DNA from: Candidatus Elulimicrobium sp.
Lineage (GTDB): Bacteria > Patescibacteriota > Minisyncoccia > Phycocordibacterales > UBA918
Length of the DNA stretch: 64,000 bases
Assembly: GCA_020720815.1 (NCBI GenBank)
Contig: DYNY01000003.1
Location: 1,002-65,001, forward strand
Direction: 5' to 3'
A model generated the notes under the pieces. It was given only the letters and a program-made list of their open reading frames with translations. It was not told the DNA's origin and ran no database searches. A program made the translations under genes and the position numbers. This document shows positions 1-64,000 of this stretch, piece after piece (within the stretch, counting starts at the first letter, position 1; every line of letters begins with the position of its first letter).

Positions 1-2
1 AA

Positions 3-221
3 TACTTTGAAGCTAACTCAGATAGGTTCGTCAGCGATTATGCCACTCTCTCGCCAGATGAAGATTTGGCCGAGACTTTTGTCACCTTTGTGCATGAAGA
101 AAGGGGAAGAGGTACAACGTTGCGCGAAGAAAAAATAAACGCGTTTTATAGCCTGCCCGAGTTTGTATCAATCCGAAATACTTTGCGAAATAATCTTAAA
201 AAGTTGGGTGTATTGGATTAA
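3..221 (+). CDS. 3' end of an unidentified CDS, 5'-truncated by the window edge
   Basis: Frame 3 is open from the window start to TAA at 219-221. Translation is ...YATLSPDEDLAETFVTFVHEERGRGTTLREEKINAFYSLPEF.... No recognisable family. Confidence 0.3.
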   Translation, partial: YFEANSDRFVSDYATLSPDEDLAETFVTFVHEERGRGTTLREEKINAFYSLPEFVSIRNTLRNNLKKLGVLD

Positions 222-233
222 GAAGGAGGGTTT

Positions 234-262
234 TTGCTACGTCTTGACAGCGGGTATATAAT
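234..262 (+). promoter_or_regulatory. Putative sigma70-type promoter for the Hsp20 gene (TTGCTA-17-TATAAT)
   Basis: ttgcta at 234-239, a 17-nt spacer, tataat at 257-262, about 50 nt upstream of the ATG at 311. Confidence 0.3.
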
Positions 263-310
263 ATAGTCGTAGCATATTGCCATAACTTATTAGTTAAGTA
301 TAAAAATACT

Positions 311-730
311 ATGTCACTAATAAGATGGGAACCATTTGATGAGTTTGATCGCTTCTTTAGGGAGGTACAACCGCTCGTACCAAATCGCCAGAATTCGATG
401 GGCTTTGATATGGCAGTGGATGTTTATGAGGATGGGAAAGATATTGTGGCGGAAATGAATGTACCAGGACTAAAAGGTGAAGATATCGATGTTGAGGTTG
501 AGGATAGTTATTTAAGGATTTCTGGGCGTCGCGAAGAAGTGCAAGAAAAGAAAGAAAAAAATCATTATGCTAAAGAGATTCGTCGCGGTTCTTTTGAAAG
601 GGTAGTGCAGCTACCCGATGCAGTAGAGCAAGAAGCAGTGAGTGCGCAGTACAAAGACGGTGTACTAAAAGTCGTCATGCCTAAACGAGAAAAGACTGCT
701 GACAAGAAAGTAAAGGTACAAGTGCGGTAG
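311..730 (+). CDS. Hsp20/alpha-crystallin family small heat-shock protein
   Basis: 139 aa with an alpha-crystallin domain signature (…DVYEDGKDIVAEMNVPGLKGEDIDVEVEDSYLRISGRR…GVLKVVMPK). Confidence 0.85.
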   Translation: MSLIRWEPFDEFDRFFREVQPLVPNRQNSMGFDMAVDVYEDGKDIVAEMNVPGLKGEDIDVEVEDSYLRISGRREEVQEKKEKNHYAKEIRRGSFERVVQLPDAVEQEAVSAQYKDGVLKVVMPKREKTADKKVKVQVR

Positions 731-789
731 AGGTAAAATTATATAACCTAGAAACAAAGTTGCGCCCTAAAGGCGCAACTTTGTTTCTA

Positions 790-1353
790 CTAGTCTAGAC
801 CAAGTATTCCTTTAAATTTACTCCAGGTACTAGCCGAAGCTTTAGTTTTGGCTTGTATTTCTCTATTAGAATAACCAGTATTGGGTCCAACCACCGCTTC
901 TCCTTGTGGCAGGTCTGTATACCCATTTATCATTTTAGCATCATAAATTGATCCAGTAATTTCTCCATGTGGTTGAGGTTTGCCGAGGATTCCTTCTGTT
1001 GGTCTTACACTAGCTAGATTTGAGTCTCGATTACCAGCGTATAACCTTTCAGTTGTTGCCTCTTCATCAAATCTAGTATTTTCCCAACCAGTTTTTGTGT
1101 GGTCTTTTAGTTCTAAACCAGCCGACAACTCATCCAGCATTTCCTCATTTAAAATTACTTCTTTTCTTTCAATGCCCTTGGCTATTACATCGGTTGTACT
1201 GAAAGGCTCGTTAGCAGCTTCGTTTCCACCTGATTTTATTAAGTAGTCTACAAATTTTTTATTTTCAAGTTTTATGTCAGGCAAAGAATCATTACCATGT
1301 TCGTCCCAGTTATAAACGGGCCCATCTTTTTTTGCCCTACCTTCAATGCTCAT
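790..1353 (-). CDS. Hypothetical soluble protein (187 aa)
   Basis: Long ORF with protein-like composition. No family recognised and no TM or signal peptide. Confidence 0.4.
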   Translation of the reverse strand: MSIEGRAKKDGPVYNWDEHGNDSLPDIKLENKKFVDYLIKSGGNEAANEPFSTTDVIAKGIERKEVILNEEMLDELSAGLELKDHTKTGWENTRFDEEATTERLYAGNRDSNLASVRPTEGILGKPQPHGEITGSIYDAKMINGYTDLPQGEAVVGPNTGYSNREIQAKTKASASTWSKFKGILGLD

Positions 1354-1456
1354 GATTTATTGGCTTATATTTTAATTTAATTACATTTTACACGATTTTG
1401 ACAAAAATTGAACAATGAATTACAGCTAACGCACCAAGGCGTGCTAAAATCTAGCA

Positions 1457-1618
1457 ATGGAAAGAAAACTCATTTGGCTTGGCCTGGCCGTCGGATCTGC
1501 TGTCGGCGGATATATACCGATGTTATGGGGGGACCCTGCCTTCTCAATGTCTTCTGTGTTGTTAAGTGCTGTTGGTGGAATATTAGGGATTTGGCTTGGT
1601 TACCGTCTGGGTAGATAA
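1457..1618 (+). CDS. GlsB/YeaQ/YmgE-family small membrane protein (53 aa)
   Basis: Below the ORF-track length cutoff. Translation MERKLIWLGLAVGSAVGGYIPMLWGDPAFSMSSVLLSAVGGILGIWLGYRLGR has the two Gly-rich TM helices typical of the transglycosylase-associated protein family. The overlapping listed ORF 1408..1614 looks spurious. Confidence 0.55.
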   Translation: MERKLIWLGLAVGSAVGGYIPMLWGDPAFSMSSVLLSAVGGILGIWLGYRLGR

Positions 1619-1712
1619 AGACGAAAACTTTTATTTTAAATAAATAAAGGCCCAGGTCTTAGCGTGCTAAACGCTAGTTTCCTGGACCCTTGTGACCAAC
1701 CTGGTCAATGAA

Positions 1713-3212
1713 TCACTTCTTCCGCATCAGCTCCGTGACCGGCTCGATCTTACCGGCGGTGAGGCTGAATACGGAATAGCGGTCCTCGTCACCGGCCTTG
1801 GGGCACATTGCGAGCGTACCGCTGTTGAGGCCGTGGTCGCGCAATGCACGGATGCCGTCCATGTTGGCCACCACGATGACTTCCTCCATCTCGCCCTTGA
1901 CGGGAACCGTCAGAAACGAAATGGATTGGGGAGCCATTTTTGCCGTGTTGGTGTGGGACAGAGAAGGTTCTCTGGTCACCGCGGTGACCGCTTGGCGAAC
2001 CTTCCTCGCGCCATCCTTCTTCACCATGAAGGATTCAATCAGTTCCCCGACCTCACCCGTCTTGGTGTTGTAGGAAGTGACGGAGATGCAGAAGGCGCCG
2101 TGTCCGAGCATCAGCCACTCATCGCCGACGACCGGATAGCCGTGACGGCGATCGCCCGAGAGGGTGTGTGCGAAGATGCGCTTGCGACCGGCGATTTCCG
2201 CCCGCTTGGCATCCCGCTCCGCTCGGCGCTTGGCACGCTCTTTTTCAGCGACAGCTTCTTCTTCCATCTTGGCCGCTTGACGTGCTGCGGTCAAGGTTTT
2301 GTTGATGGCTGTGCGAAGTGTTGCCTCGCGTTGCGACCAAATTGGCTCGAGGCCCTCGGCCTGCGCGATCAGTTCCTTCAGTGCGACGAGGTCCTTCAAC
2401 TTGCGACCGCCGATGGATTCACCACCGATGCGTTGACGATGGGAGAGATCCCGTACAGGCACCACTTCGCAGAGGCTCTGCTTGGTCGAGATCATGATGA
2501 CGAGTTCGTCACCGACCTCGCGCAGAAACGCCATCCCGGCAAAACCGTAGTTCTTGTACTCCTTTCCAAAGGACCACATTTCCTGGCCGTCAAAGACGAC
2601 TTGGGCAGGGAGGAACTCGGCATGAGGAGCGGCACGCGGAGATCTCAACTGCTCGATCCTGAAACCCTCGAAGAGGGTGGTTTGCAACTGAAAACCCTTG
2701 CTGTCGGTCTTCTCATCGATGATTCGTTTGTTCAAAAGTGGTGAGAAATGCCCTGCGTAAGAGATTTGTAATTCAGGTAGTGCCCAATCTGTACCTCTTA
2801 CTTTTCCTCGGCAGTTTTTAGCACCACAATGACAATCCCAACTTGATATGTAGTCTTCTCGTGCTTCCCAGAGGGCATAGTCAGCTAAAAGCTCTTCACC
2901 AATAGAAATGTTTCTCCGTGCAATAAGGGTGAAGGCGTCGTCCATCCACACATTTGGGTCGCATGAGTGATTGATAAAGTATGTATCATCTTCACCTCTA
3001 TCCTCTACACTGTATAAGTCATTGTCCCATTGCAGTATGAGTTTTTCTTCTTGCACTGCACGCTCAGCTTCTTCCTTATGTACATATTTACCACCCCACA
3101 CAAGCACTTTCTCACCTAAACAGATTGGACTTGTTGCAAACATTCCCTTACCACCAATCTCGGAGGCTTTGATTTCAATGTTTGGATGTATCCAAGACTG
3201 CGTAGGTATCAT
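1713..3212 (-). CDS. SET-domain (lysine-methyltransferase-like) protein fused to a C-terminal ~345-aa domain encoded by a GC-rich block
   Basis: The N-terminal 150 aa carry the SET hallmarks (…YFINHSCDPNV…, GEELLADY, post-SET CHCGAKNCRG). The remainder, 1713-2750, lies in >60% GC DNA with high GC3 in this frame and includes a charged coiled-coil (KMEEEAVAEKERAKRRAERDAKRAEIAGRKR). Confidence 0.6.
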   Translation of the reverse strand: MIPTQSWIHPNIEIKASEIGGKGMFATSPICLGEKVLVWGGKYVHKEEAERAVQEEKLILQWDNDLYSVEDRGEDDTYFINHSCDPNVWMDDAFTLIARRNISIGEELLADYALWEAREDYISSWDCHCGAKNCRGKVRGTDWALPELQISYAGHFSPLLNKRIIDEKTDSKGFQLQTTLFEGFRIEQLRSPRAAPHAEFLPAQVVFDGQEMWSFGKEYKNYGFAGMAFLREVGDELVIMISTKQSLCEVVPVRDLSHRQRIGGESIGGRKLKDLVALKELIAQAEGLEPIWSQREATLRTAINKTLTAARQAAKMEEEAVAEKERAKRRAERDAKRAEIAGRKRIFAHTLSGDRRHGYPVVGDEWLMLGHGAFCISVTSYNTKTGEVGELIESFMVKKDGARKVRQAVTAVTREPSLSHTNTAKMAPQSISFLTVPVKGEMEEVIVVANMDGIRALRDHGLNSGTLAMCPKAGDEDRYSVFSLTAGKIEPVTELMRKK

Positions 3213-3448
3213 AAAAACTACTTAGAATACACACTTTGGGGTACCTTCCAATAGGTTACTTTGCAGTCTCAGTCGGGAATGTATCAGAGCAGGTGGTCAA
3301 AGAATACCTGGAACATCATTTCAGCGACGAGGATGAAGCTGATGATGCGTTCAAGATACAACCCTAACGTTTGACTTCAGTCAGCGAAGCACTCTGTGCG
3401 CTTCAGCGCACAGAGGTTGAAATTTTTAATAGTATGTACTTAGATACA

Positions 3449-5062
3449 TTATGAGTTCATAAGTGGAAAGAGGTAAGCATACCCTTCTTTTTCCATATTA
3501 CTTTGTGAAATAAAACGGAGTGATGCAGAATTCATACAATATCGCTTACCACCCCTATCTGCTGGCCCATCATCGAACACATGCCCGAGATGTGAGTCAG
3601 CAAAGCGCGATCGGACTTCAGTTCGCTTTGTAAAGAGTGTACTGTCTTTGTGTAGCACAACTGCGTCATCCGTAATCGGTTTTACAAATGACGGCCACCC
3701 GGTGCCAGAGTCATATTTATCCTTTGAGAAATACAACGGTTCCCCCGATACAATGTCTACATAGATTCCCTCAACATCATTCTTATCATACTCGTTCTTA
3801 AATGGCGTTTCGGTTCCATCCTCTTGTGTCACCTCATACTGAATTGATGTGAGGCGAGCACGAAGAACTTCAGGGGAAGGCTTCATAAAACTTTGCCAAG
3901 AGTTTTCTTTGGAAGTTATAGTACTTGATCCTGGTTCAGTCCATATACTCGGAGTAACAAACGTATTTGCGGAATCGCCCCAATATTTTTTAATAAATGT
4001 ATCTCTTCCTGAGGCAGTGCGATATAAGTTGTACCGAACTGGATTCTTCTCAGAATAATCTTGATGATATTCTTCAGCTGCCCAAAATGGTACTCGCGGA
4101 GTGACCAGAAGCGGCAATGGATTAGGAAATGTACGAAGTGCATCAACCGTGTCAATGATCCGACGTGCTTCAATCTTTTCGATATCATTTTCGTAGAATA
4201 TTGCTGGTGCATATTCTTTTCCTCGATCACCGAAGGATCCTTCCGCGTCCGTTGGGTCACCGTGTTTAATGATATGTTCGACGAGGTTCCCAAATGTTAG
4301 GGTATTTGCATCATATGTTACCAACACTACTTCACGATGACCACCTTCCTCATAATTCTTATAGGTAGGATTCTCGGTAGACCCGCCCGCGTATCCCGAC
4401 ACTACATCAATAACCCCTGTAACTTCTTCAAGATCATGCTCCACGCACCAGAAACATCCGTTTGCAAGTAGAGCAGTCTTTTTCGACATCTCGTAATTTT
4501 GTTGTCCTGTGGTGGTGCTAGGAATTGGTATTTCGGCGGACTTGCTCATGTCATCACCGTCTTGCATAGAATCTTCAACACTCAATTCGTTTGAAGTTAA
4601 TCCACTAATACTAATGTCCGCGTAGTTAAACAAAACACCAAACTGTTTACACCACGTCATCACGTATTTATAATCAGAAATATCTACCTCTGCAGGAATA
4701 ATGTAGTTGATATTACCCTCTGTGCCACGTAGCTCCCCAAGACTCACAAACTCCTTACCTTCAAGATCTTTGCTTAAATATACAAATAAATCTGGGCCAT
4801 TGATTGTCTTGAAATTTTCATAACAAATAGTTTTTCCTTCCGGAGAATCAATGAGTCTTACGGTTCCTTCAGCTGGATGCCCAACTGTACCCATAACAGG
4901 ATAGCTCTCAACAATCATGACCTCGTCTTTACTACTAGAAACACTTAGCATTACTGGGGCTTCTTCGTTAAGTGTAACTGTTTTAAAGGTTGGAGAGATG
5001 GTGTAATAACCAAAACCGATGAGCACCGTGGCGACGACTGCAATAATTATTTTATTTAACAT
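3449..5062 (-). CDS. msrAB: Membrane-anchored/secreted DM13-MsrA-MsrB fusion (peptide methionine sulfoxide reductase A/B)
   Basis: N-terminal TM helix. DM13-like segment (…[37 protein letters not shown]…). MsrA motif GCFWCVEH…YAGG…NPTY. MsrB motifs (…GWPSF…HLGHVF…, CxxC pairs). Confidence 0.8.
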
Positions 5063-5086
5063 ATACTAATAAGTATATACAAAACA

Positions 5087-5119
5087 AGGAGAATGTAAAG
5101 TTAACTTTACATTCTCCTT
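5087..5119. promoter_or_regulatory. Perfect 33-bp palindrome containing TGTAAAG-N4-CTTTACA, a candidate operator and/or terminator
   Basis: aaggagaatgtaaagttaactttacattctcctt lies between the stop of the DUF2178 gene and the start of msrAB, 25 nt upstream of the msrAB start codon. Confidence 0.5.
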
Positions 5120-5134
5120 AGAGGATAACTCTTT

Positions 5135-5497
5135 TTATCGATTTTTGTCGCTCCAGATGCGCGTAGCAATCTTTGCAACAATCATCACGACCAGCGAAAC
5201 AACGAGCCACGGGTCGACGGTATGTGTATACCCCTCTACAACAATACCCAGAATGAGAAGAGCAGAACCTGCAAGAAATGCGTTTCTCCCCGCAAGGGTC
5301 TCATGCACAGCATCTCGTTCGTCAACAGTCTTCTCACGTAAAATAAAACTTGCAAATATTCCAAAGAGTACTAGTGTGAGAACAAGCATACCCACAACCA
5401 TCATGTCGGGCATCCAAAAGTCAAAAGGATTGAGAAGTAGCACAGCAATAAGTATCAGAAGTAGGGTAGTAAATATTTCAGAAAGATTATTTTTCAT
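5135..5497 (-). CDS. DUF2178-like small polytopic membrane protein, partner of the adjacent XRE regulator
   Basis: Four predicted TM helices. The start is taken at MKNNLSE…, with the ORF track starting 8 codons earlier at 5521. It overlaps the XRE gene stop by a few nt, which is the typical XRE-DUF2178 operon layout. Confidence 0.55.
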
Positions 5498-5699
5498 ACG
5501 ATATGGTAAATAGTTTCTCAACAGACACTTTGAAAAAGTGCGCTATCTTGAGTGCTAATAAAATTGACGGCGTGTAGTTACCTTTTTCAAGCGCAATGAT
5601 AGTCTGACGACTTACGCCCACTGCGCGCGCAAGATCTTCTTGGGTGATTCCTAAATTCACCCGGTAATCAGGTACTTTATTTTTTATACTCTCCTGCAT
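5487..5699 (-). CDS. XRE-family helix-turn-helix transcriptional regulator (70 aa)
   Basis: HTH_3 signature …[49 protein letters not shown]. Confidence 0.8.
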
Positions 5700-5730
5700 A
5701 GTAATATATGTTATAGAGTTTTGATGAGTA

Positions 5731-5748
5731 TGTAAAGTTTTCTTTACA
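5731..5748. promoter_or_regulatory. TGTAAAG-tttt-CTTTACA palindrome in the divergent XRE/msrB intergenic region, a candidate operator
   Basis: Same half-sites as the 5087-5119 palindrome. A third, imperfect copy aGTAAAG-taga-CTTTACa sits at 5825-5842. Confidence 0.45.
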
Positions 5749-5955
5749 CGGGATCACTTGCTTATTGAACTACGTCGTTTACTTACGACAGGGTAGTTCA
5801 ATTGGTCGTTGCAAAAGTTTTAAAAGTAAAGTAGACTTTACATCGGGAAGTGTGAAATTGTAACAATAGTAAAGAAGTAAAAAATAATTAGTATAACCAA
5901 AGTTTCAAAATTATCTTTGACTTGATTGTGTTTATCTATATTAAATCCCACCCGT

Positions 5956-6360
5956 ATGATATCTGACGAACAATTGAAGAAAGTTAACCCCGAATTGTAT
6001 AAAATTGCTCGAGAGGGTGGTACCGAAGCCCCACACTCCAGCGATCTGTTGTATGTTGACGATAATGGAACTTTCCACTGCGCAGTTTGCAACGCGCTGC
6101 TATTTGACTCGGAAACTAAGTTTGATTCCGGATCAGGTTGGCCCTCTTTTACAGATCCAATAAATAAAGAGGCCGTCACCCTCATCCATGATCATAGTCA
6201 TGGGATGCGAAGAACAGAAGTCCGTTGCAGTAATTGCAAGGCGCACTTAGGGCATGTCTTCCCTGATGGTCCAGAACGAACCGGTGGTGGAGAAAGAGAC
6301 TTTGGGCGTCACAATCGATATTGTATCAATGGCATTTCGCTTGAAATGCATAATAAATAA
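5956..6360 (+). CDS. msrB: Peptide methionine sulfoxide reductase MsrB (SelR)
   Basis: CAVCNALLFDSETKFDSGSGWPSF…CSNCKAHLGHVF, the Zn-binding CxxC pairs and the catalytic region. The start is taken at MISDEQ, while the track ORF begins 10 codons upstream. Confidence 0.85.
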   Translation: MISDEQLKKVNPELYKIAREGGTEAPHSSDLLYVDDNGTFHCAVCNALLFDSETKFDSGSGWPSFTDPINKEAVTLIHDHSHGMRRTEVRCSNCKAHLGHVFPDGPERTGGGERDFGRHNRYCINGISLEMHNK

Positions 6361-6363
6361 TTT

Positions 6364-6861
6364 ATGTCACAAAATTACAAAAAGGCTGTGGTGGCAGGGG
6401 GTTGTTTTTGGGGACTTGAAGACTTACTTCGAACACAGCCTGGCATTGTCGAGACTGAGACAGGTTATGCTGGCGGAAAAAATGCTAATCCGACATACGA
6501 ATCTCACCCAGGTCATGCTGAAGCCGTGGAAATTACTTACGACCCTTCAGTTACCGCCTACAAAAATATTCTTGACTTCTTTTTTCAAATCCATAACCCA
6601 ACAACTCTAAATCAGCAAGGAAATGATAAGGGTACTTCATACCGTTCTACAATCTTTTTCGCCACTAAGGAAGAAAAAGATACGGCGGAAGAGATGATAG
6701 GTATTGTAAATGAGTCTGGTCGATGGAATGAGCCTGTTGTCACAACACTTGAGCCGCTGACACGTTTTTGGCCAGCTGTAGATTATCACCAAGATTATCT
6801 ACAGAAGAGTCCTGGTGGTTATACGTGCCATGCCATATATTTTGATAGCTATCTGCAGTAG
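6364..6861 (+). CDS. msrA: Peptide methionine sulfoxide reductase MsrA
   Basis: AGGCFWGLE…GYAGG…NPTYE…HAEAV, the canonical MsrA active-site region. Confidence 0.9.
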   Translation: MSQNYKKAVVAGGCFWGLEDLLRTQPGIVETETGYAGGKNANPTYESHPGHAEAVEITYDPSVTAYKNILDFFFQIHNPTTLNQQGNDKGTSYRSTIFFATKEEKDTAEEMIGIVNESGRWNEPVVTTLEPLTRFWPAVDYHQDYLQKSPGGYTCHAIYFDSYLQ

Positions 6862-7185
6862 TAACTACACACTATATTTTTACCCTAAAATAAGATTCTA
6901 AAAAACAAACCCAAAATCCTCACTAGGGAAACGTTTGACTAGAACCAAAATGTCCCCTGTTTAGGGGACATTTTGGTGTTTTTATATTCTGGGCGACGTC
7001 GTAGAGAAAGTTAGAGTGTGTTTGATTGTTTGAGTGATTTGAGTGTCTATATTCCAGTGTTTAGTACAATACTGAATAGATTACCCTTGGCAATCCGCAT
7101 GGACTATCTTTTGTTGAGAGAAGCAACAAAATCATCTACTGTTTCAAAAACCTCTAGCTCTCCATCCTCAAAAGACTATTCAGCG

Positions 7186-7803
7186 TCACTTCATTTTAAA
7201 TGAAGTGAGCATTCTATCGTATATTTTTGTTGGTAATGTCCATGTTTCATCTCCTCCAAACTTTTCAAAACTGAGTCTATATATAGTATTTCCGTACCCA
7301 ATGAAATAATCATAGTTTAAGTCGGTCGTGATAATTTTGTACGCCGTGTACCCATTTACCTCGGTTTCCTCTGCACTCGCAACAATCGTGTTTGGGTATG
7401 GATAGATACCGTCGCTTTGGACTCGCGACTCTCTCAGATACCAATCCTTCGGGCTGAGTTTTTTTAGGTTCTCATACACGTGCACTGTCATTGAGGTCAT
7501 CTGTTCTTCTCCTCTTGAACTTTTTCCGTTTGTGAAAAAAGTCATTTCTATGCTCTCTGAAATTTCTTTACCGGTTCCTTCTGCTTTCCATCCGCTGGGA
7601 TATTCAATTTGATACGCATATTTGTAATTTTGATAGACTTTGAAGTCATCTTTTTCTTGGCTACAATTAAAACAGGTTTGAGTAAGTACGTACGCAAGGA
7701 CGATGAAAATCCCCATGACTAATACACCCACGTTCAAGTATCGGAATATTTTTTGACTGTTGCTCATCGATTTATTATCACATATCTCTGATTGAACAAT
7801 CAA
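7186..7803 (-). CDS. Hypothetical membrane-anchored protein
   Basis: N-terminal TM helix (NVGVLVMGIFIVLAYVL) followed by a Tyr-rich extracytoplasmic domain. An alternative start MSNSQK lies at 7767. Confidence 0.45.
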   Translation of the reverse strand: MIVQSEICDNKSMSNSQKIFRYLNVGVLVMGIFIVLAYVLTQTCFNCSQEKDDFKVYQNYKYAYQIEYPSGWKAEGTGKEISESIEMTFFTNGKSSRGEEQMTSMTVHVYENLKKLSPKDWYLRESRVQSDGIYPYPNTIVASAEETEVNGYTAYKIITTDLNYDYFIGYGNTIYRLSFEKFGGDETWTLPTKIYDRMLTSFKMK

Positions 7804-8105
7804 TGTGCTACGGGCAGTGAAAGTGTGCTAGAAAATTGTGTCAGCCATCATTTCCATATAAGTCACTTTTTAATTTTACCTAGTGGAACCAGAAGTCCTT
7901 ATTTAGATTTCTTTCTTGCAGGGTAGAGACAGTGGGGCGGCTATCGGGAATATCTTTCATTACATGAACGGTACACCTTTCGTATCGTACTTCGCTAGCG
8001 CTCGTGCGATACACTCAAGGTCTTCGATTCCCGAGCGGAAGCAAAGCAGTTTGCTTCCTTAGCCGCCCAAAACACAAAAGACCCTAAAGGGGTCCTTGTG
8101 TTTTG

Positions 8106-8178
8106 GGCGGCTATCGGGAATCGAACCCGAATCGAAGGCTCCACAAACCTCAGTGTTAACCGTTACACCATAGCCGCC
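8106..8178 (-). tRNA. tRNA-His (anticodon GTG) with an encoded G-1
   Basis: Manual cloverleaf fold. Acceptor GCGGCTA/TAGCCGC, D-stem GTGT/ACAC with a GG loop, anticodon stem GAGGT/GCCTT with loop TTGTGGA giving GUG, T-arm TCGGG-TTCGATT-CCCGA, discriminator C. The extra 5' G pairs with C73, a tRNA-His hallmark. Confidence 0.75.
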
Positions 8179-8419
8179 AGAAGTGTTGTTAGGATTCCGT
8201 TCTTGGAGTCCGTAACGCGCTATTTATACCTATTTTTTGCTAAAAAGTCGAGCCTTTTGTTTGCCCTGACATCTTTGTAGTGCTACACTTGTTCTTGATT
8301 ATGGACCACGAAGCTTTACTGGTCACTTTATTTTTTACCTTCATGCTTGGAGCAGGGGTTGGTTTTTATCTCACCAAATTTTTATTGTAGTTAGTCATTA
8401 TTCACTAAGACCAAAATAA

Positions 8420-9601
8420 ATGCCTAGAATTAAGACGGTAGTAACTAAATTAGTTGCCTTGTTCCTTCTAGGTTCCGTGGTGACACCTCTTTTTGCTCAA
8501 GAGCTACACCAAGATGTTCAGGAGTTACTAAAGGCTGAAGTGTTTGAGGTAGTAGATGAATATGAGCGGGATATTATGGGGACGCAGGCTTCGACAACTG
8601 TTCAAGAACTACGAATCATAATTAAGGAAGGAGAAAGAGAAGGGGAGGTGGTTAGGTTAGAGAATGATTTAATTAAGTTAGCTAAAGGGGACGATATCTT
8701 TGTTACTCGAATGGTGATGATAGATGGAACCGAATATTTCACTTTTAAGGATATTGAGCGGCGACCACCCTTAATTTTTCTCGTGTTTATATTTATCGGC
8801 TTAATAATTTGGCTTTCTGGGATGCAGGGAGTAAGAGCTATTTTGAGTCTTGGGCTTAGTGTTGCGGCTATATTGTTTGTATTGATTCCGGCCTTAAAGC
8901 TCGGCTATTCACCAGCCCTAGTTAGTCTTGGGATTGCTGGAGTAATTTTGGCGGTTACGCTCTTTTTTACCCACGGCTTCAAGCCACGAGTGGTGGTGAC
9001 ATTTCTTGGGACCTTTGGTGCGGTTTTTATTACCTGTATTGTTGCATGGGTTTGGGTAGAGTGGATGCGTTTTACTGGCTTTGGGGATGATGCTTCAGTT
9101 TATTTAAATTTTGCTACCGGTGGAAAGATTGATTTAGCCGGCCTACTTCTAGGGGGAATTATTATTGGTCTTCTCGGAGTATTGGATGATGTCTCTATTA
9201 CGCAAGCTTCGGTGGTGCAGGAACTTAAGGGGGCCAATCCCGGACTTGGTTTCAAGGCACTATACACAAAAGCACTGCGGGTCGGGAAAGACCATGTTGG
9301 TTCCTTGGTAAACACTTTGGCCTTGGCCTACGCCGGTGCCTCATTACCACTGTTGCTTCTTTATGCCTACTCGGAGTCATCAATGTGGGTAATTTTAAAC
9401 CAGGAGGTAATAGCGGCTGAAGTATTAAGAATAGTAGTGGGTAGTATCGGATTGATTTTAGCTGTACCGTTAACGACCGCTCTGGCAGCTTGGTATTTTA
9501 AGGATCAGGTGGTGGAGGAAGAGGATGATCATGGGCATTCGCATAGTCATGGACATAGTTACAATAGTGAAAACAAGCCAAAACATTATGACTACCATTA
9601 A
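8420..9601 (+). CDS. YibE/F-family polytopic membrane protein with a His-rich C-terminal tail
   Basis: Signal/TM at the N-terminus, a soluble N-domain, then ~8 TM helices with an LGVLDDVSITQASVV motif. C-terminal DDHGHSHSHGHSY. Confidence 0.5.
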   Translation: MPRIKTVVTKLVALFLLGSVVTPLFAQELHQDVQELLKAEVFEVVDEYERDIMGTQASTTVQELRIIIKEGEREGEVVRLENDLIKLAKGDDIFVTRMVMIDGTEYFTFKDIERRPPLIFLVFIFIGLIIWLSGMQGVRAILSLGLSVAAILFVLIPALKLGYSPALVSLGIAGVILAVTLFFTHGFKPRVVVTFLGTFGAVFITCIVAWVWVEWMRFTGFGDDASVYLNFATGGKIDLAGLLLGGIIIGLLGVLDDVSITQASVVQELKGANPGLGFKALYTKALRVGKDHVGSLVNTLALAYAGASLPLLLLYAYSESSMWVILNQEVIAAEVLRIVVGSIGLILAVPLTTALAAWYFKDQVVEEEDDHGHSHSHGHSYNSENKPKHYDYH

Positions 9602-9659
9602 TTTTTAAGCTATAATTTAAGTAAGGTTAACTTTAGCACTATTAATTAATAAAATAAAC

Positions 9660-10046
9660 ATGAAAAATTTTGGTCAAGAATTTAAAGCTTTTGTTATGCG
9701 GGGTAACGTGGTCGATCTGGCTGTGGCGGTCGTGATTGGTGCCGCTTTTGGTAAGATTGTTACTTCATTAGTAGAAAACATTATTACTCCACTTATTGGG
9801 GTACTTTTGGGCGGAGTAAATTTTACTGGTTTTTCGTTTACGATCGGTAAGGCGGTTGTAAACTATGGTGTATTCATTCAAAGTATTTTTGATTTTGTCG
9901 TTATTGCGCTAGCTATCTTTGTAGCCATCAAAGCTTTAAGTAAGCTACAAAAGAAAGAAGAAATAGCACCCTCAGCGGAAAAGATAGTAGAACCAACGGA
10001 AGAAATTAAGTTGCTACGAGAGATTCGCGATAGCTTGAGGCGGTAG
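9660..10046 (+). CDS. mscL: Large-conductance mechanosensitive channel MscL
   Basis: FKAFVMRGNVVDLAVAVVIGAAFGKIV…, the canonical MscL TM1 and N-terminal motif. Confidence 0.9.
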   Translation: MKNFGQEFKAFVMRGNVVDLAVAVVIGAAFGKIVTSLVENIITPLIGVLLGGVNFTGFSFTIGKAVVNYGVFIQSIFDFVVIALAIFVAIKALSKLQKKEEIAPSAEKIVEPTEEIKLLREIRDSLRR

Positions 10047-10462
10047 GTAGAGATTAAGAATAAACACAAAAACCAGTGGGTCTTTTTTGTTCGGAAGGCT
10101 CTTTTTTCTTGACCAACTAGTCAGATTTATAGTAGAGGTTTACGGGACTCACAGTTATCCACATTAGTGTTTACCGAACATGGCAATAAGGACTTTATTT
10201 TCAGCCGTTTAACGAAAAATAAGCTTTCTTTAAAAGATGGTATTATTTAATAACGCACGAGTTTCTCCACCGTGTGTTGGGGGTATCTTAGGCACAAGCG
10301 GACATGTACCATGACACAACAACATGGAGGCTGTTCCTGTCATATTTATATCTTTCTTAAACCTAACTGCGGACATTGACTATACAACAATGTATCCACC
10401 ACCAATTATGTTTGTGAGAGATTCCTTGAGAATTTATTGTTAATAGTTTTAGTAGTTGAAGT

Positions 10463-11776
10463 ATGGACATTAAAAATATTCGTAAGCGCGATGGTTCGAT
10501 TCAGTCATTCAATATCGATAAAGTGCAAAGTGCTATTTTGAAAGCACTCTACGAGACACAAGAAGGCGAAGTCACTGACGCCAAAAAAGTGGCTGACCTT
10601 ACTTTGCAAAAAACTATTGCCATGTGTACGCAGGCGGTTAATGCTTTGCCAGATGAGCCAGCGGCATTGAAGTGTGTGGATGGGTATCCGGCGGTAGAAG
10701 AAGTACAAGACTTAGTGGAGCAGTCTTTGATGGAACTTAATTACTTTGAGACCGCCAAGGCATATATAATTTATCGTAATAATAGAAAGAAGCTACGTGA
10801 GAGAGATATTTTTAAGGCTCGAGTAAATCTTAAACCATATGAATACCCAGAGCTTTATGAGTATACTAATTCGATTCGACATTCCTACTGGATTCATACG
10901 GAGTTTAATTACACTAGTGACATCAATGATTTTCATGTAAACGTAACAGAGGGTGAACGAGTGGCGATAAAAAATGCCATGCTTGCGATTGCCCAGATAG
11001 AGGTGTCCGTCAAAACTTTCTGGGGTGATATCTACAAAAAAATGCCGAAACCAGAAATTGGTTCAGTGGGGGCTACTTTTTCTGAAAGTGAAGTAAGACA
11101 CGCCGATGCTTACTCCCACTTGTTAGAAATCCTTGGACTTAATCAGGAATTTGAGCGAGTAAAAGATATTCCTGTGATTCAAGAGCGCATCAAGTACCTT
11201 GAGAAAACTATCAAGTTGTCACAAACTGATGAAAATCGTCAATACATGCACTCAGTGCTATTATTTTCATTATTTATTGAGCACGTCTCACTTTTCTCTC
11301 AGTTTTTGATTATTATGTCTTTCAACAAGCACCGTAATATTTTCAAGGGTATTAGTAATGCGGTTGAGGCTACCTCAAAAGAAGAACAAATTCATGGTTT
11401 GTTCGGTATTGATGTGATCAACATTATTAAGAAAGAACATCCTGAATGGTTTGATGAAGCTTGCAAGGATATGATAATTAAAGCTTGTGAAGAAGCTTAT
11501 GAAGCTGAAAGCAAGATCATTGATTGGATTTATGAAGCAGGGGAATTAGACTTTTTACCATCCACAAATGTAAAGGAGTTTGTCAAAAATCGCTTAAATA
11601 ATTCACTAGCATCAATTGGTTTACCGCGTATCTTTGAGGTAAGTGAAGCATTACTTGAAGAAACGGATTGGTTTGATAACGAAGTGATAGCTACCAAGCA
11701 TGTCGATTTCTTTCATAAGCGCTCAATTAATTACAATAAACGCAGTGCGAGTGTGACGAGTGAGGATTTATTTTAA
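10463..11776 (+). CDS. nrdB: Ribonucleotide reductase class I beta subunit (NrdB/R2) with an N-terminal ATP-cone domain
   Basis: ATP-cone (…IRKRDGSIQSFNIDKV…AKAYIIYRNN) followed by a ferritin-like R2 core with iron ligands (…ESEVRHADAYSHL…, …FSLFIEHVSLFSQF…, EEQIHG). Confidence 0.8.
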   Translation: MDIKNIRKRDGSIQSFNIDKVQSAILKALYETQEGEVTDAKKVADLTLQKTIAMCTQAVNALPDEPAALKCVDGYPAVEEVQDLVEQSLMELNYFETAKAYIIYRNNRKKLRERDIFKARVNLKPYEYPELYEYTNSIRHSYWIHTEFNYTSDINDFHVNVTEGERVAIKNAMLAIAQIEVSVKTFWGDIYKKMPKPEIGSVGATFSESEVRHADAYSHLLEILGLNQEFERVKDIPVIQERIKYLEKTIKLSQTDENRQYMHSVLLFSLFIEHVSLFSQFLIIMSFNKHRNIFKGISNAVEATSKEEQIHGLFGIDVINIIKKEHPEWFDEACKDMIIKACEEAYEAESKIIDWIYEAGELDFLPSTNVKEFVKNRLNNSLASIGLPRIFEVSEALLEETDWFDNEVIATKHVDFFHKRSINYNKRSASVTSEDLF

Positions 11777-11808
11777 ATTTACTAAATTAAATAGCAGATA
11801 AGTTAGAT

Positions 11809-13497
11809 ATGGACTCATGGTACTGGTTGAATGAAAATAGTCTCGGTTTTCTTGCTCGGGGTTATTTAGGGGAAGGACAGACGCCAGAGGAAAGAATTAG
11901 AGTGATTGCTGATACGGCCGAGAAATATCTTGGACGCAAAGGTTTTGCTGACAAGTTTTATAAGTACATGGGTAAGGGATGGATATCTCTAGCTTCACCA
12001 GTTTGGTCAAACTTTGGTAGTACCAAGGGCCTGCCAATTAGTTGTTTTGGTTCTTACATAGCAGACAACATGGGTAGCATTCTTTATTCTAACGCAGAAG
12101 TTGGTATGATGAGTAAGTTTGGTGGTGGCTGTTCTGGATACATGGGGGCACTGCGCGGGCGTGGGTCTAGTATTTCTGATAACGGACAATCTTCCGGCGC
12201 CGTGCATTTTATGCAACTATTTGAAACCTTGGTGGACGTGGTGAGTCAAGGTTCAGTCCGTCGCGGACACTTCTCGCCATACTTACCAGTTGAACACCCA
12301 GATATTTTAGAATTTTTAGACATTGGAACCGAAGGTAACCCAATTCAAAAGTTGACACACGCTGTGACGGTAACTGATAAATGGATGGAAGAGATGGTGG
12401 CTGGTGATAATGAAAAGCGAGCTATTTGGGCACGGGTAATTCAGCGTCGTGGTGAGATGGGTTATCCATATATTATGTTTACCGATACGGCCAACAAAAA
12501 TACCGTTGATGTATACAAAGAAAAAGGCCTCACTATTTATGCTAGTAACATGTGCAGTGAGATTATGTTACCGTCAAACGATGATTGGTCATTTGTCTGT
12601 TGTCTTTCTTCAATTAACCTTCTTCATTATGACGATTGGAAAGATACAGATTTAGTGGAGACTATGATTGCTTTTTTGGATGCTGTGATGGAGGACTTTA
12701 TTGTAAAGCTCGAAGCGATGCGTGATCATAAGGACCCAGAAAAGCGTTTAGGTTTTAGTTTTATGGAGCGAGCTTATAACTTTGCTAAGGCTAACCGAGC
12801 TTTAGGTCTTGGTGTCCTTGGTTGGCATTCACTGTTGCAGGCTAAACAACTAGCTTTTCAAAGCGAAGAAGCGGAAAAGATGAATATCGCAGTTTTCAAA
12901 AACATCAAAGAGCGAGCCACCAAGGCTAGTAAAGATTTAGCGGAAGAGTTGGGTGAACCAGCTGTACTTAATGGTTATGGTCGCCGTAACACCACATTGC
13001 TAGCAATTGCTCCGACCACTTCCTCAGCTTTTATATTGGGGCAGGTATCACAAGGAATTGAGCCAATCTGGTCCAACTGCTACGTTAAGGATGTGGCCAA
13101 GATGAAAGTGACAATCAAAAACCCAACTCTCCAGACTTTGTTGTCGGAAAAAGGAAAAGATACTAAAGTGATCTGGGATAGTATTCGCGATACTGATGGT
13201 TCGGTCCAACACCTCGATTTTTTGACTGACCAAGAGCGAGCGGTTTTTCGTACTTTTTCAGAAATTGATCAAGGAGCGGTGATTAAGCAGGCGGCCGATA
13301 GACAAGTTTATATCGACCAAGGTCAATCATTAAATATTATGGTTGAACCAGATACACCAGTCAAAGATATCAATCAGCTCTATATTCAGGCTTGGAGACA
13401 GGGTATAAAATCCCTTTACTACCAGCACTCGATGAACGCAGCTCAGCAGATGGTGCGCAAGAAGTTGGCCGCTAACGCAAAAGAGGCAGGCAAATAG
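11809..13497 (+). CDS. nrdA: Ribonucleotide reductase class I alpha subunit (NrdA), short form without an ATP-cone
   Basis: Catalytic NMCSEI and SFVCCLSSINL regions, ten-stranded barrel motifs, C-terminal tail. Confidence 0.8.
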   Translation: MDSWYWLNENSLGFLARGYLGEGQTPEERIRVIADTAEKYLGRKGFADKFYKYMGKGWISLASPVWSNFGSTKGLPISCFGSYIADNMGSILYSNAEVGMMSKFGGGCSGYMGALRGRGSSISDNGQSSGAVHFMQLFETLVDVVSQGSVRRGHFSPYLPVEHPDILEFLDIGTEGNPIQKLTHAVTVTDKWMEEMVAGDNEKRAIWARVIQRRGEMGYPYIMFTDTANKNTVDVYKEKGLTIYASNMCSEIMLPSNDDWSFVCCLSSINLLHYDDWKDTDLVETMIAFLDAVMEDFIVKLEAMRDHKDPEKRLGFSFMERAYNFAKANRALGLGVLGWHSLLQAKQLAFQSEEAEKMNIAVFKNIKERATKASKDLAEELGEPAVLNGYGRRNTTLLAIAPTTSSAFILGQVSQGIEPIWSNCYVKDVAKMKVTIKNPTLQTLLSEKGKDTKVIWDSIRDTDGSVQHLDFLTDQERAVFRTFSEIDQGAVIKQAADRQVYIDQGQSLNIMVEPDTPVKDINQLYIQAWRQGIKSLYYQHSMNAAQQMVRKKLAANAKEAGK

Positions 13498-13502
13498 AAA
13501 TA

Positions 13503-13551
13503 AAACAGCCGAACCGCTAATCTAGATGAGGAATTGCTCGGCTGTTTTTAT
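13503..13551 (+). terminator. Rho-independent terminator after nrdA
   Basis: aaacagccga…tcggctgttttta hairpin followed by a T-run. Confidence 0.6.
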
Positions 13552-13924
13552 ATACCAACCAGTACTTGCCATCTTTTTCTGGTCGGAGTACGATATTTAG
13601 TACCTTAAGCCACAGAGGCAAATGAGGGGAAATAAGTACATAATGGAGTGAGTATGGGGAATAAGAATCAGACTGGTGGTGATTTTTGCGGTGGTCTCCC
13701 ACACGCTGAAAGGTGCGCTATCCAGCAGTACAGAATGAGGTTTGGTTGCACCAGTGTAACTGGTGCAAAAACCGCTTCCTTATCTGTAAATGCGCAGAGT
13801 ATTTCGAATGCTGAGCCTGTCCAACAGGGCGATGTCAGCGTTACCGACAAGAAGACCTGAGGACTAGTCACCAACTAGTTCGATTAAGAGGCCTCCGGCA
13901 ACCCCGGCGGCTTTTCGTTTCTGG

Positions 13925-13953
13925 TTGACTTAGTTATGGTCTGGGCGTACTAT
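13925..13953 (+). promoter_or_regulatory. Putative promoter TTGACT-17-TACTAT
   Basis: Read directly from the sequence. It lies 50 nt upstream of the RBS/ATG of the small basic ORF. Confidence 0.4.
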
Positions 13954-14006
13954 TTTTTTGGTCAAGTTTTTAAAGTGTTATTTCGTCAACCAAAAGAGGA
14001 GTTTTG

Positions 14007-14216
14007 ATGCCTTGTATTACAAATGGACGAGCCGGATCAAGGGGGAAGTTGGCTCGAAAGGAGGAAAAGAAATGTGGCAAAGAAGTGGTGCGCCGCAGGG
14101 AATTCCGAAGGAAACTTGCGAAACTTTGCCTGCGTTGGCATAACGCATGGCGAGGGAAGCAGCGAATTCCGAAAGGTCTCATTGAGTCCCTCAAGAAAGA
14201 GGCAAACATCATCTGA
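14007..14216 (+). CDS. Small highly basic protein (69 aa), possibly ribosomal protein S21-like
   Basis: Strong SD (AAGAGGAG) 6 nt before the ATG, own promoter and terminator. MPCITNGRAGSRGKLARKEEKKCGKEVVRRREFRRK… resembles the S21 core (…RRFKRSxEKxGxLxExRRREFYEKP…). Confidence 0.35.
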   Translation: MPCITNGRAGSRGKLARKEEKKCGKEVVRRREFRRKLAKLCLRWHNAWRGKQRIPKGLIESLKKEANII

Positions 14217-14247
14217 TGTTTTGACAAAATGATTGGAAGTAAGATTA

Positions 14248-14275
14248 AGGTGGTCCTTCGGACCACCTTTTAAAT
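14248..14275 (+). terminator. Rho-independent terminator
   Basis: aaggtggtccttcggaccacctttt followed by aaatt. Confidence 0.65.
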
Positions 14276-14508
14276 TGTCTTGGAAAAACGCCTTTTTATA
14301 CCTTTGTAAAGTCTACTAAGTATTTTTGATGAACAAGTAATACACAGGACTGTTGAAAGCTTGGTGGTATGAAAGTGTATACAGTGTATGATAGGGGAAG
14401 TTGAGTATTGGTTAAAAAACAGCGAGCAGGGACTACGTATCGCGACTACGCAGTCCCCGCTCGCTGTTTTTTGTTTTTCTTTTAATAAATTTGTTATAGT
14501 TTAGGTTC

Positions 14509-15453
14509 ATGCGAGCCATTTTTATTTTTGCTTTTATTTTTGCCGTCGTTTTTGCTACCAGTAATTGGTACGTTAATACCGCATCTGTTTGCCCTACACC
14601 TATTACTTATAGTGTTGGTAATCTTGATCCACGTTTTCCTATTTCGGATGATGAAATAAAAGCTGTTGCAACTAAAGCAGAAGCGGTTTGGGAAACTGCG
14701 TCTTTGCGTGATTTATTTGTTTATGACGAACAGTCAGATTTTACAATTAATTTAATTTATGATGAGCGTCAACAGCGGACGGTGACGGAAGAAGAATGGC
14801 GAATAAGGTTAGATGAGATGCAAAAAGAACACCAGGCGTTAATTACTCAAATTGAAGGATTGGGTGTTCGTTACCAAAGTGACGTTGCTTCGTATGATAA
14901 TAAGCGGGAGGAATATGAAGCGAAATTAGTTGCTTACAACGCACAAGTAGAAAAATATAACAAGGCAGGAGGAGCACCACCGGACGTTTTTTCGGCTTTA
15001 CAAGAAGAAGCTGAAAATCTAAATAAAATGCAACGAGAAATGTTGGAATTAGAGAAGAAGCTAAACCAACAAGTCGATATAGTTAATAAGTTAGGAGAAG
15101 AGGGGAATGCCAAAATTGCAGTCTACAACTCTGAAGTCGTAGAGTACAACGAAGTGTTTGGTGCTCTGGAAACCTTTACTCAAGGAGATTACGAACGAGA
15201 ACGAATTAATATCTATAAATTTTCAAGTATTGATGAGTTGACTCGGGTAATAATTCATGAGTTTGGTCACGCCCTTGGTGTTGGTCATGTTGAGGGAGAA
15301 GATTCAGTCATGTATTATTTAATGACAGAGAAAAGTTCCTCGGTTTTATCAGCTGAAGACATCTCTGCTTTAACTGCTATCTGTGGAAGTACTGATACTG
15401 CACAAGCGAAACTACGTCAACTAATAAGAAAACTATTAAAAAACTTTAATTAA
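14509..15453 (+). CDS. Secreted metzincin-type zinc metalloprotease (matrixin/M10-like) with a coiled-coil region
   Basis: N-terminal signal/TM. HEFGHALGVGH…SVMYY is the HExxHxxGxxH motif plus Met-turn. Confidence 0.7.
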   Translation: MRAIFIFAFIFAVVFATSNWYVNTASVCPTPITYSVGNLDPRFPISDDEIKAVATKAEAVWETASLRDLFVYDEQSDFTINLIYDERQQRTVTEEEWRIRLDEMQKEHQALITQIEGLGVRYQSDVASYDNKREEYEAKLVAYNAQVEKYNKAGGAPPDVFSALQEEAENLNKMQREMLELEKKLNQQVDIVNKLGEEGNAKIAVYNSEVVEYNEVFGALETFTQGDYERERINIYKFSSIDELTRVIIHEFGHALGVGHVEGEDSVMYYLMTEKSSSVLSAEDISALTAICGSTDTAQAKLRQLIRKLLKNFN

Positions 15454-15458
15454 TTTAT

Positions 15459-16253
15459 ATGGAAACAACCTTTTTTAGTAACAAGAATAATCGATTGCTG
15501 GGGGCATTAGCTTTGCTAATGTTTATTATCGCCTTAGGTGCTTATACCCAATATACTTTTAAGCAGTCAGAGTATCTATATTCAGGACCAACAACTATTT
15601 CTGTTATTGGTGAGGGCGAAGTCAGTGCTATTCCAGATATTGGCAAGTTTAGTTTTTCGGTTATGGCAGAAGGTGTTGACGCAATAAAAGCACGTGAAGT
15701 GTCAAATACCAAAACAAATGATGTCCTCGCTTTCCTAAAAGAAAAGGGAGTGGAAGAAAAAGATATTAAAACTGAGTCCTACAGTCTTTATCCAAAGTAT
15801 AAATATGAGCAAAGGCCTTGCCCAGTTGGTTCATATTGTCCTGGTGATCAAGTCCAAGATGGATTTGAGGTAATGCAGACTATTTCCGTTAAGGTGCGCA
15901 ATATTGATTTGGCTGGGGATCTAGTTGCTGGAGTAGGCGATAAGGGAGCGACTAACCTCAGTGGTTTAGAATTTACGATTGATGATACGAGTGTACTAAA
16001 AGAGGAAGCCAGAAAAGAAGCGATTGCCGATGCCAAAGCTAAGGCTGAGGTATTAGCTAAGGAGCTAAATGTAAGACTTGAAAGGATGGTTGGTTACTAT
16101 GAAGATGAGAATGGTGGACCGGTGCCATATTATGGTATGGGAGAGGATATGATGGTAAAAACAGCTATGGAGACAGCTCCGGCGTCACCAGACCTACCAG
16201 TCGGAGAGAATGTGACTAAAAGTAGAGTAACAATTACTTACCAAATAAAATAG
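15459..16253 (+). CDS. SIMPL-domain (DUF541/YggE-like) periplasmic protein
   Basis: …ISVIGEGEVSAIPDIGKFSFSV… and …FEVMQTISVKVRNIDLAGDLVAGVGDKGATNLSGLEFTIDDTSVLKEEARKEAIADAKAKAEVLAKELN… align with E. coli YggE. Confidence 0.75.
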   Translation: METTFFSNKNNRLLGALALLMFIIALGAYTQYTFKQSEYLYSGPTTISVIGEGEVSAIPDIGKFSFSVMAEGVDAIKAREVSNTKTNDVLAFLKEKGVEEKDIKTESYSLYPKYKYEQRPCPVGSYCPGDQVQDGFEVMQTISVKVRNIDLAGDLVAGVGDKGATNLSGLEFTIDDTSVLKEEARKEAIADAKAKAEVLAKELNVRLERMVGYYEDENGGPVPYYGMGEDMMVKTAMETAPASPDLPVGENVTKSRVTITYQIK

Positions 16254-16273
16254 GGTAACAGAACACTAAAACA

Positions 16274-16297
16274 AAAAAGCCCTAAGGGGCTTTTTTG
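16274..16297 (+). terminator. Rho-independent terminator
   Basis: aaaaaagccctaaggggctttttt. Confidence 0.7.
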
Positions 16298-16306
16298 TTA
16301 AAAATT

Positions 16307-16334
16307 TTGACATTATTCAAAATATCTGTATAAT
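16307..16334 (+). promoter_or_regulatory. Sigma70-type promoter TTGACA-16-TATAAT upstream of secE
   Basis: ttgaca at 16307-16312, tataat at 16329-16334. Confidence 0.55.
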
Positions 16335-16383
16335 AGTAGTTAATTCGCCCCAGAGGCGTTTTTATTTTGGTAAACTAATTCGT

Positions 16384-16572
16384 ATGAGTAAATTAAGTAA
16401 TTATCTAAGGGACACAATGGTAGAACTTAAGCAGGTATCTTGGCCGACGCAAAGACAAGCTTTTACGTATACAGCATTGGTGATTGTTATTTCAGTGTTC
16501 GTCTCTTTCTTTTTAGGGGCTTTCGATTTCCTATTTACTAAAGTGGTGGAGTTTATTGTTGGAACGGTTTAA
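16384..16572 (+). CDS. secE: Preprotein translocase subunit SecE
   Basis: 62 aa, with a C-terminal TM helix and …ELKQVSWPTQRQAFTYTALVIV…. It lies directly upstream of nusG. Confidence 0.85.
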   Translation: MSKLSNYLRDTMVELKQVSWPTQRQAFTYTALVIVISVFVSFFLGAFDFLFTKVVEFIVGTV

Positions 16573-16591
16573 TTAGTATTAATAATTTATT

Positions 16592-17137
16592 ATGGCTAAA
16601 CAACAAGGCACAGGCGAACGGCATTGGTATGCAATACACACTTACTCCGGCTATGAAAACGCTGTAACCAGAAATCTAAAACAACGTATTGATTCACTTG
16701 GTATGAATGATAAGATTTTCAGTGTGGTAGTACCAACTGAAAAAAAGATTCGCGTGAAGGGAGGGAAGCGGGTAATGGAAGAAGAAAGAATTTATCCGGG
16801 TTATGTATTGGTAGAAATGATCGTCGATGATGAGTCATGGTATGTGGTACGTAATACACCTAGAGTCACCGGCTTTGTTGGTAGTGGTACTCAACCAGTC
16901 CCACTTACTCCAGCCGAATACAATGCTCTAATGGAACGAATGTCGACCGATACGGTAAAGCATAAACTTGATATTGCTCCCGGAGACATTGTTACGATTG
17001 TGGATGGGCCATTCAAAGACCTAGAAGGACACGTCGGTGAGGTTGATGAAAAGAGCGGTAAGGTTAAGGTTTTGGTGTCGATGTTTGGACGCGAGACCCC
17101 GGTCGAGCTAGATTTTTTGCAGTTAAAGCGTGTGTAA
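16592..17137 (+). CDS. nusG: Transcription termination/antitermination factor NusG
   Basis: NGN domain (WYAIHTYSGYENAV…) and a C-terminal KOW domain (…PGDIVTIVDGPFKDLEGHVGEVD…). Confidence 0.9.
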   Translation: MAKQQGTGERHWYAIHTYSGYENAVTRNLKQRIDSLGMNDKIFSVVVPTEKKIRVKGGKRVMEEERIYPGYVLVEMIVDDESWYVVRNTPRVTGFVGSGTQPVPLTPAEYNALMERMSTDTVKHKLDIAPGDIVTIVDGPFKDLEGHVGEVDEKSGKVKVLVSMFGRETPVELDFLQLKRV

Positions 17138-17260
17138 AAGATTCTAATTTTGCATATTGGCTTTGTTGGTCGTCAGAAAATTTTGTTCAATGTACGATAA
17201 AGTACACCTCACAAATTTTCTTTAACCGTCTCGCCATTGCATCAAAACTAAACCTTTTAG

Positions 17261-17287
17261 AAAAAAGCCCCTCGGGGCTTTTTTCTT
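17261..17287 (+). terminator. Rho-independent terminator after nusG
   Basis: aaaaaagcccctcggggctttttt. Confidence 0.7.
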
Positions 17288-17297
17288 GTTTTCCAAG

Positions 17298-17368
17298 CCC
17301 AGCCCCCCAGCTATTTGCGGAGGGCGAATATTGGGGTGGTGGGCGGAGCAAATAGCTGGGGGACTGGG
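17298..17368 (+). promoter_or_regulatory. GC-rich ~20-bp-stem hairpin with a G-rich 30-nt loop in the rplK leader
   Basis: cccagccccccagctatttgc … gcaaatagctgggggactggg is a near-perfect inverted repeat. The loop is ggagggcgaatattggggtggtgggcgga. Confidence 0.4.
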
Positions 17369-17494
17369 CGTAGGGGAATAAGACAGGCCTATTTCTATTG
17401 CAAAATAACCCTTTTTCTTGTAGGATACGCAAGCTTCTAAGTAGGAATCTGTAATGGAACAGGGACTGAAAATAATTTAAATTTAATCAACCAC

Positions 17495-17917
17495 ATGGCA
17501 AAAAAATTAGTAAAGAAAATCAAAGTTCAAGCCACAGGTGGAAAAGCTACACCAGCTCCACCTTTAGGACCAGTACTAGGACAAGCCGGTATTAATATCG
17601 GTGAGTTCGTTAATCAATTTAACGAACAAACACGTGACCGTATGGGTCAGGTAGTACCGGTAGAACTTTCGGTTTACGATGATCGTACTTTTACTTTCAT
17701 TACCAAAGTATCACCAATGTCTCGTCTTATTCTAAAGGCACTCGGTAAAGACAAGGGTTCAAGTAAGAATGCTGTATCAAAAGTCGGTACCCTTACACAG
17801 GCTCAAGTCAAAGCCATTGCTGAAGAAAAGATGGCTGATCTCAACGCTGCTTCACTCGAAGCTGCGATGAAAACAGTGGCCGGTACTGCGCGCTCAATGG
17901 GCGTAAACGTGGAATAA
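17495..17917 (+). CDS. rplK: 50S ribosomal protein L11
   Basis: …QATGGKATPAPPLGPVLGQAGINIGEFVNQFN…, the canonical L11 N-terminal domain. Confidence 0.95.
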   Translation: MAKKLVKKIKVQATGGKATPAPPLGPVLGQAGINIGEFVNQFNEQTRDRMGQVVPVELSVYDDRTFTFITKVSPMSRLILKALGKDKGSSKNAVSKVGTLTQAQVKAIAEEKMADLNAASLEAAMKTVAGTARSMGVNVE

Positions 17918-18113
17918 ATCCACGTTTACGAAGCTTTTGAGCTCTTTTATGAGCGATAGCGATGTAAAAGAGCCAAAAGGTATACAGTTTCTGTTAAGAA
18001 ATAAACGTGGAATAAATCCACGTTTACGAAGCTTTTGAGCTCTTTTATGAGCGATAGCGATGTAAAAGAGCCAAAAGGTATACAGTTTCTGTTAAGAAAT
18101 AAACGTGGAATAA
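17904..18113. repeat. Tandem direct repeat, 98-bp unit x ~2.1 copies, beginning inside the rplK stop region
   Basis: 17904-18001 is repeated exactly at 18002-18099, with a 14-nt partial third copy. Each unit holds two hairpins (acgtgga…tccacgt and gctctttta…taaaagagc). Confidence 0.9.
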
Positions 18114-18200
18114 TAGACAAAATCAAGTAAAAAACCAGCGGTCTCTTAGAGACCGCTGGTTTTTTGGTATTATAAAACTTACTTAAACATTAAGAAAACA

Positions 18201-18722
18201 TTAAGAATTTCGTCTTTTATAATCAACCCATTGAAATTCAAAGTTGCCACTTTGTACTGGTATGTGCTCTTTGGTAGGAACAAAATCATTTTCATATTCT
18301 GGGAAGAAAGAATCAGCTAATGGTTCGCTATCGACAATGGTTAGGTGTAAGCGATCAACATACGGCATGGTTGTTGCGTAAAGTTCGGCTCCACCGCCAA
18401 TGTGTATCTCTTTGGGATTTCCTCTCTCTGCAATAGCAAAGGCAGCCTCTAGTGAACCGGCGGTAATAGCGCCCGGGACTTTGTAGTCAGGGTTACGGGT
18501 GACAATGATATTGGTCCTACCTGGTAGTGGCTTGCCCAGCATAGCGACGATAGATTCAAAGGTCTTTCGCCCCATAATAATAGGATGACCAAGGGTCAGC
18601 TCCTTAAATCGCTTTAAGTCCGCTGGAATATGCCAGAGAAGCTTATTTTTATAACCAATAGCTCGTTTCTTTCGGCTCATCGCCGCCACGATTACGATCG
18701 GTGTGGTTGGAAAGTGCATCAT
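18201..18722 (-). CDS. folA: Dihydrofolate reductase
   Basis: …PIVIVAAMSRKKRAIGYKNKLLWHIPADLKRFKELTLGHPIIMGRKTFES… gives the DHFR fold motifs. The start is chosen at MMHF…, whereas the track ORF starts 6 codons upstream. Confidence 0.85.
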   Translation of the reverse strand: MMHFPTTPIVIVAAMSRKKRAIGYKNKLLWHIPADLKRFKELTLGHPIIMGRKTFESIVAMLGKPLPGRTNIIVTRNPDYKVPGAITAGSLEAAFAIAERGNPKEIHIGGGAELYATTMPYVDRLHLTIVDSEPLADSFFPEYENDFVPTKEHIPVQSGNFEFQWVDYKRRNS

Positions 18723-18793
18723 GGTCACATTATGCCACAAGCCAGAGTGGATGTCTTTTGGCAGACCGCTTCGGGCTCACGTATAATAGAGTC

Positions 18794-19468
18794 ATGTCAC
18801 ACTTTGAAATTGAGATCAAAAGTCTATTAGGTGAAAAAAAGAACGCAGAAGCTTTAATCGAGGCGATGAAAAGCCACGATGGAGAGTGTGCTCTTTTATC
18901 TAAAAACACCCAGTTAAATCATTACTTCACCGGCGGTTCGATTCATGAGTTATACAAAAAAGTTGAACATCTTTTTACCGGGGTTGAGCATGAAAAAATA
19001 AAAACCATTACCGAGCGAGGAAAGGATTTTTCGATTCGTACCCGACAGAGAGATGACGAAGTCTTGTTGGTTATAAAAGCGGCGATTGATGGTGGCACTA
19101 GTGCTAACGCTGTCTCACGCCTTGAGTTTGAAGAACCGGTGGCAATCACCCTAACGGGACTTGATGATTTACTGATGACGGCTGGATATACTTACGAGGC
19201 CAAATGGTCACGCAGGCGTGAGGAGTATGTTTACAAAGGAGTGGCAGTCTGTATTGATAAAAATGCCGGCTATGGTTACTTGGCTGAATTTGAGACGGTG
19301 ACAGAGGATGAAAGTAGTTTGCCAGCAGTGCGGGAGAAATTAAAAGAATTGATGGATGAGCTTGGAGTGGCCGAATTACCGCAAGAACGTCTAGCGCGCA
19401 TGTTCGCACACTACAATTCCAACTGGAAGGAGTATTATGGTACTGAAAAGACTTTTGTTATTGAATAA
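18794..19468 (+). CDS. CYTH-domain protein (triphosphate tunnel metalloenzyme / class IV adenylate cyclase-like)
   Basis: The N-terminal HFEIEIK strand typical of CYTH. The start is taken at MSHFEIEIK, and the track ORF extends further upstream across the divergent folA start. Confidence 0.5.
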   Translation: MSHFEIEIKSLLGEKKNAEALIEAMKSHDGECALLSKNTQLNHYFTGGSIHELYKKVEHLFTGVEHEKIKTITERGKDFSIRTRQRDDEVLLVIKAAIDGGTSANAVSRLEFEEPVAITLTGLDDLLMTAGYTYEAKWSRRREEYVYKGVAVCIDKNAGYGYLAEFETVTEDESSLPAVREKLKELMDELGVAELPQERLARMFAHYNSNWKEYYGTEKTFVIE

Positions 19469-19478
19469 TTATCACAAT

Positions 19479-20033
19479 ATGTTTCTATCTGATGTCGATA
19501 TCATGAAGGGGGTGCACGATGGCAAGATTGTTATTAGGCCGTTTAATGAGTCTCAACTTCAGCTAGCTAGTTATGATGTTACACTTGGGAATGAGTTTGA
19601 AGTAGTAGACAGACATTTACTTGAAGCTTCCGACCCGGCCCATAAAATTTATCCAGCTACTCGCAAAGTAATGATTCCCGATGATGGCGAATTCGTTCTT
19701 CATCCAGGTGAAAATGTTCTCGGTAAGCAACGTGAGTTTATTGGAGTCGATAATGAACACCTGATTCTGCTTTCCGGTAAAAGTAGTTTGGCTCGTATTG
19801 GACTGGTGGTTCATAACACCGCTATGCTTTTTAATCCCGGGCATCATTTCTACCCCACCTTTGAGCTAGTGAATAGTAGTAATATTCCAATTATTCTTCG
19901 TCCGGGTATGCAGGTGGCTCAGTTACTTTTTGCTAGACTGACTTCACCGACCAGTAAAGACTATATGGGTGAGTCCGGAGTTGGGCGTTTTGATAGTGAG
20001 AACTCAGACCATTTTGCTGAACCAAAAAAATAA
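19479..20033 (+). CDS. dcd: dCTP deaminase (dUTPase superfamily)
   Basis: MFLSDVDIMKGVHDGKIVIRPF…QLASYDVTLG… The start is taken at MFLSD. Confidence 0.75.
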   Translation: MFLSDVDIMKGVHDGKIVIRPFNESQLQLASYDVTLGNEFEVVDRHLLEASDPAHKIYPATRKVMIPDDGEFVLHPGENVLGKQREFIGVDNEHLILLSGKSSLARIGLVVHNTAMLFNPGHHFYPTFELVNSSNIPIILRPGMQVAQLLFARLTSPTSKDYMGESGVGRFDSENSDHFAEPKK

Positions 20034-20049
20034 TTTAATTATAATTATT

Positions 20050-21060
20050 ATGTCCCAAAAACACCCCGAGTACCAATACTTAGATTTGATGCAGGATATT
20101 CTTGATAATGGTTTTAATAAGCCACTTTTCTTCAACCAAGTAGTGCTCGATGAGTACGCTAGCAAAGGAGAAGAGCCACCATTTATTCGGTCAGTTTTTG
20201 GACGACAAATTCGGTTTGATTTAAGTGACGGTTTCCCATTGTTGACCACCAAGAAAACCTTTTGGCGAGGCATCACCACTGAACTATTGTGGTTTCTCTC
20301 TGGTAGCTCAAATATTAAACCACTAATTGATGCCAATAATCATATTTGGGATGAATGGGCTTGGAAGCATTACCATATGTGGGCAGTAGAAAATGCACCA
20401 AAAGAGGACATGGAGCAGGATGCTTTTATTGCCAAGCTCTTAGAGTTACCAGAGACTGATCCTTTTGTGCAAAAGTGGGGTGACATTATTACTATTTATG
20501 GTCGAATGTGGCGACGTTGGCCAGCTAAAGATGGTCGTGAGATAGACCAACTAGCCTGGGCGATTGAAGGATTGAAGAATCGACCAGAAAGGAAGTCGTA
20601 TGTGGTGAGTGCCTGGAATCCTGATTTTATTTATGAGATGGCCTCGGAAGGACAACACTCCCAAGTACCACCTTTTTGTCATACTATGTTCCAGTTTCAG
20701 GTAGCCAACGGTAAATTAAATCTTGGTCTCTATCAACGTTCGGGGGATTTGTTTCTCGGTGTGCCATTTAATATCGCAAGTTACGCGCTATTACTCCAAA
20801 TGGTTTCTCAAATAGTTGGCATCCCGCCAGGTGAGTTCGTTCATACTTTTGGTGATGTTCACCTTTACTCCAATCATATGGAGCAAGTAAATGAACAACT
20901 AACTCGTGGGCCACTGCCTTTTCCAACGGTGAAACTTAATCCTGAAATCAAAAATATTGATGATTTCAAAATAGAAGATATAACGCTTGAAAACTACGAA
21001 TCGCATGGAGCCCTGCGGGCCCCAATAGCCAACATTGGTGGTTTTATCAAGAAGAAATAG
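20050..21060 (+). CDS. thyA: Thymidylate synthase ThyA, the long form with insertions
   Basis: …RSVFGRQIRFDLSDGFPLLTTKK…, …VPPFCHTMFQFQV…, YQRSGDLFLGVPFNIASYALLLQM. The start is taken at MSQKHPEY. Confidence 0.85.
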   Translation: MSQKHPEYQYLDLMQDILDNGFNKPLFFNQVVLDEYASKGEEPPFIRSVFGRQIRFDLSDGFPLLTTKKTFWRGITTELLWFLSGSSNIKPLIDANNHIWDEWAWKHYHMWAVENAPKEDMEQDAFIAKLLELPETDPFVQKWGDIITIYGRMWRRWPAKDGREIDQLAWAIEGLKNRPERKSYVVSAWNPDFIYEMASEGQHSQVPPFCHTMFQFQVANGKLNLGLYQRSGDLFLGVPFNIASYALLLQMVSQIVGIPPGEFVHTFGDVHLYSNHMEQVNEQLTRGPLPFPTVKLNPEIKNIDDFKIEDITLENYESHGALRAPIANIGGFIKKK

Positions 21061-21272
21061 ATATACTATTAAAATAATTTTGTAACATGATTTAATACCA
21101 CTCGTTCAATTACAGAAAGACGGTCACTTCATTTTTTGAGTCGTTTGTTCCAGGAATTTTTGCTGGGAAGGGCAAAAATTTGGAACTAAATTAAGTAAGT
21201 AAAGGAGCCATTGAGCGACTATTATGAACTTATGCAAGGCTCAAAATATTCATTACATTCATTTTTTCATTT

Positions 21273-22541
21273 ATGAACGAGTATCAATTTATTAAAGATC
21301 AAGATCCAGAAATTTACGCCACTTTAGTTGGTGAGGAGGAGCGAGAGCGTAAAGGCGTAGAGCTAATTCCCAGTGAGAACTATGTATCGAAGGCTGTACG
21401 TGAAGCCAATGGCTCAGTCTTTACCAACAAATATTCCGAAGGTTACCCTGGTCGACGCTACTATGGCGGACAAGAGTTTACTGACATTATGGAGACAATT
21501 ACTATTGAGCGGGCGAAGAAACTTTTCAACGCCAAGTATGCCAATGTGCAACCGCTCGGTGGGGCAGCGGCTAACGTGGCGATGTACTTTGCTCTGATGG
21601 AGCCGGGTGATACTGTGCTCGGAATGGACTTAAGTCACGGCGGACACTTAACCCATGGACATCCAACGACCGCCATCAACAAAGTTTTTAACTTTGTGCG
21701 GTACAAGATGAAGGATGTTGATACTGGCGAGATAGATTACGAGGCTCTTCGCCAGGTGGCACTCGAACATAAGCCAAAGATTATTCTAGCCGGTTTCTCA
21801 GCTTATAGTCGCGAGCTTGATTATGAGAAGTTTGTGGCGATTGCTAAAGAAGTGGGAGCTTACACTGTTGCTGACATGGCGCATATTGCTGGACTCATTG
21901 CTGGAGGGGTAGCGAAAAATCCTTTTGACGCTGGCTTTGATGTTATTACGACTACTACTCACAAAACCTTGCGTGGGCCACGCGGGGGAATGATTTTGAT
22001 TCGTGAGAATGAAGATATCGCCAAACGTATTAACAAAGCAGTTTTTCCAGGTATGCAAGGCGGTCCACACATGAATACAATTGCCGGTAAAGGGGTGGCT
22101 TTTGGGGAAGCGTTGACGCCAGCTTTTAAGGTCTATGTCGCACAAATTCTCAAAAACACTAAGGCGATGGAGGTAGTCTTTAAAGCACACGATGTTAGAT
22201 TACTTTGTGGGGGAACTGACAACCACTTGTTGTTGGCTGATGTCTTTGGTTCACTAGGCATCACCGGTCAAGAAGCTGAGACAGTCCTAGATGAAGTTGG
22301 AATTACGCTCAATAAAAACATGATTGCTGATGAGACTCGCACTGCTATGGACCCTTCTGGCATACGTTTTGGTACACCAGCCATGACCACTCGGGGCATG
22401 AAGGAAAGGGAGGCTACTAAACTCGCAGAGATTATGATTACTACCATGCAAGCCAAAGATGATTCAGCTAAAAAAGTTGAATTACAAAGAGAAGTACAGA
22501 CTCTCTGCGAGGCTTTCCCTGTACCAGAAAAGTTTGTTTAA
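21273..22541 (+). CDS. glyA: Serine hydroxymethyltransferase
   Basis: …LIPSENYVS…, THKTLRGPRGG PLP-lysine region. Confidence 0.9.
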   Translation: MNEYQFIKDQDPEIYATLVGEEERERKGVELIPSENYVSKAVREANGSVFTNKYSEGYPGRRYYGGQEFTDIMETITIERAKKLFNAKYANVQPLGGAAANVAMYFALMEPGDTVLGMDLSHGGHLTHGHPTTAINKVFNFVRYKMKDVDTGEIDYEALRQVALEHKPKIILAGFSAYSRELDYEKFVAIAKEVGAYTVADMAHIAGLIAGGVAKNPFDAGFDVITTTTHKTLRGPRGGMILIRENEDIAKRINKAVFPGMQGGPHMNTIAGKGVAFGEALTPAFKVYVAQILKNTKAMEVVFKAHDVRLLCGGTDNHLLLADVFGSLGITGQEAETVLDEVGITLNKNMIADETRTAMDPSGIRFGTPAMTTRGMKEREATKLAEIMITTMQAKDDSAKKVELQREVQTLCEAFPVPEKFV

Positions 22542-22677
22542 AACCTTGCTTCCTAGCGATAATTGTGTTGCTATTGTAAAATAGCCAGTTTTATATTACT
22601 ATCAATATAGGTTGTTCATGTCTCCTCCTGGCGCATCTCGTGGCTTCTTTGCAGTTGCCTATGATCTCTGCGCTTTT

Positions 22678-22712
22678 CAGCGGGTCCTTCGGGACCCGCT
22701 TTTTTTTATTTC
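22678..22712 (+). terminator. Rho-independent terminator after glyA
   Basis: cagcgggtccttcgggacccgcttttttttat. Confidence 0.7.
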
Positions 22713-22734
22713 ATTTTGCCTGTTACAATACAAA

Positions 22735-23830
22735 CGTGAATTTAGAATCCCTACGTTCCTCTTTTTTGTATTCGTTTATTAAACATCATTGGTTAACGAT
22801 AGCTTTTCTTTTTGGTTTTGTTACTGATTTTATTTTGCTTAATCGGATTGATGATAAGTTTGATAATGCGGTTTTATTTCTCTATGTTGTCCTGGCTAGT
22901 GCTTCTTTGGTTTTATTTTATTCAAGTGTGGCGGAGAAAGGTCCGTTGTGGTGGGTACGATTATTGACTAGGTTTACACCGATCACCATGCAGTATGCCT
23001 TTGGAGGCCTACTCTCGGGAATGTTGATTTTTTATGGTCGGAGTGGCGATCTGGTTGCTAGTGCACCATTTTTAGTGTTGATTATAGGTGTCATCATTGC
23101 TAATGAAGTGGTTAAGAAACGTTCTGATCGTCTACTGTATAACGTTTCAATTTATTTCATTGGGGTATTTTCGTATTGCGTTTTGATTGTGCCAGTTTTG
23201 CTAGGGTATACCGGTAATTGGATTTTTTATAGTAGTGGTCTTTTGGCTGTGGCAATAACAATGTTTTTAATCAAACTATTAAAGTGGGTTATTCCAAATT
23301 TCTTAACCATGCAGAAAAGGCTACTGGTTTTTTATGTGGGGTGCTTGTATGTCTTATTTAATACTTTCTATTTTTTTAATTTCATTCCACCTATTCCACT
23401 TTCATTGACCGAATTAAGTATTTTTCAATCAGTTGAAAAAAATCAAATTACTGGTATGTACACGATCATGAAAACAGAACCAGCTTGGTATCAAAAATTA
23501 CCTGGTTGGCCACTGACTTTTAGTCCGATGTCTGGTGGTGGGGTGTCTTGCTTTGCACGAGTTTATGCGCCAACTGCATTTAAGACTAATGTTGTACAAC
23601 GTTGGGAATATAAAGATTCTAATGGAGATTGGCAAGAAAGATATAAGCAGACCTACCCAGTCTCTGGGGAGAATAAAAATGGTTATCGTGGGTTCACAAC
23701 TCTTAGTAATGTAACTTCAGGGGTTTGGCGTTGTAGTGTAGAAAATGAACACGGACAAGTCTTAGGCCGCCAGGTGTTTACTGTCGATACTAGCTTGGTA
23801 CCTCAGAACCTCGTGACAGTCACTGAATAA
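22735..23830 (+). CDS. Polytopic membrane protein with a C-terminal soluble beta-rich domain (tentatively DUF2914-like)
   Basis: Eight or more TM helices, then …YPVSGENKNGYRGFTTLSNVTSGVWRCSVENEHGQVLGRQVFTV. The track ORF start at 22640 runs through the glyA terminator, so a GTG start at 22735 is proposed. Confidence 0.45.
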
Positions 23831-23850
23831 TTGGGTATTGTACAGAAGTC

Positions 23851-25536
23851 ATGAAAGATGTAATTACGATTGCGATTCAGGAAACTCTAGTTAATTTGGG
23901 AATGCCCAGAGTGGCTTTTGCGGTGGATCACCCAGAAGAGGTGGCTCATGGTGACTATGCTTGTAATGTAGCGATGGTGTTAGGTAGAAAAGTGGGAAAA
24001 ACACCGAAAGTGGTGGCCGAAGAAATAATGGTCGCTCTGGAAGGACAGATCGAATATGTTGAGCGGATCGCCATCGCTGGTCCGGGCTTTTTAAATTTCT
24101 ATCTTAGTCGAGACTTTTTTGCGACTGAGATAGAACGTGCTAATACTTTAGGTGAGAGTTGGGGTAAAAATAATGATTGGGCCGATAAAAAAGTAATCGT
24201 TGAGTACACTGACCCTAACCCCTTCAAGGAATTTCATATTGGACATCTTTTCACCAATGTCGTGGGAGAAAGTATTGCTCGTTTGTTTATGATGCAAGGG
24301 GCTGATACTAGACGGGTTAATTACCAGGGTGATGTTGGTCTTCATGTAGCCCATGCGGTCTGGGGAATGCAAAAACTCGGCATTGATGTGGCGGGAGATT
24401 TTAGTGCGCGCGAACTTGGTAAGGCTTATGCGCTTGGTGCCACTGCCTACAAAACCGACGAGACAGCTCAAGCTGAGATAAGAGCCATCAACAAAAAGAT
24501 TTATGATCGCTCTGACGAAGATATAAATACTATCTATGATGCCGGGCGTGCGGTCTCACTAGCCTACTTTGAAACGATTTATGCTAGCATAGGTACTCAA
24601 TTCTCATCGTATTTTTTTGAAAGTGAGACGGGGCCTTTGGGTAAAAAATTGGTTTTGGCTAACCCAGAGGTTTTTACGCTAAGTGACGGAGCAAGGATTT
24701 TTAAAGGGGAAGACTATGGTCTCCACACTCGGGTGTTTATAAACAAAGAAGATTTACCGACTTACGAAGCCAAAGAGTTGGCACTAGCTAAACTAAAAGA
24801 AGATAGGTTAGGTAAATATGATTGGTCCGTTATTAGTACCGCCAATGAGGTTTCTGAGTACTTCAAGGTGCTAAAGCAGGCGATGAGTTTTGTTTACCCA
24901 GAATTAGCAGCCAAGACGGAACACATCGGGCACGGCATGGTGCGCTTAGCTACCGGTAAGATGTCCTCTCGAACAGGGGAAGTGATTGCTGCGATAGATT
25001 TTATTGATGAAGTGATACAAGCCGCTGTGGCTAAAATGGGGCAGAGTGGTCATAGCGAACCAGATCCTGAGCTAGCCCGTAGCGTGGCTATGGCGGCCAT
25101 TAAGTACGAGATTTTACGGGGTTCAATTTTGCAGAATTCTATTTTTGACAAAGAAAAAGCTCTTTCTTTTGAAGGCGACTCCGGGCCATATTTGCAGTAT
25201 ACCCATGCTCGAATTTGCAGTGTTTTAGAAAAAACTAGAGTAGCTGGCTTATCTTCGAGTGTGATGCTATTTCCGGAGACACCTTACAAAGTAGAGCGAA
25301 TTATCTATCAATTTGAAGAAGTAGTGAGGGAGGCATTTTGTGAAAGAGCACCACATAAAGTTACTACCTATTTGACTGAACTGGCTGGGGCCTTTAATTC
25401 TTTCTACGCCCAAGAAAAAATTGCTGACCCGACTGATACGTATGCTCCGTATAAGATAGCCGTGGCTGAAGTAGTGTGTACTACGCTCAAGAACGGTTTA
25501 TGGGTTTTGGGTATCAAGGCGCCTGAAAAGATGTAG
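23851..25536 (+). CDS. argS: Arginyl-tRNA synthetase
   Basis: HIGH-region …NPFKEFHIGHLFTNVVGESIARL…, an N-terminal Arg_tRNA_synt_N-like domain, and a C-terminal DALR region. Confidence 0.85.
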   Translation: MKDVITIAIQETLVNLGMPRVAFAVDHPEEVAHGDYACNVAMVLGRKVGKTPKVVAEEIMVALEGQIEYVERIAIAGPGFLNFYLSRDFFATEIERANTLGESWGKNNDWADKKVIVEYTDPNPFKEFHIGHLFTNVVGESIARLFMMQGADTRRVNYQGDVGLHVAHAVWGMQKLGIDVAGDFSARELGKAYALGATAYKTDETAQAEIRAINKKIYDRSDEDINTIYDAGRAVSLAYFETIYASIGTQFSSYFFESETGPLGKKLVLANPEVFTLSDGARIFKGEDYGLHTRVFINKEDLPTYEAKELALAKLKEDRLGKYDWSVISTANEVSEYFKVLKQAMSFVYPELAAKTEHIGHGMVRLATGKMSSRTGEVIAAIDFIDEVIQAAVAKMGQSGHSEPDPELARSVAMAAIKYEILRGSILQNSIFDKEKALSFEGDSGPYLQYTHARICSVLEKTRVAGLSSSVMLFPETPYKVERIIYQFEEVVREAFCERAPHKVTTYLTELAGAFNSFYAQEKIADPTDTYAPYKIAVAEVVCTTLKNGLWVLGIKAPEKM

Positions 25537-25549
25537 TTAACTTTCAATA

Positions 25550-25587
25550 GTAAACGACCACCGGCCCTAAGGCCGGTGGTCGTTTAC
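25550..25587. terminator. Bidirectional hairpin terminator after argS
   Basis: gtaaacgaccaccggccctaaggccggtggtcgtttac. Confidence 0.65.
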
Positions 25588-25983
25588 TTATATGTTGCAT
25601 AGTTTTATTTGTCGTGTAATATTTCTTCTCAGAACCCTGGCGCCGTCGGGGATGTTGATGGAGAAATAAACATGTCTGGATGCTTCAAACCGGAAGTGAC
25701 GGAAGTTACCCCGGCCCATTTTTCGGGCGATGCTCGGCAGTCTTTCATCTTGGGACTTGTTCCCAAGCAAACCTGCATCGAAGTCTCTGGGACCATACTG
25801 TTGGAGCAGGTTGTGGTCGAGTTTCCTCGGCATGACCCACAACTTTTGGCCGAGAGGCTGATTTCGGAGCTTTTGAATCTTCAGGTCAGTCATGGTTTCA
25901 AGATTCGGGGGAGCAAGACGTCCCTGAGGGATATGTTCATTAGTCGACCTCTCGCCTGACATCACGATGCCTGGTCTACACAA
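25588..25983 (-). CDS. Hypothetical protein in a short GC-enriched patch, of uncertain strand and reality
   Basis: A 131-aa ORF convergent with argS and sharing its terminator. A 116-aa ORF on the + strand (25609..25959) covers the same DNA in the same codon phase. No family recognised. Confidence 0.2.
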   Translation of the reverse strand: MCRPGIVMSGERSTNEHIPQGRLAPPNLETMTDLKIQKLRNQPLGQKLWVMPRKLDHNLLQQYGPRDFDAGLLGNKSQDERLPSIARKMGRGNFRHFRFEASRHVYFSINIPDGARVLRRNITRQIKLCNI

Positions 25984-26093
25984 GCCGCACCTGTAAGGTG
26001 CGGCTTTAACGTTTTCGCTAGGCTAAATTAGTGCTATTATGCCGATATATGCCTGATATGCATATTTATTATTATGTCTGATTTACATAACTT

Positions 26094-29000
26094 ATGAGCA
26101 AATTACATGGACGAGAGAATGATTCAGTTAAGGTTGAAGAAGTTTTTAATAAAAGTGAAGTGGCACTACGCGAAGAGGCCATCCAAGCTTTTTGGGTAGA
26201 GCATGATATTTTTAATAAAAGTTTAGAGAAGCCAGCTGGGGTAGAGCCAAAGGGAGATTTTGTGTTTTATGATGGTCCACCGTTTGCCACTGGACTACCG
26301 CACTACGGACATATTCTAGCGGGGACTATTAAGGATGCCATTCCTCGTTTTTGGACGATGCAGGGCTTTCATGTGCGTCGCCAGTGGGGTTGGGATTGTC
26401 ATGGTTTGCCACTAGAGAATTTGATTGAGAAGAAACTAGGTCTTTCTAATAAGCGGGATATTGAGGCGTATGGGGTCAAGAATTTTAATGAGCAAGCGCG
26501 CGAGGCGGTTTTGGAGTATCGTGACGATTGGAAAAAGGTCGTACCACGAATGGGACGATGGGCTGATATGGAGAACGATTATAAAACGATGGATAGCACC
26601 TACACTGAGAGTGTCTGGTGGGTTTTCAAGCAACTGCATGAAAAAGGTCTGGTGTATGAAGGCTTTAAAAGTATGCACCTGTGTCCGCGTTGTGGGACGA
26701 CCCTAAGTAATTTTGAGGTCAATCAGGGTTATAAGGATATTAAAGACATTGCGGTATTTGTTGAATTACCCTTTACTGAGCCACTGCTTGAGGTTGGAGA
26801 ACCAGTCACTTCACTTATCGTTTGGACCACTACCCCTTGGACACTACCGGGTAACATGGCAGCGGCGGTACATAAGGATTTTGATTATGTAGTAGTAGAG
26901 AAAAAAGATGAAGGTAGAGGCGCTTTAGTGCGGTTTGTGGTGGCTAAGGCGCGTGCAGTTTCCGTCTTTGGTAACGATGAGTACATCATTGTTAAAGAAC
27001 TGAAAGGCTCTGATCTCGTTGGTCGTTCTTATGAGCCACCATTTTCGTATTTACAAAATCAGGATTTTAAAGGCAAGGACAAGGTTTGGAAAATTTATCA
27101 CGCCGATTATGTCGAACTTGGTGTAGAGGGTACGGGAGCAGTGCACCTAGCGCCAGCGTATGGTGAAGAAGACATGGTCTTGGCTAAAGCTGAAGGTGTT
27201 CCAATTGTGCACCATGTCGATTATGAAGGACGATTTATGCCATTTGTGACTGACTTTGCCGGAGAATTAGTGAAGCCAAAAGACGACGATGCGTCGGGTA
27301 TTGATCACAAAGACGCTGACATCAAGATACTAAAGGCGCTCCAAGCTAGTGGTAAGATTTTCAAAAAGGAAAATATTACCCATAGCTACCCACATTGTTG
27401 GCGTGACGATACACCGCTTTTGAATTACGCTACCACTTCTTGGTTTGTGAAAGTGACGGATATCAAAGATGACTTGGTAGAAGCTAATAATAAAGTGCAT
27501 TGGGTACCTGAGCATGTTGGTAGTAATCGTTTCGGTCGTTGGCTAGAGGGGGCTCGTGACTGGGCAGTTTCTCGTCAACGTTACTGGGGAGCACCAATAC
27601 CAATTTGGCGTAATCCAAAGACTGGCACATATAAAGTGTTTGGTTCCAAAGGGGAACTGTTGGATCATGTACCAAAGTCTGGTAATACAATTTTTTTGAC
27701 TCGTCATGGTGAATCAGTCTTTAACACCCAAAATCGTCTTAATGGAAAAATTGGTGTAGAGAATGATTTGACTGAATTAGGTCAAAAGCAGTCGGCTGAA
27801 TCGGCCAGGAAATTGAAAACGGCAGGAATTGATTATATTTATTATTCACCACTTCTTCGTACTGAAAAAACTGCTAAAATAATGGCTGAAGTGCTTGGCG
27901 TACCTGAGCAAAATGTACTGGCAGATGAAAGGCTCCTAGAAATGCAGTTTGGTCAGTTTGAAGACAAGACGGTAGAGGAATATCATGCTTTTTTTGGTAC
28001 TGGTTCTGGAAGACTGACTAAAAGACCAGATGGGGGGGAAAGTTGGACCGATGTAAAGAAAAGAATGGGAGTTTTTCTGTTTGAACTTGAGCAAAAACAT
28101 CAAGGAAAAAAGATTTTGGTGGTCTCGCATAATGGCCCGCTACAGATGGTGCAAGCAGCTGCGAGAGGAGATGATTTTGTCACTACCGCTAAGCATATTG
28201 ATAACAATGGTTACGATCTAACAAATGCTGAGCTACGCCAGTTGAATTTTATCTCGTATCCGCATAATGACAATTTCGAACTTGATTACCACCGACCATA
28301 TATTGATGAGGTGACTGTGCTCGATATCGATGCTGTAAAACTTGAACGAGTACCGGATGTATTTGATTGTTGGTTCGAAAGTGGGGCGATGCCATATGGA
28401 CAACACCATTACCCGTTTTCGTGCCCGGTTGATAAATTTGCTAAGGAATATTTCCCGGCCCAATTTATTGCTGAGGGGCTCGATCAAACGCGGGGCTGGT
28501 TTTATTCACTCATTGTGCTTGGTACAGCCTTGTTTGGTAAATCACCGTATGAGAATGTGATTGTAAATGGTCTAGTCTTGGCGGAAGACGGCAAGAAGAT
28601 GAGTAAATCGCTTCGTAACTATCCAGACCCGATGGAATTAGCCGATCGAGTGGGAGTTGATGCGATGCGTTACTATCTACTTTCGGCACCGATTATGAGG
28701 TCAGAAGATCTGGCTTTTTCGGAAAAGGAAGTGCTTGAGTTACAACGAAAAAACATTGGCCGTTTACATAACGTACTAGCAATGTATGAGATGTTCGCTG
28801 ATGGTACCAAAGCTACGGCTGATTCTACCCAGGTGCTTGACCGTTGGATAATTGCACGACTGAATCAGCTAATAGCTGAATCAACACAGTGGTATAAAGC
28901 CTATGAGTTAGATAAAGCTACTCGGCCACTGGCAGATTTTATTGATGATTTGTCGGTGTGGTACTTACGTCGTAGTCGTGACCGTTTCAAGGGGGCTGAA

Positions 29001-29666
29001 GAAGAAGATAAAAAAGTGGCACTGAGTACGCTTCGGTTTGTGCTTCGAGAATTGGCTAAAATAATGGCACCAGCTATGCCGTTTTATGCAGAGTACCTGT
29101 ATCTCGCGGTACGTGAAGAAGTTGAAGCAGAAAGTGTCCATCTTACAGCCTGGCCAGAGGGGGGAGAAGTACATGAATCATTAATAGTCGATATGGTCGA
29201 AGTCCGCCGACTGACCACTGTGGCTCTGGAAGCTAGGACCAAAGCAAAAATTAATGTCAAACAACCACTCGCTCTACTTAAGGTAAAAATATCTGAGCCA
29301 GCAGTTAAGCTTTTGTTTGGACTTCTGGCTTCAGAATTAAACGTAAAAACTGTAGTGGAGGATCCTTTCCTGGAAGGTGAGGGTGTGTGGCTTGATACTA
29401 ATATTACCCCTGAATTAAAAATTGAAGGTGATGCCCGGGAGTTTATTCGTGGTGTTCAGGAGCGTCGCAAAGCCGAAGGCTTTGCGACGCAAGACCGTAT
29501 CGAACTTATTGTTTTTACCGAAAGCGGTGGAGAAGCAGTATTAAATAGTTTCAAAGAAATGATTACCAAAACTGTTGGTGCTAATGAAATTATTTTTGAT
29601 GCTAACTCAGGGACAGAAATCAAAGCTGGAGATTATTTCTTTAGAATTTTGTTGAAAAAAATCTAA
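26094..29666 (+). CDS. ileS: Isoleucyl-tRNA synthetase (type 2 / eukaryote-like) carrying an inserted PGAM-type histidine phosphatase domain
   Basis: PPFATGLPHYGHIL, WAVSRQRYWGAPIPIW, FDCWFESGAMPYGQ, FIAEGLDQTRGWFYS and KKMSKSLRNY are all present. The product is 1190 aa, longer than the usual ~1040-1070. Confidence 0.85.
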   Translation: MSKLHGRENDSVKVEEVFNKSEVALREEAIQAFWVEHDIFNKSLEKPAGVEPKGDFVFYDGPPFATGLPHYGHILAGTIKDAIPRFWTMQGFHVRRQWGWDCHGLPLENLIEKKLGLSNKRDIEAYGVKNFNEQAREAVLEYRDDWKKVVPRMGRWADMENDYKTMDSTYTESVWWVFKQLHEKGLVYEGFKSMHLCPRCGTTLSNFEVNQGYKDIKDIAVFVELPFTEPLLEVGEPVTSLIVWTTTPWTLPGNMAAAVHKDFDYVVVEKKDEGRGALVRFVVAKARAVSVFGNDEYIIVKELKGSDLVGRSYEPPFSYLQNQDFKGKDKVWKIYHADYVELGVEGTGAVHLAPAYGEEDMVLAKAEGVPIVHHVDYEGRFMPFVTDFAGELVKPKDDDASGIDHKDADIKILKALQASGKIFKKENITHSYPHCWRDDTPLLNYATTSWFVKVTDIKDDLVEANNKVHWVPEHVGSNRFGRWLEGARDWAVSRQRYWGAPIPIWRNPKTGTYKVFGSKGELLDHVPKSGNTIFLTRHGESVFNTQNRLNGKIGVENDLTELGQKQSAESARKLKTAGIDYIYYSPLLRTEKTAKIMAEVLGVPEQNVLADERLLEMQFGQFEDKTVEEYHAFFGTGSGRLTKRPDGGESWTDVKKRMGVFLFELEQKHQGKKILVVSHNGPLQMVQAAARGDDFVTTAKHIDNNGYDLTNAELRQLNFISYPHNDNFELDYHRPYIDEVTVLDIDAVKLERVPDVFDCWFESGAMPYGQHHYPFSCPVDKFAKEYFPAQFIAEGLDQTRGWFYSLIVLGTALFGKSPYENVIVNGLVLAEDGKKMSKSLRNYPDPMELADRVGVDAMRYYLLSAPIMRSEDLAFSEKEVLELQRKNIGRLHNVLAMYEMFADGTKATADSTQVLDRWIIARLNQLIAESTQWYKAYELDKATRPLADFIDDLSVWYLRRSRDRFKGAEEEDKKVALSTLRFVLRELAKIMAPAMPFYAEYLYLAVREEVEAESVHLTAWPEGGEVHESLIVDMVEVRRLTTVALEARTKAKINVKQPLALLKVKISEPAVKLLFGLLASELNVKTVVEDPFLEGEGVWLDTNITPELKIEGDAREFIRGVQERRKAEGFATQDRIELIVFTESGGEAVLNSFKEMITKTVGANEIIFDANSGTEIKAGDYFFRILLKKI

Positions 29667-30245
29667 ATGTCTTACACGACATATATCACGCAGGCGTTGG
29701 TATGCGGTACCTTTAACCGCAATACCACTGATCGTACTTATCTACTTTTTACTAGAGAAGCCGGGATGTTGTTTGCTGAGGCGCGTAGTGTACGAGAGGA
29801 GAGAAGTCGCCAGCGTTATGCCCTGCAAGATTTTTCGCGTATCCGTGTCTCCCTGGTAAAGGGTAAGCAAAGTTGGAAAATTGGTAGTGTGGAAGCAGTA
29901 GCTAGTGATTTTTCTGTTGCTACTTCACGCGAGGCACGTGGTGGTGTAGTTTCTTTTTATCGTTTACTACGGCGTTTCATTCGAGGTGAAGAGGCCTCAC
30001 CTGAATTATTTGATTTTTGTCAGCAAGCACTAAATATTTTGATTTTACCCTCTACCCATAGAACTTTTATGGAAATGTGTATCAAGGTCAGATTGCTGTC
30101 TGCTTTGGGTTACGTCGATAATGAAGCGGTGCCAAAAATAATCAGGGATTGCCCGCTTGAGGAAGTAATAACACACCAAACGGATAATTTACTAGCCCAG
30201 ATGCAGTTACTGTATGATCAAGCTATTGACCATAGTCAACTCTGA
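29667..30245 (+). CDS. recO: DNA repair protein RecO-like (short form)
   Basis: N-terminal OB-fold pattern (…ALVCGTFNRNTTDRTYLLFTREAGMLFAEARSVRE…RIRVSLVKGK…). Its start overlaps the ileS stop. Confidence 0.45.
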   Translation: MSYTTYITQALVCGTFNRNTTDRTYLLFTREAGMLFAEARSVREERSRQRYALQDFSRIRVSLVKGKQSWKIGSVEAVASDFSVATSREARGGVVSFYRLLRRFIRGEEASPELFDFCQQALNILILPSTHRTFMEMCIKVRLLSALGYVDNEAVPKIIRDCPLEEVITHQTDNLLAQMQLLYDQAIDHSQL

Positions 30246-30280
30246 CTAAACTATTTTGGTGTTATAATAAACCGTATTAT

Positions 30281-32233
30281 ATGGCAGGTATTAAAGATCA
30301 GGAGAATATTGATGAGTTACGTAGGCGTCTTTATGAACGCGGTGATACTTTGGAATCATCGACCAGGCATCAGCTGACACCGTGTCCGGTGGTTAATGTT
30401 TCTCGAGGCTGGGATACACCCTGGTCAACTCCAGCTCAGTCTTTAAGCACAGTAGACACCATTTCACAAGATAACGAAATAGCTAATGAAGTAGTAGAAG
30501 TAGTAAAGACACCTACTAAAAGACGATATCGTAAGTTTGTCTTAATTGTCAGTTTGATTTTCTTCTTCATTACAGCCACATTGTCATCCCTGTATCTATT
30601 CTTTGGGGCTAATCAAATATCTGCTACTAATGTTAGTATTTCGCTTAGTACCGAATTTTCTATTGCGGCTGGAGAAACCTTGCCCATGCAGGTAAGTATT
30701 ACCAATCAAAATTCAGTTGCCATAGAATCAGCTACTTTGATTATTAACTATCCACCAGGCACTAGAGCTAATGAAGAAAACGGAAAAGATTTATATGAAG
30801 AGAGAATTACGCTAGAGACAATTACACCAGGACAAGCTAAAAATATCCCTCTTCGAGTGGTGTTGTATGGTGAGGAAAATGATAGTAAGGAAATTAAGGC
30901 TTCAGTTGAGTATCGTATCGCTGGTTCAAATGGTACCTTCTTTAAGGAAGCGGTACCACAGTCAGTTATCATCAGTTCCTCACCACTGGTGTTACGGGTA
31001 ACTGGAATCGACAAGATATCTTCCGGTCAGGAGTTAGAAGTACGCTTGCAGTTAAAATCAAACTCTTCGCTCGTTCAGCGTAATATTTTAATCAGTGCTT
31101 CATACCCCAATAGTTTTTCTTTTGTTAAGTCCGAACCGGAAGCTGTTTACGGTGATAATAGCTGGTTGGTTAAAGAGTTAAAACCAGAAGAGACGTTCGA
31201 CATCACTTTGCATGGAAAAATTGCAGGACTCTCGAGTGAAATTTCCGAAATACAGCTTAAGGCCGGTAATCCACAATTAGAAAATCAATTTATGATGGGA
31301 GCGGTTTTGGCACAATCAAAATTTAACTATACGATAGAAAACCCTTTCACTAATGTAGTATTTAGTATTAATGGTGACTCTGATGGAGAGGCTGTACTGG
31401 ACCCTAACACAGAGGCCGTAGTGACGGTTAAGGTAACCAATACTTTAACTGAACCAATTTATGATATGCGAGTGGAATTGAAGCCTCGGGGTAATTTAAT
31501 TCGAGAAGGACTGTTGGTGGTGGAACGTGGACTGTATGATTCTGATAGTAAGAATATAAAATTTGATGTTTCAGGAGATGTAACCTTAGCAGAAGTTAAA
31601 CCAAACGAGACCAGGGAATTTTCTTTTAAGGTAAAACCAGACCCTAAACAAACTACTGCTTCGTTTAATGTTTCGGCCGATATCTATGCGAGACGAATAG
31701 ATGAAACCCAGGTTGCAGAAAGTTTAGTTGGTAATGCCCTGACTGAAGTTAAGTACTCTTCGGTTGCTACCCTAGGTAGCCAACTAGGGTATAGCGATGG
31801 TCCGTTTACAGATTCTGGCCCAGTACCACCGGTGGTTGAGACTGCTACCACCTACACAGTTACGCTGGCCGCTTCTTCTGGTGTAAATGATATGGTAAGT
31901 GCGGTGGTAACAACTAGTCTACCCCAGTATATGACTTGGTTAGAAAAGACTGAAGGAGACGGGCAAATCGAATATAATCCAGTCTCTAAACAAATTCGTT
32001 GGAGTGTTGGTGAAGTATTGGCTGGGCAAAATAAAACTATTAAGTTCCAAGTGTCCCTCTTGCCAACCACGACTCAAGTTGGTAGAACTGCACTAGTGAC
32101 TGGTCCACAAGAGTTGCGTGCTAGTGATAGCTTTACTGGGGTTTCTTTAAGGGCTAGTAACCCTGCCTTATCGAATGAACTTTCTACTGAGTTAGGGTTT
32201 GTGAAAAAAAACGGTGAGATTCAATCACGCTAA
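30281..32233 (+). CDS. Membrane-anchored large surface protein with repeated beta-sandwich (CARDB/DUF11-like) modules
   Basis: Single TM helix near residue 90, then ~550 aa of repetitive T/S/V-rich beta-rich sequence. Confidence 0.4.
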   Translation: MAGIKDQENIDELRRRLYERGDTLESSTRHQLTPCPVVNVSRGWDTPWSTPAQSLSTVDTISQDNEIANEVVEVVKTPTKRRYRKFVLIVSLIFFFITATLSSLYLFFGANQISATNVSISLSTEFSIAAGETLPMQVSITNQNSVAIESATLIINYPPGTRANEENGKDLYEERITLETITPGQAKNIPLRVVLYGEENDSKEIKASVEYRIAGSNGTFFKEAVPQSVIISSSPLVLRVTGIDKISSGQELEVRLQLKSNSSLVQRNILISASYPNSFSFVKSEPEAVYGDNSWLVKELKPEETFDITLHGKIAGLSSEISEIQLKAGNPQLENQFMMGAVLAQSKFNYTIENPFTNVVFSINGDSDGEAVLDPNTEAVVTVKVTNTLTEPIYDMRVELKPRGNLIREGLLVVERGLYDSDSKNIKFDVSGDVTLAEVKPNETREFSFKVKPDPKQTTASFNVSADIYARRIDETQVAESLVGNALTEVKYSSVATLGSQLGYSDGPFTDSGPVPPVVETATTYTVTLAASSGVNDMVSAVVTTSLPQYMTWLEKTEGDGQIEYNPVSKQIRWSVGEVLAGQNKTIKFQVSLLPTTTQVGRTALVTGPQELRASDSFTGVSLRASNPALSNELSTELGFVKKNGEIQSR

Positions 32234-32269
32234 GGGTATGGGTACTATTAAGTAAAGAAAGAAATTTAT

Positions 32270-33664
32270 ATGGATAATGACAAAATGGAAAAAGTAGTAT
32301 CACTCTGCAAAAGACGCGGTTTTGTATTTCAGGGTAGTGAGATATATGGCGGTTTGGCCGGAGTATTTGACTTTGGACCTAATGGAGTAGAACTCTTAAA
32401 TAATTTAAAGCGAGCTTGGTGGAAATCCAATGTTTACGATAAAGAAAGTCATTACGGTATAGATTCCGGTATGTTTAAACACCCAAAGGTTTGGGATGCT
32501 AGCGGCCATACATCGGGCTTCTCTGATCCATTAGCTGAGTGTCGTGAGTGTAATACACGTATTCGAGTGGATAAGGAACTGGGTAAGGTTGGTGTGGTGG
32601 CGGATGAAAAAATGTCAGAAGAAGACATCAATAAGCTTTTTGATGAAAACCGAGATAAGATTGTCTGCCCAAAGTGTGGGCAGAAGAACTTTACCCCTGC
32701 TAGAGCTTTTAACCTCTTAGTAAAATCAAACCTAGGTGACTTTACTGGAGATGGTAGTGACCCAGTTTATTTACCTGGAGAAGCCTGTCAGGGTATTTAC
32801 CTCGACTACAAGAACATTCTTGATTCTATGTCGCCGAAGTTACCGTTTGGTATTGTGCAGATAGGTAAAGCCTTCCGCAATGAAATCTCTCCCCGAAACT
32901 TTCTCTTTCGTACTCGGGAACTGGAGCAAGCTGACACACAACTATTTGTTAAACCAAATCAGAATAAAGAGGCTTACGAACAGCTGAAACAAGATCGAAT
33001 GAATTGGTATATCTCAATTGGAATCAAACCAGAAAATTTACGCTTTAAACAGCACGATAACTTAGTTTTTTATGCTTCTGATGCTTGGGATATTGAATAT
33101 AATTTTCCTAGTCTTGGTTTTGATGAGCTAGAAGGAATACATGATAGAACGGATTACGATCTTACTCAGCATATGAAGTACTCAGGAGTTGATCTTCGCT
33201 ACACCGACTCTGAAACAGGAGAAAAATATGTTCCCTGGATTTTGGAAACTTCAGTTGGTATGGGAAGAATGTTTTTGGCTGTCATCGCTGATGCTTATTA
33301 CGAAGAGGAGATGGGGGACGGTATTCGTACTGTGCTCAAACTACATCCGAGTTTAGCCCCCTACCGAGCGGCTGTTTCGCCTCTTTTAAAGAATAAACCA
33401 GAGTTAGTAGCTAAAGCTCGCGGGGTGTTTTCACTCTTGAAAAAAGAGTTTGGTAATATTGCCTGGGACGATAATGGCAATATTGGCAAGCGCTATCGTC
33501 GCCAAGATGAAATCGGTACTCCGGCTTGCATCGTCATCGATTTTGAAACTCTCGGCGAGGAGAAGTCAGAACTAAAAGATACTGTAACAGTACGAAATCG
33601 TGATACTGGCGCTCAAGAGCGAGTAGCAATCGGGGATTTGGTGGGCTATTTAGCTAACAAGTAA
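32270..33664 (+). CDS. glyQS: Glycyl-tRNA synthetase, dimeric alpha2 type
   Basis: …RRGFVFQGSEIYGGLAGVFDFGPNGVELLNNLKRAWW…, class II motifs, and a C-terminal anticodon-binding domain. Confidence 0.85.
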   Translation: MDNDKMEKVVSLCKRRGFVFQGSEIYGGLAGVFDFGPNGVELLNNLKRAWWKSNVYDKESHYGIDSGMFKHPKVWDASGHTSGFSDPLAECRECNTRIRVDKELGKVGVVADEKMSEEDINKLFDENRDKIVCPKCGQKNFTPARAFNLLVKSNLGDFTGDGSDPVYLPGEACQGIYLDYKNILDSMSPKLPFGIVQIGKAFRNEISPRNFLFRTRELEQADTQLFVKPNQNKEAYEQLKQDRMNWYISIGIKPENLRFKQHDNLVFYASDAWDIEYNFPSLGFDELEGIHDRTDYDLTQHMKYSGVDLRYTDSETGEKYVPWILETSVGMGRMFLAVIADAYYEEEMGDGIRTVLKLHPSLAPYRAAVSPLLKNKPELVAKARGVFSLLKKEFGNIAWDDNGNIGKRYRRQDEIGTPACIVIDFETLGEEKSELKDTVTVRNRDTGAQERVAIGDLVGYLANK

Positions 33665-33668
33665 TTAT

Positions 33669-33707
33669 AAAAAAGCCAGGCACCCGAAGGGTGCCTGGCT
33701 TTTTTTA
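33669..33707 (+). terminator. Rho-independent terminator after glyQS
   Basis: aaaaagccaggcacccgaagggtgcctggcttttttt. Confidence 0.7.
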
Positions 33708-33736
33708 TTTCTACGCTGTGCTACAGTAATTTAATT

Positions 33737-35179
33737 ATGTTAGATAAAAAAGCTCGTTATATTACTACCACCCTACCTTATGTAAACTCCGACCCGCATA
33801 TTGGCTTTGCCTTTGAAATCGTCACAGCTGATGCGCTGGCGCGCTACTGGCGGCTAATGGATTATGAAGTGTTTTTCAATACTGGCACTGATGAACATGG
33901 ACAAAAGATTGCTCAAATGGCAGATAAGGCGGGGCAAGACCGTCAAGCCTATGTTGATCACTATGCTAATGAATTTAAAAAGCTCGGTGAGTCTCTCAAT
34001 CTTTCTTTTGATAATTTCATTCGCACTACGGATGAAAATCATAAGACGGCCGCACAGGAAATCTGGCAACGCTGTGAGGCCAAAGACGATATCTACAAAA
34101 AGAAATACAGTGGTCTATATTGTGTGGGGTGTGAGTCGTTTTATAAAGAGTCTGAACTAGGTACCAATAAGTGTTGTCTGATTCACGGCAAGCCAGCGGA
34201 AGAGATTGAAGAAGAAAATTATTTTTTTAAGCTCTCGAACTACCAAGCTTACTTAGCAGAGTATTTAAATCGGCCAGGTGTAATAGAACCAGAGTGGCGT
34301 CGTCAGGAGGCGATTAATTTCGTGCAGGGTGGCTTGGAAGATTTTAGTATCTCGCGCGAGAAGGCGAGATTAGACTGGGGTATCCCAGTGCCGGGCGATG
34401 ATAATCAAGTGATGTATGTGTGGTTTGATGCCCTAACCAACTACATATCTACCTTAGGCTGGCCGAAAGAGGGTAGTAATTTTGAGAAGTTCTGGATTAA
34501 TGGGGAAGTCATCCAACTGGCGGGTAAAGACCAGGTGCGTTTTCAATCTATCATGTGGCAGGCCATGCTTAAGAGTGCTGACGTAAAAGCGACCGATAAA
34601 CTGGTCTACCATGGCTTTATAAATAGTGGTGGTCAAAAGATGAGCAAGAGTCTCGGTAATGTCATTTCACCTTATGAGCTGATTGCCAAGTATGGTACCG
34701 ACGCCACTCGCTACTTACTTCTACGGCACGTACATCCGTTTGATGACTCAGACATCACTTGGGAGCGTCTCGATGAGTGGTATACCGCCAATCTAGTAAA
34801 TGGTCTAGGAAATCTCGTAGCGCGGGTGATGAAGATGGCCGAGACTCATCTAAGTGAACCTGTTGCGCACCCTGAGGCGGTCGGTTTTGACTCAGCCTAT
34901 AACAATGCCCTCCTGGACAACTTCAACACGCTACAAGCTTGTGATTATATTTGGCAAAAAATTGGTGCTCTAGATGAACGGATAGCTTTGGAACAACCAT
35001 TTAAGGTGGTCAAAGAAGATAAAGCCAGTGCGCAAATGATGATTAAAGAAATGGTCTTAGAACTATATGCTATTGGTCATCTTTTGCATCCAATCATGCC
35101 AGAAACGAATAAAATAATTAAAGAGGCGGTTTTACAAAACAAAAAACCCGCTAATCTTTTCACCCGCCTAGAAAACTAA
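33737..35179 (+). CDS. metG: Methionyl-tRNA synthetase, minimal form
   Basis: …TTTLPYVNSDPHIGFAFE… is the HIGH-like region, and QKMSKSLGN is the KMSKS motif. Confidence 0.85.
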   Translation: MLDKKARYITTTLPYVNSDPHIGFAFEIVTADALARYWRLMDYEVFFNTGTDEHGQKIAQMADKAGQDRQAYVDHYANEFKKLGESLNLSFDNFIRTTDENHKTAAQEIWQRCEAKDDIYKKKYSGLYCVGCESFYKESELGTNKCCLIHGKPAEEIEEENYFFKLSNYQAYLAEYLNRPGVIEPEWRRQEAINFVQGGLEDFSISREKARLDWGIPVPGDDNQVMYVWFDALTNYISTLGWPKEGSNFEKFWINGEVIQLAGKDQVRFQSIMWQAMLKSADVKATDKLVYHGFINSGGQKMSKSLGNVISPYELIAKYGTDATRYLLLRHVHPFDDSDITWERLDEWYTANLVNGLGNLVARVMKMAETHLSEPVAHPEAVGFDSAYNNALLDNFNTLQACDYIWQKIGALDERIALEQPFKVVKEDKASAQMMIKEMVLELYAIGHLLHPIMPETNKIIKEAVLQNKKPANLFTRLEN

Positions 35180-35180
35180 T

Positions 35181-35447
35181 ATGCAAAGTATCGAAGAAAT
35201 CTTAAAGCGAGATAGCCGAGTTGAGCTAGATAAAGCATGGGAAGTCAGTTTTACTAGACGAGCAGTTATTGCTTTCATTACCTACCTCACGGCTACTAGC
35301 TTTTTGTTTTTAATTGATAATAATTTGCCATTTATAAATTCTTTAATACCAACAGGCGGTTATTTACTGTCCACTCTGTCTTTACCTTTTATTAAAAATT
35401 GGTGGTTAAAAAGACAAGTAAATCAAAGTTTACCCGGTGCCGAATAA
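35181..35447 (+). CDS. Hypothetical small membrane protein (88 aa)
   Basis: Two predicted TM helices. It directly follows metG. Confidence 0.35.
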   Translation: MQSIEEILKRDSRVELDKAWEVSFTRRAVIAFITYLTATSFLFLIDNNLPFINSLIPTGGYLLSTLSLPFIKNWWLKRQVNQSLPGAE

Positions 35448-35484
35448 AAGTTTTAGCTAGGTTCTACAATACAGACTGCCTTCT

Positions 35485-35510
35485 AAATAGTACGATCGAT
35501 CGTACTATTT
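35485..35510. repeat. 26-bp perfect palindrome aaatagtacgatcgatcgtactattt, copy 1
   Basis: Read directly from the sequence. It abuts the stop codon of the YerC-like gene. Confidence 0.85.
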
Positions 35511-35513
35511 AGT

Positions 35514-35927
35514 CTAGTGATTTAATTTTTCCAAGGTGCTTTTCCAACGACCACGACCTCGCGGCGGTAGTCCAGCTTGAAGAATAGTCTCTAGTATATT
35601 CAAAATACGAGCGTGCTCGGTTTTATTTTCGGTGATAAATTTTTGAATATTACCGTATTGTCCTATTTGGTAGTTTAGACGTATACGGTCGGCGGTTGAA
35701 GGACTTATTTTTAGGAGTGTCCAGACTCTATATGAGGAATGACCTTCTATGAAAAGAATGATTGCCGCCAAACGCTTTGAGAGCATCAATTTTTCTTCCT
35801 CACCCAAAAGCTCTTCTAGAAACTTTGGGCTTTGAGTTTTGTCCAAGCGAGCGATTATGTCGCTTAGTTGTTTGAAAAGCTCCGTTTGTTTTTCTTCCGT
35901 CATTAGTTGTTTTGAGAGGTGAGCCAT
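35514..35927 (-). CDS. TrpR-like YerC/YecD-family small DNA-binding protein
   Basis: …LMLSKRLAAIILFIEGHSSYRVWTLLKISPSTADRIRLNY… matches the Trp-repressor-like HTH core. The track ORF begins 2 codons upstream with TTG. Confidence 0.55.
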   Translation of the reverse strand: MAHLSKQLMTEEKQTELFKQLSDIIARLDKTQSPKFLEELLGEEEKLMLSKRLAAIILFIEGHSSYRVWTLLKISPSTADRIRLNYQIGQYGNIQKFITENKTEHARILNILETILQAGLPPRGRGRWKSTLEKLNH

Positions 35928-35931
35928 ACCC

Positions 35932-35957
35932 AAATAGTACGATCGATCGTACTATTT
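35932..35957. repeat. 26-bp perfect palindrome aaatagtacgatcgatcgtactattt, copy 2
   Basis: Identical to copy 1. It abuts the start codon of the YerC-like gene. Confidence 0.85.
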
Positions 35958-36100
35958 GGGTATTAGGAGTTGTGGATTGGGTATGTGAGATATGGAACGG
36001 CGGTGAGATTGTGTGCGAATGGATTAGGTATTTTCTGTATAGATTGCAGGAAAGGTGTAAAATTTGGACATCAGACTAGGCGGGCTGGTATAGTATCGTT

Positions 36101-36385
36101 ATGAAACACTTGATAGTTTTGCCTGGTAATAGCCTACAAAATCAGTCCTGGGGGATTCGAATGGCTTCACATTATGGAGAGTATTTTGATTCCATACATA
36201 CAGTCGAATATGATCATTGGAAGACTGGTGAAGCGGATATAAATTTAGCCCTGGAAGAGGAGCGATTGCGGGAGCATGTGGCGACCTTACCCAAAGGGAC
36301 ACAGATTATTGTTTTGGCCAAATCAGCTGGTAGTATTCTGACCTTCTTGGCGGTACAATCCGGGGCGATTAATCCTATCTACTAG
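36101..36385 (+). pseudogene. N-terminal fragment of an alpha/beta-hydrolase (YdeN/RBBP9-like serine hydrolase), apparently truncated
   Basis: 94 aa ending shortly after the nucleophile-elbow-like LAKSAGS. Full-length members run ~190 aa. Confidence 0.3.
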
Positions 36386-36429
36386 ACATGTTCAAGAAAG
36401 ATACTATTTAGCCTAAGCATGAATAGACT

Positions 36430-37281
36430 ATGAAATACATTGATACTCATTCCCATTTGAACCTGTCAGCTTTTGCTGACGATTTAGCTGAAGTAGTAAA
36501 TCGCTGTGTAGATAAAGGAATGGCGGTCATTAACGTTGGTACCAAAGAAAGTACAAGCGTTCGAGCTGTTAAGTTGGCGCTTTTACATCAGAGTCTGTAT
36601 GCCATCATTGGGCTACACCCGACCCAAACAGTCCCCAGTCGGCCAGATATGGTCGATGATGGAAAGGGTGGTACACCGCTACCTGAAGCGGGGGAGATTT
36701 TCAATCAGGCTTTTTATCGTCAGTTGGCGGGTAGTAGCGACGGCAAGGTGGTCGGGATTGGTGAATGTGGTTTTGATTATTATCATACAAAGCAGGGTAG
36801 CTATGCCGTACAAGAGGCGGCTTTTATTGCGCAAATTGAGTTAGCCAACGAACTCAATTTACCACTGATGATTCATACCCGTGGCCCGAGGCCAGGAGAG
36901 GAAAGTCCAACTGGACGAAGTGTTTATACTGACGTTTATGAGGTGCTCAAGCAATACGCTAAAGTACCTTTTAATGTTCACTTTTACGCTGGCTCTCTAG
37001 CGGAAGCTCGGCGATTTTTCGAGTTAGGTGGAACAATCTCTTTTACCGGCGTGATAACCTTTGCGAAAGCCTATGAAGAAATCGTTAAAGCTGTCCCACT
37101 AGAATTAATTCACGCTGAAACGGATTGTCCTTACGTGGCGCCTGTGCCGTATCGTGGACAGCGCTGCGAGCCTTGGATGGTAGAGGAAGTGTATAAAAAA
37201 ATCGCCAGTATTCGTGGAGAAGATGAGGAAAGTGTTCGATTAGCTTTACTTGAAAACTCTAGAAGGTTTTATAAGATCTAA
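36430..37281 (+). CDS. tatD: TatD-family metal-dependent hydrolase/DNase
   Basis: MKYIDTHSHLNL…, …GECGFDYYH…, and a conserved TatD His/Glu/Asp pattern. Confidence 0.85.
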   Translation: MKYIDTHSHLNLSAFADDLAEVVNRCVDKGMAVINVGTKESTSVRAVKLALLHQSLYAIIGLHPTQTVPSRPDMVDDGKGGTPLPEAGEIFNQAFYRQLAGSSDGKVVGIGECGFDYYHTKQGSYAVQEAAFIAQIELANELNLPLMIHTRGPRPGEESPTGRSVYTDVYEVLKQYAKVPFNVHFYAGSLAEARRFFELGGTISFTGVITFAKAYEEIVKAVPLELIHAETDCPYVAPVPYRGQRCEPWMVEEVYKKIASIRGEDEESVRLALLENSRRFYKI

Positions 37282-37391
37282 ATTAGAGTATGATGGAATG
37301 ACAGAAACCAAGAGCCATGCCCTTAGGCATGGCTCTTGGTTTCTGTGTATAACGCTAAATATTACTTTTTTCCATTCTACAATTAAACTGT

Positions 37392-39194
37392 ATGTTTTAT
37401 TACTATGATTTCTTCGCACTATTATTTTTATTAATTATTCCAGTAGTATTGTGGATGATATTTGCCCCGATTTACTTAATTTATAAAACACGCCGGCTTG
37501 AGCGAGAGATAATTTCTTTACGTCAACATTTAGAAAATAACCCACCGGTACCAACTGAGTTAGGTAATGGGGAAGTATTTAATGAACCATTAAACAAGAC
37601 GAAACCGGTTTCGATGTATTCAGATTCTGGCCAGCTCATCCCTAAGCCTAGGGAATTAACCCCAATTCCAGCACCGGAGCCAGAATCAGAATTTTGGCTT
37701 TGGCTAAAACAAGATTTTTTGGTCAAGATTGGAGCCTTCCTACTTATTTTAGCTTTCGCTTGGTTTGTCACTTATGCTTTTGCCAATAATTGGATTGGTC
37801 CGGTTGGACGAATTACTCTGGGAATAATCTTTGGTACAGCGGTGCTTGTATTTGGCACCCAAAGAATGATGAAGAGTCTCAGTCAGGGTTCAATTTTTAG
37901 TATTGTTGGCTCACTTATTATTATAATAACTATTTCCGCCGGTCAGTTTGTTTATGAAATGTTTCCACCACAGGTGGCTCTAGGGCTAATCTTTTTGGTA
38001 TCTGTTTACGTGGCGTTTGTAAGTCTAAGCTATGAACGTAATCAGTTAGCTTATGCCAGCTTGATATCAGCTCTAATGGCACCGTTTCTAATTAACAGCA
38101 ACACCGGTGATTCATTGTCACTGATGTTTTATTTACTACTAATAATAATTGGTACTCTTTGGGTAGTGTGGCGTCTGCGTGCAGAAAAAATCACCCTAGT
38201 CGCCCTTCTAGGTGTAATAGTTTATACCGAAGTGGCTTATAGTCTGGATACCGGGGTAGCTCTATTATTTTCTTTTGTCTTTACCGGTATCTTTTTTGTG
38301 ACCAACATTATTTCGCTGATTCGTCGTTATACAAAATGGGTATCACCGGTTCACGTTATGACAGCCCTTCTGACTGGTGTCTATCTTATTAGCTCAATAA
38401 TTGGCGCATCGCCAGAAGAGTGGCGGAGTACCTACTTACTCTTTTGGGCTTTGGTATTTGCTTATGGCTCATTTCAGGTCTTTATACGTACTCTAAATCG
38501 AACCCCTTTCTATATTTATACCTCGGTTAGTCTGATTATGATGGGTACCGCCACGGTAATTGAACTTTCTGGCCCATGGCTCACCATTGTCCTTACTCTA
38601 GAAGTACTAGCAACTGTTATCTTGCTCAAGCAACTGACTAAAGATAAGAGAGCATCTAATTTGTCCTTGGCACTATTTGTCGTTCCTGGTTTATATACGT
38701 TTGGACATATTAGTACTTATGCTTGGCAGAGTGGTATACCAAATGGGGATTTGTTAGCGCTACTCATTTTTACTGGATCTATCATATTGGCTGGTTTGGT
38801 GAAGAGTGGTTTGTTGCCGGAAACAAACGCTAGTGAAAGCTTAGCTCAAAACGATGGTCAAGTGCTCTTTACGATAGCCGGTATTTATATAGGCATCATC
38901 ATCTGGCTTATCCTGCACGCTTTGTTTACCAATATGGTAGGAACAATGTTAGCGATGATTATTTACAGTATCATCGGCCTTGTTCTTTATATTAAAGGTA
39001 AGTTTGAAAATAACAAAACGATTAAAACTATCGGTATCGTAATCTTATCGTTTGTGGTTATTAGACTAATTTTGGTTGATGTTTGGGCTATGGAAACAGC
39101 CGGCCGCATAATTACCTTCCTAATTATCGGGTTATTATTTATGTCGACTGCCTTTCTACCTAGACTTAAAAAAAATTATCATCAGCCAAACTAA
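37392..39194 (+). CDS. DUF2339-like large polytopic membrane protein (600 aa)
   Basis: An N-terminal TM pair plus a soluble linker, then ~14 TM helices beginning …WLWLKQDFLVKIGAFLLILAFAWFV…. Confidence 0.45.
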   Translation: MFYYYDFFALLFLLIIPVVLWMIFAPIYLIYKTRRLEREIISLRQHLENNPPVPTELGNGEVFNEPLNKTKPVSMYSDSGQLIPKPRELTPIPAPEPESEFWLWLKQDFLVKIGAFLLILAFAWFVTYAFANNWIGPVGRITLGIIFGTAVLVFGTQRMMKSLSQGSIFSIVGSLIIIITISAGQFVYEMFPPQVALGLIFLVSVYVAFVSLSYERNQLAYASLISALMAPFLINSNTGDSLSLMFYLLLIIIGTLWVVWRLRAEKITLVALLGVIVYTEVAYSLDTGVALLFSFVFTGIFFVTNIISLIRRYTKWVSPVHVMTALLTGVYLISSIIGASPEEWRSTYLLFWALVFAYGSFQVFIRTLNRTPFYIYTSVSLIMMGTATVIELSGPWLTIVLTLEVLATVILLKQLTKDKRASNLSLALFVVPGLYTFGHISTYAWQSGIPNGDLLALLIFTGSIILAGLVKSGLLPETNASESLAQNDGQVLFTIAGIYIGIIIWLILHALFTNMVGTMLAMIIYSIIGLVLYIKGKFENNKTIKTIGIVILSFVVIRLILVDVWAMETAGRIITFLIIGLLFMSTAFLPRLKKNYHQPN

Positions 39195-39203
39195 ACAATC
39201 ACT

Positions 39204-40385
39204 ATGACTAAAAATTATATTTTTCGCGCCGCACTATTTTTGGCGATGATAATAGTGGCGCCACTCTTAAGTTATGGTAATGAGGATCCGCGGAATAATT
39301 ATAAAAGTGTAATAGACGTAGTACCGGCTATTTCTACCTTACCGACTGTGGTAGAGGTACCGTTACCAGTAGATGCTGATTATGTACTCGTACAAGAAAT
39401 TACCACTGGAGATTATTTGTCATCGATTATCGGTAGGCGTCAGGTTACTTCGGCCGCAACCTATCAAGCTGATTTACAGACCAGTACTGATGGTGTAAGG
39501 GGAAGTTTAAGTAGTCTACTTGATAAAAATTGGGACACTCAAATAGATTTATTGGTTGAGGGGCAAAATAGAGAAGCCACTACCAATATTAATTTCAACG
39601 CTAGTTTTAGTGAAGTTGTCTCAGAACTACAGATTGACTATGCCTCAAATTCCGCTTTACCTTCGACGGTTGCACTTTTTAGCCTTGTAAATGGACGAGA
39701 GGAGTTGGTGGTAAAGAAGTCTGGTTATGAGTCGATGAGAATGGTTTTTCCTGAACGCTACGGCCAATCTTGGCGAGTAGTATTTACTTATGAAGAGCCG
39801 GTGAGAATTTCTGGTATAAAGTTTGGACCTGAAAAAACTTCCAGTGTGGTTAATTCCGTTCGTTTATTAGCTCAACCAGAACAAAAATATACGATTTACT
39901 TATATCCAGAAAATTTTGTTAGTGTAACACTGCGGGATAGTGGGGTTATGTACGGTGTGGAAGCCATAGCTCCACACTATTCAAGTGCTGTAAAAAACAA
40001 TCCGCTATTTGTTGAATCTGATCGTGACAAGGATACTATTCCCGATGTTAGAGATAATTGCCCAGCTGATTATAACCCCGACCAATTAAGTAGCCGTGGT
40101 GGTATATGGGGTGATGTCTGTGATGATTTTGATAATGATAGTATCCTTAACCCAAAAGATAATTGTCCCTATCTTCCCAATTATAATCAACGTGATACCG
40201 ACAGTGATGGTATTGGAGATGAATGTGATGAAGGGGAGAGCCGATTGACTGAACAGTATCCATGGTTGCCTTGGCTTGGTATAGGTGTCACTTTACTGGT
40301 TATCCTGATGCTATTTATCTTCGTCGCTAGACGTCCACTACCTGTACCAGAAGGAGAAAATGAAAATAGTAATTCGACTGAATAA
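39204..40385 (+). CDS. Secreted protein with thrombospondin type-3-like Ca-binding repeats and a C-terminal TM anchor
   Basis: Signal peptide. Repeats DKDTIPDVRDNCP…NDSILNPKDNCPY…DTDSDGIGDECD. C-terminal TM helix. Confidence 0.45.
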   Translation: MTKNYIFRAALFLAMIIVAPLLSYGNEDPRNNYKSVIDVVPAISTLPTVVEVPLPVDADYVLVQEITTGDYLSSIIGRRQVTSAATYQADLQTSTDGVRGSLSSLLDKNWDTQIDLLVEGQNREATTNINFNASFSEVVSELQIDYASNSALPSTVALFSLVNGREELVVKKSGYESMRMVFPERYGQSWRVVFTYEEPVRISGIKFGPEKTSSVVNSVRLLAQPEQKYTIYLYPENFVSVTLRDSGVMYGVEAIAPHYSSAVKNNPLFVESDRDKDTIPDVRDNCPADYNPDQLSSRGGIWGDVCDDFDNDSILNPKDNCPYLPNYNQRDTDSDGIGDECDEGESRLTEQYPWLPWLGIGVTLLVILMLFIFVARRPLPVPEGENENSNSTE

Positions 40386-40492
40386 TTAAATTTCACTAAA
40401 GTGAAAGAAAAAGCCACACCTTTAAAGGGTGTGGCAGGGTTCGTGCGACCAATCCGGTAAACAGCCATCAGTAATTCATGAGGTTCGTCCGG

Positions 40493-40825
40493 CTAAATGC
40501 TGTTTTGCCGGTGTTCGTCCTCATCTAGCACTGGAATTTTATCCAGGTCCCCAAAAGTCTTCTTGGACCAGGGTCGTGCCTTTTGACGCAGGAATCGCTT
40601 GACGCTGTCCTTGCCGGCAAAGCCAAAGAAATAGGACGTTGCTACGGTCAGACTGGCCATTAACCAGTGATCGTATAGGGTCAAATAATTGATAAAACCG
40701 AGAGCCGAAAGGATGAACAGGGAACCTGAGAGCTGGATATTTCTTTCCTTGTTGCTCACCATCAAACGACCTGTGGCGAAAGTCAAGAAACATAGTGCAA
40801 TTAAGTAAAGAACTTCTTTATCCAT
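40493..40825 (-). CDS. Hypothetical small membrane protein
   Basis: Three predicted TM helices. No family recognised. Confidence 0.35.
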   Translation of the reverse strand: MDKEVLYLIALCFLTFATGRLMVSNKERNIQLSGSLFILSALGFINYLTLYDHWLMASLTVATSYFFGFAGKDSVKRFLRQKARPWSKKTFGDLDKIPVLDEDEHRQNSI

Positions 40826-40877
40826 TTCCCCTCCAGGGAAGTTATGAGCAACTTACATTATAGCACAAAATCAGTAT

Positions 40878-41828
40878 TTAATCAAATATTTTAACTAAAT
40901 AAGCATCTAGTTCGCGTTGATCTAAGTCGTAAAAAGTTTTATCACTATTATATAAGTCATTAGCTAAATCTCGCCCAACAAACCGCCAGTGCCAAGGTTC
41001 AAAGATATAAAACTGGTTACCTTCTGGATAAGAGAGAATAAAGCCATATTTATGAGCGTTCTTTTGAAGCCATGCGTAAGCTTCGGTGGTAGCAAAACTA
41101 GTATTTGTGCCACCAGTTAAGATGTCAGTGATATCTACCGTGGTCCCGAGTTGGTGCTCAGAGTAGCCCTGGTCGGCTGAAAAGGCATTGGAACCACTGC
41201 CATAAACTAGGGTGTGTTGGCTTTTAATTGCAATCTGTTCTTCAAACGAACGAAATGCCGAAATAACTCTAATATCATGACCAGCTTTTTTAGCATCATC
41301 AAGCATGTCTTCAAGGAATTCGATAGCATCGCCATGGAAATACATTTCCTTTCCTGACGACATGTGATATTTTTCAGGAATCAAGGAAAGTTTAAGTGGT
41401 ATGAAGTTCTCATTGAGGAAATAAGTACGGGAATACTTCTGGAGAAGTTCTTTGTCAGTCTTGGATAGTTTATCGAGGACGCCGACTGTGCCGGCAATTT
41501 CCTTAATTTGATCTTCAAACTCATCATTTTTATTTTTCTCCCGCTTGAGGTCGCGCTCGATGTCATCTAACTCCTCATTTGATAGGGAAAGTCTATTGGC
41601 TAGGTCTTGAATAGTTGAGCTAGCCAGCTCTCTTTCCTCGGCTAAAAGCTTGGTTGTGGAAGCCTTTTCTAGGAGAAAATAATCATGCTCTAGGAGAAGT
41701 GTAGTGATTTTTTCTTGATGGCTTTGATTTTGTTGATAAAGGTAAATAGCAACGACACTTAATCCAATTAAGGAGATAAAGATAGTAGCTCGAAAGATAA
41801 CAGTTTTTGTAGAAGGTGTATTGTTCAC
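40878..41828 (-). CDS. Membrane-anchored D-alanyl-D-alanine carboxypeptidase (VanY/peptidase M15B-like) with a coiled-coil
   Basis: …GYSEHQLGTTVDI… and …EPWHWRFVG… are the M15 Zn-ligand motifs. N-terminal TM plus coiled-coil. Confidence 0.7.
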   Translation of the reverse strand: MNNTPSTKTVIFRATIFISLIGLSVVAIYLYQQNQSHQEKITTLLLEHDYFLLEKASTTKLLAEERELASSTIQDLANRLSLSNEELDDIERDLKREKNKNDEFEDQIKEIAGTVGVLDKLSKTDKELLQKYSRTYFLNENFIPLKLSLIPEKYHMSSGKEMYFHGDAIEFLEDMLDDAKKAGHDIRVISAFRSFEEQIAIKSQHTLVYGSGSNAFSADQGYSEHQLGTTVDITDILTGGTNTSFATTEAYAWLQKNAHKYGFILSYPEGNQFYIFEPWHWRFVGRDLANDLYNSDKTFYDLDQRELDAYLVKIFD

Positions 41829-41914
41829 CGGTCTATTCTAGCATGCTTAGGCCTCTTGAATAGGCTTTATTTTCATGGTAGGGTTATGCCGTTATTAAGT
41901 TAAGTTCTGGACAC

Positions 41915-42463
41915 ATGTCAGAAACACAAATGCCAGCAGTCGAAGCGACTAATAGTGCGGAGCAAGAGTTCCAAAGCTATGAGTTCGCTTTCCACATTCT
42001 TCCAACGATTGCTGAAGGGGAAGTCGGAGGAGTCTTTGATTTACTCAAAGCTCGCATTACTAAGGCCGGAGGCGTAATCACCGGTGAAGAAGTACCACAA
42101 CGGTTCGATTTGGCATACGAGATAGTAAAATATCTTGAAGGTAAGAATCGAAAGTTTAGCAGTGCTTACTTTGGTTGGGTACGTTTTAAGCTTGATTCCG
42201 CATCATTGACTGCCCTAACTGAAGAAATTGACTCTATTAAAGAATTACTTCGTTATCTACTCATTAAGCTCACTCGAGTTGAAGAAGAGCATGAGTTTAG
42301 CTTCCATGATTCAATAATAAACAAGAAAATTTACACCATAGCTGACGATGAAATCATAGCTGAGGAAGAGGTGATTGAAGATGTAGTAGGCGAGGAGGCG
42401 GTAGTTGTGGTTGCCGATATTGTAGAATCTACTGATAGCGAAGAGACAAAGGAGGCGGTATAA
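41915..42463 (+). CDS. rpsF: 30S ribosomal protein S6 with an acidic C-terminal tail
   Basis: …YEFAFHILPTIAEGEV…GGVITGEEVPQRFDLAYEI…, in rpsF-ssb-rpsR order. Confidence 0.75.
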   Translation: MSETQMPAVEATNSAEQEFQSYEFAFHILPTIAEGEVGGVFDLLKARITKAGGVITGEEVPQRFDLAYEIVKYLEGKNRKFSSAYFGWVRFKLDSASLTALTEEIDSIKELLRYLLIKLTRVEEEHEFSFHDSIINKKIYTIADDEIIAEEEVIEDVVGEEAVVVVADIVESTDSEETKEAV

Positions 42464-42493
42464 TTGAGTTCTATTTAAGTAACCACAATACCT

Positions 42494-42946
42494 ATGTATC
42501 TCAACAAAGCAATGATCTATGGAAACCTTACCCGTGACCCAGAGATGAAGGCATTGCCAAGTGGCATGCAAGTTTGTTCATTTTCTCTAGCTACTAACCG
42601 TATTTACAACGATCGTGATGGCAAGCGACAAGAGTCGGTTGACTATCACAACGTAGCTGTCTTTGGTAAGCAGGCCGAAAATTGCGCTAAGTACCTGACC
42701 AAAGGTAGCCCTACCTACGTTGAGGGAAGAATGCAGACTCGTAGTTGGGAGAAAGATGGTGTAAAACAGTACCGTACCGAAATTATTGCCGATCGAGTAC
42801 AATTTGGTCCTAAAGGAGGTAGTACTACTGTAGTACCACAACCGGGAGGAGACGGAGGTAAGTCTAGTAGTGGGAACGATAATCGTGAGTCAGCTTTACC
42901 TGATTATCCTGAGGAGGAGATTAATCCTGAGGATATTCCTTTTTAA
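42494..42946 (+). CDS. ssb: Single-stranded DNA-binding protein
   Basis: OB fold (…AMIYGNLTRDPEMKALPSGMQVCSFSLATNR…) and a C-terminal DIPF tail. Confidence 0.9.
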   Translation: MYLNKAMIYGNLTRDPEMKALPSGMQVCSFSLATNRIYNDRDGKRQESVDYHNVAVFGKQAENCAKYLTKGSPTYVEGRMQTRSWEKDGVKQYRTEIIADRVQFGPKGGSTTVVPQPGGDGGKSSSGNDNRESALPDYPEEEINPEDIPF

Positions 42947-43110
42947 AAGCTTTGTTATCTTAGTTACGTCGTTGCCCGATGGCGAAAATAAGTTTCACCG
43001 TAGTCTAGTATGACTCAACTTATTTTCCTGGGGTGCCTCGTATCTAAGCGACAAATTACTTAAAACATTAAATTTGAAAAATTGGCTACTTTAATAGTTA
43101 AAAACACAAC

Positions 43111-43317
43111 ATGGAACAACAACACAACCTACACAAGAAAGCCGCTCTAGAACATATTGATTACAAAGATATTACTCGTCTTAGTGCTCATGTAAATCCA
43201 CACGCACGTATGATGAGTCGCCGCCGCACTGGTTTTTCTGCCAAGGCTCAGCGAGATTTTGCCCGCTCAATCAAACGTGCCCGGTTTATGGCTTTGATGC
43301 CGTACATTCAGCACTAG
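43111..43317 (+). CDS. rpsR: 30S ribosomal protein S18
   Basis: …IDYKDITRLSAHVNPHARMMSRRRTGFSAKAQRDFARSIKRARFMALMPY. Confidence 0.9.
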   Translation: MEQQHNLHKKAALEHIDYKDITRLSAHVNPHARMMSRRRTGFSAKAQRDFARSIKRARFMALMPYIQH

Positions 43318-43435
43318 ACACTGCTGGATTCAAACAAAAGCACCGAGGGACTTCATCTCTCGGGGCTTTTGTTTTATACAATTTCCAGTTATAATAAAAT
43401 AGGTTTATGGTCTTTCAACTGAGGAGGTATTTCTC

Positions 43436-43654
43436 ATGGATGATCTTTTTTGGTCTAACCTGATTTTGTTTGCTGTCTGGGCGGCTTTCTTCATTGCTCT
43501 GGTCTTTTTTTTGTGGGCAGAATATGGGGCAGAATCTCTACCACCCAATGCGGCAGAGTTGGCAGAGGATTGTCTTCGGTCCGAAGGTGTTGGCCAGTAC
43601 TTTTGGGCGAAACGGTGGAAGGCTCTACAAGATACAGGCCAATGGGGTCGGTGA
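43436..43654 (+). CDS. Hypothetical small membrane protein (72 aa) in a GC-enriched patch
   Basis: Strong SD (GAGGAGG) 8 nt before the ATG. One TM helix. Confidence 0.35.
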   Translation: MDDLFWSNLILFAVWAAFFIALVFFLWAEYGAESLPPNAAELAEDCLRSEGVGQYFWAKRWKALQDTGQWGR

Positions 43655-43743
43655 GATAAATTCTTTAAAGAAAGGAAGAGATGCTATCATTCTTATCAAG
43701 AAAAAAGCCACAGCACGAGTGCTGTGGCTTCTCTCGTCTCCTC

Positions 43744-44319
43744 TTAGGCCTTTTCTACTCGTTCTGAATAGTCACCACTTTCAGTATTGATAGCGATAAC
43801 ATCTCCCTGATTAATAAACATTGGCACCATTACCTTAGCCCCAGTTTCCAGAACTGCTTCCTTTAGGGCACCAGAGGAAGTGTTACCCTTGACCGCGTCT
43901 ACTGTTTCGGTCACCTTAAGCTCAATTTTGACTGGTACAGTAACACCAATAACTTCTTCATCATAGATTAAGGCTTTCAGCTCTGAGCGCTCCTTAATAA
44001 ACTTGCCTTGATCACCAATTAAGTCTTCCGCTAAAGTAAAGCGCTCGCCTGGTTTACCAGAAATATGGAACCAATACTCGGACCCTTTGCGGTAAATAAA
44101 GATAATGTTCTGATTTTCTAGGTCAGCTTCTTCAGCTACTTCATTTACATGGAAGGTATTTTCAATCACACGCCCTGATTTTAGGTTCTTTAGCTTAGTA
44201 ATATTTACCGGTTTACGTTGTTGTTTACGAAACACGTGATAAGACAATACCAAATAAGGTTCGTCATTAAAAATGATGACTTTTTTCGGAGTTATTTCGT
44301 TATAAGAGAGGACTGCCAT
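43744..44319 (-). CDS. efp: Elongation factor P
   Basis: …YHVFRKQQRKPVNITKLKNLKSGRVIE… KOW and OB domains, 191 aa. Confidence 0.85.
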   Translation of the reverse strand: MAVLSYNEITPKKVIIFNDEPYLVLSYHVFRKQQRKPVNITKLKNLKSGRVIENTFHVNEVAEEADLENQNIIFIYRKGSEYWFHISGKPGERFTLAEDLIGDQGKFIKERSELKALIYDEEVIGVTVPVKIELKVTETVDAVKGNTSSGALKEAVLETGAKVMVPMFINQGDVIAINTESGDYSERVEKA

Positions 44320-44627
44320 TAAATGAATAGACGAGCGTAGCGACTACTATGAATTTAAGTATAAATAAGGAGTACGAAGTACGACTATATTTTACTTATG
44401 CAGGCGCTTAGTTGAGCCGCGACCCCAAAAGGAGCGGTCAACTGTAGCGCGTTTCTAGGCCCAGCAAATTGCTTGCCCAAGGCAAATCGCTGGAACCACG
44501 ACTCTAAGTGTCATTAACGCTCTGTTAAAAATGAATAATACGCCCACAGTTATACCAAACCCGCACATTAAAAGCAAAGCGTGTATAGTCAGATTTGTAA
44601 AAATTCAATGTTATTATATAAACACAT

Positions 44628-45218
44628 ATGGAAAAACTGACGACCACTGAAGGCACCATTGCGCTCAGAGATGAAGACCTGTTGCGTCGCTCAACGAATG
44701 AGCCATGGCTTTTTTCTTTTCTGGTTGGTCGTTATGAAGCCCCTTTTCTACGCAAGGTTAGAGCGATTTTGCGCGATCCTCGTGATTGTGAGGAGGTAGT
44801 ATTAGATGCTTTTACTAAGATTTACATACACGCTGATTCATTTACACCTCAAAGTGGGGCCCAGTTTTCATCTTGGGCTTATCGTATCCTGCTCAACACT
44901 GCTTTTACCAGGTACCAGAAGCTAGTTAAGGAAGGACAGCGGTTTATTGTCTTTGACCCGGAATTTGAACAGTTAGTCGGTGAGCGGGCTGGGCATACTG
45001 GCTTTGAGGAAAAAAGAGACGGTATTGAACGTGTCTTAGCTAGGTTGCCGGGACACTTTGCTAGTGTGCTTAGGCTGCATTATTTGGAACGATGGTCACA
45101 TGAAGATATCGCAAAAGCTACTGATGAAAATGTCGGCACCATCAAGGCTCGCATCCATAGGGCCAAGGCGGCTTTTAGGCAGGAGAGTAAGGATGGGGAG
45201 GTTGAAGCTTTATTGTAA
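44628..45218 (+). CDS. ECF-type RNA polymerase sigma factor
   Basis: Sigma70 region 2, and region 4 (…HEDIAKATDENVGTIKARIHRAKAAF…). Confidence 0.7.
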   Translation: MEKLTTTEGTIALRDEDLLRRSTNEPWLFSFLVGRYEAPFLRKVRAILRDPRDCEEVVLDAFTKIYIHADSFTPQSGAQFSSWAYRILLNTAFTRYQKLVKEGQRFIVFDPEFEQLVGERAGHTGFEEKRDGIERVLARLPGHFASVLRLHYLERWSHEDIAKATDENVGTIKARIHRAKAAFRQESKDGEVEALL

Positions 45219-45264
45219 CCAGATGAGAGATTAAGTAGTTATATCTATTACATTACAAATACTT

Positions 45265-45618
45265 ATGAAAAACTTTTTATTACCACAAAATAGCTTGCAA
45301 AGACGCATTATGCGTCGGGTTTGGTATAGCTATAGTCTAAGTATTTTAGTCAGTAATGCTATGGCTAGGGGCTTTATTCTTGGTTTCAGTGCGGTACTTT
45401 TTCTAGAATTAGTTTCGGTACCGAGTGTCTTAGCCAACTTACTATCCGTTGAGGTGAAGGCTGTTCCGGAGTATGTTTGGCAGTCGGTATTGCAATCTAT
45501 AGTAACCGGCGAGGTTTTGCAACTCATTATGTTGGGTATCATGTTTCTCTCTCTCTTATCTTTTCGTTTTAACTTACGGTCAACTTTGCCAAAGGGGCAA
45601 GCGATGCAACACGTTTAA
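45265..45618 (+). CDS. Membrane protein downstream of the ECF sigma gene, a candidate anti-sigma factor
   Basis: Position and membrane topology only. No family motif recognised. Confidence 0.3.
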   Translation: MKNFLLPQNSLQRRIMRRVWYSYSLSILVSNAMARGFILGFSAVLFLELVSVPSVLANLLSVEVKAVPEYVWQSVLQSIVTGEVLQLIMLGIMFLSLLSFRFNLRSTLPKGQAMQHV

Positions 45619-45695
45619 TTGGGTGACGATGAAAAAGCCAGTGGAAAGCTTTGCTTTCCACTGGCTTTTTCTAATTTACTAGTTACCTCTAAACT

Positions 45696-46841
45696 TTATT
45701 CCGGTTGAGCTTCTTCAGTTGCTTCTGGACCACTACTACTTTCTACGCCACTATGTCGGGCACTATTTCCTGCTACCTCATCTTTCAGTGCCCTACGAAT
45801 ATGTCCCAAAAGTACTTTCTCTACTTTAGGATTCTCGCGTAGGAAAGTGCGGGCTGCATCATAACCTCGTCCAAGCTTCACTTCAGTACTCTCATCGCCA
45901 CCTGGTGGAAGGAAAGTGTATGAAGCGCCTGACTTACGAACCAGCTTATATTTCTCACCAAGGGCTAGAAGTTCACCTTGTGTACTGATACCCTCACCGT
46001 AGATAAGGTCAAATTCAGTGGTACGGAAAGGAGAGGCGACTTTGTTTTTCACTACCTTTACTCGGTGTCGTCCACCCACCACTTCTTCACCTTTCTTGAT
46101 TTGGGCGATGCGGCGGATATCGAGACGCACTGAAGTATAAAACTTAAGTGCCTTACCGCCTGGGGTAGTTTCTGGATTACCAAACATCACTCCGACCTGC
46201 ATACGGATCTGGTTAATAAAGATAACTACCGTTTTGCTCTTGGCGACGATACCAGTTAGCTTACGCAAAGCCTGACTCATGAGACGAGCTTGTTTGCCAA
46301 CGTGATGTGCTCCCATTTCACCCTCGATTTCATCACGTGGTGTAAGGGCAGCCACGGAGTCGATAACGATGATATCAATTTTTCCGGATCGAACTAGTGA
46401 CTCAACGATTTCCAAAGCCTGCTCACCATTATCAGGTTGAGAAATAAGTAACTGATCAAGTTTGACACCGATGTTGCGAGCGTATTCAGGGTCCATGGCG
46501 TGTTCTGCATCAATAAAAGCACAAATACCGCCAAGCTTTTGTGCTTCTGCTACTGCATGTAGTGCTAGCGTAGTTTTACCGGATGATTCTGGTCCAAATA
46601 TTTCCAATATACGACCACGTGGGTAGCCACCTATACCGAGAGCATCATCTAGTCCGATTGAGCCACTTGGAACGGCGTCCACATCAACTCGTTTGCTCTC
46701 ATTAAGTGTCATTATTGAATCGTCACCAAATTTGGTTTTGATGGCTCGCAGGGTTTCCGCGATACTAGAAATATCACCACCTTTTTTGTCATTGGCTTCG
46801 CCTAGGGTCTTAGCCACCTTAGCTACTTTTTTCTTTACCAT
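45696..46841 (-). CDS. recA: Recombinase RecA
   Basis: Walker [13 protein letters not shown], the N-terminal …[10 protein letters not shown], and a long acidic C-terminal tail. Confidence 0.95.
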
Positions 46842-46850
46842 AGAGATTTA

Positions 46851-47237
46851 TTAGTTTTTAGTAAATGAGGCTGGAGTGTACACAAACGATCTTTCTATTC
46901 GTGTCTCTCGGCCGTACCTATCTTTTGCTCGCAGGGTAGCTACAGTATACCCGTTTTCCAAGACAAGTGCTTCTGTAAAATGCCCGGCTTCATTGGTATA
47001 AATTGGTCGCTCATTGAGCCAGAGGTGGGTAATATTGTAGGCGGTTCCACTGAGTTCTACTAGACGAGTATTATTGTGAATGAGTGGTTCATTTACAAGT
47101 ACTATTTGTGGTCCTGCAATCATAAATCTAGCCTGAAATAGCACATAAACACCAACCACCACTAATAAAATAATCAAACCAACAAAAATCAGAATTGATC
47201 GAAATTCAAAGCGGGGTAAAGAAGTACGAGGTATCAT
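46851..47237 (-). CDS. Hypothetical membrane-anchored protein
   Basis: N-terminal TM helix. Sits between ftsK and recA on the same strand. Confidence 0.35.
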   Translation of the reverse strand: MIPRTSLPRFEFRSILIFVGLIILLVVVGVYVLFQARFMIAGPQIVLVNEPLIHNNTRLVELSGTAYNITHLWLNERPIYTNEAGHFTEALVLENGYTVATLRAKDRYGRETRIERSFVYTPASFTKN

Positions 47238-47243
47238 AGCTGG

Positions 47244-49469
47244 CTAATTTTCTTGCTCATTTTGACTTACTTCACCGTCATTACCGTCATTATTTTTTCC
47301 TATCAAAATCTCGCGTGGTCTAGCGCCGTCGGCTGGCCCAATCACACCTTGTTCTTCTAGTAGGTCTATTAGACGAGCCGCTCTGGAATAACCAATACGT
47401 AGTTTGCGTTGTAAGTATGAAGTTGAAGCTTTACCAGCTTCCATGACTGCGTATTTAGCATCATCAAGTAATTCATCATCACTGTCCACATCATCACCAT
47501 TAAGAGATACCATGAAAGAGTTGGCGTTACCAACACCGTCCTTTTGTTCATCTAAGTCGATAGTGTCAAGCGTGTGATCGCTCTGATCTTTTAGATAAGC
47601 GACCACTTTTTTAATCTCATCACCGGAGATATAGGCTGATTGGATACGAATCAGCCTAGAACCTTCAGAAGAAAATAGCATGTCTCCCTGACCTAGTAGT
47701 TTTTCAGCTCCCATCTGGTCGATAATTGTGCGGGAGTCTATTTGTGAAGCGACGTTTAGGGCAATACGAGTCGGAATATTGGCCTTGATTGTGCCAGTTA
47801 TAACATTTACCGATGGTCTTTGTGTAGCTAATAGGAGGTGTATACCGACGGCGCGACTCATCTGGGCTAAACGGACGATCAAGGCTTCTAGTTCTCGTGG
47901 ATACGCTTGCATTAAGTCATTAAGCTCATCGAGGATAATAACAATATATGGTAGGGGTTCGGGCAGGCTTCCTTTTTCTTCTTCCAGACTCCCTCTTTCT
48001 TCCCAGGCTTTTTTAGCTGGATGGTAAACTTTACTATGATATAACTCTAAACCTTGCACACCTTCGGTCTGTAGTATGTCGTAACGACGAGCCATTTCTT
48101 TCACCGCCCAAGCCAAAGATCGAATCGCTTTTTTTGGTTCAGTAATGACTGGAGTCAAAAGATGGGGAATACCGTTATAGAGGGTAAGTTCTACACGCTT
48201 GGGGTCTACTAAAATAAAACGTAATTGTTCTGGTGAATTTCTGAAGAGTAGGGAAACAATCATATTATGAATTGTGACAGACTTACCCGATCCGGTTGTA
48301 CCAGCAATAAGTGCGTGGGGCATACGGGCGATGTTGGCAAAATGTACGCCACCAGCCACGTCCTTACCAAGGGCTATTAAGAGTGGACGAGGTGAGTCAG
48401 TGTACTCGGGACTTTTCAGGATTGAAGCTAGGCCAACGATAGAACGAACGGCATTTGGTACCTCAATACCAACGAGCGACTTTCCTGGTATTGGGGCTTC
48501 GATACGGATGGTACTAGCCTTAAGTGCTAGTTGTAGTTCTTGTTGGAGAGCGACAATACGGGAGATGCGTACACCTTGGGCTGGTTTCAGTGAGTAGCGG
48601 GTGATAGCTGGTCCACTTTCAACGGCATCCATTTCGACATTAATACCAAACTCCTTGAGGGTACGTTTGATGATGAGTGAGTTGGCTTTTACATCACCTG
48701 CTACCGCCTTACCTTTATCTTTATTGAGTAGCGATAAAGAAGGAGGGATATAGAGACCACTAAAGTTTTTGACCACTATATCATTTAAGTTTCTGTTGGC
48801 ATCTACCATCTCAGTCATCTTACTAGTGACTGCCTCGAGACCCTTTTTTGCTTCCTCACTTGGATTTTTGTTATCCTCGGAAGTTACAGTTTCATGAGGA
48901 GTCTGTTCCAGCCCAGATAAGTCTAAATCAGCTAATCCTAAATCATCTTCTTCGACATTAAGATTTTTATCTTCACGCTTTCCAAGACGAGGCAAAGTTA
49001 GTCCAGTATTGAAGCTAAGGAAAATGGCAATAAGAATAAAACCAATTAGCAAAACCCCGGTTACCATTTCACCTACCAAAAAAGATAAAGGGTAGGTGAG
49101 TGATAGACCAGCTATGCCACCTAGGTCACTTTGGTACAGTTCAAAGAGAGCTAAAACAGAGATAAAGAAAAGTGATATACCAAGTACCTTAGAAATACTG
49201 ATCCGTTCATCTTCACGTGGATTCATTAAGACAAAAACATAAAATACACAAGCCAGTGGAGCAAGCCATGCTCCGGTACCAAAGAGCCAAGTCAAGCCCA
49301 TACTAGTGTAGTCTCCTGCTCGTCCAGCATAGCCTAGAAGCGAGAAGAAGAAGAATATACCAAGTACCCCTACAACTACCGCGCCGATGGCTTGTTTGGT
49401 TTGAGGAGATAGGTCATCAAAGATGGGCGTTCTCTCTTTTATTTCGACGGGTCTTTTCTTTCGTGCCAT
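47244..49469 (-). CDS. ftsK: DNA translocase FtsK/SpoIIIE
   Basis: N-terminal TM helices, a linker, then an ATPase with GTTGSGKS and the gamma domain …SYLQRKLRIGYSRAARLIDLLEEQGVI…. Confidence 0.9.
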   Translation of the reverse strand: MARKKRPVEIKERTPIFDDLSPQTKQAIGAVVVGVLGIFFFFSLLGYAGRAGDYTSMGLTWLFGTGAWLAPLACVFYVFVLMNPREDERISISKVLGISLFFISVLALFELYQSDLGGIAGLSLTYPLSFLVGEMVTGVLLIGFILIAIFLSFNTGLTLPRLGKREDKNLNVEEDDLGLADLDLSGLEQTPHETVTSEDNKNPSEEAKKGLEAVTSKMTEMVDANRNLNDIVVKNFSGLYIPPSLSLLNKDKGKAVAGDVKANSLIIKRTLKEFGINVEMDAVESGPAITRYSLKPAQGVRISRIVALQQELQLALKASTIRIEAPIPGKSLVGIEVPNAVRSIVGLASILKSPEYTDSPRPLLIALGKDVAGGVHFANIARMPHALIAGTTGSGKSVTIHNMIVSLLFRNSPEQLRFILVDPKRVELTLYNGIPHLLTPVITEPKKAIRSLAWAVKEMARRYDILQTEGVQGLELYHSKVYHPAKKAWEERGSLEEEKGSLPEPLPYIVIILDELNDLMQAYPRELEALIVRLAQMSRAVGIHLLLATQRPSVNVITGTIKANIPTRIALNVASQIDSRTIIDQMGAEKLLGQGDMLFSSEGSRLIRIQSAYISGDEIKKVVAYLKDQSDHTLDTIDLDEQKDGVGNANSFMVSLNGDDVDSDDELLDDAKYAVMEAGKASTSYLQRKLRIGYSRAARLIDLLEEQGVIGPADGARPREILIGKNNDGNDGEVSQNEQEN

Positions 49470-49753
49470 AGGTAAAATGTTCAGTATTTCTTAAGTGATT
49501 ACGCCAATAATACCATGAAGTATGGCTATAGGGTTGGGGAAAGTGTCACTATCACTACAAGTTTTGTGCCTTGCACAGGGCCTTTTGGCTGGCCTACATT
49601 GGTACCCCACAAAAAATTAGGTTTCACTAAAAGACAATTAAACAGCCTTGCAAATAAAGCAAAATGTCCTTATAGTAGTACTTAGACCTTTAGCTCAAAA
49701 AGACAGATTTATCAAAGACACACAAGCCAAATAAAAGACTATTAAAGACAGAT

Positions 49754-50488
49754 ATGGATAAAGATAACCCGTTTGCAGTTAAAAGACTTTCCGCCAATAA
49801 TGAGTACTATAGTAATGTTTTCAAAAAGACAGAAAGAACTGTCTCGGTAGTCTTTTACATATTGTCTTACATTGAACGAAACGAACAGACAGAATTCCAT
49901 ATAAAAGTCATGAGTGAAAAAGCCATGCAAGTGCATGAAGCCTCACTGGCTTCTTTGTCCTTATATGAATATGAGGCGCGCGAAAAAATATTTCCTTTCC
50001 AGCAAGCCTTAGTCGCACTTGAGGGTGCTTTTCGGATCGGCAACGCCGCCCGGGTCCTTAATGATGAGGTGCTTGTTTTACTCCTTACGGAAGTAGATTT
50101 GGTTCAGCGTTATCTCCGCAATCACTTCGCCATTCAGCTCCCACAGTCTGTGCGCGAGTACAATTCCCTCATTGCCTCCCCGAGTGAGCCATCTCGTCCC
50201 AATCGTCTTTATCGTGAGAATATTGCACCGAGAGCTTCGCGGGTAAACATTCCGAAAGGGGACATTAGCTCTGATGCCCATATGGTCTATAGTCAACTAG
50301 TAGATCGCTCCGCCCGCATAAAGACAGTCCTTGAAGCTAAACCTGAAGCGACGATAAAAGACATTGCGGAAGTAATAACTGATGTTAGTGAAAAGACAAT
50401 TCAGCGCGAGCTAAATAGTCTCATAGAAAAAGGACAAGTGATAAGACAAGGAGAAAGGCGTTGGTCTAAATACTCAATTGCGAAGTAG
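49754..50488 (+). CDS. Hypothetical transcriptional regulator with a C-terminal winged HTH (DeoR-like)
   Basis: …ATIKDIAEVITDVSEKTIQRELNSLIEKGQVIRQGERRWSKY. N-terminal domain unrecognised. Confidence 0.4.
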   Translation: MDKDNPFAVKRLSANNEYYSNVFKKTERTVSVVFYILSYIERNEQTEFHIKVMSEKAMQVHEASLASLSLYEYEAREKIFPFQQALVALEGAFRIGNAARVLNDEVLVLLLTEVDLVQRYLRNHFAIQLPQSVREYNSLIASPSEPSRPNRLYRENIAPRASRVNIPKGDISSDAHMVYSQLVDRSARIKTVLEAKPEATIKDIAEVITDVSEKTIQRELNSLIEKGQVIRQGERRWSKYSIAK

Positions 50489-51425
50489 TGAATATTTGTC
50501 TCTTATTTATAAAGAACATTGAACAACTGGAGAACTGGGACAGAGTATAGGGTTCATAGACATGAAACAGGGATGATTCCTCGGTTGGAGCGAAATTCAA
50601 GAGATACGAAACGCAGGAGATTTCTCGGTTGTAGCGAAGCGGAAAACGAGGAATTTCCTGAGTGAGTGTCTCTCTTGCACACCCTCTTTTTCCGTGTCGT
50701 GATGCAATTATGGTCGTAAGAAGTGACTACCTAGTGCGTCATAAGAGAAAGGAAGATAGTGTTGTTTTTATTGACGTTTGTTCTACTTTCACGTAATGTG
50801 GCAGCAGAAATCTGTCCATATCACCTAGGCTATATGGTTGTTTGGCCCCTTGTGTTACTTAGCTTAGTGCTTAGTTAGTTTCGTATCACATCCTGGACTA
50901 AGCAATCCACATCTAGCTTGGATAAATGCGGTTGGAGTTTGTCAGTCTTCTGCTATACTTCCGAGTGATGCGCTTATGCGCTTTTTTCTAAAGTCGGTCT
51001 GTGTTTTCCTCTGGGAGAGGAAAACCACCCGAAGCTTTACGACAGGAGAAAGCCGTAAGAGTCGTTATGTTCTTTAACAAACATGTTGCTTTGCAACATG
51101 GGTAGCCGGGAAACCAAACTACTTTCATATCTATAACCACCACCCTGTGCGCAACCTAATATTATATTCATATAATATATAATTATGAAGCACGGACTAC
51201 CGCCTCACTTTTTCCTGCCTTGGTTGCCTATGACAGACACGCAGTCCTTCCTTACAGCTAATCTTTACGTCGCGAGATGTAGAGTTAGTGATATTTCGTA
51301 AGGTGGCGTGATAAACCACTTTATGAATATGAATTAATTCATATTATCAGCCGTTATCAAACTAATTAGCTCGCGCAAGTGAGCACACGCATTAATCCTG
51401 CGTAAAAAAACAAATTACTTAATAT

Positions 51426-53444
51426 ATGACTATTGCAAAAGATTTTGCAGCAAAGGCTTCTGTAGCTTTCGTTGCAGCCGCAATGATCTTCTCAATGATT
51501 GCTCCTGCTGCGCAGGCACAGTCAACAGAGGACTTGCAAACGATGATTAACACACTACTTGCTCAAATTGCGTCTCTACAGGCACAAGTTGGACAGGGAG
51601 GTACATCAGTAGCTTCAGGTGTTTGCCCATACACATGGACACGTGACCTTTCAACCGGTTCAACCGGAGCTGACGTTATGAAACTACAACAGTTCCTAAA
51701 CGCTGACGCTGATACACGAGTAGCAGCTGAAGGTGCAGGTTCAGTAGGTATGGAGACTGAGACTTTTGGTCCAGCTACTGCCGCTGCTGTTTCTAAGTTC
51801 CAGGTTAAGTACCGAGCAGAGACCCTATCACCAGCCGGATTAGTAAATCCAACTGGCTACTTTGGTCCAGCTTCACGTGCTAAGGCTAACTCACTTTGTT
51901 CAGCTCCGGTGGTAACACCAGTAGATGAGACAGATGAGGATATGACTGACGATGAAGATACAGAATCATCTGATCTTTCAGGTGAGGCTTCACTTGATTC
52001 ATTTGAAATAAATGACGGAGATTCAACTATTGAGGAAGGAGATTCAGATGTTGTTATCGGTGAAATCACAGTTGAATTCACAGATGGTGACGCTTCAATT
52101 TCACGACTTGATGTGACTCTAGACGGTCTTGCTTCAGGAGCAAAGCCATGGGACGCCTTTGACACTCTATCACTTTGGGTAGATGGCGAAATGGTGGCTG
52201 AAGTAAATGCTTCTGATAAGGATGACTACACCACTGAAAGTACAGGTATGATTCGTTTCTCAGGTCTAGACATTGTTGCTATGGAGGATGAGGCACTAGA
52301 CATTACTGTTGGTGCTTCAATTCAAAACAATCTTGATACTGAAGAACTTACATCTTGGGATCTTAAGGCTGTAGCAATGCGTTACTTTGACGCAGATGGT
52401 GTAGCAACAACTGAAGATGCAACTCCAGTTACAGATGATACTGCAACATTCGAAATTCAAACAGCTGGAACTGACGAAGAATTGAAATTATCTCTCGCTT
52501 CATCAAATCCAGATTCAACTGACATTGTTGTAGACACAGATGTTGACACTAATGATGTAACCATCATGGTGGCAGATCTAGAAGCTGTTGACAATGACAT
52601 TGAAATGACTACAGTTGTTGTAAAGGTAACTACAGTTGCTACAACTACAACTAACGTTGTTGATGATGTTCGAGTTGTTATTGATGGACAAGAGTTTGAT
52701 GCGGAACCACTAGGATTGCTTTCAGCTGGAAAGTCACAAGCAAGTACTACTGGTAATTTCGTACAATACCTCTTCGATATCGATGGTGATGTAATTATCG
52801 ATGAAGATGATACTGTCGAAATGGAAGTGGTGGTTGATCTTAACGATACCAATGATGGTCTACGTTATGTTAACGGCACAACTATCAAGGCTGAAGTTAC
52901 TTCAACAGAACGAAATCTATGGGTAGCTGAAGGTGCTGATGATCTTGGTACTTCACAGTTCAATGGAACGGCAGTTGGTGATGCTCATACACTAGTAGCT
53001 GAGGGTATCATCGTACCAGTAGACGGCTTCGAATCAGAAGTTGATACTCTAGGTACAAATGACACTATCGGTGAATTCACACTTACATTTGATGTAACAG
53101 CTGTAGAAGGAGACTTCTATGTTACTGAATTTGCAAGTACAAGTGCTACAACTAATGGTGTTCAATTCACAGTTGATGGAACTCTAGGAACAGGAACTAT
53201 TTCTGCTTCAATGACTTCAACTGGTGATGAGGATACTTCGGGAGTATTCACAGTACGTGAAGGTGAGACTGAGACATTCACTTTGACTGTTACAGTTGAC
53301 CCACAAGCTACTGGTACTTTCCGAGTTGAACTTAACGAAGTATGGTACTCTGCAGAAGTAGATGGAACAACTACTTCAGAGATGTATATACCAACCCCAG
53401 TTTCTGACTTCCGAACTGCTTCACAAGCTATCCAAGGTGCTTAA
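51426..53444 (+). CDS. Secreted protein with a peptidoglycan-binding (PG_binding_1-like) domain and a long, extremely acidic D/T/V-rich C-terminal region
   Basis: Signal peptide and a coiled-coil. …TRDLSTGSTGADVMKLQQFLNADADTRVAAEGAGSVGMETETFGPATAAAVSKFQ… Then ~480 aa at roughly 25% Asp+Glu. Confidence 0.5.
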   Translation: MTIAKDFAAKASVAFVAAAMIFSMIAPAAQAQSTEDLQTMINTLLAQIASLQAQVGQGGTSVASGVCPYTWTRDLSTGSTGADVMKLQQFLNADADTRVAAEGAGSVGMETETFGPATAAAVSKFQVKYRAETLSPAGLVNPTGYFGPASRAKANSLCSAPVVTPVDETDEDMTDDEDTESSDLSGEASLDSFEINDGDSTIEEGDSDVVIGEITVEFTDGDASISRLDVTLDGLASGAKPWDAFDTLSLWVDGEMVAEVNASDKDDYTTESTGMIRFSGLDIVAMEDEALDITVGASIQNNLDTEELTSWDLKAVAMRYFDADGVATTEDATPVTDDTATFEIQTAGTDEELKLSLASSNPDSTDIVVDTDVDTNDVTIMVADLEAVDNDIEMTTVVVKVTTVATTTTNVVDDVRVVIDGQEFDAEPLGLLSAGKSQASTTGNFVQYLFDIDGDVIIDEDDTVEMEVVVDLNDTNDGLRYVNGTTIKAEVTSTERNLWVAEGADDLGTSQFNGTAVGDAHTLVAEGIIVPVDGFESEVDTLGTNDTIGEFTLTFDVTAVEGDFYVTEFASTSATTNGVQFTVDGTLGTGTISASMTSTGDEDTSGVFTVREGETETFTLTVTVDPQATGTFRVELNEVWYSAEVDGTTTSEMYIPTPVSDFRTASQAIQGA

Positions 53445-53495
53445 TCTCTGATTAAGACCGCGGACTGCTAAGAACAGTACGTAGTTAAGAAAAGG

Positions 53496-53522
53496 AAAAA
53501 CCCCTTGCGGGGTTTTTCTTTT
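53496..53522 (+). terminator. Rho-independent terminator
   Basis: aaaaaccccttgcggggtttttctttt. Confidence 0.65.
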
Positions 53523-53600
53523 GTCCAAATTTTACCTATAGCTACCCGAAGATAGGTGGCAGGCACCTCCGGAAGGCAAAATCTGTTGTATAATATTTCC

Positions 53601-54245
53601 ATGGCCCGTGCTCCTCGCATTGATATAGCAGATTATCAATATCACGTTCTAAACCGAGCTAATGCCCGTACGCAGATTTTTAATACTACTGAAGATTATC
53701 GACTGTTTATGGAGATACTCACAGATACGGTAGAATTTTTGGACATGCGTCTGCTGGCTTTTTGTTTAATGCCAAATCATTGGCATTTGATTTTGGAACC
53801 AAGAGTTGATGGAGATTTGTCTCGCTTCATGGCTCGCCTTACCAACACTCATGTTAAGCAGTATCAAGCGAAGCATGAGTCAGTGGGGATGGGACATCTC
53901 TATCAGGGTAGGTATAAATCTTTTACGATTGAAGAAGGTCAATACTTCTATACTGTCTTGCGTTATGTTGAACATAACGCTTTAAAGGCAAAACTATGTC
54001 CGCGGGCTGAGGATTGGCCGTGGGGAAGTGCCTACCTGCGAGCAAGGGGCACTACTAAATTACTCTCACCTTTGCCGATAGATTTGTCGGCAAATTATCT
54101 AATAGATTTAAATGCACCACTTTTTGCGTCTGAAGAAGAGGCAGTAGAATTGAGTGAAAACTGCAGCGTTCCATACGCTAGTGCTGTTTGGCAGGATAAT
54201 TTGAATGTTATTGTAGAACAAAAGACGACGGGTAAAATATTGTAA
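53601..54245 (+). CDS. REP-associated tyrosine transposase (RAYT), an IS200/IS605-like Y1 HUH transposase of the COG1943 family
   Basis: HUH motif …MPNHWHLIL. …LYQGRYKSFTIEEGQYFYTVLRYVEHNALKAKLCPRAEDWPWGSA aligns with E. coli RAYT (…IWQRRYWEH…YIHFNPVKHGWV…DWPWSS). The start is taken at MARAPRID. Confidence 0.8.
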   Translation: MARAPRIDIADYQYHVLNRANARTQIFNTTEDYRLFMEILTDTVEFLDMRLLAFCLMPNHWHLILEPRVDGDLSRFMARLTNTHVKQYQAKHESVGMGHLYQGRYKSFTIEEGQYFYTVLRYVEHNALKAKLCPRAEDWPWGSAYLRARGTTKLLSPLPIDLSANYLIDLNAPLFASEEEAVELSENCSVPYASAVWQDNLNVIVEQKTTGKIL

Positions 54246-54262
54246 AACAAAGTTTATATAGT

Positions 54263-54424
54263 ATGAGACACGTTTTTAACCTCACAGAAGAAGAACTTGA
54301 AATTGAAGCTGAATTTGAGCGTGGAGAATACGAGTCTGTGCCGTGTTTGATCGAAGAAAGGCTTCGTCTTAAGCAGACTGCTAGAAATACTATAGCTCGA
54401 AAAAGAGGCAGGTTCAAATTTTAA
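54263..54424 (+). pseudogene. Truncated BrnA-like antitoxin remnant (N-terminal region only, RHH domain missing)
   Basis: MRHVFNLTEEELEIEAEFERGEYESVPCLIEERLRLKQTARNTIARKRGRFKF matches the BrnA N-region (…EEExLLxAFERGEWKSV…AARNTLxKDKR…) but stops before the ribbon-helix-helix part. Confidence 0.3.
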
Positions 54425-54471
54425 GGACCCAACCCATTTACTTAGTGTACATATAAGTGTACACTTGATAC

Positions 54472-54720
54472 ATGAATACAAAATTTATTGGTATTAAAGA
54501 TTTTCGTCAGAATATGGCGCAGTACGCCAAAGAAGCTCGTGCCAAGAGGAGTCGTCTTGTTGTTACTAGTCGCAATACTCCTCTCTTTGCAATTGAGCCT
54601 TTTGAAGAGAGCGAGAATTATGAATCTCTCTATAATAAATTAGTAAAGGCTAAGTCTGATTTGGCGGCCGGACGTACCTACACTGAAGAGGAGATAATGA
54701 AAGAATTCGGGGTGCGTTAG
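54472..54720 (+). CDS. Phd/YefM-family antitoxin
   Basis: …IGIKDFRQNMAQYAKEARAKRSRLVVTSRNTPLFAIEPFEE. Upstream operator-like repeats agtgtaca…gtgtacac at 54441-54466. Confidence 0.7.
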   Translation: MNTKFIGIKDFRQNMAQYAKEARAKRSRLVVTSRNTPLFAIEPFEESENYESLYNKLVKAKSDLAAGRTYTEEEIMKEFGVR

Positions 54721-54729
54721 TCTTTTAGT

Positions 54730-54993
54730 ATGCGTGTCGAATATTCAGCTGAGACACGTAAAGATTTAAAAGCTCTTGATAAGGCCATAGCAGCCAGGAT
54801 TATTAAAAAAGTATCCATCTATGCTTCAGCTAGTGACCATCGAAAGCATGCTAAGTCTCTAACGGGTAGTTTTAGAGGCTTTTACAGATTTCGTGTAGGT
54901 GATTATCGGGTAGTCTTCTCAATCTCTGAAGAAGGAACAGTCTCCATTATTATTGTTATCTTAATCGCTCACCGAAAAGATGTGTATTGGTAA
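54730..54993 (+). CDS. RelE/ParE-family toxin
   Basis: …FRGFYRFRVGDYRVVFSISEEGTVSIIIVILIAHRKDVY. Lies 10 nt after the antitoxin. Confidence 0.7.
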   Translation: MRVEYSAETRKDLKALDKAIAARIIKKVSIYASASDHRKHAKSLTGSFRGFYRFRVGDYRVVFSISEEGTVSIIIVILIAHRKDVYW

Positions 54994-55049
54994 GTTTATA
55001 AAAGATTAGGGGATTTTGTATAAAGCTGGATTTAAGCTAATATAGTCAT

Positions 55050-55580
55050 ATGCTTAAAATAAAAAAAATATTCCTATTAGTTATTATTGCTTTTGTGTCT
55101 TTGCCACAAATTTCTTCGGCTTACCTTACCACTGAACAAACTGCTACTAAGCTAGATGCCAATACCTTCTTATTTACGGTTACTTACAAATTTGGTTTTC
55201 TCAACCGCGAACTGCGGATGCCGATTGGGGCGGTGCGCGGAGTTTCGTTTGGTGCCACTTCACCTTTTGCCGGATACGTAATCCAAAATGATGGAAAGAT
55301 GGTGGTGACTAAAGGGGAAGCTCATTCGATTGTCTTAAGTGGTGCCAAAGTGATAGATAATGAATATTATCTACCACCTGGTAAGGCCAGTAACTTTACC
55401 TTGATCACAGTCCTGAATCTCACACCAGAGATGATAGCGGTAGCCGATGAAGAATCGCGTCTGTCTCTCCTTATAACTTCGTTACCTTTCACTATGATTG
55501 ATAAAGGGAAGGATATTCCGGCTAGACTGAATCCTTCAGAGTTGCAGTACTATGTTACACCGGAATTAAGTATCAAATAA
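55050..55580 (+). CDS. Hypothetical secreted protein
   Basis: Signal peptide. No family recognised. Confidence 0.4.
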   Translation: MLKIKKIFLLVIIAFVSLPQISSAYLTTEQTATKLDANTFLFTVTYKFGFLNRELRMPIGAVRGVSFGATSPFAGYVIQNDGKMVVTKGEAHSIVLSGAKVIDNEYYLPPGKASNFTLITVLNLTPEMIAVADEESRLSLLITSLPFTMIDKGKDIPARLNPSELQYYVTPELSIK

Positions 55581-55623
55581 TACTCTTCTCCCTTGGGTCC
55601 TTTCTAATAAAAAGTGACAAGTA

Positions 55624-55657
55624 AAAACCCCGCGCCTACTATGGCGCGGGGTTTTTA
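55624..55657. terminator. Hairpin terminator
   Basis: aaaaaccccgcgcctactatggcgcggggttttt. Confidence 0.65.
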
Positions 55658-55673
55658 CTTTATTTACTCTGTA

Positions 55674-56009
55674 TTAGAGAGTGATTGCTCCGCTAGCGTC
55701 TTTTGGTTCCGCATCTTCCTTTGGTAGACGAGTCTCGCGACATTCAGTCTTCATGGTTTGTTTAAATTCAGCCCAAGCAGCTTTTCGATCTGTTTTAAGT
55801 GCCACATGTGCTTTCTTGCTAGCATCCTTCCAATTTTTCCATGAATTCTTTAGAGCAGTAGCTCTTTCTTTTACGTTAGTAATTTTCCAAGACTCTACCA
55901 GGGCATCTTTACGTAAGGTCAAGGTAGCGGTAATTGAAGTATTGAACTCTGCCCAAGACTCGATAATAGCCGTCTCACGGTCTAGAACAGCTCCTTGAAC
56001 ACAACTCAA
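55674..56009 (-). CDS. Small K/W-rich helical protein (111 aa)
   Basis: Repetitive …SWKITNVKERATALKNSWKNWKDASKKAHVALKTDRKAAWAEFKQ…, coupled to the upstream signal-peptide ORF. Confidence 0.35.
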   Translation of the reverse strand: MSCVQGAVLDRETAIIESWAEFNTSITATLTLRKDALVESWKITNVKERATALKNSWKNWKDASKKAHVALKTDRKAAWAEFKQTMKTECRETRLPKEDAEPKDASGAITL

Positions 56010-56188
56010 GTCTGTTGTTGGTCGAGAGAAATGGCAGTGGTTGAAGCCATAGCTCGGTTTTTCATTATACTTATATCACTAATACTCACTTTAGCTTCTG
56101 CTTGAGCCTGTGGCATAGCCAATAAGATACTAAACAGAGTGGCCACGAACGCTACAACAACAATATTTTTAGTAATAGTTTGTGTCAT
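56006..56188 (-). CDS. Small secreted protein (60 aa), translationally coupled to the next ORF
   Basis: Signal peptide MTQTITKNIVVVAFVATLFSILLAMPQAQA. ATGA stop/start overlap with the downstream ORF. Confidence 0.35.
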   Translation of the reverse strand: MTQTITKNIVVVAFVATLFSILLAMPQAQAEAKVSISDISIMKNRAMASTTAISLDQQQT

Positions 56189-56321
56189 TTTCTTTAATTA
56201 ATTTTGGTTTAATGTACCTATTAAACCAAGTCTGGCAGGTAATCGCAACCATAAAATTATGAACAAGTGGTCACTATTTGGTTTCCTTGGTGTTAGTATA
56301 GGTAAATAAGACAAAATACTC

Positions 56322-59102
56322 ATGTCACACAATATTACGACCAAAGGCAACAGGAACCAAGGCCAACAAACAGTTGGCCTGACTAAGTTGATTATAATGA
56401 GCAGTCTGGCACTGCTCATTTCCTTTTCACCAGAGACGGCTTTGGCTTGTGGGAATATCATCTCTTGGGATGGTGAAAGTGAGGTGATAGAACCGATTGT
56501 AGATTGCGCTGACCCTTTTAAGGTTACAAATGATCCGCCTTCTCCCTATTCTCTTAGAATAAACGGCACGGTCGTGGCCGATGGCGGTTCGGTGGCCGTG
56601 TCTGAGGTCAAGACAAGTGATATTTTAGTAGAAGGAGAACCATACTTAAATCAGCAAGATTTTTATCTCTATCGTTACGAGGCGGGTAATTATCAGTATG
56701 TACGACAAGAGGCGCCAGTACCGACCTTGAATGATTATCGTGAATTTGCAGTTGGTTATTTCACACTCGCATCTGAAGTGGACTTTTATATAAATATTTT
56801 AAGAGAGGCACAAGAAACGGGGAATACTGATCAGTACTTTTATGACGAATATTTTGTTGAGCTAATAGATGAACAGACAGGAGAGACAATTTATAGTCGT
56901 TATAACAACTTTGTCGCGGCGGCCGATTCATATTTATATTCACTGGTACCGACAATTGGGGTAGGTACTTATACCATGGTGATTGAAGATTCTGAATTGA
57001 TATTTAGTAAGCGGTCAATCTTGCAATACTTTAAAGACCTTATTTTACCAACCACTTTTGCTCAAACTTTTCGTGGTCCCTATATCTATACAATAACTTT
57101 TACCCTGACAGAGCCAATTGAAGAACCACCAACTGGCGCTTCCAGTGTCCTATTTTTACCGGGGATTATGGGTTCAAGACTTTATGAAGATGGGAATTTT
57201 TGTGATAAAGGAGAGGCCCAGTACCAGCTATGGTTCTCGTCTAATGAATGTTATCAGATGCGCCTAACAACAAAGTTTACCGGCCAAAGTAATAATCCTA
57301 TTTATACCAAGCCAGGAGCCGCGGGTATTCTTGATGAAACATTTGGCCTAAACATTTACAAATCATTTATTTCTGATTTAAAAGATTGGAAAGACGAAGA
57401 TATTATTGATGATTACACTGTTGTACCCTATGACTGGCGAGCTGAGTTAGATAATGTACTAAAATCAGGTACCAGGGACGAGACAGGTAACATCTTTGCT
57501 GGGGAAAAGACAACTATCTATGAAGGTAACTTGTATAACCTTATTAAGGAGTTAGCAGACAACTCAAAAAATGGGAAGGTCACGGTTGTGGCTCACTCCA
57601 ATGGTGGTTTAGTCATTAAGCAACTGATAAGTAACCTAAAAAATACTAATGACCCGCTTTTGGATGTAATAGATAATGTAATTTTAGTCGCCGTGCCCCA
57701 ACTGGGGGCACCAAACGCCGCTATTGGCATTCTCCACGGGGAAGATTTGGACCCAGTGATGTCCCAGGCGGTCACTCGTAAACTGATGAACACCATGCCA
57801 TTCTCACACCACTTACTTCCGGTGACTGGTTATTTTGACACGGTGGATACCCCAGTTATTGCGATTGAGCCTGGTGAAGCGACGGATTTGTGGATTAATA
57901 CTTATGGTGGAAGTATTTCTACTCAAGATGACCTACAGAATTTTTTGAGTTTTGACAGTGGAAGAGATAAACCAGAGTTTAATGATCTGGAAAAACCAGA
58001 CGTGGTAGATATTTATTTACTTAACTACGCCAAAACAACAGAAGTGGTTCAAGGTAACTTTGTCCCAACAGCCGGGATGAAAGTGTATCAAATCGCTGGA
58101 GTCGGTTTAGAGACACCGACCAGCCTGGTCTATTTCTCAGATAAAGAGTGCACAAAAAGAAGTTTCTTTTTGTGCACCGAATACAGTCCTAAAATAAGCT
58201 ATCGGGTAGAGATGACAATTGATGGTGATGATACCGTTCCGGTTCCTAGTGCACTGGCTTTGGCAGAAGACTTGAAAGTGAACAGGATGTGGTTAGATTT
58301 TCTTACTTATAATAATGAGTCATTTATAAATCGCCAGCATAAAGATTTTTTCGAAGTGCCAGACGTTAGTAATTTTGTGTCAAATATAATCCAAGCCACT
58401 AATACTAAAACCTACGACTATCTGTCAGATTCTGTGCCAGAGTTAGATGAGGGAGAAAGATTAGTTTTTCAGCTACATTCACCATTAGATATGCTGATAG
58501 AAAGTAGTGATGGAAAGACAGTGAGTAGTTCGACCAATGAGATAGAAGGTTCAGTTTATCGAAGATTTGGCGAATTGCAGTACATTTCTATCCCCGCTGA
58601 TGAAAATGCGACGTTAGTCTTAAACGGTCTGGCCGAAGGTTCCTTCACTCTAGATATAGAGGAGGTGGCTGGGGAAGAAAGGACGCGTCATACATATAGC
58701 GCTATTCCGTCTAGCACTAGTACTCAAGTGACATTAGAAATTGATAGTAGTATCGTGATAGAAAATTCTATTTTGGAAATTGACTACGACGGAGATGGGG
58801 AGGAAGACGTTTTATATAATACTTCTGGTGTAGTAAAAGAAGAAGTCACCTATAAAGATTTATATGAAACTATTAATAACCTAGGACTGAAGAGAGCTCC
58901 TAGGATGGTTCTGCTTGAATTAGCAAAAATAGCCGAAAAGTTTCACGACAAAGCAGTCAAGAATAAAAGATATCTTAAGTTAGAAAAAGTGAGCCTGGGT
59001 TTGTTGGTGAAGCAAGTTATTCTATTTGAGAGAATTAAGTTAATCAGTCTGGATCAAAGAAGAGAGGTTGAAGGTGTTATTACTAAGTTATTAAATAAAT
59101 AG
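56322..59102 (+). CDS. Secreted alpha/beta-hydrolase, LCAT/PGAP1-like lipase/esterase, with a large C-terminal beta-rich extension
   Basis: …LFLPGIMGSRLYEDGN…, VTVVAHSNGGLV nucleophile elbow, and a candidate signal peptide from the internal start MSSLALLISFSPETALA at 56397. Confidence 0.55.
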   Translation: MSHNITTKGNRNQGQQTVGLTKLIIMSSLALLISFSPETALACGNIISWDGESEVIEPIVDCADPFKVTNDPPSPYSLRINGTVVADGGSVAVSEVKTSDILVEGEPYLNQQDFYLYRYEAGNYQYVRQEAPVPTLNDYREFAVGYFTLASEVDFYINILREAQETGNTDQYFYDEYFVELIDEQTGETIYSRYNNFVAAADSYLYSLVPTIGVGTYTMVIEDSELIFSKRSILQYFKDLILPTTFAQTFRGPYIYTITFTLTEPIEEPPTGASSVLFLPGIMGSRLYEDGNFCDKGEAQYQLWFSSNECYQMRLTTKFTGQSNNPIYTKPGAAGILDETFGLNIYKSFISDLKDWKDEDIIDDYTVVPYDWRAELDNVLKSGTRDETGNIFAGEKTTIYEGNLYNLIKELADNSKNGKVTVVAHSNGGLVIKQLISNLKNTNDPLLDVIDNVILVAVPQLGAPNAAIGILHGEDLDPVMSQAVTRKLMNTMPFSHHLLPVTGYFDTVDTPVIAIEPGEATDLWINTYGGSISTQDDLQNFLSFDSGRDKPEFNDLEKPDVVDIYLLNYAKTTEVVQGNFVPTAGMKVYQIAGVGLETPTSLVYFSDKECTKRSFFLCTEYSPKISYRVEMTIDGDDTVPVPSALALAEDLKVNRMWLDFLTYNNESFINRQHKDFFEVPDVSNFVSNIIQATNTKTYDYLSDSVPELDEGERLVFQLHSPLDMLIESSDGKTVSSSTNEIEGSVYRRFGELQYISIPADENATLVLNGLAEGSFTLDIEEVAGEERTRHTYSAIPSSTSTQVTLEIDSSIVIENSILEIDYDGDGEEDVLYNTSGVVKEEVTYKDLYETINNLGLKRAPRMVLLELAKIAEKFHDKAVKNKRYLKLEKVSLGLLVKQVILFERIKLISLDQRREVEGVITKLLNK

Positions 59103-59104
59103 GT

Positions 59105-59500
59105 ATGAATTTAAAAAAAGTAATTTTGTTACCATCATTAGTAGGGACTTTGTTGCTATACTTTCTATTTAATACTCGTGAATTAGGTTTGTGTAACATA
59201 TACTGCGGTTCTGGAATTAATAATTATCAAGATATCTTTATTTTCTTCCCAGTCATTCTCTTTTTCTCTTTGGTTACCTATAAGCTCAAACCCGAAGTAT
59301 TTATTGCTTGGTGGAGATTTGCTCGATTAGCTATACCAGCTGTCTTTGTTGGTTTATTTATCATTAGCTTAGAATTGCATCATAACCCGGGAGGTTGGTT
59401 TAATTTTGATGAAGCAAAAGACATGTTTATGTATTTTGTTATCTATGGAATTTTCGTCATAGGATCTTTCATCCAAATCTACCGGGGGTATAAAAAATAA
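59105..59500 (+). CDS. Hypothetical small membrane protein
   Basis: Four TM helices. Starts 3 nt after the preceding stop. Confidence 0.4.
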   Translation: MNLKKVILLPSLVGTLLLYFLFNTRELGLCNIYCGSGINNYQDIFIFFPVILFFSLVTYKLKPEVFIAWWRFARLAIPAVFVGLFIISLELHHNPGGWFNFDEAKDMFMYFVIYGIFVIGSFIQIYRGYKK

Positions 59501-59637
59501 ATGATGGGGATGTTATACTACTGGCGTGCATGTTCAACAAAACCTTTTATAAGTTTCTGATGAATTTTGTCGCGGTGGTGGCGGCTGTCCTATTTTTTAT
59601 TTTGATAGTGGGGCTCGGGGTGGGGAGTTAATAACGT

Positions 59638-60099
59638 ATGATAAAGATAACGGATCAATATTTTTGGAATTTTGTTTTTCTATCCTTCTTTGGGTTTCTT
59701 TTAATCATGGCCACGATTATCCTTGATACCGAAAGCCGAATTCCGCTCTCTGAATTATCTAAATTTGATCTCGCTGTTATAATTTTGGCGTCGTGGCGAC
59801 TAACCCGACTATTTACTTCCGATATTACTACCAAATTTTTCCGTGAACAATTCTATGACCTGAAGAAAACCGCTCGCACTATTACCTTAGAAAAACCCCC
59901 AACCGGACCAAGACGCACCATCCTTGACATCATTCTTTCTCCGTGGAGCTTTGGGATTGGGATGACGGCCCTCGTTACTTTTTGTTACTTGATTTCTGCC
60001 TATACAGTCTACGTATTATTACTCTTGGCTTTGTCCGGCTTGGTGGCCCTCCTTGAGGTGTGTACACAATATTTGACGGCCAAAGGGAAGGAGGAGTAG
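59638..60099 (+). CDS. Small polytopic membrane protein (DUF1360-like, tentative)
   Basis: …LSKFDLAVIILASWRLTRLFTSDITTKFFRE… motif and three TM helices. Confidence 0.35.
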   Translation: MIKITDQYFWNFVFLSFFGFLLIMATIILDTESRIPLSELSKFDLAVIILASWRLTRLFTSDITTKFFREQFYDLKKTARTITLEKPPTGPRRTILDIILSPWSFGIGMTALVTFCYLISAYTVYVLLLLALSGLVALLEVCTQYLTAKGKEE

Positions 60100-60110
60100 G
60101 CTTCTAGGAT

Positions 60111-60506
60111 ATGAAAATATCCGAAAATTGTCACGAGATGTTACTAAATGCCGAAGGTAAAGCTTTAGCTACGTATAGTCAAGAGACTGGCGTGCACGTC
60201 GTGCCGATTTCTAGTATTAAGGTGGATGGAGATAATATTATTTTGGTCAACTATTTTTTTGGTGCTACCCTACGCAATATTAATAATGACCCACATGTCG
60301 CTTTAGCTGCATGGATTGGACTTAAAGGGTATCAAATAAAAGCGACGGCCATAGAAGAGAAGGAAGGGGAACGATTTGAAGCGGTCGTGAAATGGATTGC
60401 GGAAACTATTCCTGGTTGGGTGGTAAAAAGTATTTTGGTTTTGACCCCAACGCGAATATTTGATGTGAGCGCTGGAGCCGAGGCAGGGAAGGAAGTGTTT
60501 GAGTAA
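60111..60506 (+). CDS. Pyridoxamine 5'-phosphate oxidase-like FMN-binding split-barrel protein
   Basis: …LATYSQETGVHVVPISSIKVDGDNIILVNYFFGATLRNINNDPHVALAAW…. Confidence 0.6.
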   Translation: MKISENCHEMLLNAEGKALATYSQETGVHVVPISSIKVDGDNIILVNYFFGATLRNINNDPHVALAAWIGLKGYQIKATAIEEKEGERFEAVVKWIAETIPGWVVKSILVLTPTRIFDVSAGAEAGKEVFE

Positions 60507-60517
60507 GTGTCCAAGGT

Positions 60518-60555
60518 AAAAGCCGGTCGAGGCGTCTGCCTCGACCGGCTTTTAT
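60518..60555. terminator. Hairpin terminator
   Basis: aaaagccggtcgaggcgtctgcctcgaccggctttta. Confidence 0.7.
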
Positions 60556-60575
60556 AGCATTTGGTCAATTTTTTG

Positions 60576-60646
60576 TCGGGCTAGGCGGAATCGAACCACC
60601 ACCACACACACCCCATGCGTGCACACTACCACTATGCTATAGCCCG
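60576..60646 (-). tRNA. tRNA-Pro (anticodon GGG, tentative)
   Basis: Manual fold. Acceptor CGGGCTA/TAGCCCG, D-arm with a GG loop, anticodon stem CACGC/GTGTG with loop ATGGGGT, T-arm GGTGG-TTCGATT-CCGCC, discriminator A. The D-stem is weak at 3 bp. Confidence 0.6.
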
Positions 60647-60954
60647 AAATCAGTCTAGAAGACTGATTTAGTTGAGTACAATACAGTACTCAAATATTAT
60701 GTTATTCGAAAACAATCTACACACTGAAACCTTATTCGGAAAATCGATTATACAGCCTATTTACATTACATTCCAATCTGGTATAGTGCAAAGCGACAGG
60801 CTCATGACAGCTGGTCGCACGAAAGTGCGGTAATGACTATAAAATAGTCGCCCGCCGAGGTCCAATCTCTTATGTATTGGGGTCGAAGCCTATGACACAA
60901 CATTTTGTTGTGTCCGTGGCCTGTATTTATTAGCACTTTTACACTATAGACATC

Positions 60955-61437
60955 ATGGCCATTAATAAAGCCAAGAAGCAAGACATTCTCGTTAAACTGG
61001 AAACTGTTCGCGAGAGTGCAGATTCAATTGTGTTTGTGCACTACAAGGGTCTTTCCGTAGCCAACACGACTGCTATGCGTAAGGAATTACGTGAGAAGGG
61101 AGTAGGTTACTTTGTTGCCAAGAAGACCCTTATGGAACGAGCATTTGGTTCTACCTTTACCGGTACAATGCCAACTCTCGATGGTGAAATTGCTATCGCT
61201 TATAGTGAAGATGCAATTGCTCCAGCTCAGAACATCAAAGAATTCAGTACCAAATTCAAGGATAATATATCTATCGTTGGAGGAGTGTTCCAAGGAGTAT
61301 TCAAGAATCAGGATGAGATGACAGCTATCGCTTCAATCCCACCACTACAGACTCTGCGAGGTATGTTTGCTCAACTTCTAAATTCACCACGACAGCGTTT
61401 TGCGGTGGTACTTAGCGCAGTTGCTGAGACTAAGTAG
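60955..61437 (+). CDS. rplJ: 50S ribosomal protein L10
   Basis: MAINKAKKQDILVKLETVRESADSIVFVHYKGLSVANTTAMRKELREKGVGYFVAKKTLM…. Confidence 0.9.
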   Translation: MAINKAKKQDILVKLETVRESADSIVFVHYKGLSVANTTAMRKELREKGVGYFVAKKTLMERAFGSTFTGTMPTLDGEIAIAYSEDAIAPAQNIKEFSTKFKDNISIVGGVFQGVFKNQDEMTAIASIPPLQTLRGMFAQLLNSPRQRFAVVLSAVAETK

Positions 61438-61488
61438 AAATTGCAGGACGTCTCCAACATTTCCATTATCTAAATTTAATTAATCAAC

Positions 61489-61848
61489 ATGACACACGAA
61501 CAAATTATCGAAGCGGTTGAGAAGATGACTGTACTTGAGCTAAACGACTTAGTAAAGACGATTGAGGAAAAGTGGGGAGTTTCTGCTACAGCCGTAGCAG
61601 TAGCTGGTCCAGTGGCTGCTGGCGCTGCTGAAGAGCAATCAGAATTCACTGTAGAGCTTACCGAAGCTGGTGCTCAGAAGATTGCTGTTATCAAGGTAGT
61701 TAAGGAAGTACTTGGTCTAGGACTTAAGGAAGCTAAGGATCTCGTTGATGCTGCCCCCTCAGTTGTTAAGGAAGGTATGAAGAAGGAAGACGCTGAAACC
61801 CTAAAGGCCAAGCTTGAAGAAGCTGGAGCAAAAATAACATTGAAATAA
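61489..61848 (+). CDS. rplL: 50S ribosomal protein L7/L12
   Basis: …[28 protein letters not shown]…[42 protein letters not shown]…. Confidence 0.95.
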
Positions 61849-61866
61849 TACAAAGTAATTTTAAAC

Positions 61867-61900
61867 AAACCGGCAACAACTTTAGTGTTGCCGGTTTTGT
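61867..61900 (+). terminator. Rho-independent terminator after rplL
   Basis: aaaccggcaacaactttagtgttgccggttttgtgttg. Confidence 0.7.
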
Positions 61901-61954
61901 GTTGTATAAAAAAGCAACTGCCCTGCTAGGGCAGGGCAGTAAGGCGTAACTAGT

Positions 61955-62176
61955 TCAAGTCTCATCGGCCGTCATGGTGTACCAGACGTCGTCTGGAGGT
62001 ATCCGGGCTTGCACCCGACCTTCCCCGATGACTGTAGGTCCACCATCTTCTCCAAGTGAGGTCACCCCTGGAAGTGAAAAGCTACCATGTTCCGGTGATC
62101 TGGTCACATACTTGGGAGTGTCTCCGACACACTTGTGTGTCGGGGAATTAACTATTTCTTTCCTCTTTATTGGCAT
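61955..62176 (-). CDS. Hypothetical small protein in a GC-enriched patch
   Basis: 73-aa ORF downstream of the response-regulator gene on the same strand. No family recognised. Confidence 0.2.
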   Translation of the reverse strand: MPIKRKEIVNSPTHKCVGDTPKYVTRSPEHGSFSLPGVTSLGEDGGPTVIGEGRVQARIPPDDVWYTMTADET

Positions 62177-62358
62177 TCTGTTCTCCTGATCCCATCAATT
62201 TAATCGGTTGATGATTTACCGTGTACTAACAGCCTATAATATATAACCTTTTTTGCTAAAATAAAAACCACTTATTCTTTTTTGCTATCAAATCATGGTA
62301 AAAAGCAAATCCTGCGAATGGGGATTCGCAGGATGGGTTGGGGTGTACTGGTGTCAGT

Positions 62359-62733
62359 TTAGGAAGGCATCGCCTGTTTGATTGCTTGGGCGATGTCGAC
62401 GCTGGTGAAAGGCTTCGTGATGAAACCCGCTACTGTAAGTTCACTGGCTTCTAGCTTGGTCTTTTCGTCATTCAAGCTTGTAACCATGAAGACAGGAAAT
62501 GACCAGCGTCCAAGACCGGTACGGATCTCCCTCAACAATTCTAGACCAGTCATCTCTGGCATTTCGACGTCGGTGAAGACTGCTTGAAAGTCTTGCTCAT
62601 GCAAAAGAAGCAGTGCTTCGTGGCCATTGTTGACCATGCTTACTTCATACCCGAGTTTGTACAGGACTTGGTAAAGAATTATTCGGCATACCTCATCGTC
62701 ATCGACGATGAGAACTCTAGATAGTGGTTCCAT
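62359..62733 (-). CDS. Single-domain response regulator (CheY-like receiver)
   Basis: …RVLIVDDDEVCRIILYQVL…AVFTDVEMPEMTGLELLREIR…FMVTSLNDEKTKL…AGFITKPF. Phospho-acceptor Asp in TDVEMP. Confidence 0.8.
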   Translation of the reverse strand: MEPLSRVLIVDDDEVCRIILYQVLYKLGYEVSMVNNGHEALLLLHEQDFQAVFTDVEMPEMTGLELLREIRTGLGRWSFPVFMVTSLNDEKTKLEASELTVAGFITKPFTSVDIAQAIKQAMPS

Positions 62734-62911
62734 TGTGTAGTCTCCTGGTGGTTGGGTGGTGAAGAACTATGTTTCCTATTTAACTTACATTAAGCAACGA
62801 AAATGTCAATCTGTATAGGCAAATAAAATCAAAGTTTACTTTACGACACACCCCGTTTTTCTGTCCAGATTTGTGGATAAGTGGATTATGTTATACTCAG
62901 CGAAATTCAGT

Positions 62912-63547
62912 ATGTCAGACCCGCTTTCGATTCTTTTTGGTAGTACGGCTCGTGTTAAACTCCTGCGGTTTTTTCTATTTAATCCCTCTAAAGAATTTAC
63001 CTTTGATGAAATAAGTAAGCGGGCAAGGTTGGTTCGTCGCACTGCTCGCACTGAAATTTCTGCTCTGGAAAAGGCAGAGGTAATAGTGAAGAGAACAGTC
63101 TATGTTGATCAGCCAGGCAAAGATAAGAAACTAAAAGCACTGGGCTTTGCGGTAAATAAAAAGTTTCCCGAGCTACAAGCCTTGCAAACATTTCTGTTTG
63201 AAACAGCTCCGATTGATGGCAAGAATCTACTTAGTCATTTGCGTAAAGCGGGGACGATTGATTTCTTGGTGGTGGCTGGAGTGTTTGTGCGCGAGTTTGA
63301 ACAACAACTTGATGTCTTGATTGCGATGAAGAAAGTCTCGCAAGCAAAAATTGAAAGTGCTATACGATCGCTCGAAGCTGAGATTGGAATTGAGATTCGT
63401 TTTGCAGTGATGACTTCTGATGATCTCTTATACCGAGTAGGGATGAATGATAAGCTAGCGCGTGATTTATTTGATTACAAGCATCAAATACTAGTAGATA
63501 AAATTGGTGTACGGGATGAACGGCACAATGGTTCGTATCCGGGGTAG
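62912..63547 (+). CDS. Hypothetical protein with an N-terminal winged-HTH-like region
   Basis: …STARVKLLRFFLFNPSKEFTFDEISKRARLVRRTARTEISALEKAEVI…. The start is taken at the internal MSDPLSIL. Confidence 0.3.
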   Translation: MSDPLSILFGSTARVKLLRFFLFNPSKEFTFDEISKRARLVRRTARTEISALEKAEVIVKRTVYVDQPGKDKKLKALGFAVNKKFPELQALQTFLFETAPIDGKNLLSHLRKAGTIDFLVVAGVFVREFEQQLDVLIAMKKVSQAKIESAIRSLEAEIGIEIRFAVMTSDDLLYRVGMNDKLARDLFDYKHQILVDKIGVRDERHNGSYPG

Positions 63548-63747
63548 TTAAGACAGCTATATACAGAAGCGTTTTATTATGTACTCTAAAGTTAATAAAT
63601 GCTTATAAATTAATACTAATTGGCTTAGGTAAACACTATTGTTTACCTGGGTATAAACCTGTGGATAGAACTGTAGACAAAAGGACTAGTTTGACCACAG
63701 TAAATACTTGACTTTATTTTTTGATTGTATACAATGGCGCCTACGTA

Positions 63748-63835
63748 TTTATGAGATTTGGAAATCAAGCAAGCTAACCCGGTAAGAACTTCGCTTTGCG
63801 AGTTTCCTGCCGCGGTAACGCGGTCTTTTTTATCC
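63748..63835 (+). ncRNA. Candidate small RNA or riboswitch-like leader, unassigned
   Basis: Promoter-like ttgact-17-tataca at ~63709-63737, then ~90 nt of ORF-free sequence ending in the terminator gccgcggtaacgcggtctttttt. Confidence 0.2.
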
Positions 63836-64000
63836 AGAAATCAAGGGGGTACGCGATCATCGACAGATCCCACGATTAAGCGAAAAGCATTTTAAGTTTA
63901 CTTGAAATGACAAGTACTTTAGTCACACGTGGGAGTTGTATGGTAAAACATACAATCGCATATTCTAGGGGTCAGATTTGATAAGGTCTGACCCTGAAAA

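What the first reader, a model, noticed from the sequence alone, without database searches (positions are those of the whole stretch)
50489..51425. 0.94-kb stretch with no ORF of 60 aa or more in any frame, rich in hairpins: a candidate large structured RNA or regulatory region
Gene density elsewhere in the window is high. Here ~940 bp separate the wHTH gene from the acidic PG-binding protein gene.

The stretch contains:
- two similar modules in direct repeat, attcctcggttggagcgaaa and atttctcggttgtagcgaag, enclosed by complementary gggatgattcctcg / cgaggaatttcc arms at 50560-50650;
- a perfect hairpin ttttcctc-tggg-agaggaaaa at 51012-51032;
- a terminator-like gatgcgcttatgcgcttttttct at ~50960-50985;
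- an AT-rich palindromic zone, atgaatatgaattaattcatatta at ~51322-51350, just upstream of the next gene.

I could not match it to RNase P, tmRNA, group I/II intron or SRP consensus elements.
Basis: seen in the sequence. Interest (0 to 1): 0.5.

Follow-up and report, generated by a model that had tools for sequence, protein, structure and literature searches.

The report
Conserved structured leader RNA in Paceibacteria
The ORF-free stretch is real and under selection: about 85 uncultured Paceibacteria (CPR) loci carry it at the same place, as promoter blocks followed by a roughly 460-base folded RNA leading into a cell-surface protein gene, and no Rfam family matches it.

Summary
Window 50489-51425 has no ORF longer than 51 aa. 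It folds better than shuffles (z -5.7 on +, -5.3 on -), and the listed hairpins and palindrome exist.

The stretch is conserved. From about 50669 to 51425 it recurs in 26 GTDB species genomes and 60 metagenome contigs. It always lies between the same wHTH gene and the same roughly 670-aa acidic secreted protein gene, which has a PG-binding domain and Ig-like repeats.

The upstream third (50669-50960) carries only short invariant blocks and no detectable pairing. One block is a genome-typical extended -10 promoter, TGnTAnnnT, at 50951-50959.

Downstream lies a + strand RNA of about 460 nt:
- a hairpin plus U-run 8-10 nt after the -10 box;
- several hairpins with compensatory changes (90% of cells paired against 31-46% in slid controls; 267 double-change cells against 49-113), often with GNRA or UUCG loops;
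- a possible pseudoknot;
- an invariant 20-22-nt palindrome, usually 80-104 nt before the ATG.

There is no terminator, Shine-Dalgarno sequence or second promoter before the ATG. Rfam 15 gives no match.

Best reading: promoter/operator DNA plus a long structured 5' leader of a surface-protein mRNA. Its role is probably stability and regulated expression. It is a new RNA family with no transcript data. The first 180 nt, including the direct repeats, are lineage-specific spacer.

The parts
49754..50488 (+). Upstream partner gene: a 244-aa protein with a helical N-terminal part and a C-terminal winged helix-turn-helix. It always lies directly upstream of the element.
   Evidence: Weak TrmB, DeoR, Lrs14 and Csa3-type HTH matches at residues 175-243. 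1520 homologues, those named being Paceibacteria/Parcubacteria. In the AF2 model only the C-terminal wHTH is confident. Present upstream of the element in every locus that has upstream sequence.
50489..50668 (+). Lineage-specific spacer with two 37-nt direct-repeat hairpin modules (50558-50594 and 50602-50638). It is not part of the conserved element.
   Evidence: D1, I8. Conservation profile shows identity 0.05-0.34 and many gaps. The module occurs only here in the window and only in L002 and L012 among 149 loci.
50675..50755 (+). Conserved short blocks without pairing: TTGC (50675), TGT..TAnT (about 50694-50703), GTAAGA (50716-50721), 15 nt, CGTCAT (50737-50742), CAGA. Candidate factor sites or an alternative-sigma promoter.
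   Evidence: Alignment A2 of 47 sequences: invariant blocks, constant 15-nt spacer, and RNAalifold predicts 0 pairs.
50773..50801 (+). P2: TTGACG, 17 nt, TAATGT. A sigma-70-type promoter present only in the nearer clade.
   Evidence: Alignments. TTGACG and TAnnnT are conserved in about 20 sequences and absent in the distant clade.
50897..50904 (+). AATCCACA block, near-invariant ATCCACA. It resembles a single DnaA box. Role unknown.
   Evidence: Also present as TTATCCACA in the Zambryskibacteria locus L029.
50951..50959 (+). P3: extended -10 promoter TGCTATACT (TGnTAnnnT). The inferred transcription start is about 50966.
   Evidence: All 55 sequences listed keep TA...T and 47 keep the TG. The variable positions are those that vary in -10 hexamers. 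Other genes of the window have the same motif before their ATG (upstream sequences).
50970..50987 (+). H1: GCGC-UUAU-GCGC followed by U6. It starts 8-10 nt after the -10 box, so it is inferred to be a 5'-terminal hairpin. It could also act as a weak terminator for upstream transcription.
   Evidence: This is the most conserved block of the 5' half (86% identity). About 8 sequences carry the compensatory variant GUGUC/GGCAC. The spacing to the -10 box is constant.
50990..51038 (+). H2: an extended hairpin.
   Evidence: Single-sequence folds. For the inner helix on A7, 71% of cells pair against 36-45% in slid controls. Double-change cells are 37 against 8-22, and 0 of 500 shuffles reach the score.
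51066..51083 (+). Conserved single-stranded motif, consensus (T)ATGAAyGTTCTTTGAyA; here TATGTTCTTTAACA.
51082..51197 (+). Variable middle domain. H3 is 51082-51100. H4 is about 51101-51125, followed by the conserved UUUCAUAUC. H5 is a long AU-rich hairpin at about 51124-51189. In 12 other species a repeat module of about 100 nt is inserted here.
   Evidence: Seen by eye: stems change together between species, and H4 has GNRA loops. This part was not quantified because MAFFT cannot align it.
51199..51222 (+). Conserved motif yUaCCGCCnnACyUUuUCCyGcc.
51257..51289 (+). Hairpin a: 13 pairs with a bulged C. The loop varies in length, and some species have inserts of up to about 90 nt.
   Evidence: Helix 1: 10 of 13 pairs have double changes and 91.8% of cells pair. 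Also.
51297..51325 (+). Hairpin b: 9-11 pairs, with the conserved loop yUGAUAA at 51309-51314.
   Evidence: Helix 2: 8 of 9 pairs have double changes. All 44 distinct variants fold into this hairpin.
51326..51345 (.). Invariant palindrome AATATGAATTAATTCATATT. It could act as a DNA operator or as RNA hairpin c. It contains the mini-ORF AUG-AAU-UAA.
   Evidence: Identical in all 49 sequences of A1 apart from one base in one sequence. Its centre lies 80-104 nt before the ATG in 66 of 76 sites. Occurs once in the window.
51354..51359 (+). UUAUCA, complementary to the loop of hairpin b. Candidate pseudoknot partner.
   Evidence: The first five pairs form in all 42 sequences that have both motifs. 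The 7 sequences that lack the loop motif also lack this motif. There is no compensatory change.
51369..51384 (+). Hairpin d: GCUCGC-GCAA-GUGAGC, with a GNRA tetraloop.
   Evidence: Helices 5 and 6: all 6 pairs have double changes. In the per-sequence folds nearly all of the 46 variants show two 3' hairpins at the positions of d and e. Loops are GNRA in 21 sequences and UUCG in 2, of 49.
51387..51403 (+). Hairpin e: ACGCA-UUAAUCC-UGCGU, with the conserved loop UAAyyn.
   Evidence: Helix 7: 5 of 5 pairs have double changes. Also.
51404..51425 (+). A/U-rich unstructured spacer of 22 nt up to the ATG. It has no Shine-Dalgarno sequence, no terminator and no -10 box at a usable distance.
51426..53444 (+). 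Downstream gene: a 672-aa acidic secreted protein. It has a signal peptide, a PG_binding_1-like domain, an acidic linker and tandem Ig-like beta-sandwich domains. Candidate major cell-surface or S-layer-like protein.
   Evidence: 855 homologues. AF2 mean pLDDT 82.6. Foldseek matches Ig-like domains of surface adhesins such as PrgB and antigen I/II, and integrin legs.

Best explanation
The ORF-free stretch is the control region and long structured 5' leader of the gene for a conserved, cell-wall-anchored, acidic surface protein of Paceibacteria.

Proposed parts and order:
- 50489-50668 is variable spacer after the wHTH gene.
- 50669-50960 is DNA-level control sequence. It holds short invariant blocks, a clade-specific sigma-70 promoter (P2) and a universally conserved extended -10 promoter (P3, TGCTATACT at 50951-50959).
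- Transcription from P3 is inferred to start near 50966.
- The resulting leader is about 460 nt. It begins with a small G-C hairpin plus a U-run. It then runs through hairpin H2, a variable middle domain, and a highly conserved 3' domain.
- The 3' domain comprises hairpin a, hairpin b with a UGAUAA loop, the invariant palindrome, UUAUCA, and hairpins d and e.
- The leader runs without a terminator into the ATG at 51426.

Proposed action (inferred):
- The 5'-terminal hairpin and the compact fold protect a very abundant mRNA.
- They present an unstructured A/U-rich start region in an organism that hardly uses Shine-Dalgarno sequences.
- The invariant palindrome and neighbouring invariant single-stranded motifs are recognised by a trans-acting factor that sets the expression level. 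The adjacent wHTH protein is the most likely factor, binding the DNA or the RNA hairpin.

What is shown: conservation, synteny, + strand covarying hairpins, the promoter-like pattern, and the absence of a terminator, Shine-Dalgarno sequence or proximal promoter.

What is inferred: the transcription start, co-transcription with the gene, the stabilising role, the identity of the binding factor, and the abundance of the protein.
For: Conservation and synteny:
- nhmmer and blastn find the stretch downstream of the wHTH gene, on the same strand, in 27 of 28 GTDB loci.
- A profile search finds it in 60 of 120 metagenome loci fetched with the 18-mer.
- Every locus with flanks has the order ftsK(-), wHTH(+), element(+), acidic protein(+).

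RNA structure on the + strand, measured on a structure-blind MAFFT alignment of 49 sequences:
- 90.2% of cells are paired, against 31-46% when the partners are slid.
- 267 cells have changes on both sides, against 49-113 when slid and 87.5 +/- 10.3 when shuffled.
- 29 of 47 pairs show compensatory changes, and 0 of 500 shuffles reach any measure.
- Hairpin b folds in all 44 sequence variants, and hairpins d and e in nearly all of 46.
- The H2 inner helix has a covariation score of 0.351 against 0.06-0.13 in slid controls.
- G.U cells number 218 against 69 A.C cells. Hairpin d has a GNRA loop in 21 and a UUCG loop in 2 of 49 sequences. Both point to the + strand.

Promoter:
- TGnTAnnnT has exactly the invariant positions of an extended -10 box, in all 55 sequences listed.
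- The gap to H1 is a constant 8-10 nt.
- Other genes in the window show the same motif type.

Coupling to the downstream gene:
- No hairpin-plus-U-run lies after hairpin e.
- The spacer to the ATG is about 21 nt, and the palindrome centre lies 80-104 nt before the ATG in 66 of 76 sites.

Downstream protein: signal peptide, PG-binding domain, acidic linker and Ig-like repeats.

Precedent: S-layer slpA genes have strong tandem promoters and a 5' UTR stem-loop that stabilises the mRNA (PMC10221546, read).
Against: - There are no transcript data, so the start site and co-transcription are inferred.
- The H1 hairpin plus U5-7 looks like a weak intrinsic terminator placed right after the proposed start. 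That is odd for a promoter.
- Invariant stretches of 20 nt and more, across genera whose flanking proteins are only about 50% identical, exceed what mere mRNA stabilisation needs. An unknown specific function is therefore missing from this account.
- The middle domain could not be aligned, and RNAalifold found no consensus there.
- The link between the wHTH protein and the palindrome is only by adjacency. Zambryskibacteria locus L029 keeps an identical recognition helix but has no palindrome.
- That the downstream protein is abundant or forms an S-layer is not shown.
Confidence: 0.55

Rival explanations
1. A free-standing large non-coding RNA of about 450-700 nt. It might act together with the adjacent wHTH protein as a ribonucleoprotein and merely happen to lie upstream of the surface protein gene. 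OLE, ROOL and GOLLD RNAs are fixed next to partner genes in the same way.
For: - The size, the many covarying hairpins, the GNRA loops, the possible pseudoknot and the invariant single-stranded motifs all resemble large structured ncRNAs.
- Sequence conservation is higher than in the flanking proteins.
- The element is linked to the wHTH gene in every locus with upstream sequence.
- No Rfam family matches.
Against: - No terminator lies between hairpin e and the ATG in any of the 46 variants.
- No usable promoter lies in the 22-nt spacer, so the downstream gene needs read-through transcription.
- The distance to the ATG is fixed.
- The element never occurs away from the acidic protein gene.
- Processing of a stable RNA out of the leader is not excluded.
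Confidence: 0.2
2. A riboswitch-like sensor. The conserved 3' core (hairpins a and b, the loop-to-UUAUCA pseudoknot and the invariant junction nucleotides) would bind a small molecule or ion and tune expression of the surface protein.
For: - The pattern is typical of aptamers: invariant junction and loop nucleotides combined with covarying stems and a loop-to-downstream pairing.
- The loop motif and its partner are lost together in 7 sequences.
- Known riboswitches such as the c-di-GMP and c-di-AMP classes control envelope and adhesin genes (general knowledge).
Against: - No expression platform was found. There is no terminator or anti-terminator alternative near the 3' domain, and no pairing that would occlude the start region.
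- No Rfam riboswitch family matches at E up to 10.
- The core includes a 20-nt perfect palindrome, which is unusual for aptamers.
- Seven sequences replace the loop of hairpin b with a short 4-6-nt loop and still keep the rest.
Confidence: 0.1
3. Purely DNA-level regulatory region. It would hold several promoters and operators for the wHTH protein or other factors, and the hairpins would have no function as RNA.
For: - The upstream third has only short invariant blocks with fixed spacers and no pairing.
- A perfect 20-22-bp palindrome next to a wHTH gene is a classic operator layout.
- TGATA and TATCA motifs flank the palindrome in inverted orientation.
Against: - Operators conserve sequence. 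Here the stems change on both sides while keeping pairing (267 cells).
- G.U pairs outnumber A.C by three to one.
- Loops are GNRA or UUCG.
- Loop lengths vary by large inserts while the stems are kept.
- These are RNA signatures on the + strand.
Confidence: 0.1
4. Decayed gene, mobile-element remnant, replication origin or dif site.
For: - An IS200-like Y1 transposase gene lies 2 kb downstream.
- A repeat module is inserted in the leader of some species.
- An ATCCACA block resembles a DnaA box.
- ftsK is a neighbour.
Against: - The region is ORF-free in all the GTDB loci mapped. Conserved blocks are separated by indels that are not multiples of three.
- The repeat modules at 50577 and 50621 are local only.
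- GC skew stays positive from 8 to 64 kb, with no switch at 50 kb.
- DnaA-box-like sites are not enriched: 20 found against 17.3 expected, and none lies inside the region.
- The palindrome has no match in viral contigs.
Confidence: 0.03

Closest known systems
5' untranslated leaders of S-layer and major envelope protein genes (Lactobacillus slpA; E. coli ompA)
   Same: - A strong promoter or promoters is followed by a long untranslated leader.
- The leader starts with a stem-loop and precedes a secreted, cell-wall-anchored, acidic surface protein gene (PMC10221546).
- Here a conserved -10 box lies 8-10 nt before a G-C hairpin.
   Different: - The known leaders are about 100-200 nt with one or two hairpins, and they are not conserved in sequence across genera.
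- This one is 450-700 nt with at least eight hairpins, an invariant 20-nt palindrome and a possible pseudoknot.
- No Shine-Dalgarno sequence is exposed, because the organism barely uses them.
- A stabilising effect is untested.
Large structured bacterial ncRNAs (OLE, ROOL, GOLLD, raiA)
   Same: Size class, multi-hairpin architecture with covariation, GNRA loops, strongly conserved unpaired nucleotides, and fixed genomic neighbours.
   Different: - There is no sequence or structure match to any of them in Rfam 15.
- This RNA has no terminator of its own and is fused at a fixed distance to a start codon.
Palindromic operators that lie inside a transcribed leader, such as CIRCE bound by HrcA
   Same: A perfectly conserved inverted repeat lies between promoter and start codon. 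It is conserved far beyond its surroundings, and a helix-turn-helix regulator is plausibly involved. Such a site can act as DNA and also as an RNA hairpin.
   Different: - The sequence is different: AATATGAATTAATTCATATT, with no spacer.
- The wHTH protein is unrelated to HrcA, with only weak DeoR, TrmB and Lrs14-type HTH matches.
- Binding is untested, and one lineage has the protein without the palindrome.
Riboswitches upstream of envelope genes (c-di-GMP, c-di-AMP/ydaO)
   Same: A conserved core with covarying stems and a loop-to-downstream pairing, placed upstream of a cell-envelope gene.
   Different: No match to those families, no recognisable expression platform, and a much longer leader.

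Membership tests
Any described RNA family (Rfam 15) | Covariance-model score at or above the family's gathering threshold | tested here: not met
   The whole window and 12 homologous loci at gathering thresholds gave only tRNAs. The region at E up to 10 gave only two chance-level hits far below threshold. ARAGORN found no tmRNA.
Structured RNA (generic) | Base pairs maintained by compensatory changes beyond what controls give | tested here: met
   29 of 47 pairs with double changes, 267 such cells against 49-113 slid and 87.5 shuffled, and 0 of 500 shuffles reach the observed values. One search shows the same for H2. Not met for 50675-50965, where 0 pairs are predicted.
Structured RNA (generic) | Strand asymmetry (G.U tolerated, A.C not; GNRA or UUCG loops) | tested here: met
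   218 G.U against 69 A.C cells. Hairpin d has GNRA loops in 21 and UUCG loops in 2 of 49 sequences.
Sigma-70 extended -10 promoter | TGnTAnnnT with T1, A2, T6 and the TG invariant and positions 3-5 free | tested here: met
   All 55 sequences listed keep TA...T and 47 keep the TG. The hexamers include TATACT, TATAAT, TACTAT, TATTAT, TACACT and TATAGT.
Sigma-70 extended -10 promoter | A mapped transcription start 6-8 nt downstream | not testable with these tools
   No transcript data are available.
Intrinsic (Rho-independent) terminator | A stable G+C-rich stem followed directly by a U-run | tested here: inconclusive
   H1 has only 4-5 pairs (about -5 to -6 kcal/mol) followed by U5-7. The scan, which needs 5 pairs or more, does not list it. 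Its position right after a -10 box argues for a 5' hairpin instead.
mRNA-stabilising 5' leader of envelope protein genes (slpA / ompA type) | A hairpin within a few nt of the 5' end of a long leader, ahead of a surface protein gene | tested here: inconclusive
   The geometry fits if transcription starts 7 nt after the -10 box, and the downstream gene encodes a surface protein. The start site is inferred.
mRNA-stabilising 5' leader of envelope protein genes (slpA / ompA type) | The leader lengthens mRNA half-life or raises expression | not testable with these tools
   This needs an experiment.
Riboswitch | An expression platform, either a terminator/anti-terminator pair or occlusion of the start site, coupled to the conserved core | tested here: not met
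   No U-run follows hairpins d or e, and the start region is unpaired in the folds.
Riboswitch | Specific ligand binding | not testable with these tools
   This needs in-line probing.
Free-standing large ncRNA (OLE/ROOL/GOLLD type) | Its own 3' end, and occurrence independent of a downstream ORF | tested here: not met
   There is no terminator. The element is always followed by the acidic protein gene, with the palindrome centre 80-104 nt before the ATG in 66 of 76 sites.
Operator of the adjacent wHTH regulator | An inverted repeat of about 20 bp next to the regulator gene that co-occurs with it | tested here: inconclusive
   The palindrome is invariant, and the recognition helix SEKTIQRELN is invariant in A5. 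But L029 has the same helix and no palindrome. Binding cannot be tested here.
Replication origin (oriC) or dif site | A GC-skew switch with a cluster of DnaA boxes (oriC), or a skew maximum (dif) | tested here: not met
   Skew is positive throughout 8-64 kb. DnaA-box-like sites number 20 against 17.3 expected, with none in the region.
REP / MITE-type dispersed repeat | Many copies dispersed in the genome | tested here: not met
   The 50577 and 50621 module occurs only here in the window and at the same site in L002 and L012. A different module, absent from this leader, is dispersed.
S-layer or major surface protein (downstream gene) | Signal peptide, wall anchor, acidic composition and beta-rich repeat domains | tested here: met
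S-layer or major surface protein (downstream gene) | Very high abundance, or formation of a lattice on the cell | not testable with these tools
   No proteomic or imaging data are linked to this family. The literature searches found none.

The most novel reading that the evidence does not exclude
The conserved RNA of about 450-700 nt is more than a leader. It would be a new class of large structured RNA specific to Paceibacteria. It could be processed from the leader or act within it. It would form a defined tertiary fold (a pseudoknot, and palindrome-mediated dimerisation or protein binding) and work with the conserved wHTH protein. The complex might sense a signal or organise the synthesis of the main envelope protein in organisms that lack Shine-Dalgarno-based initiation.
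Probability: 0.2. Interest if true: 0.85.

Novelty: new variant of a known kind. Interest (0 to 1): 0.6.

Why it matters
Paceibacteria (Parcubacteria) are among the most widespread uncultured bacteria. My literature searches found no RNA-based regulation described for them.

This locus is a conserved three-part cassette of regulator, long structured RNA and surface protein. Its noncoding part is better conserved than the proteins around it.

If the model holds:
- It points to the gene most likely to encode the main cell-surface protein of these ultra-small cells.
- It shows how that gene may be expressed in a genome that hardly uses Shine-Dalgarno sequences.
- It adds a large RNA family that could be modelled and used to annotate CPR genomes.
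- The invariant palindrome and the wHTH protein make a directly testable protein-nucleic acid pair.

Tried and rejected
- Rfam matches: none.
- tmRNA or tRNA in the region: none.
- Replication origin or dif: no skew switch and no DnaA-box cluster.
- REP-like nature of the direct repeats: they are local only.
- Phage origin: the 22-mer has no match in viral contigs.
- Pseudogene or small ORF: the region is ORF-free in all the GTDB loci mapped, and indels are not multiples of three. The only invariant ORF is AUG-AAU-UAA inside the palindrome.
- A promoter next to the ATG, or a leaderless start: no TAnnnT at a usable distance.
- A promoter inside the 3' domain: by eye, no TGnTAnnnT.
- Resemblance of the palindrome to ARG, Fur or Cheo boxes (recalled consensus sequences): the spacing does not fit. 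This was not tested further.
- RNAalifold on MAFFT alignments of 50675-50965 and 50945-51232 gave 0 pairs. For the first this is probably real. For the second it reflects unalignable variable hairpins.
- The AF2 model of the wHTH protein was poor (pLDDT 55), so no fold search was made. A profile search of PDB sequences found nothing.
- Literature searches for CPR structured RNAs or Paceibacteria surface proteins found nothing specific.
Full report
**1. The observation**

Window 50489-51425 lies between a 244-aa gene (49754-50488, +) and a 672-aa gene (51426-53444, +). It holds no ORF longer than 51 aa in any frame.

- Two 37-nt modules, 76% identical, at 50558-50594 and 50602-50638, with complementary arms.
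- A perfect 10-bp hairpin at 51003-51025. This is about 8 nt to the left of the coordinates given.
- GATGCGCTTATGCGCTTTTTTCT at 50967-50989.
- A perfect 10+10 palindrome at 51326-51345.

The 937 nt fold at -276.5 kcal/mol against -237.6 +/- 6.8 for shuffles (z -5.7). The opposite strand gives z -5.3 (only 20 shuffles each).

Rfam 15 finds nothing, at gathering thresholds over the whole window or at E up to 10 in the region. ARAGORN finds no tmRNA.

**2. Organism and neighbours**

The flanks are recA, a 128-aa ORF and ftsK on the - strand. On the + strand come a protein with a C-terminal winged helix-turn-helix, the gap, an acidic secreted protein with a weak PG_binding_1 match, and an IS200-like Y1 transposase.

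The wHTH protein has 1520 homologues. Those that carry a name come from Paceibacteria/Parcubacteria (Kaiserbacteria, Nomurabacteria and others). The exact protein occurs on a JGI contig of sample 3300000234. The window therefore comes from an uncultured CPR bacterium.

**3. The stretch is conserved, always in the same place**

A scan of one genome per GTDB species with the wHTH protein gave 28 loci.
- blastn and nhmmer of the ORF-free stretch hit 27 of them, directly downstream of the wHTH gene on the same strand. One of these, L019, is only a weak hit at E 2e-5.
- ORF maps show the same layout nearly everywhere: recA, a small ORF and ftsK on the - strand, then wHTH on the + strand, 700-1400 nt without an ORF, then a 620-700-aa ORF on the + strand.

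A conservation profile shows:
- 50489-50668 is poorly conserved.
- 50669-51408 alternates conserved islands with gappy segments.
- Peaks lie at 50969-50988 (86% identity to the window) and 51289-51348 (75-94%).

A metagenome scan with the invariant 18-mer ATATGAATTAATTCATAT returned 120 loci.
- A profile built from the first alignment finds the wider element in 60 of them.
- In every one that extends far enough, the wHTH gene is upstream and the acidic protein gene is downstream.
- All but one of the other loci carry none of these genes. They are probably chance matches of an AT-rich 18-mer. The exception, L051, has the genes and the palindrome but scores below the profile threshold.

**4. The right-hand 460 nt behave as an RNA on the + strand**

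*The 3' domain.* A structure-blind MAFFT alignment of 49 distinct sequences of window 51225-51410 was used (A1). I scored a hand-defined structure on it:

| Measure | Structure as given | Partners slid 1-3 columns | Shuffled |
|---|---|---|---|
| Cells forming a standard pair | 90.2% | 31-46% | 80.1% |
| Cells changed on both sides | 267 | 49-113 | 87.5 +/- 10.3 |

- 29 of 47 pairs show compensatory changes, and no shuffle out of 500 reaches any of the five measures.
- Hairpin a (51257-51289) has double changes in 10 of 13 pairs. Hairpin b (51297-51325) has them in 8 of 9. Hairpin d (51369-51384) has them in all 6, and hairpin e (51387-51403) in all 5.
- Folding each sequence alone gives hairpin b in all 44 distinct variants. 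Two 3' hairpins at the positions of d and e appear in nearly all of 46 variants, with many different stem sequences.
- G.U cells outnumber A.C cells 218 to 69. The loop of hairpin d is GNRA in 21 and UUCG in 2 of 49 sequences. This fixes the + strand as the RNA strand.

*A possible pseudoknot.* The loop of hairpin b (UGAUAA, 51309-51314) is complementary to UUAUCA at 51354-51359.
- The first five of the six pairs form in all 42 sequences that have both motifs.
- The seven sequences that replace the loop with a short 4-6-nt loop also lack UUAUCA.
- There is no compensatory change, so this is a candidate pseudoknot and not a proven one.

*The palindrome.* It is identical in all 49 sequences apart from one base in one sequence. 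It therefore carries no covariation information.

*Nearer the 5' end.*
- Its inner helix pairs in 71% of cells, against 36-45% when slid.
- It has 37 double-change cells against 8-22, and a covariation score of 0.351 against 0.06-0.13.

*The middle domain (about 51082-51197).*
- It varies too much in length for MAFFT, and RNAalifold returns no consensus.
- By eye the stems differ between species while staying paired, and one of them (H4) has GNRA loops.
- Twelve species carry an extra module of about 100 nt here, with its own covarying hairpin.

**5. The left-hand part behaves as promoter/operator DNA**

An alignment of 47 sequences of 50675-50965 gives no predicted pair. What is conserved are short blocks:
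- TTGC;
- TGT..TAnT;
- GTAAGA, exactly 15 nt, then CGTCAT;
- CAGA;
- ATCCACA;
- TGnTAnnnT.

A good sigma-70 promoter (TTGACG, 17 nt, TAnnnT; 50773-50801) is present only in the nearer clade.

The last block (TGCTATACT, 50951-50959) has the information pattern of an extended -10 box. T1, A2 and T6 are kept in all 55 sequences listed and the TG in 47. Positions 3-5 vary.

Other genes of this window show the same motif shortly before their ATG (upstream sequences). It therefore looks like the normal promoter type of this genome.

The G-C hairpin H1 begins a constant 8-10 nt after the -10 box. About eight sequences carry the compensatory version GUGUC/GGCAC. With a start 7 nt after the box, H1 would sit at the very 5' end of the transcript.

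**6. Link to the next gene**
- After hairpin e comes an A/U-rich stretch of about 21 nt and then the ATG. No hairpin-plus-U-run occurs there in any variant.
- The centre of the palindrome lies 80-104 nt before the ATG in 66 of 76 sites.
- There is no Shine-Dalgarno sequence. That is normal here, since only 5 of 42 genes in the window have one.
- There is no -10 box at a usable distance from the ATG. The gene must therefore be transcribed through the structured region.

**7. The two proteins**

*The downstream protein.*
- It has 855 homologues, none characterised.
- It has a signal peptide and an acidic composition.
- Its AF2 model (mean pLDDT 82.6) shows a PG-binding domain, a disordered acidic linker and a string of beta-sandwich domains.
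- Foldseek matches the Ig-like domains of surface adhesins (PrgB, antigen I/II) and integrin legs.
- It is a wall-anchored surface protein. That it is the major one, or an S-layer protein, is my inference.

*The wHTH protein.*
- It matches only DNA-binding HTH families, and weakly. It has no relative among solved structures.
- Its model is confident only in the wHTH part.
- Its recognition helix is invariant in the family, as is the palindrome. This suggests, but does not show, that the two belong together.
- Against this, the Zambryskibacteria locus L029 keeps the same helix and a PG-binding protein gene 610 nt downstream, but has no palindrome.

**8. Explanation**

I conclude that the stretch is the control region plus a long structured 5' leader of the surface protein gene (confidence 0.55).

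The closest known analogues are the leaders of S-layer and outer-membrane protein genes. In those, tandem promoters and a 5' stem-loop give a stable, highly expressed mRNA (PMC10221546).

This leader is three to five times longer than those. It has at least eight hairpins and contains invariant stretches that call for a specific partner. A function beyond stabilisation is therefore likely and unknown.

Rivals:
- A free-standing or processed large ncRNA working with the wHTH protein (0.2).
- A riboswitch-like sensor (0.1).
- A DNA-only regulatory region (0.1).
- A pseudogene, mobile remnant, oriC or dif site (0.03). For this last group the skew is positive from 8 to 64 kb, DnaA boxes are not clustered, the local repeats are not dispersed, and the palindrome has no viral match.

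**9. Novelty**
- No Rfam 15 family matches the window or 12 homologous loci.
- Literature searches found no description of a structured RNA or a surface-protein leader in these bacteria.
- The kind of element, a structured mRNA leader with its promoter, is known. Its size, its sequence invariance across a whole CPR class and its fixed cassette with a wHTH gene are not.
- I rate it a new variant of a known kind, with interest 0.6.

Noticed in passing
window 44322-44360 (+); L012:695-800; inside the leader of L010, L011, L013, L018, L024, L038, L084, L088, L104, L115, L133 and L137: A dispersed repeat module, AATGAGTAGACGAGCGTAGCGACTACTACGAATTTAGTTCC, then a covarying hairpin, then GGAACA. It occurs as a partial copy elsewhere in the window and as a full copy elsewhere in L012. 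In a scattered subset of species it forms an optional insert of about 100 nt in the leader. It may be a MITE- or REP-like element.
   Followed up: partly
whole window (42 genes examined): Only 5 of 42 genes have a purine-rich Shine-Dalgarno sequence. Many genes have a TGnTAnnnT box 6-12 nt before the ATG, which suggests leaderless or very short-leader mRNAs as the norm in this genome.
   Followed up: partly
window 53556-54245 (+); same position in L012, L014, L015 and L026: An ORF of about 220-229 aa sits just after the acidic protein gene in the window, where it matches IS200-like Y1 transposases. ORFs of similar size sit at the same place in L012, L014, L015 and L026, but those were not scanned against Pfam. 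If they are homologous, the conserved position would point to a domesticated (RAYT-like) gene rather than an active IS.
   Followed up: no
window 50716-50742: The block GTAAGA, 15 nt, CGTCAT is invariant in sequence and spacing. It resembles the AAC-N16-CGT pattern of ECF-sigma promoters, which typically drive envelope genes. The resemblance is recalled from memory and was not tested.
   Followed up: no
window 1-8000: GC skew is negative or near zero up to about 8 kb and positive from there to 64 kb. This is a possible replication origin or terminus boundary near tRNA-His at 8105-8177.
   Followed up: no
window 13497-14509 and 35179-36430: Two further ORF-poor gaps of about 1 kb. Neither has an Rfam match.
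   Followed up: no
L029:6184-6796 (Zambryskibacteria) and L051:4281-4972: Divergent versions of the cassette. L029 keeps the wHTH gene, a TTATCCACA box and the downstream PG-binding protein gene, but has no palindrome. L051 keeps the -10 box, the 5' hairpin plus U-run and the palindrome, but appears to lack hairpins d and e (by eye).
   Followed up: partly
L011, between the palindrome and the ATG: The palindrome centre is 215 nt from the ATG instead of about 87 nt, which implies an insertion of about 130 nt in that species.
   Followed up: no
window 51322-51336: The invariant palindrome contains the mini-ORF AUG-AAU-AUG-AAU-UAA, or at minimum AUG-AAU-UAA, in every sequence. It could be a start-stop element or a by-product of the palindrome.
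   Followed up: no
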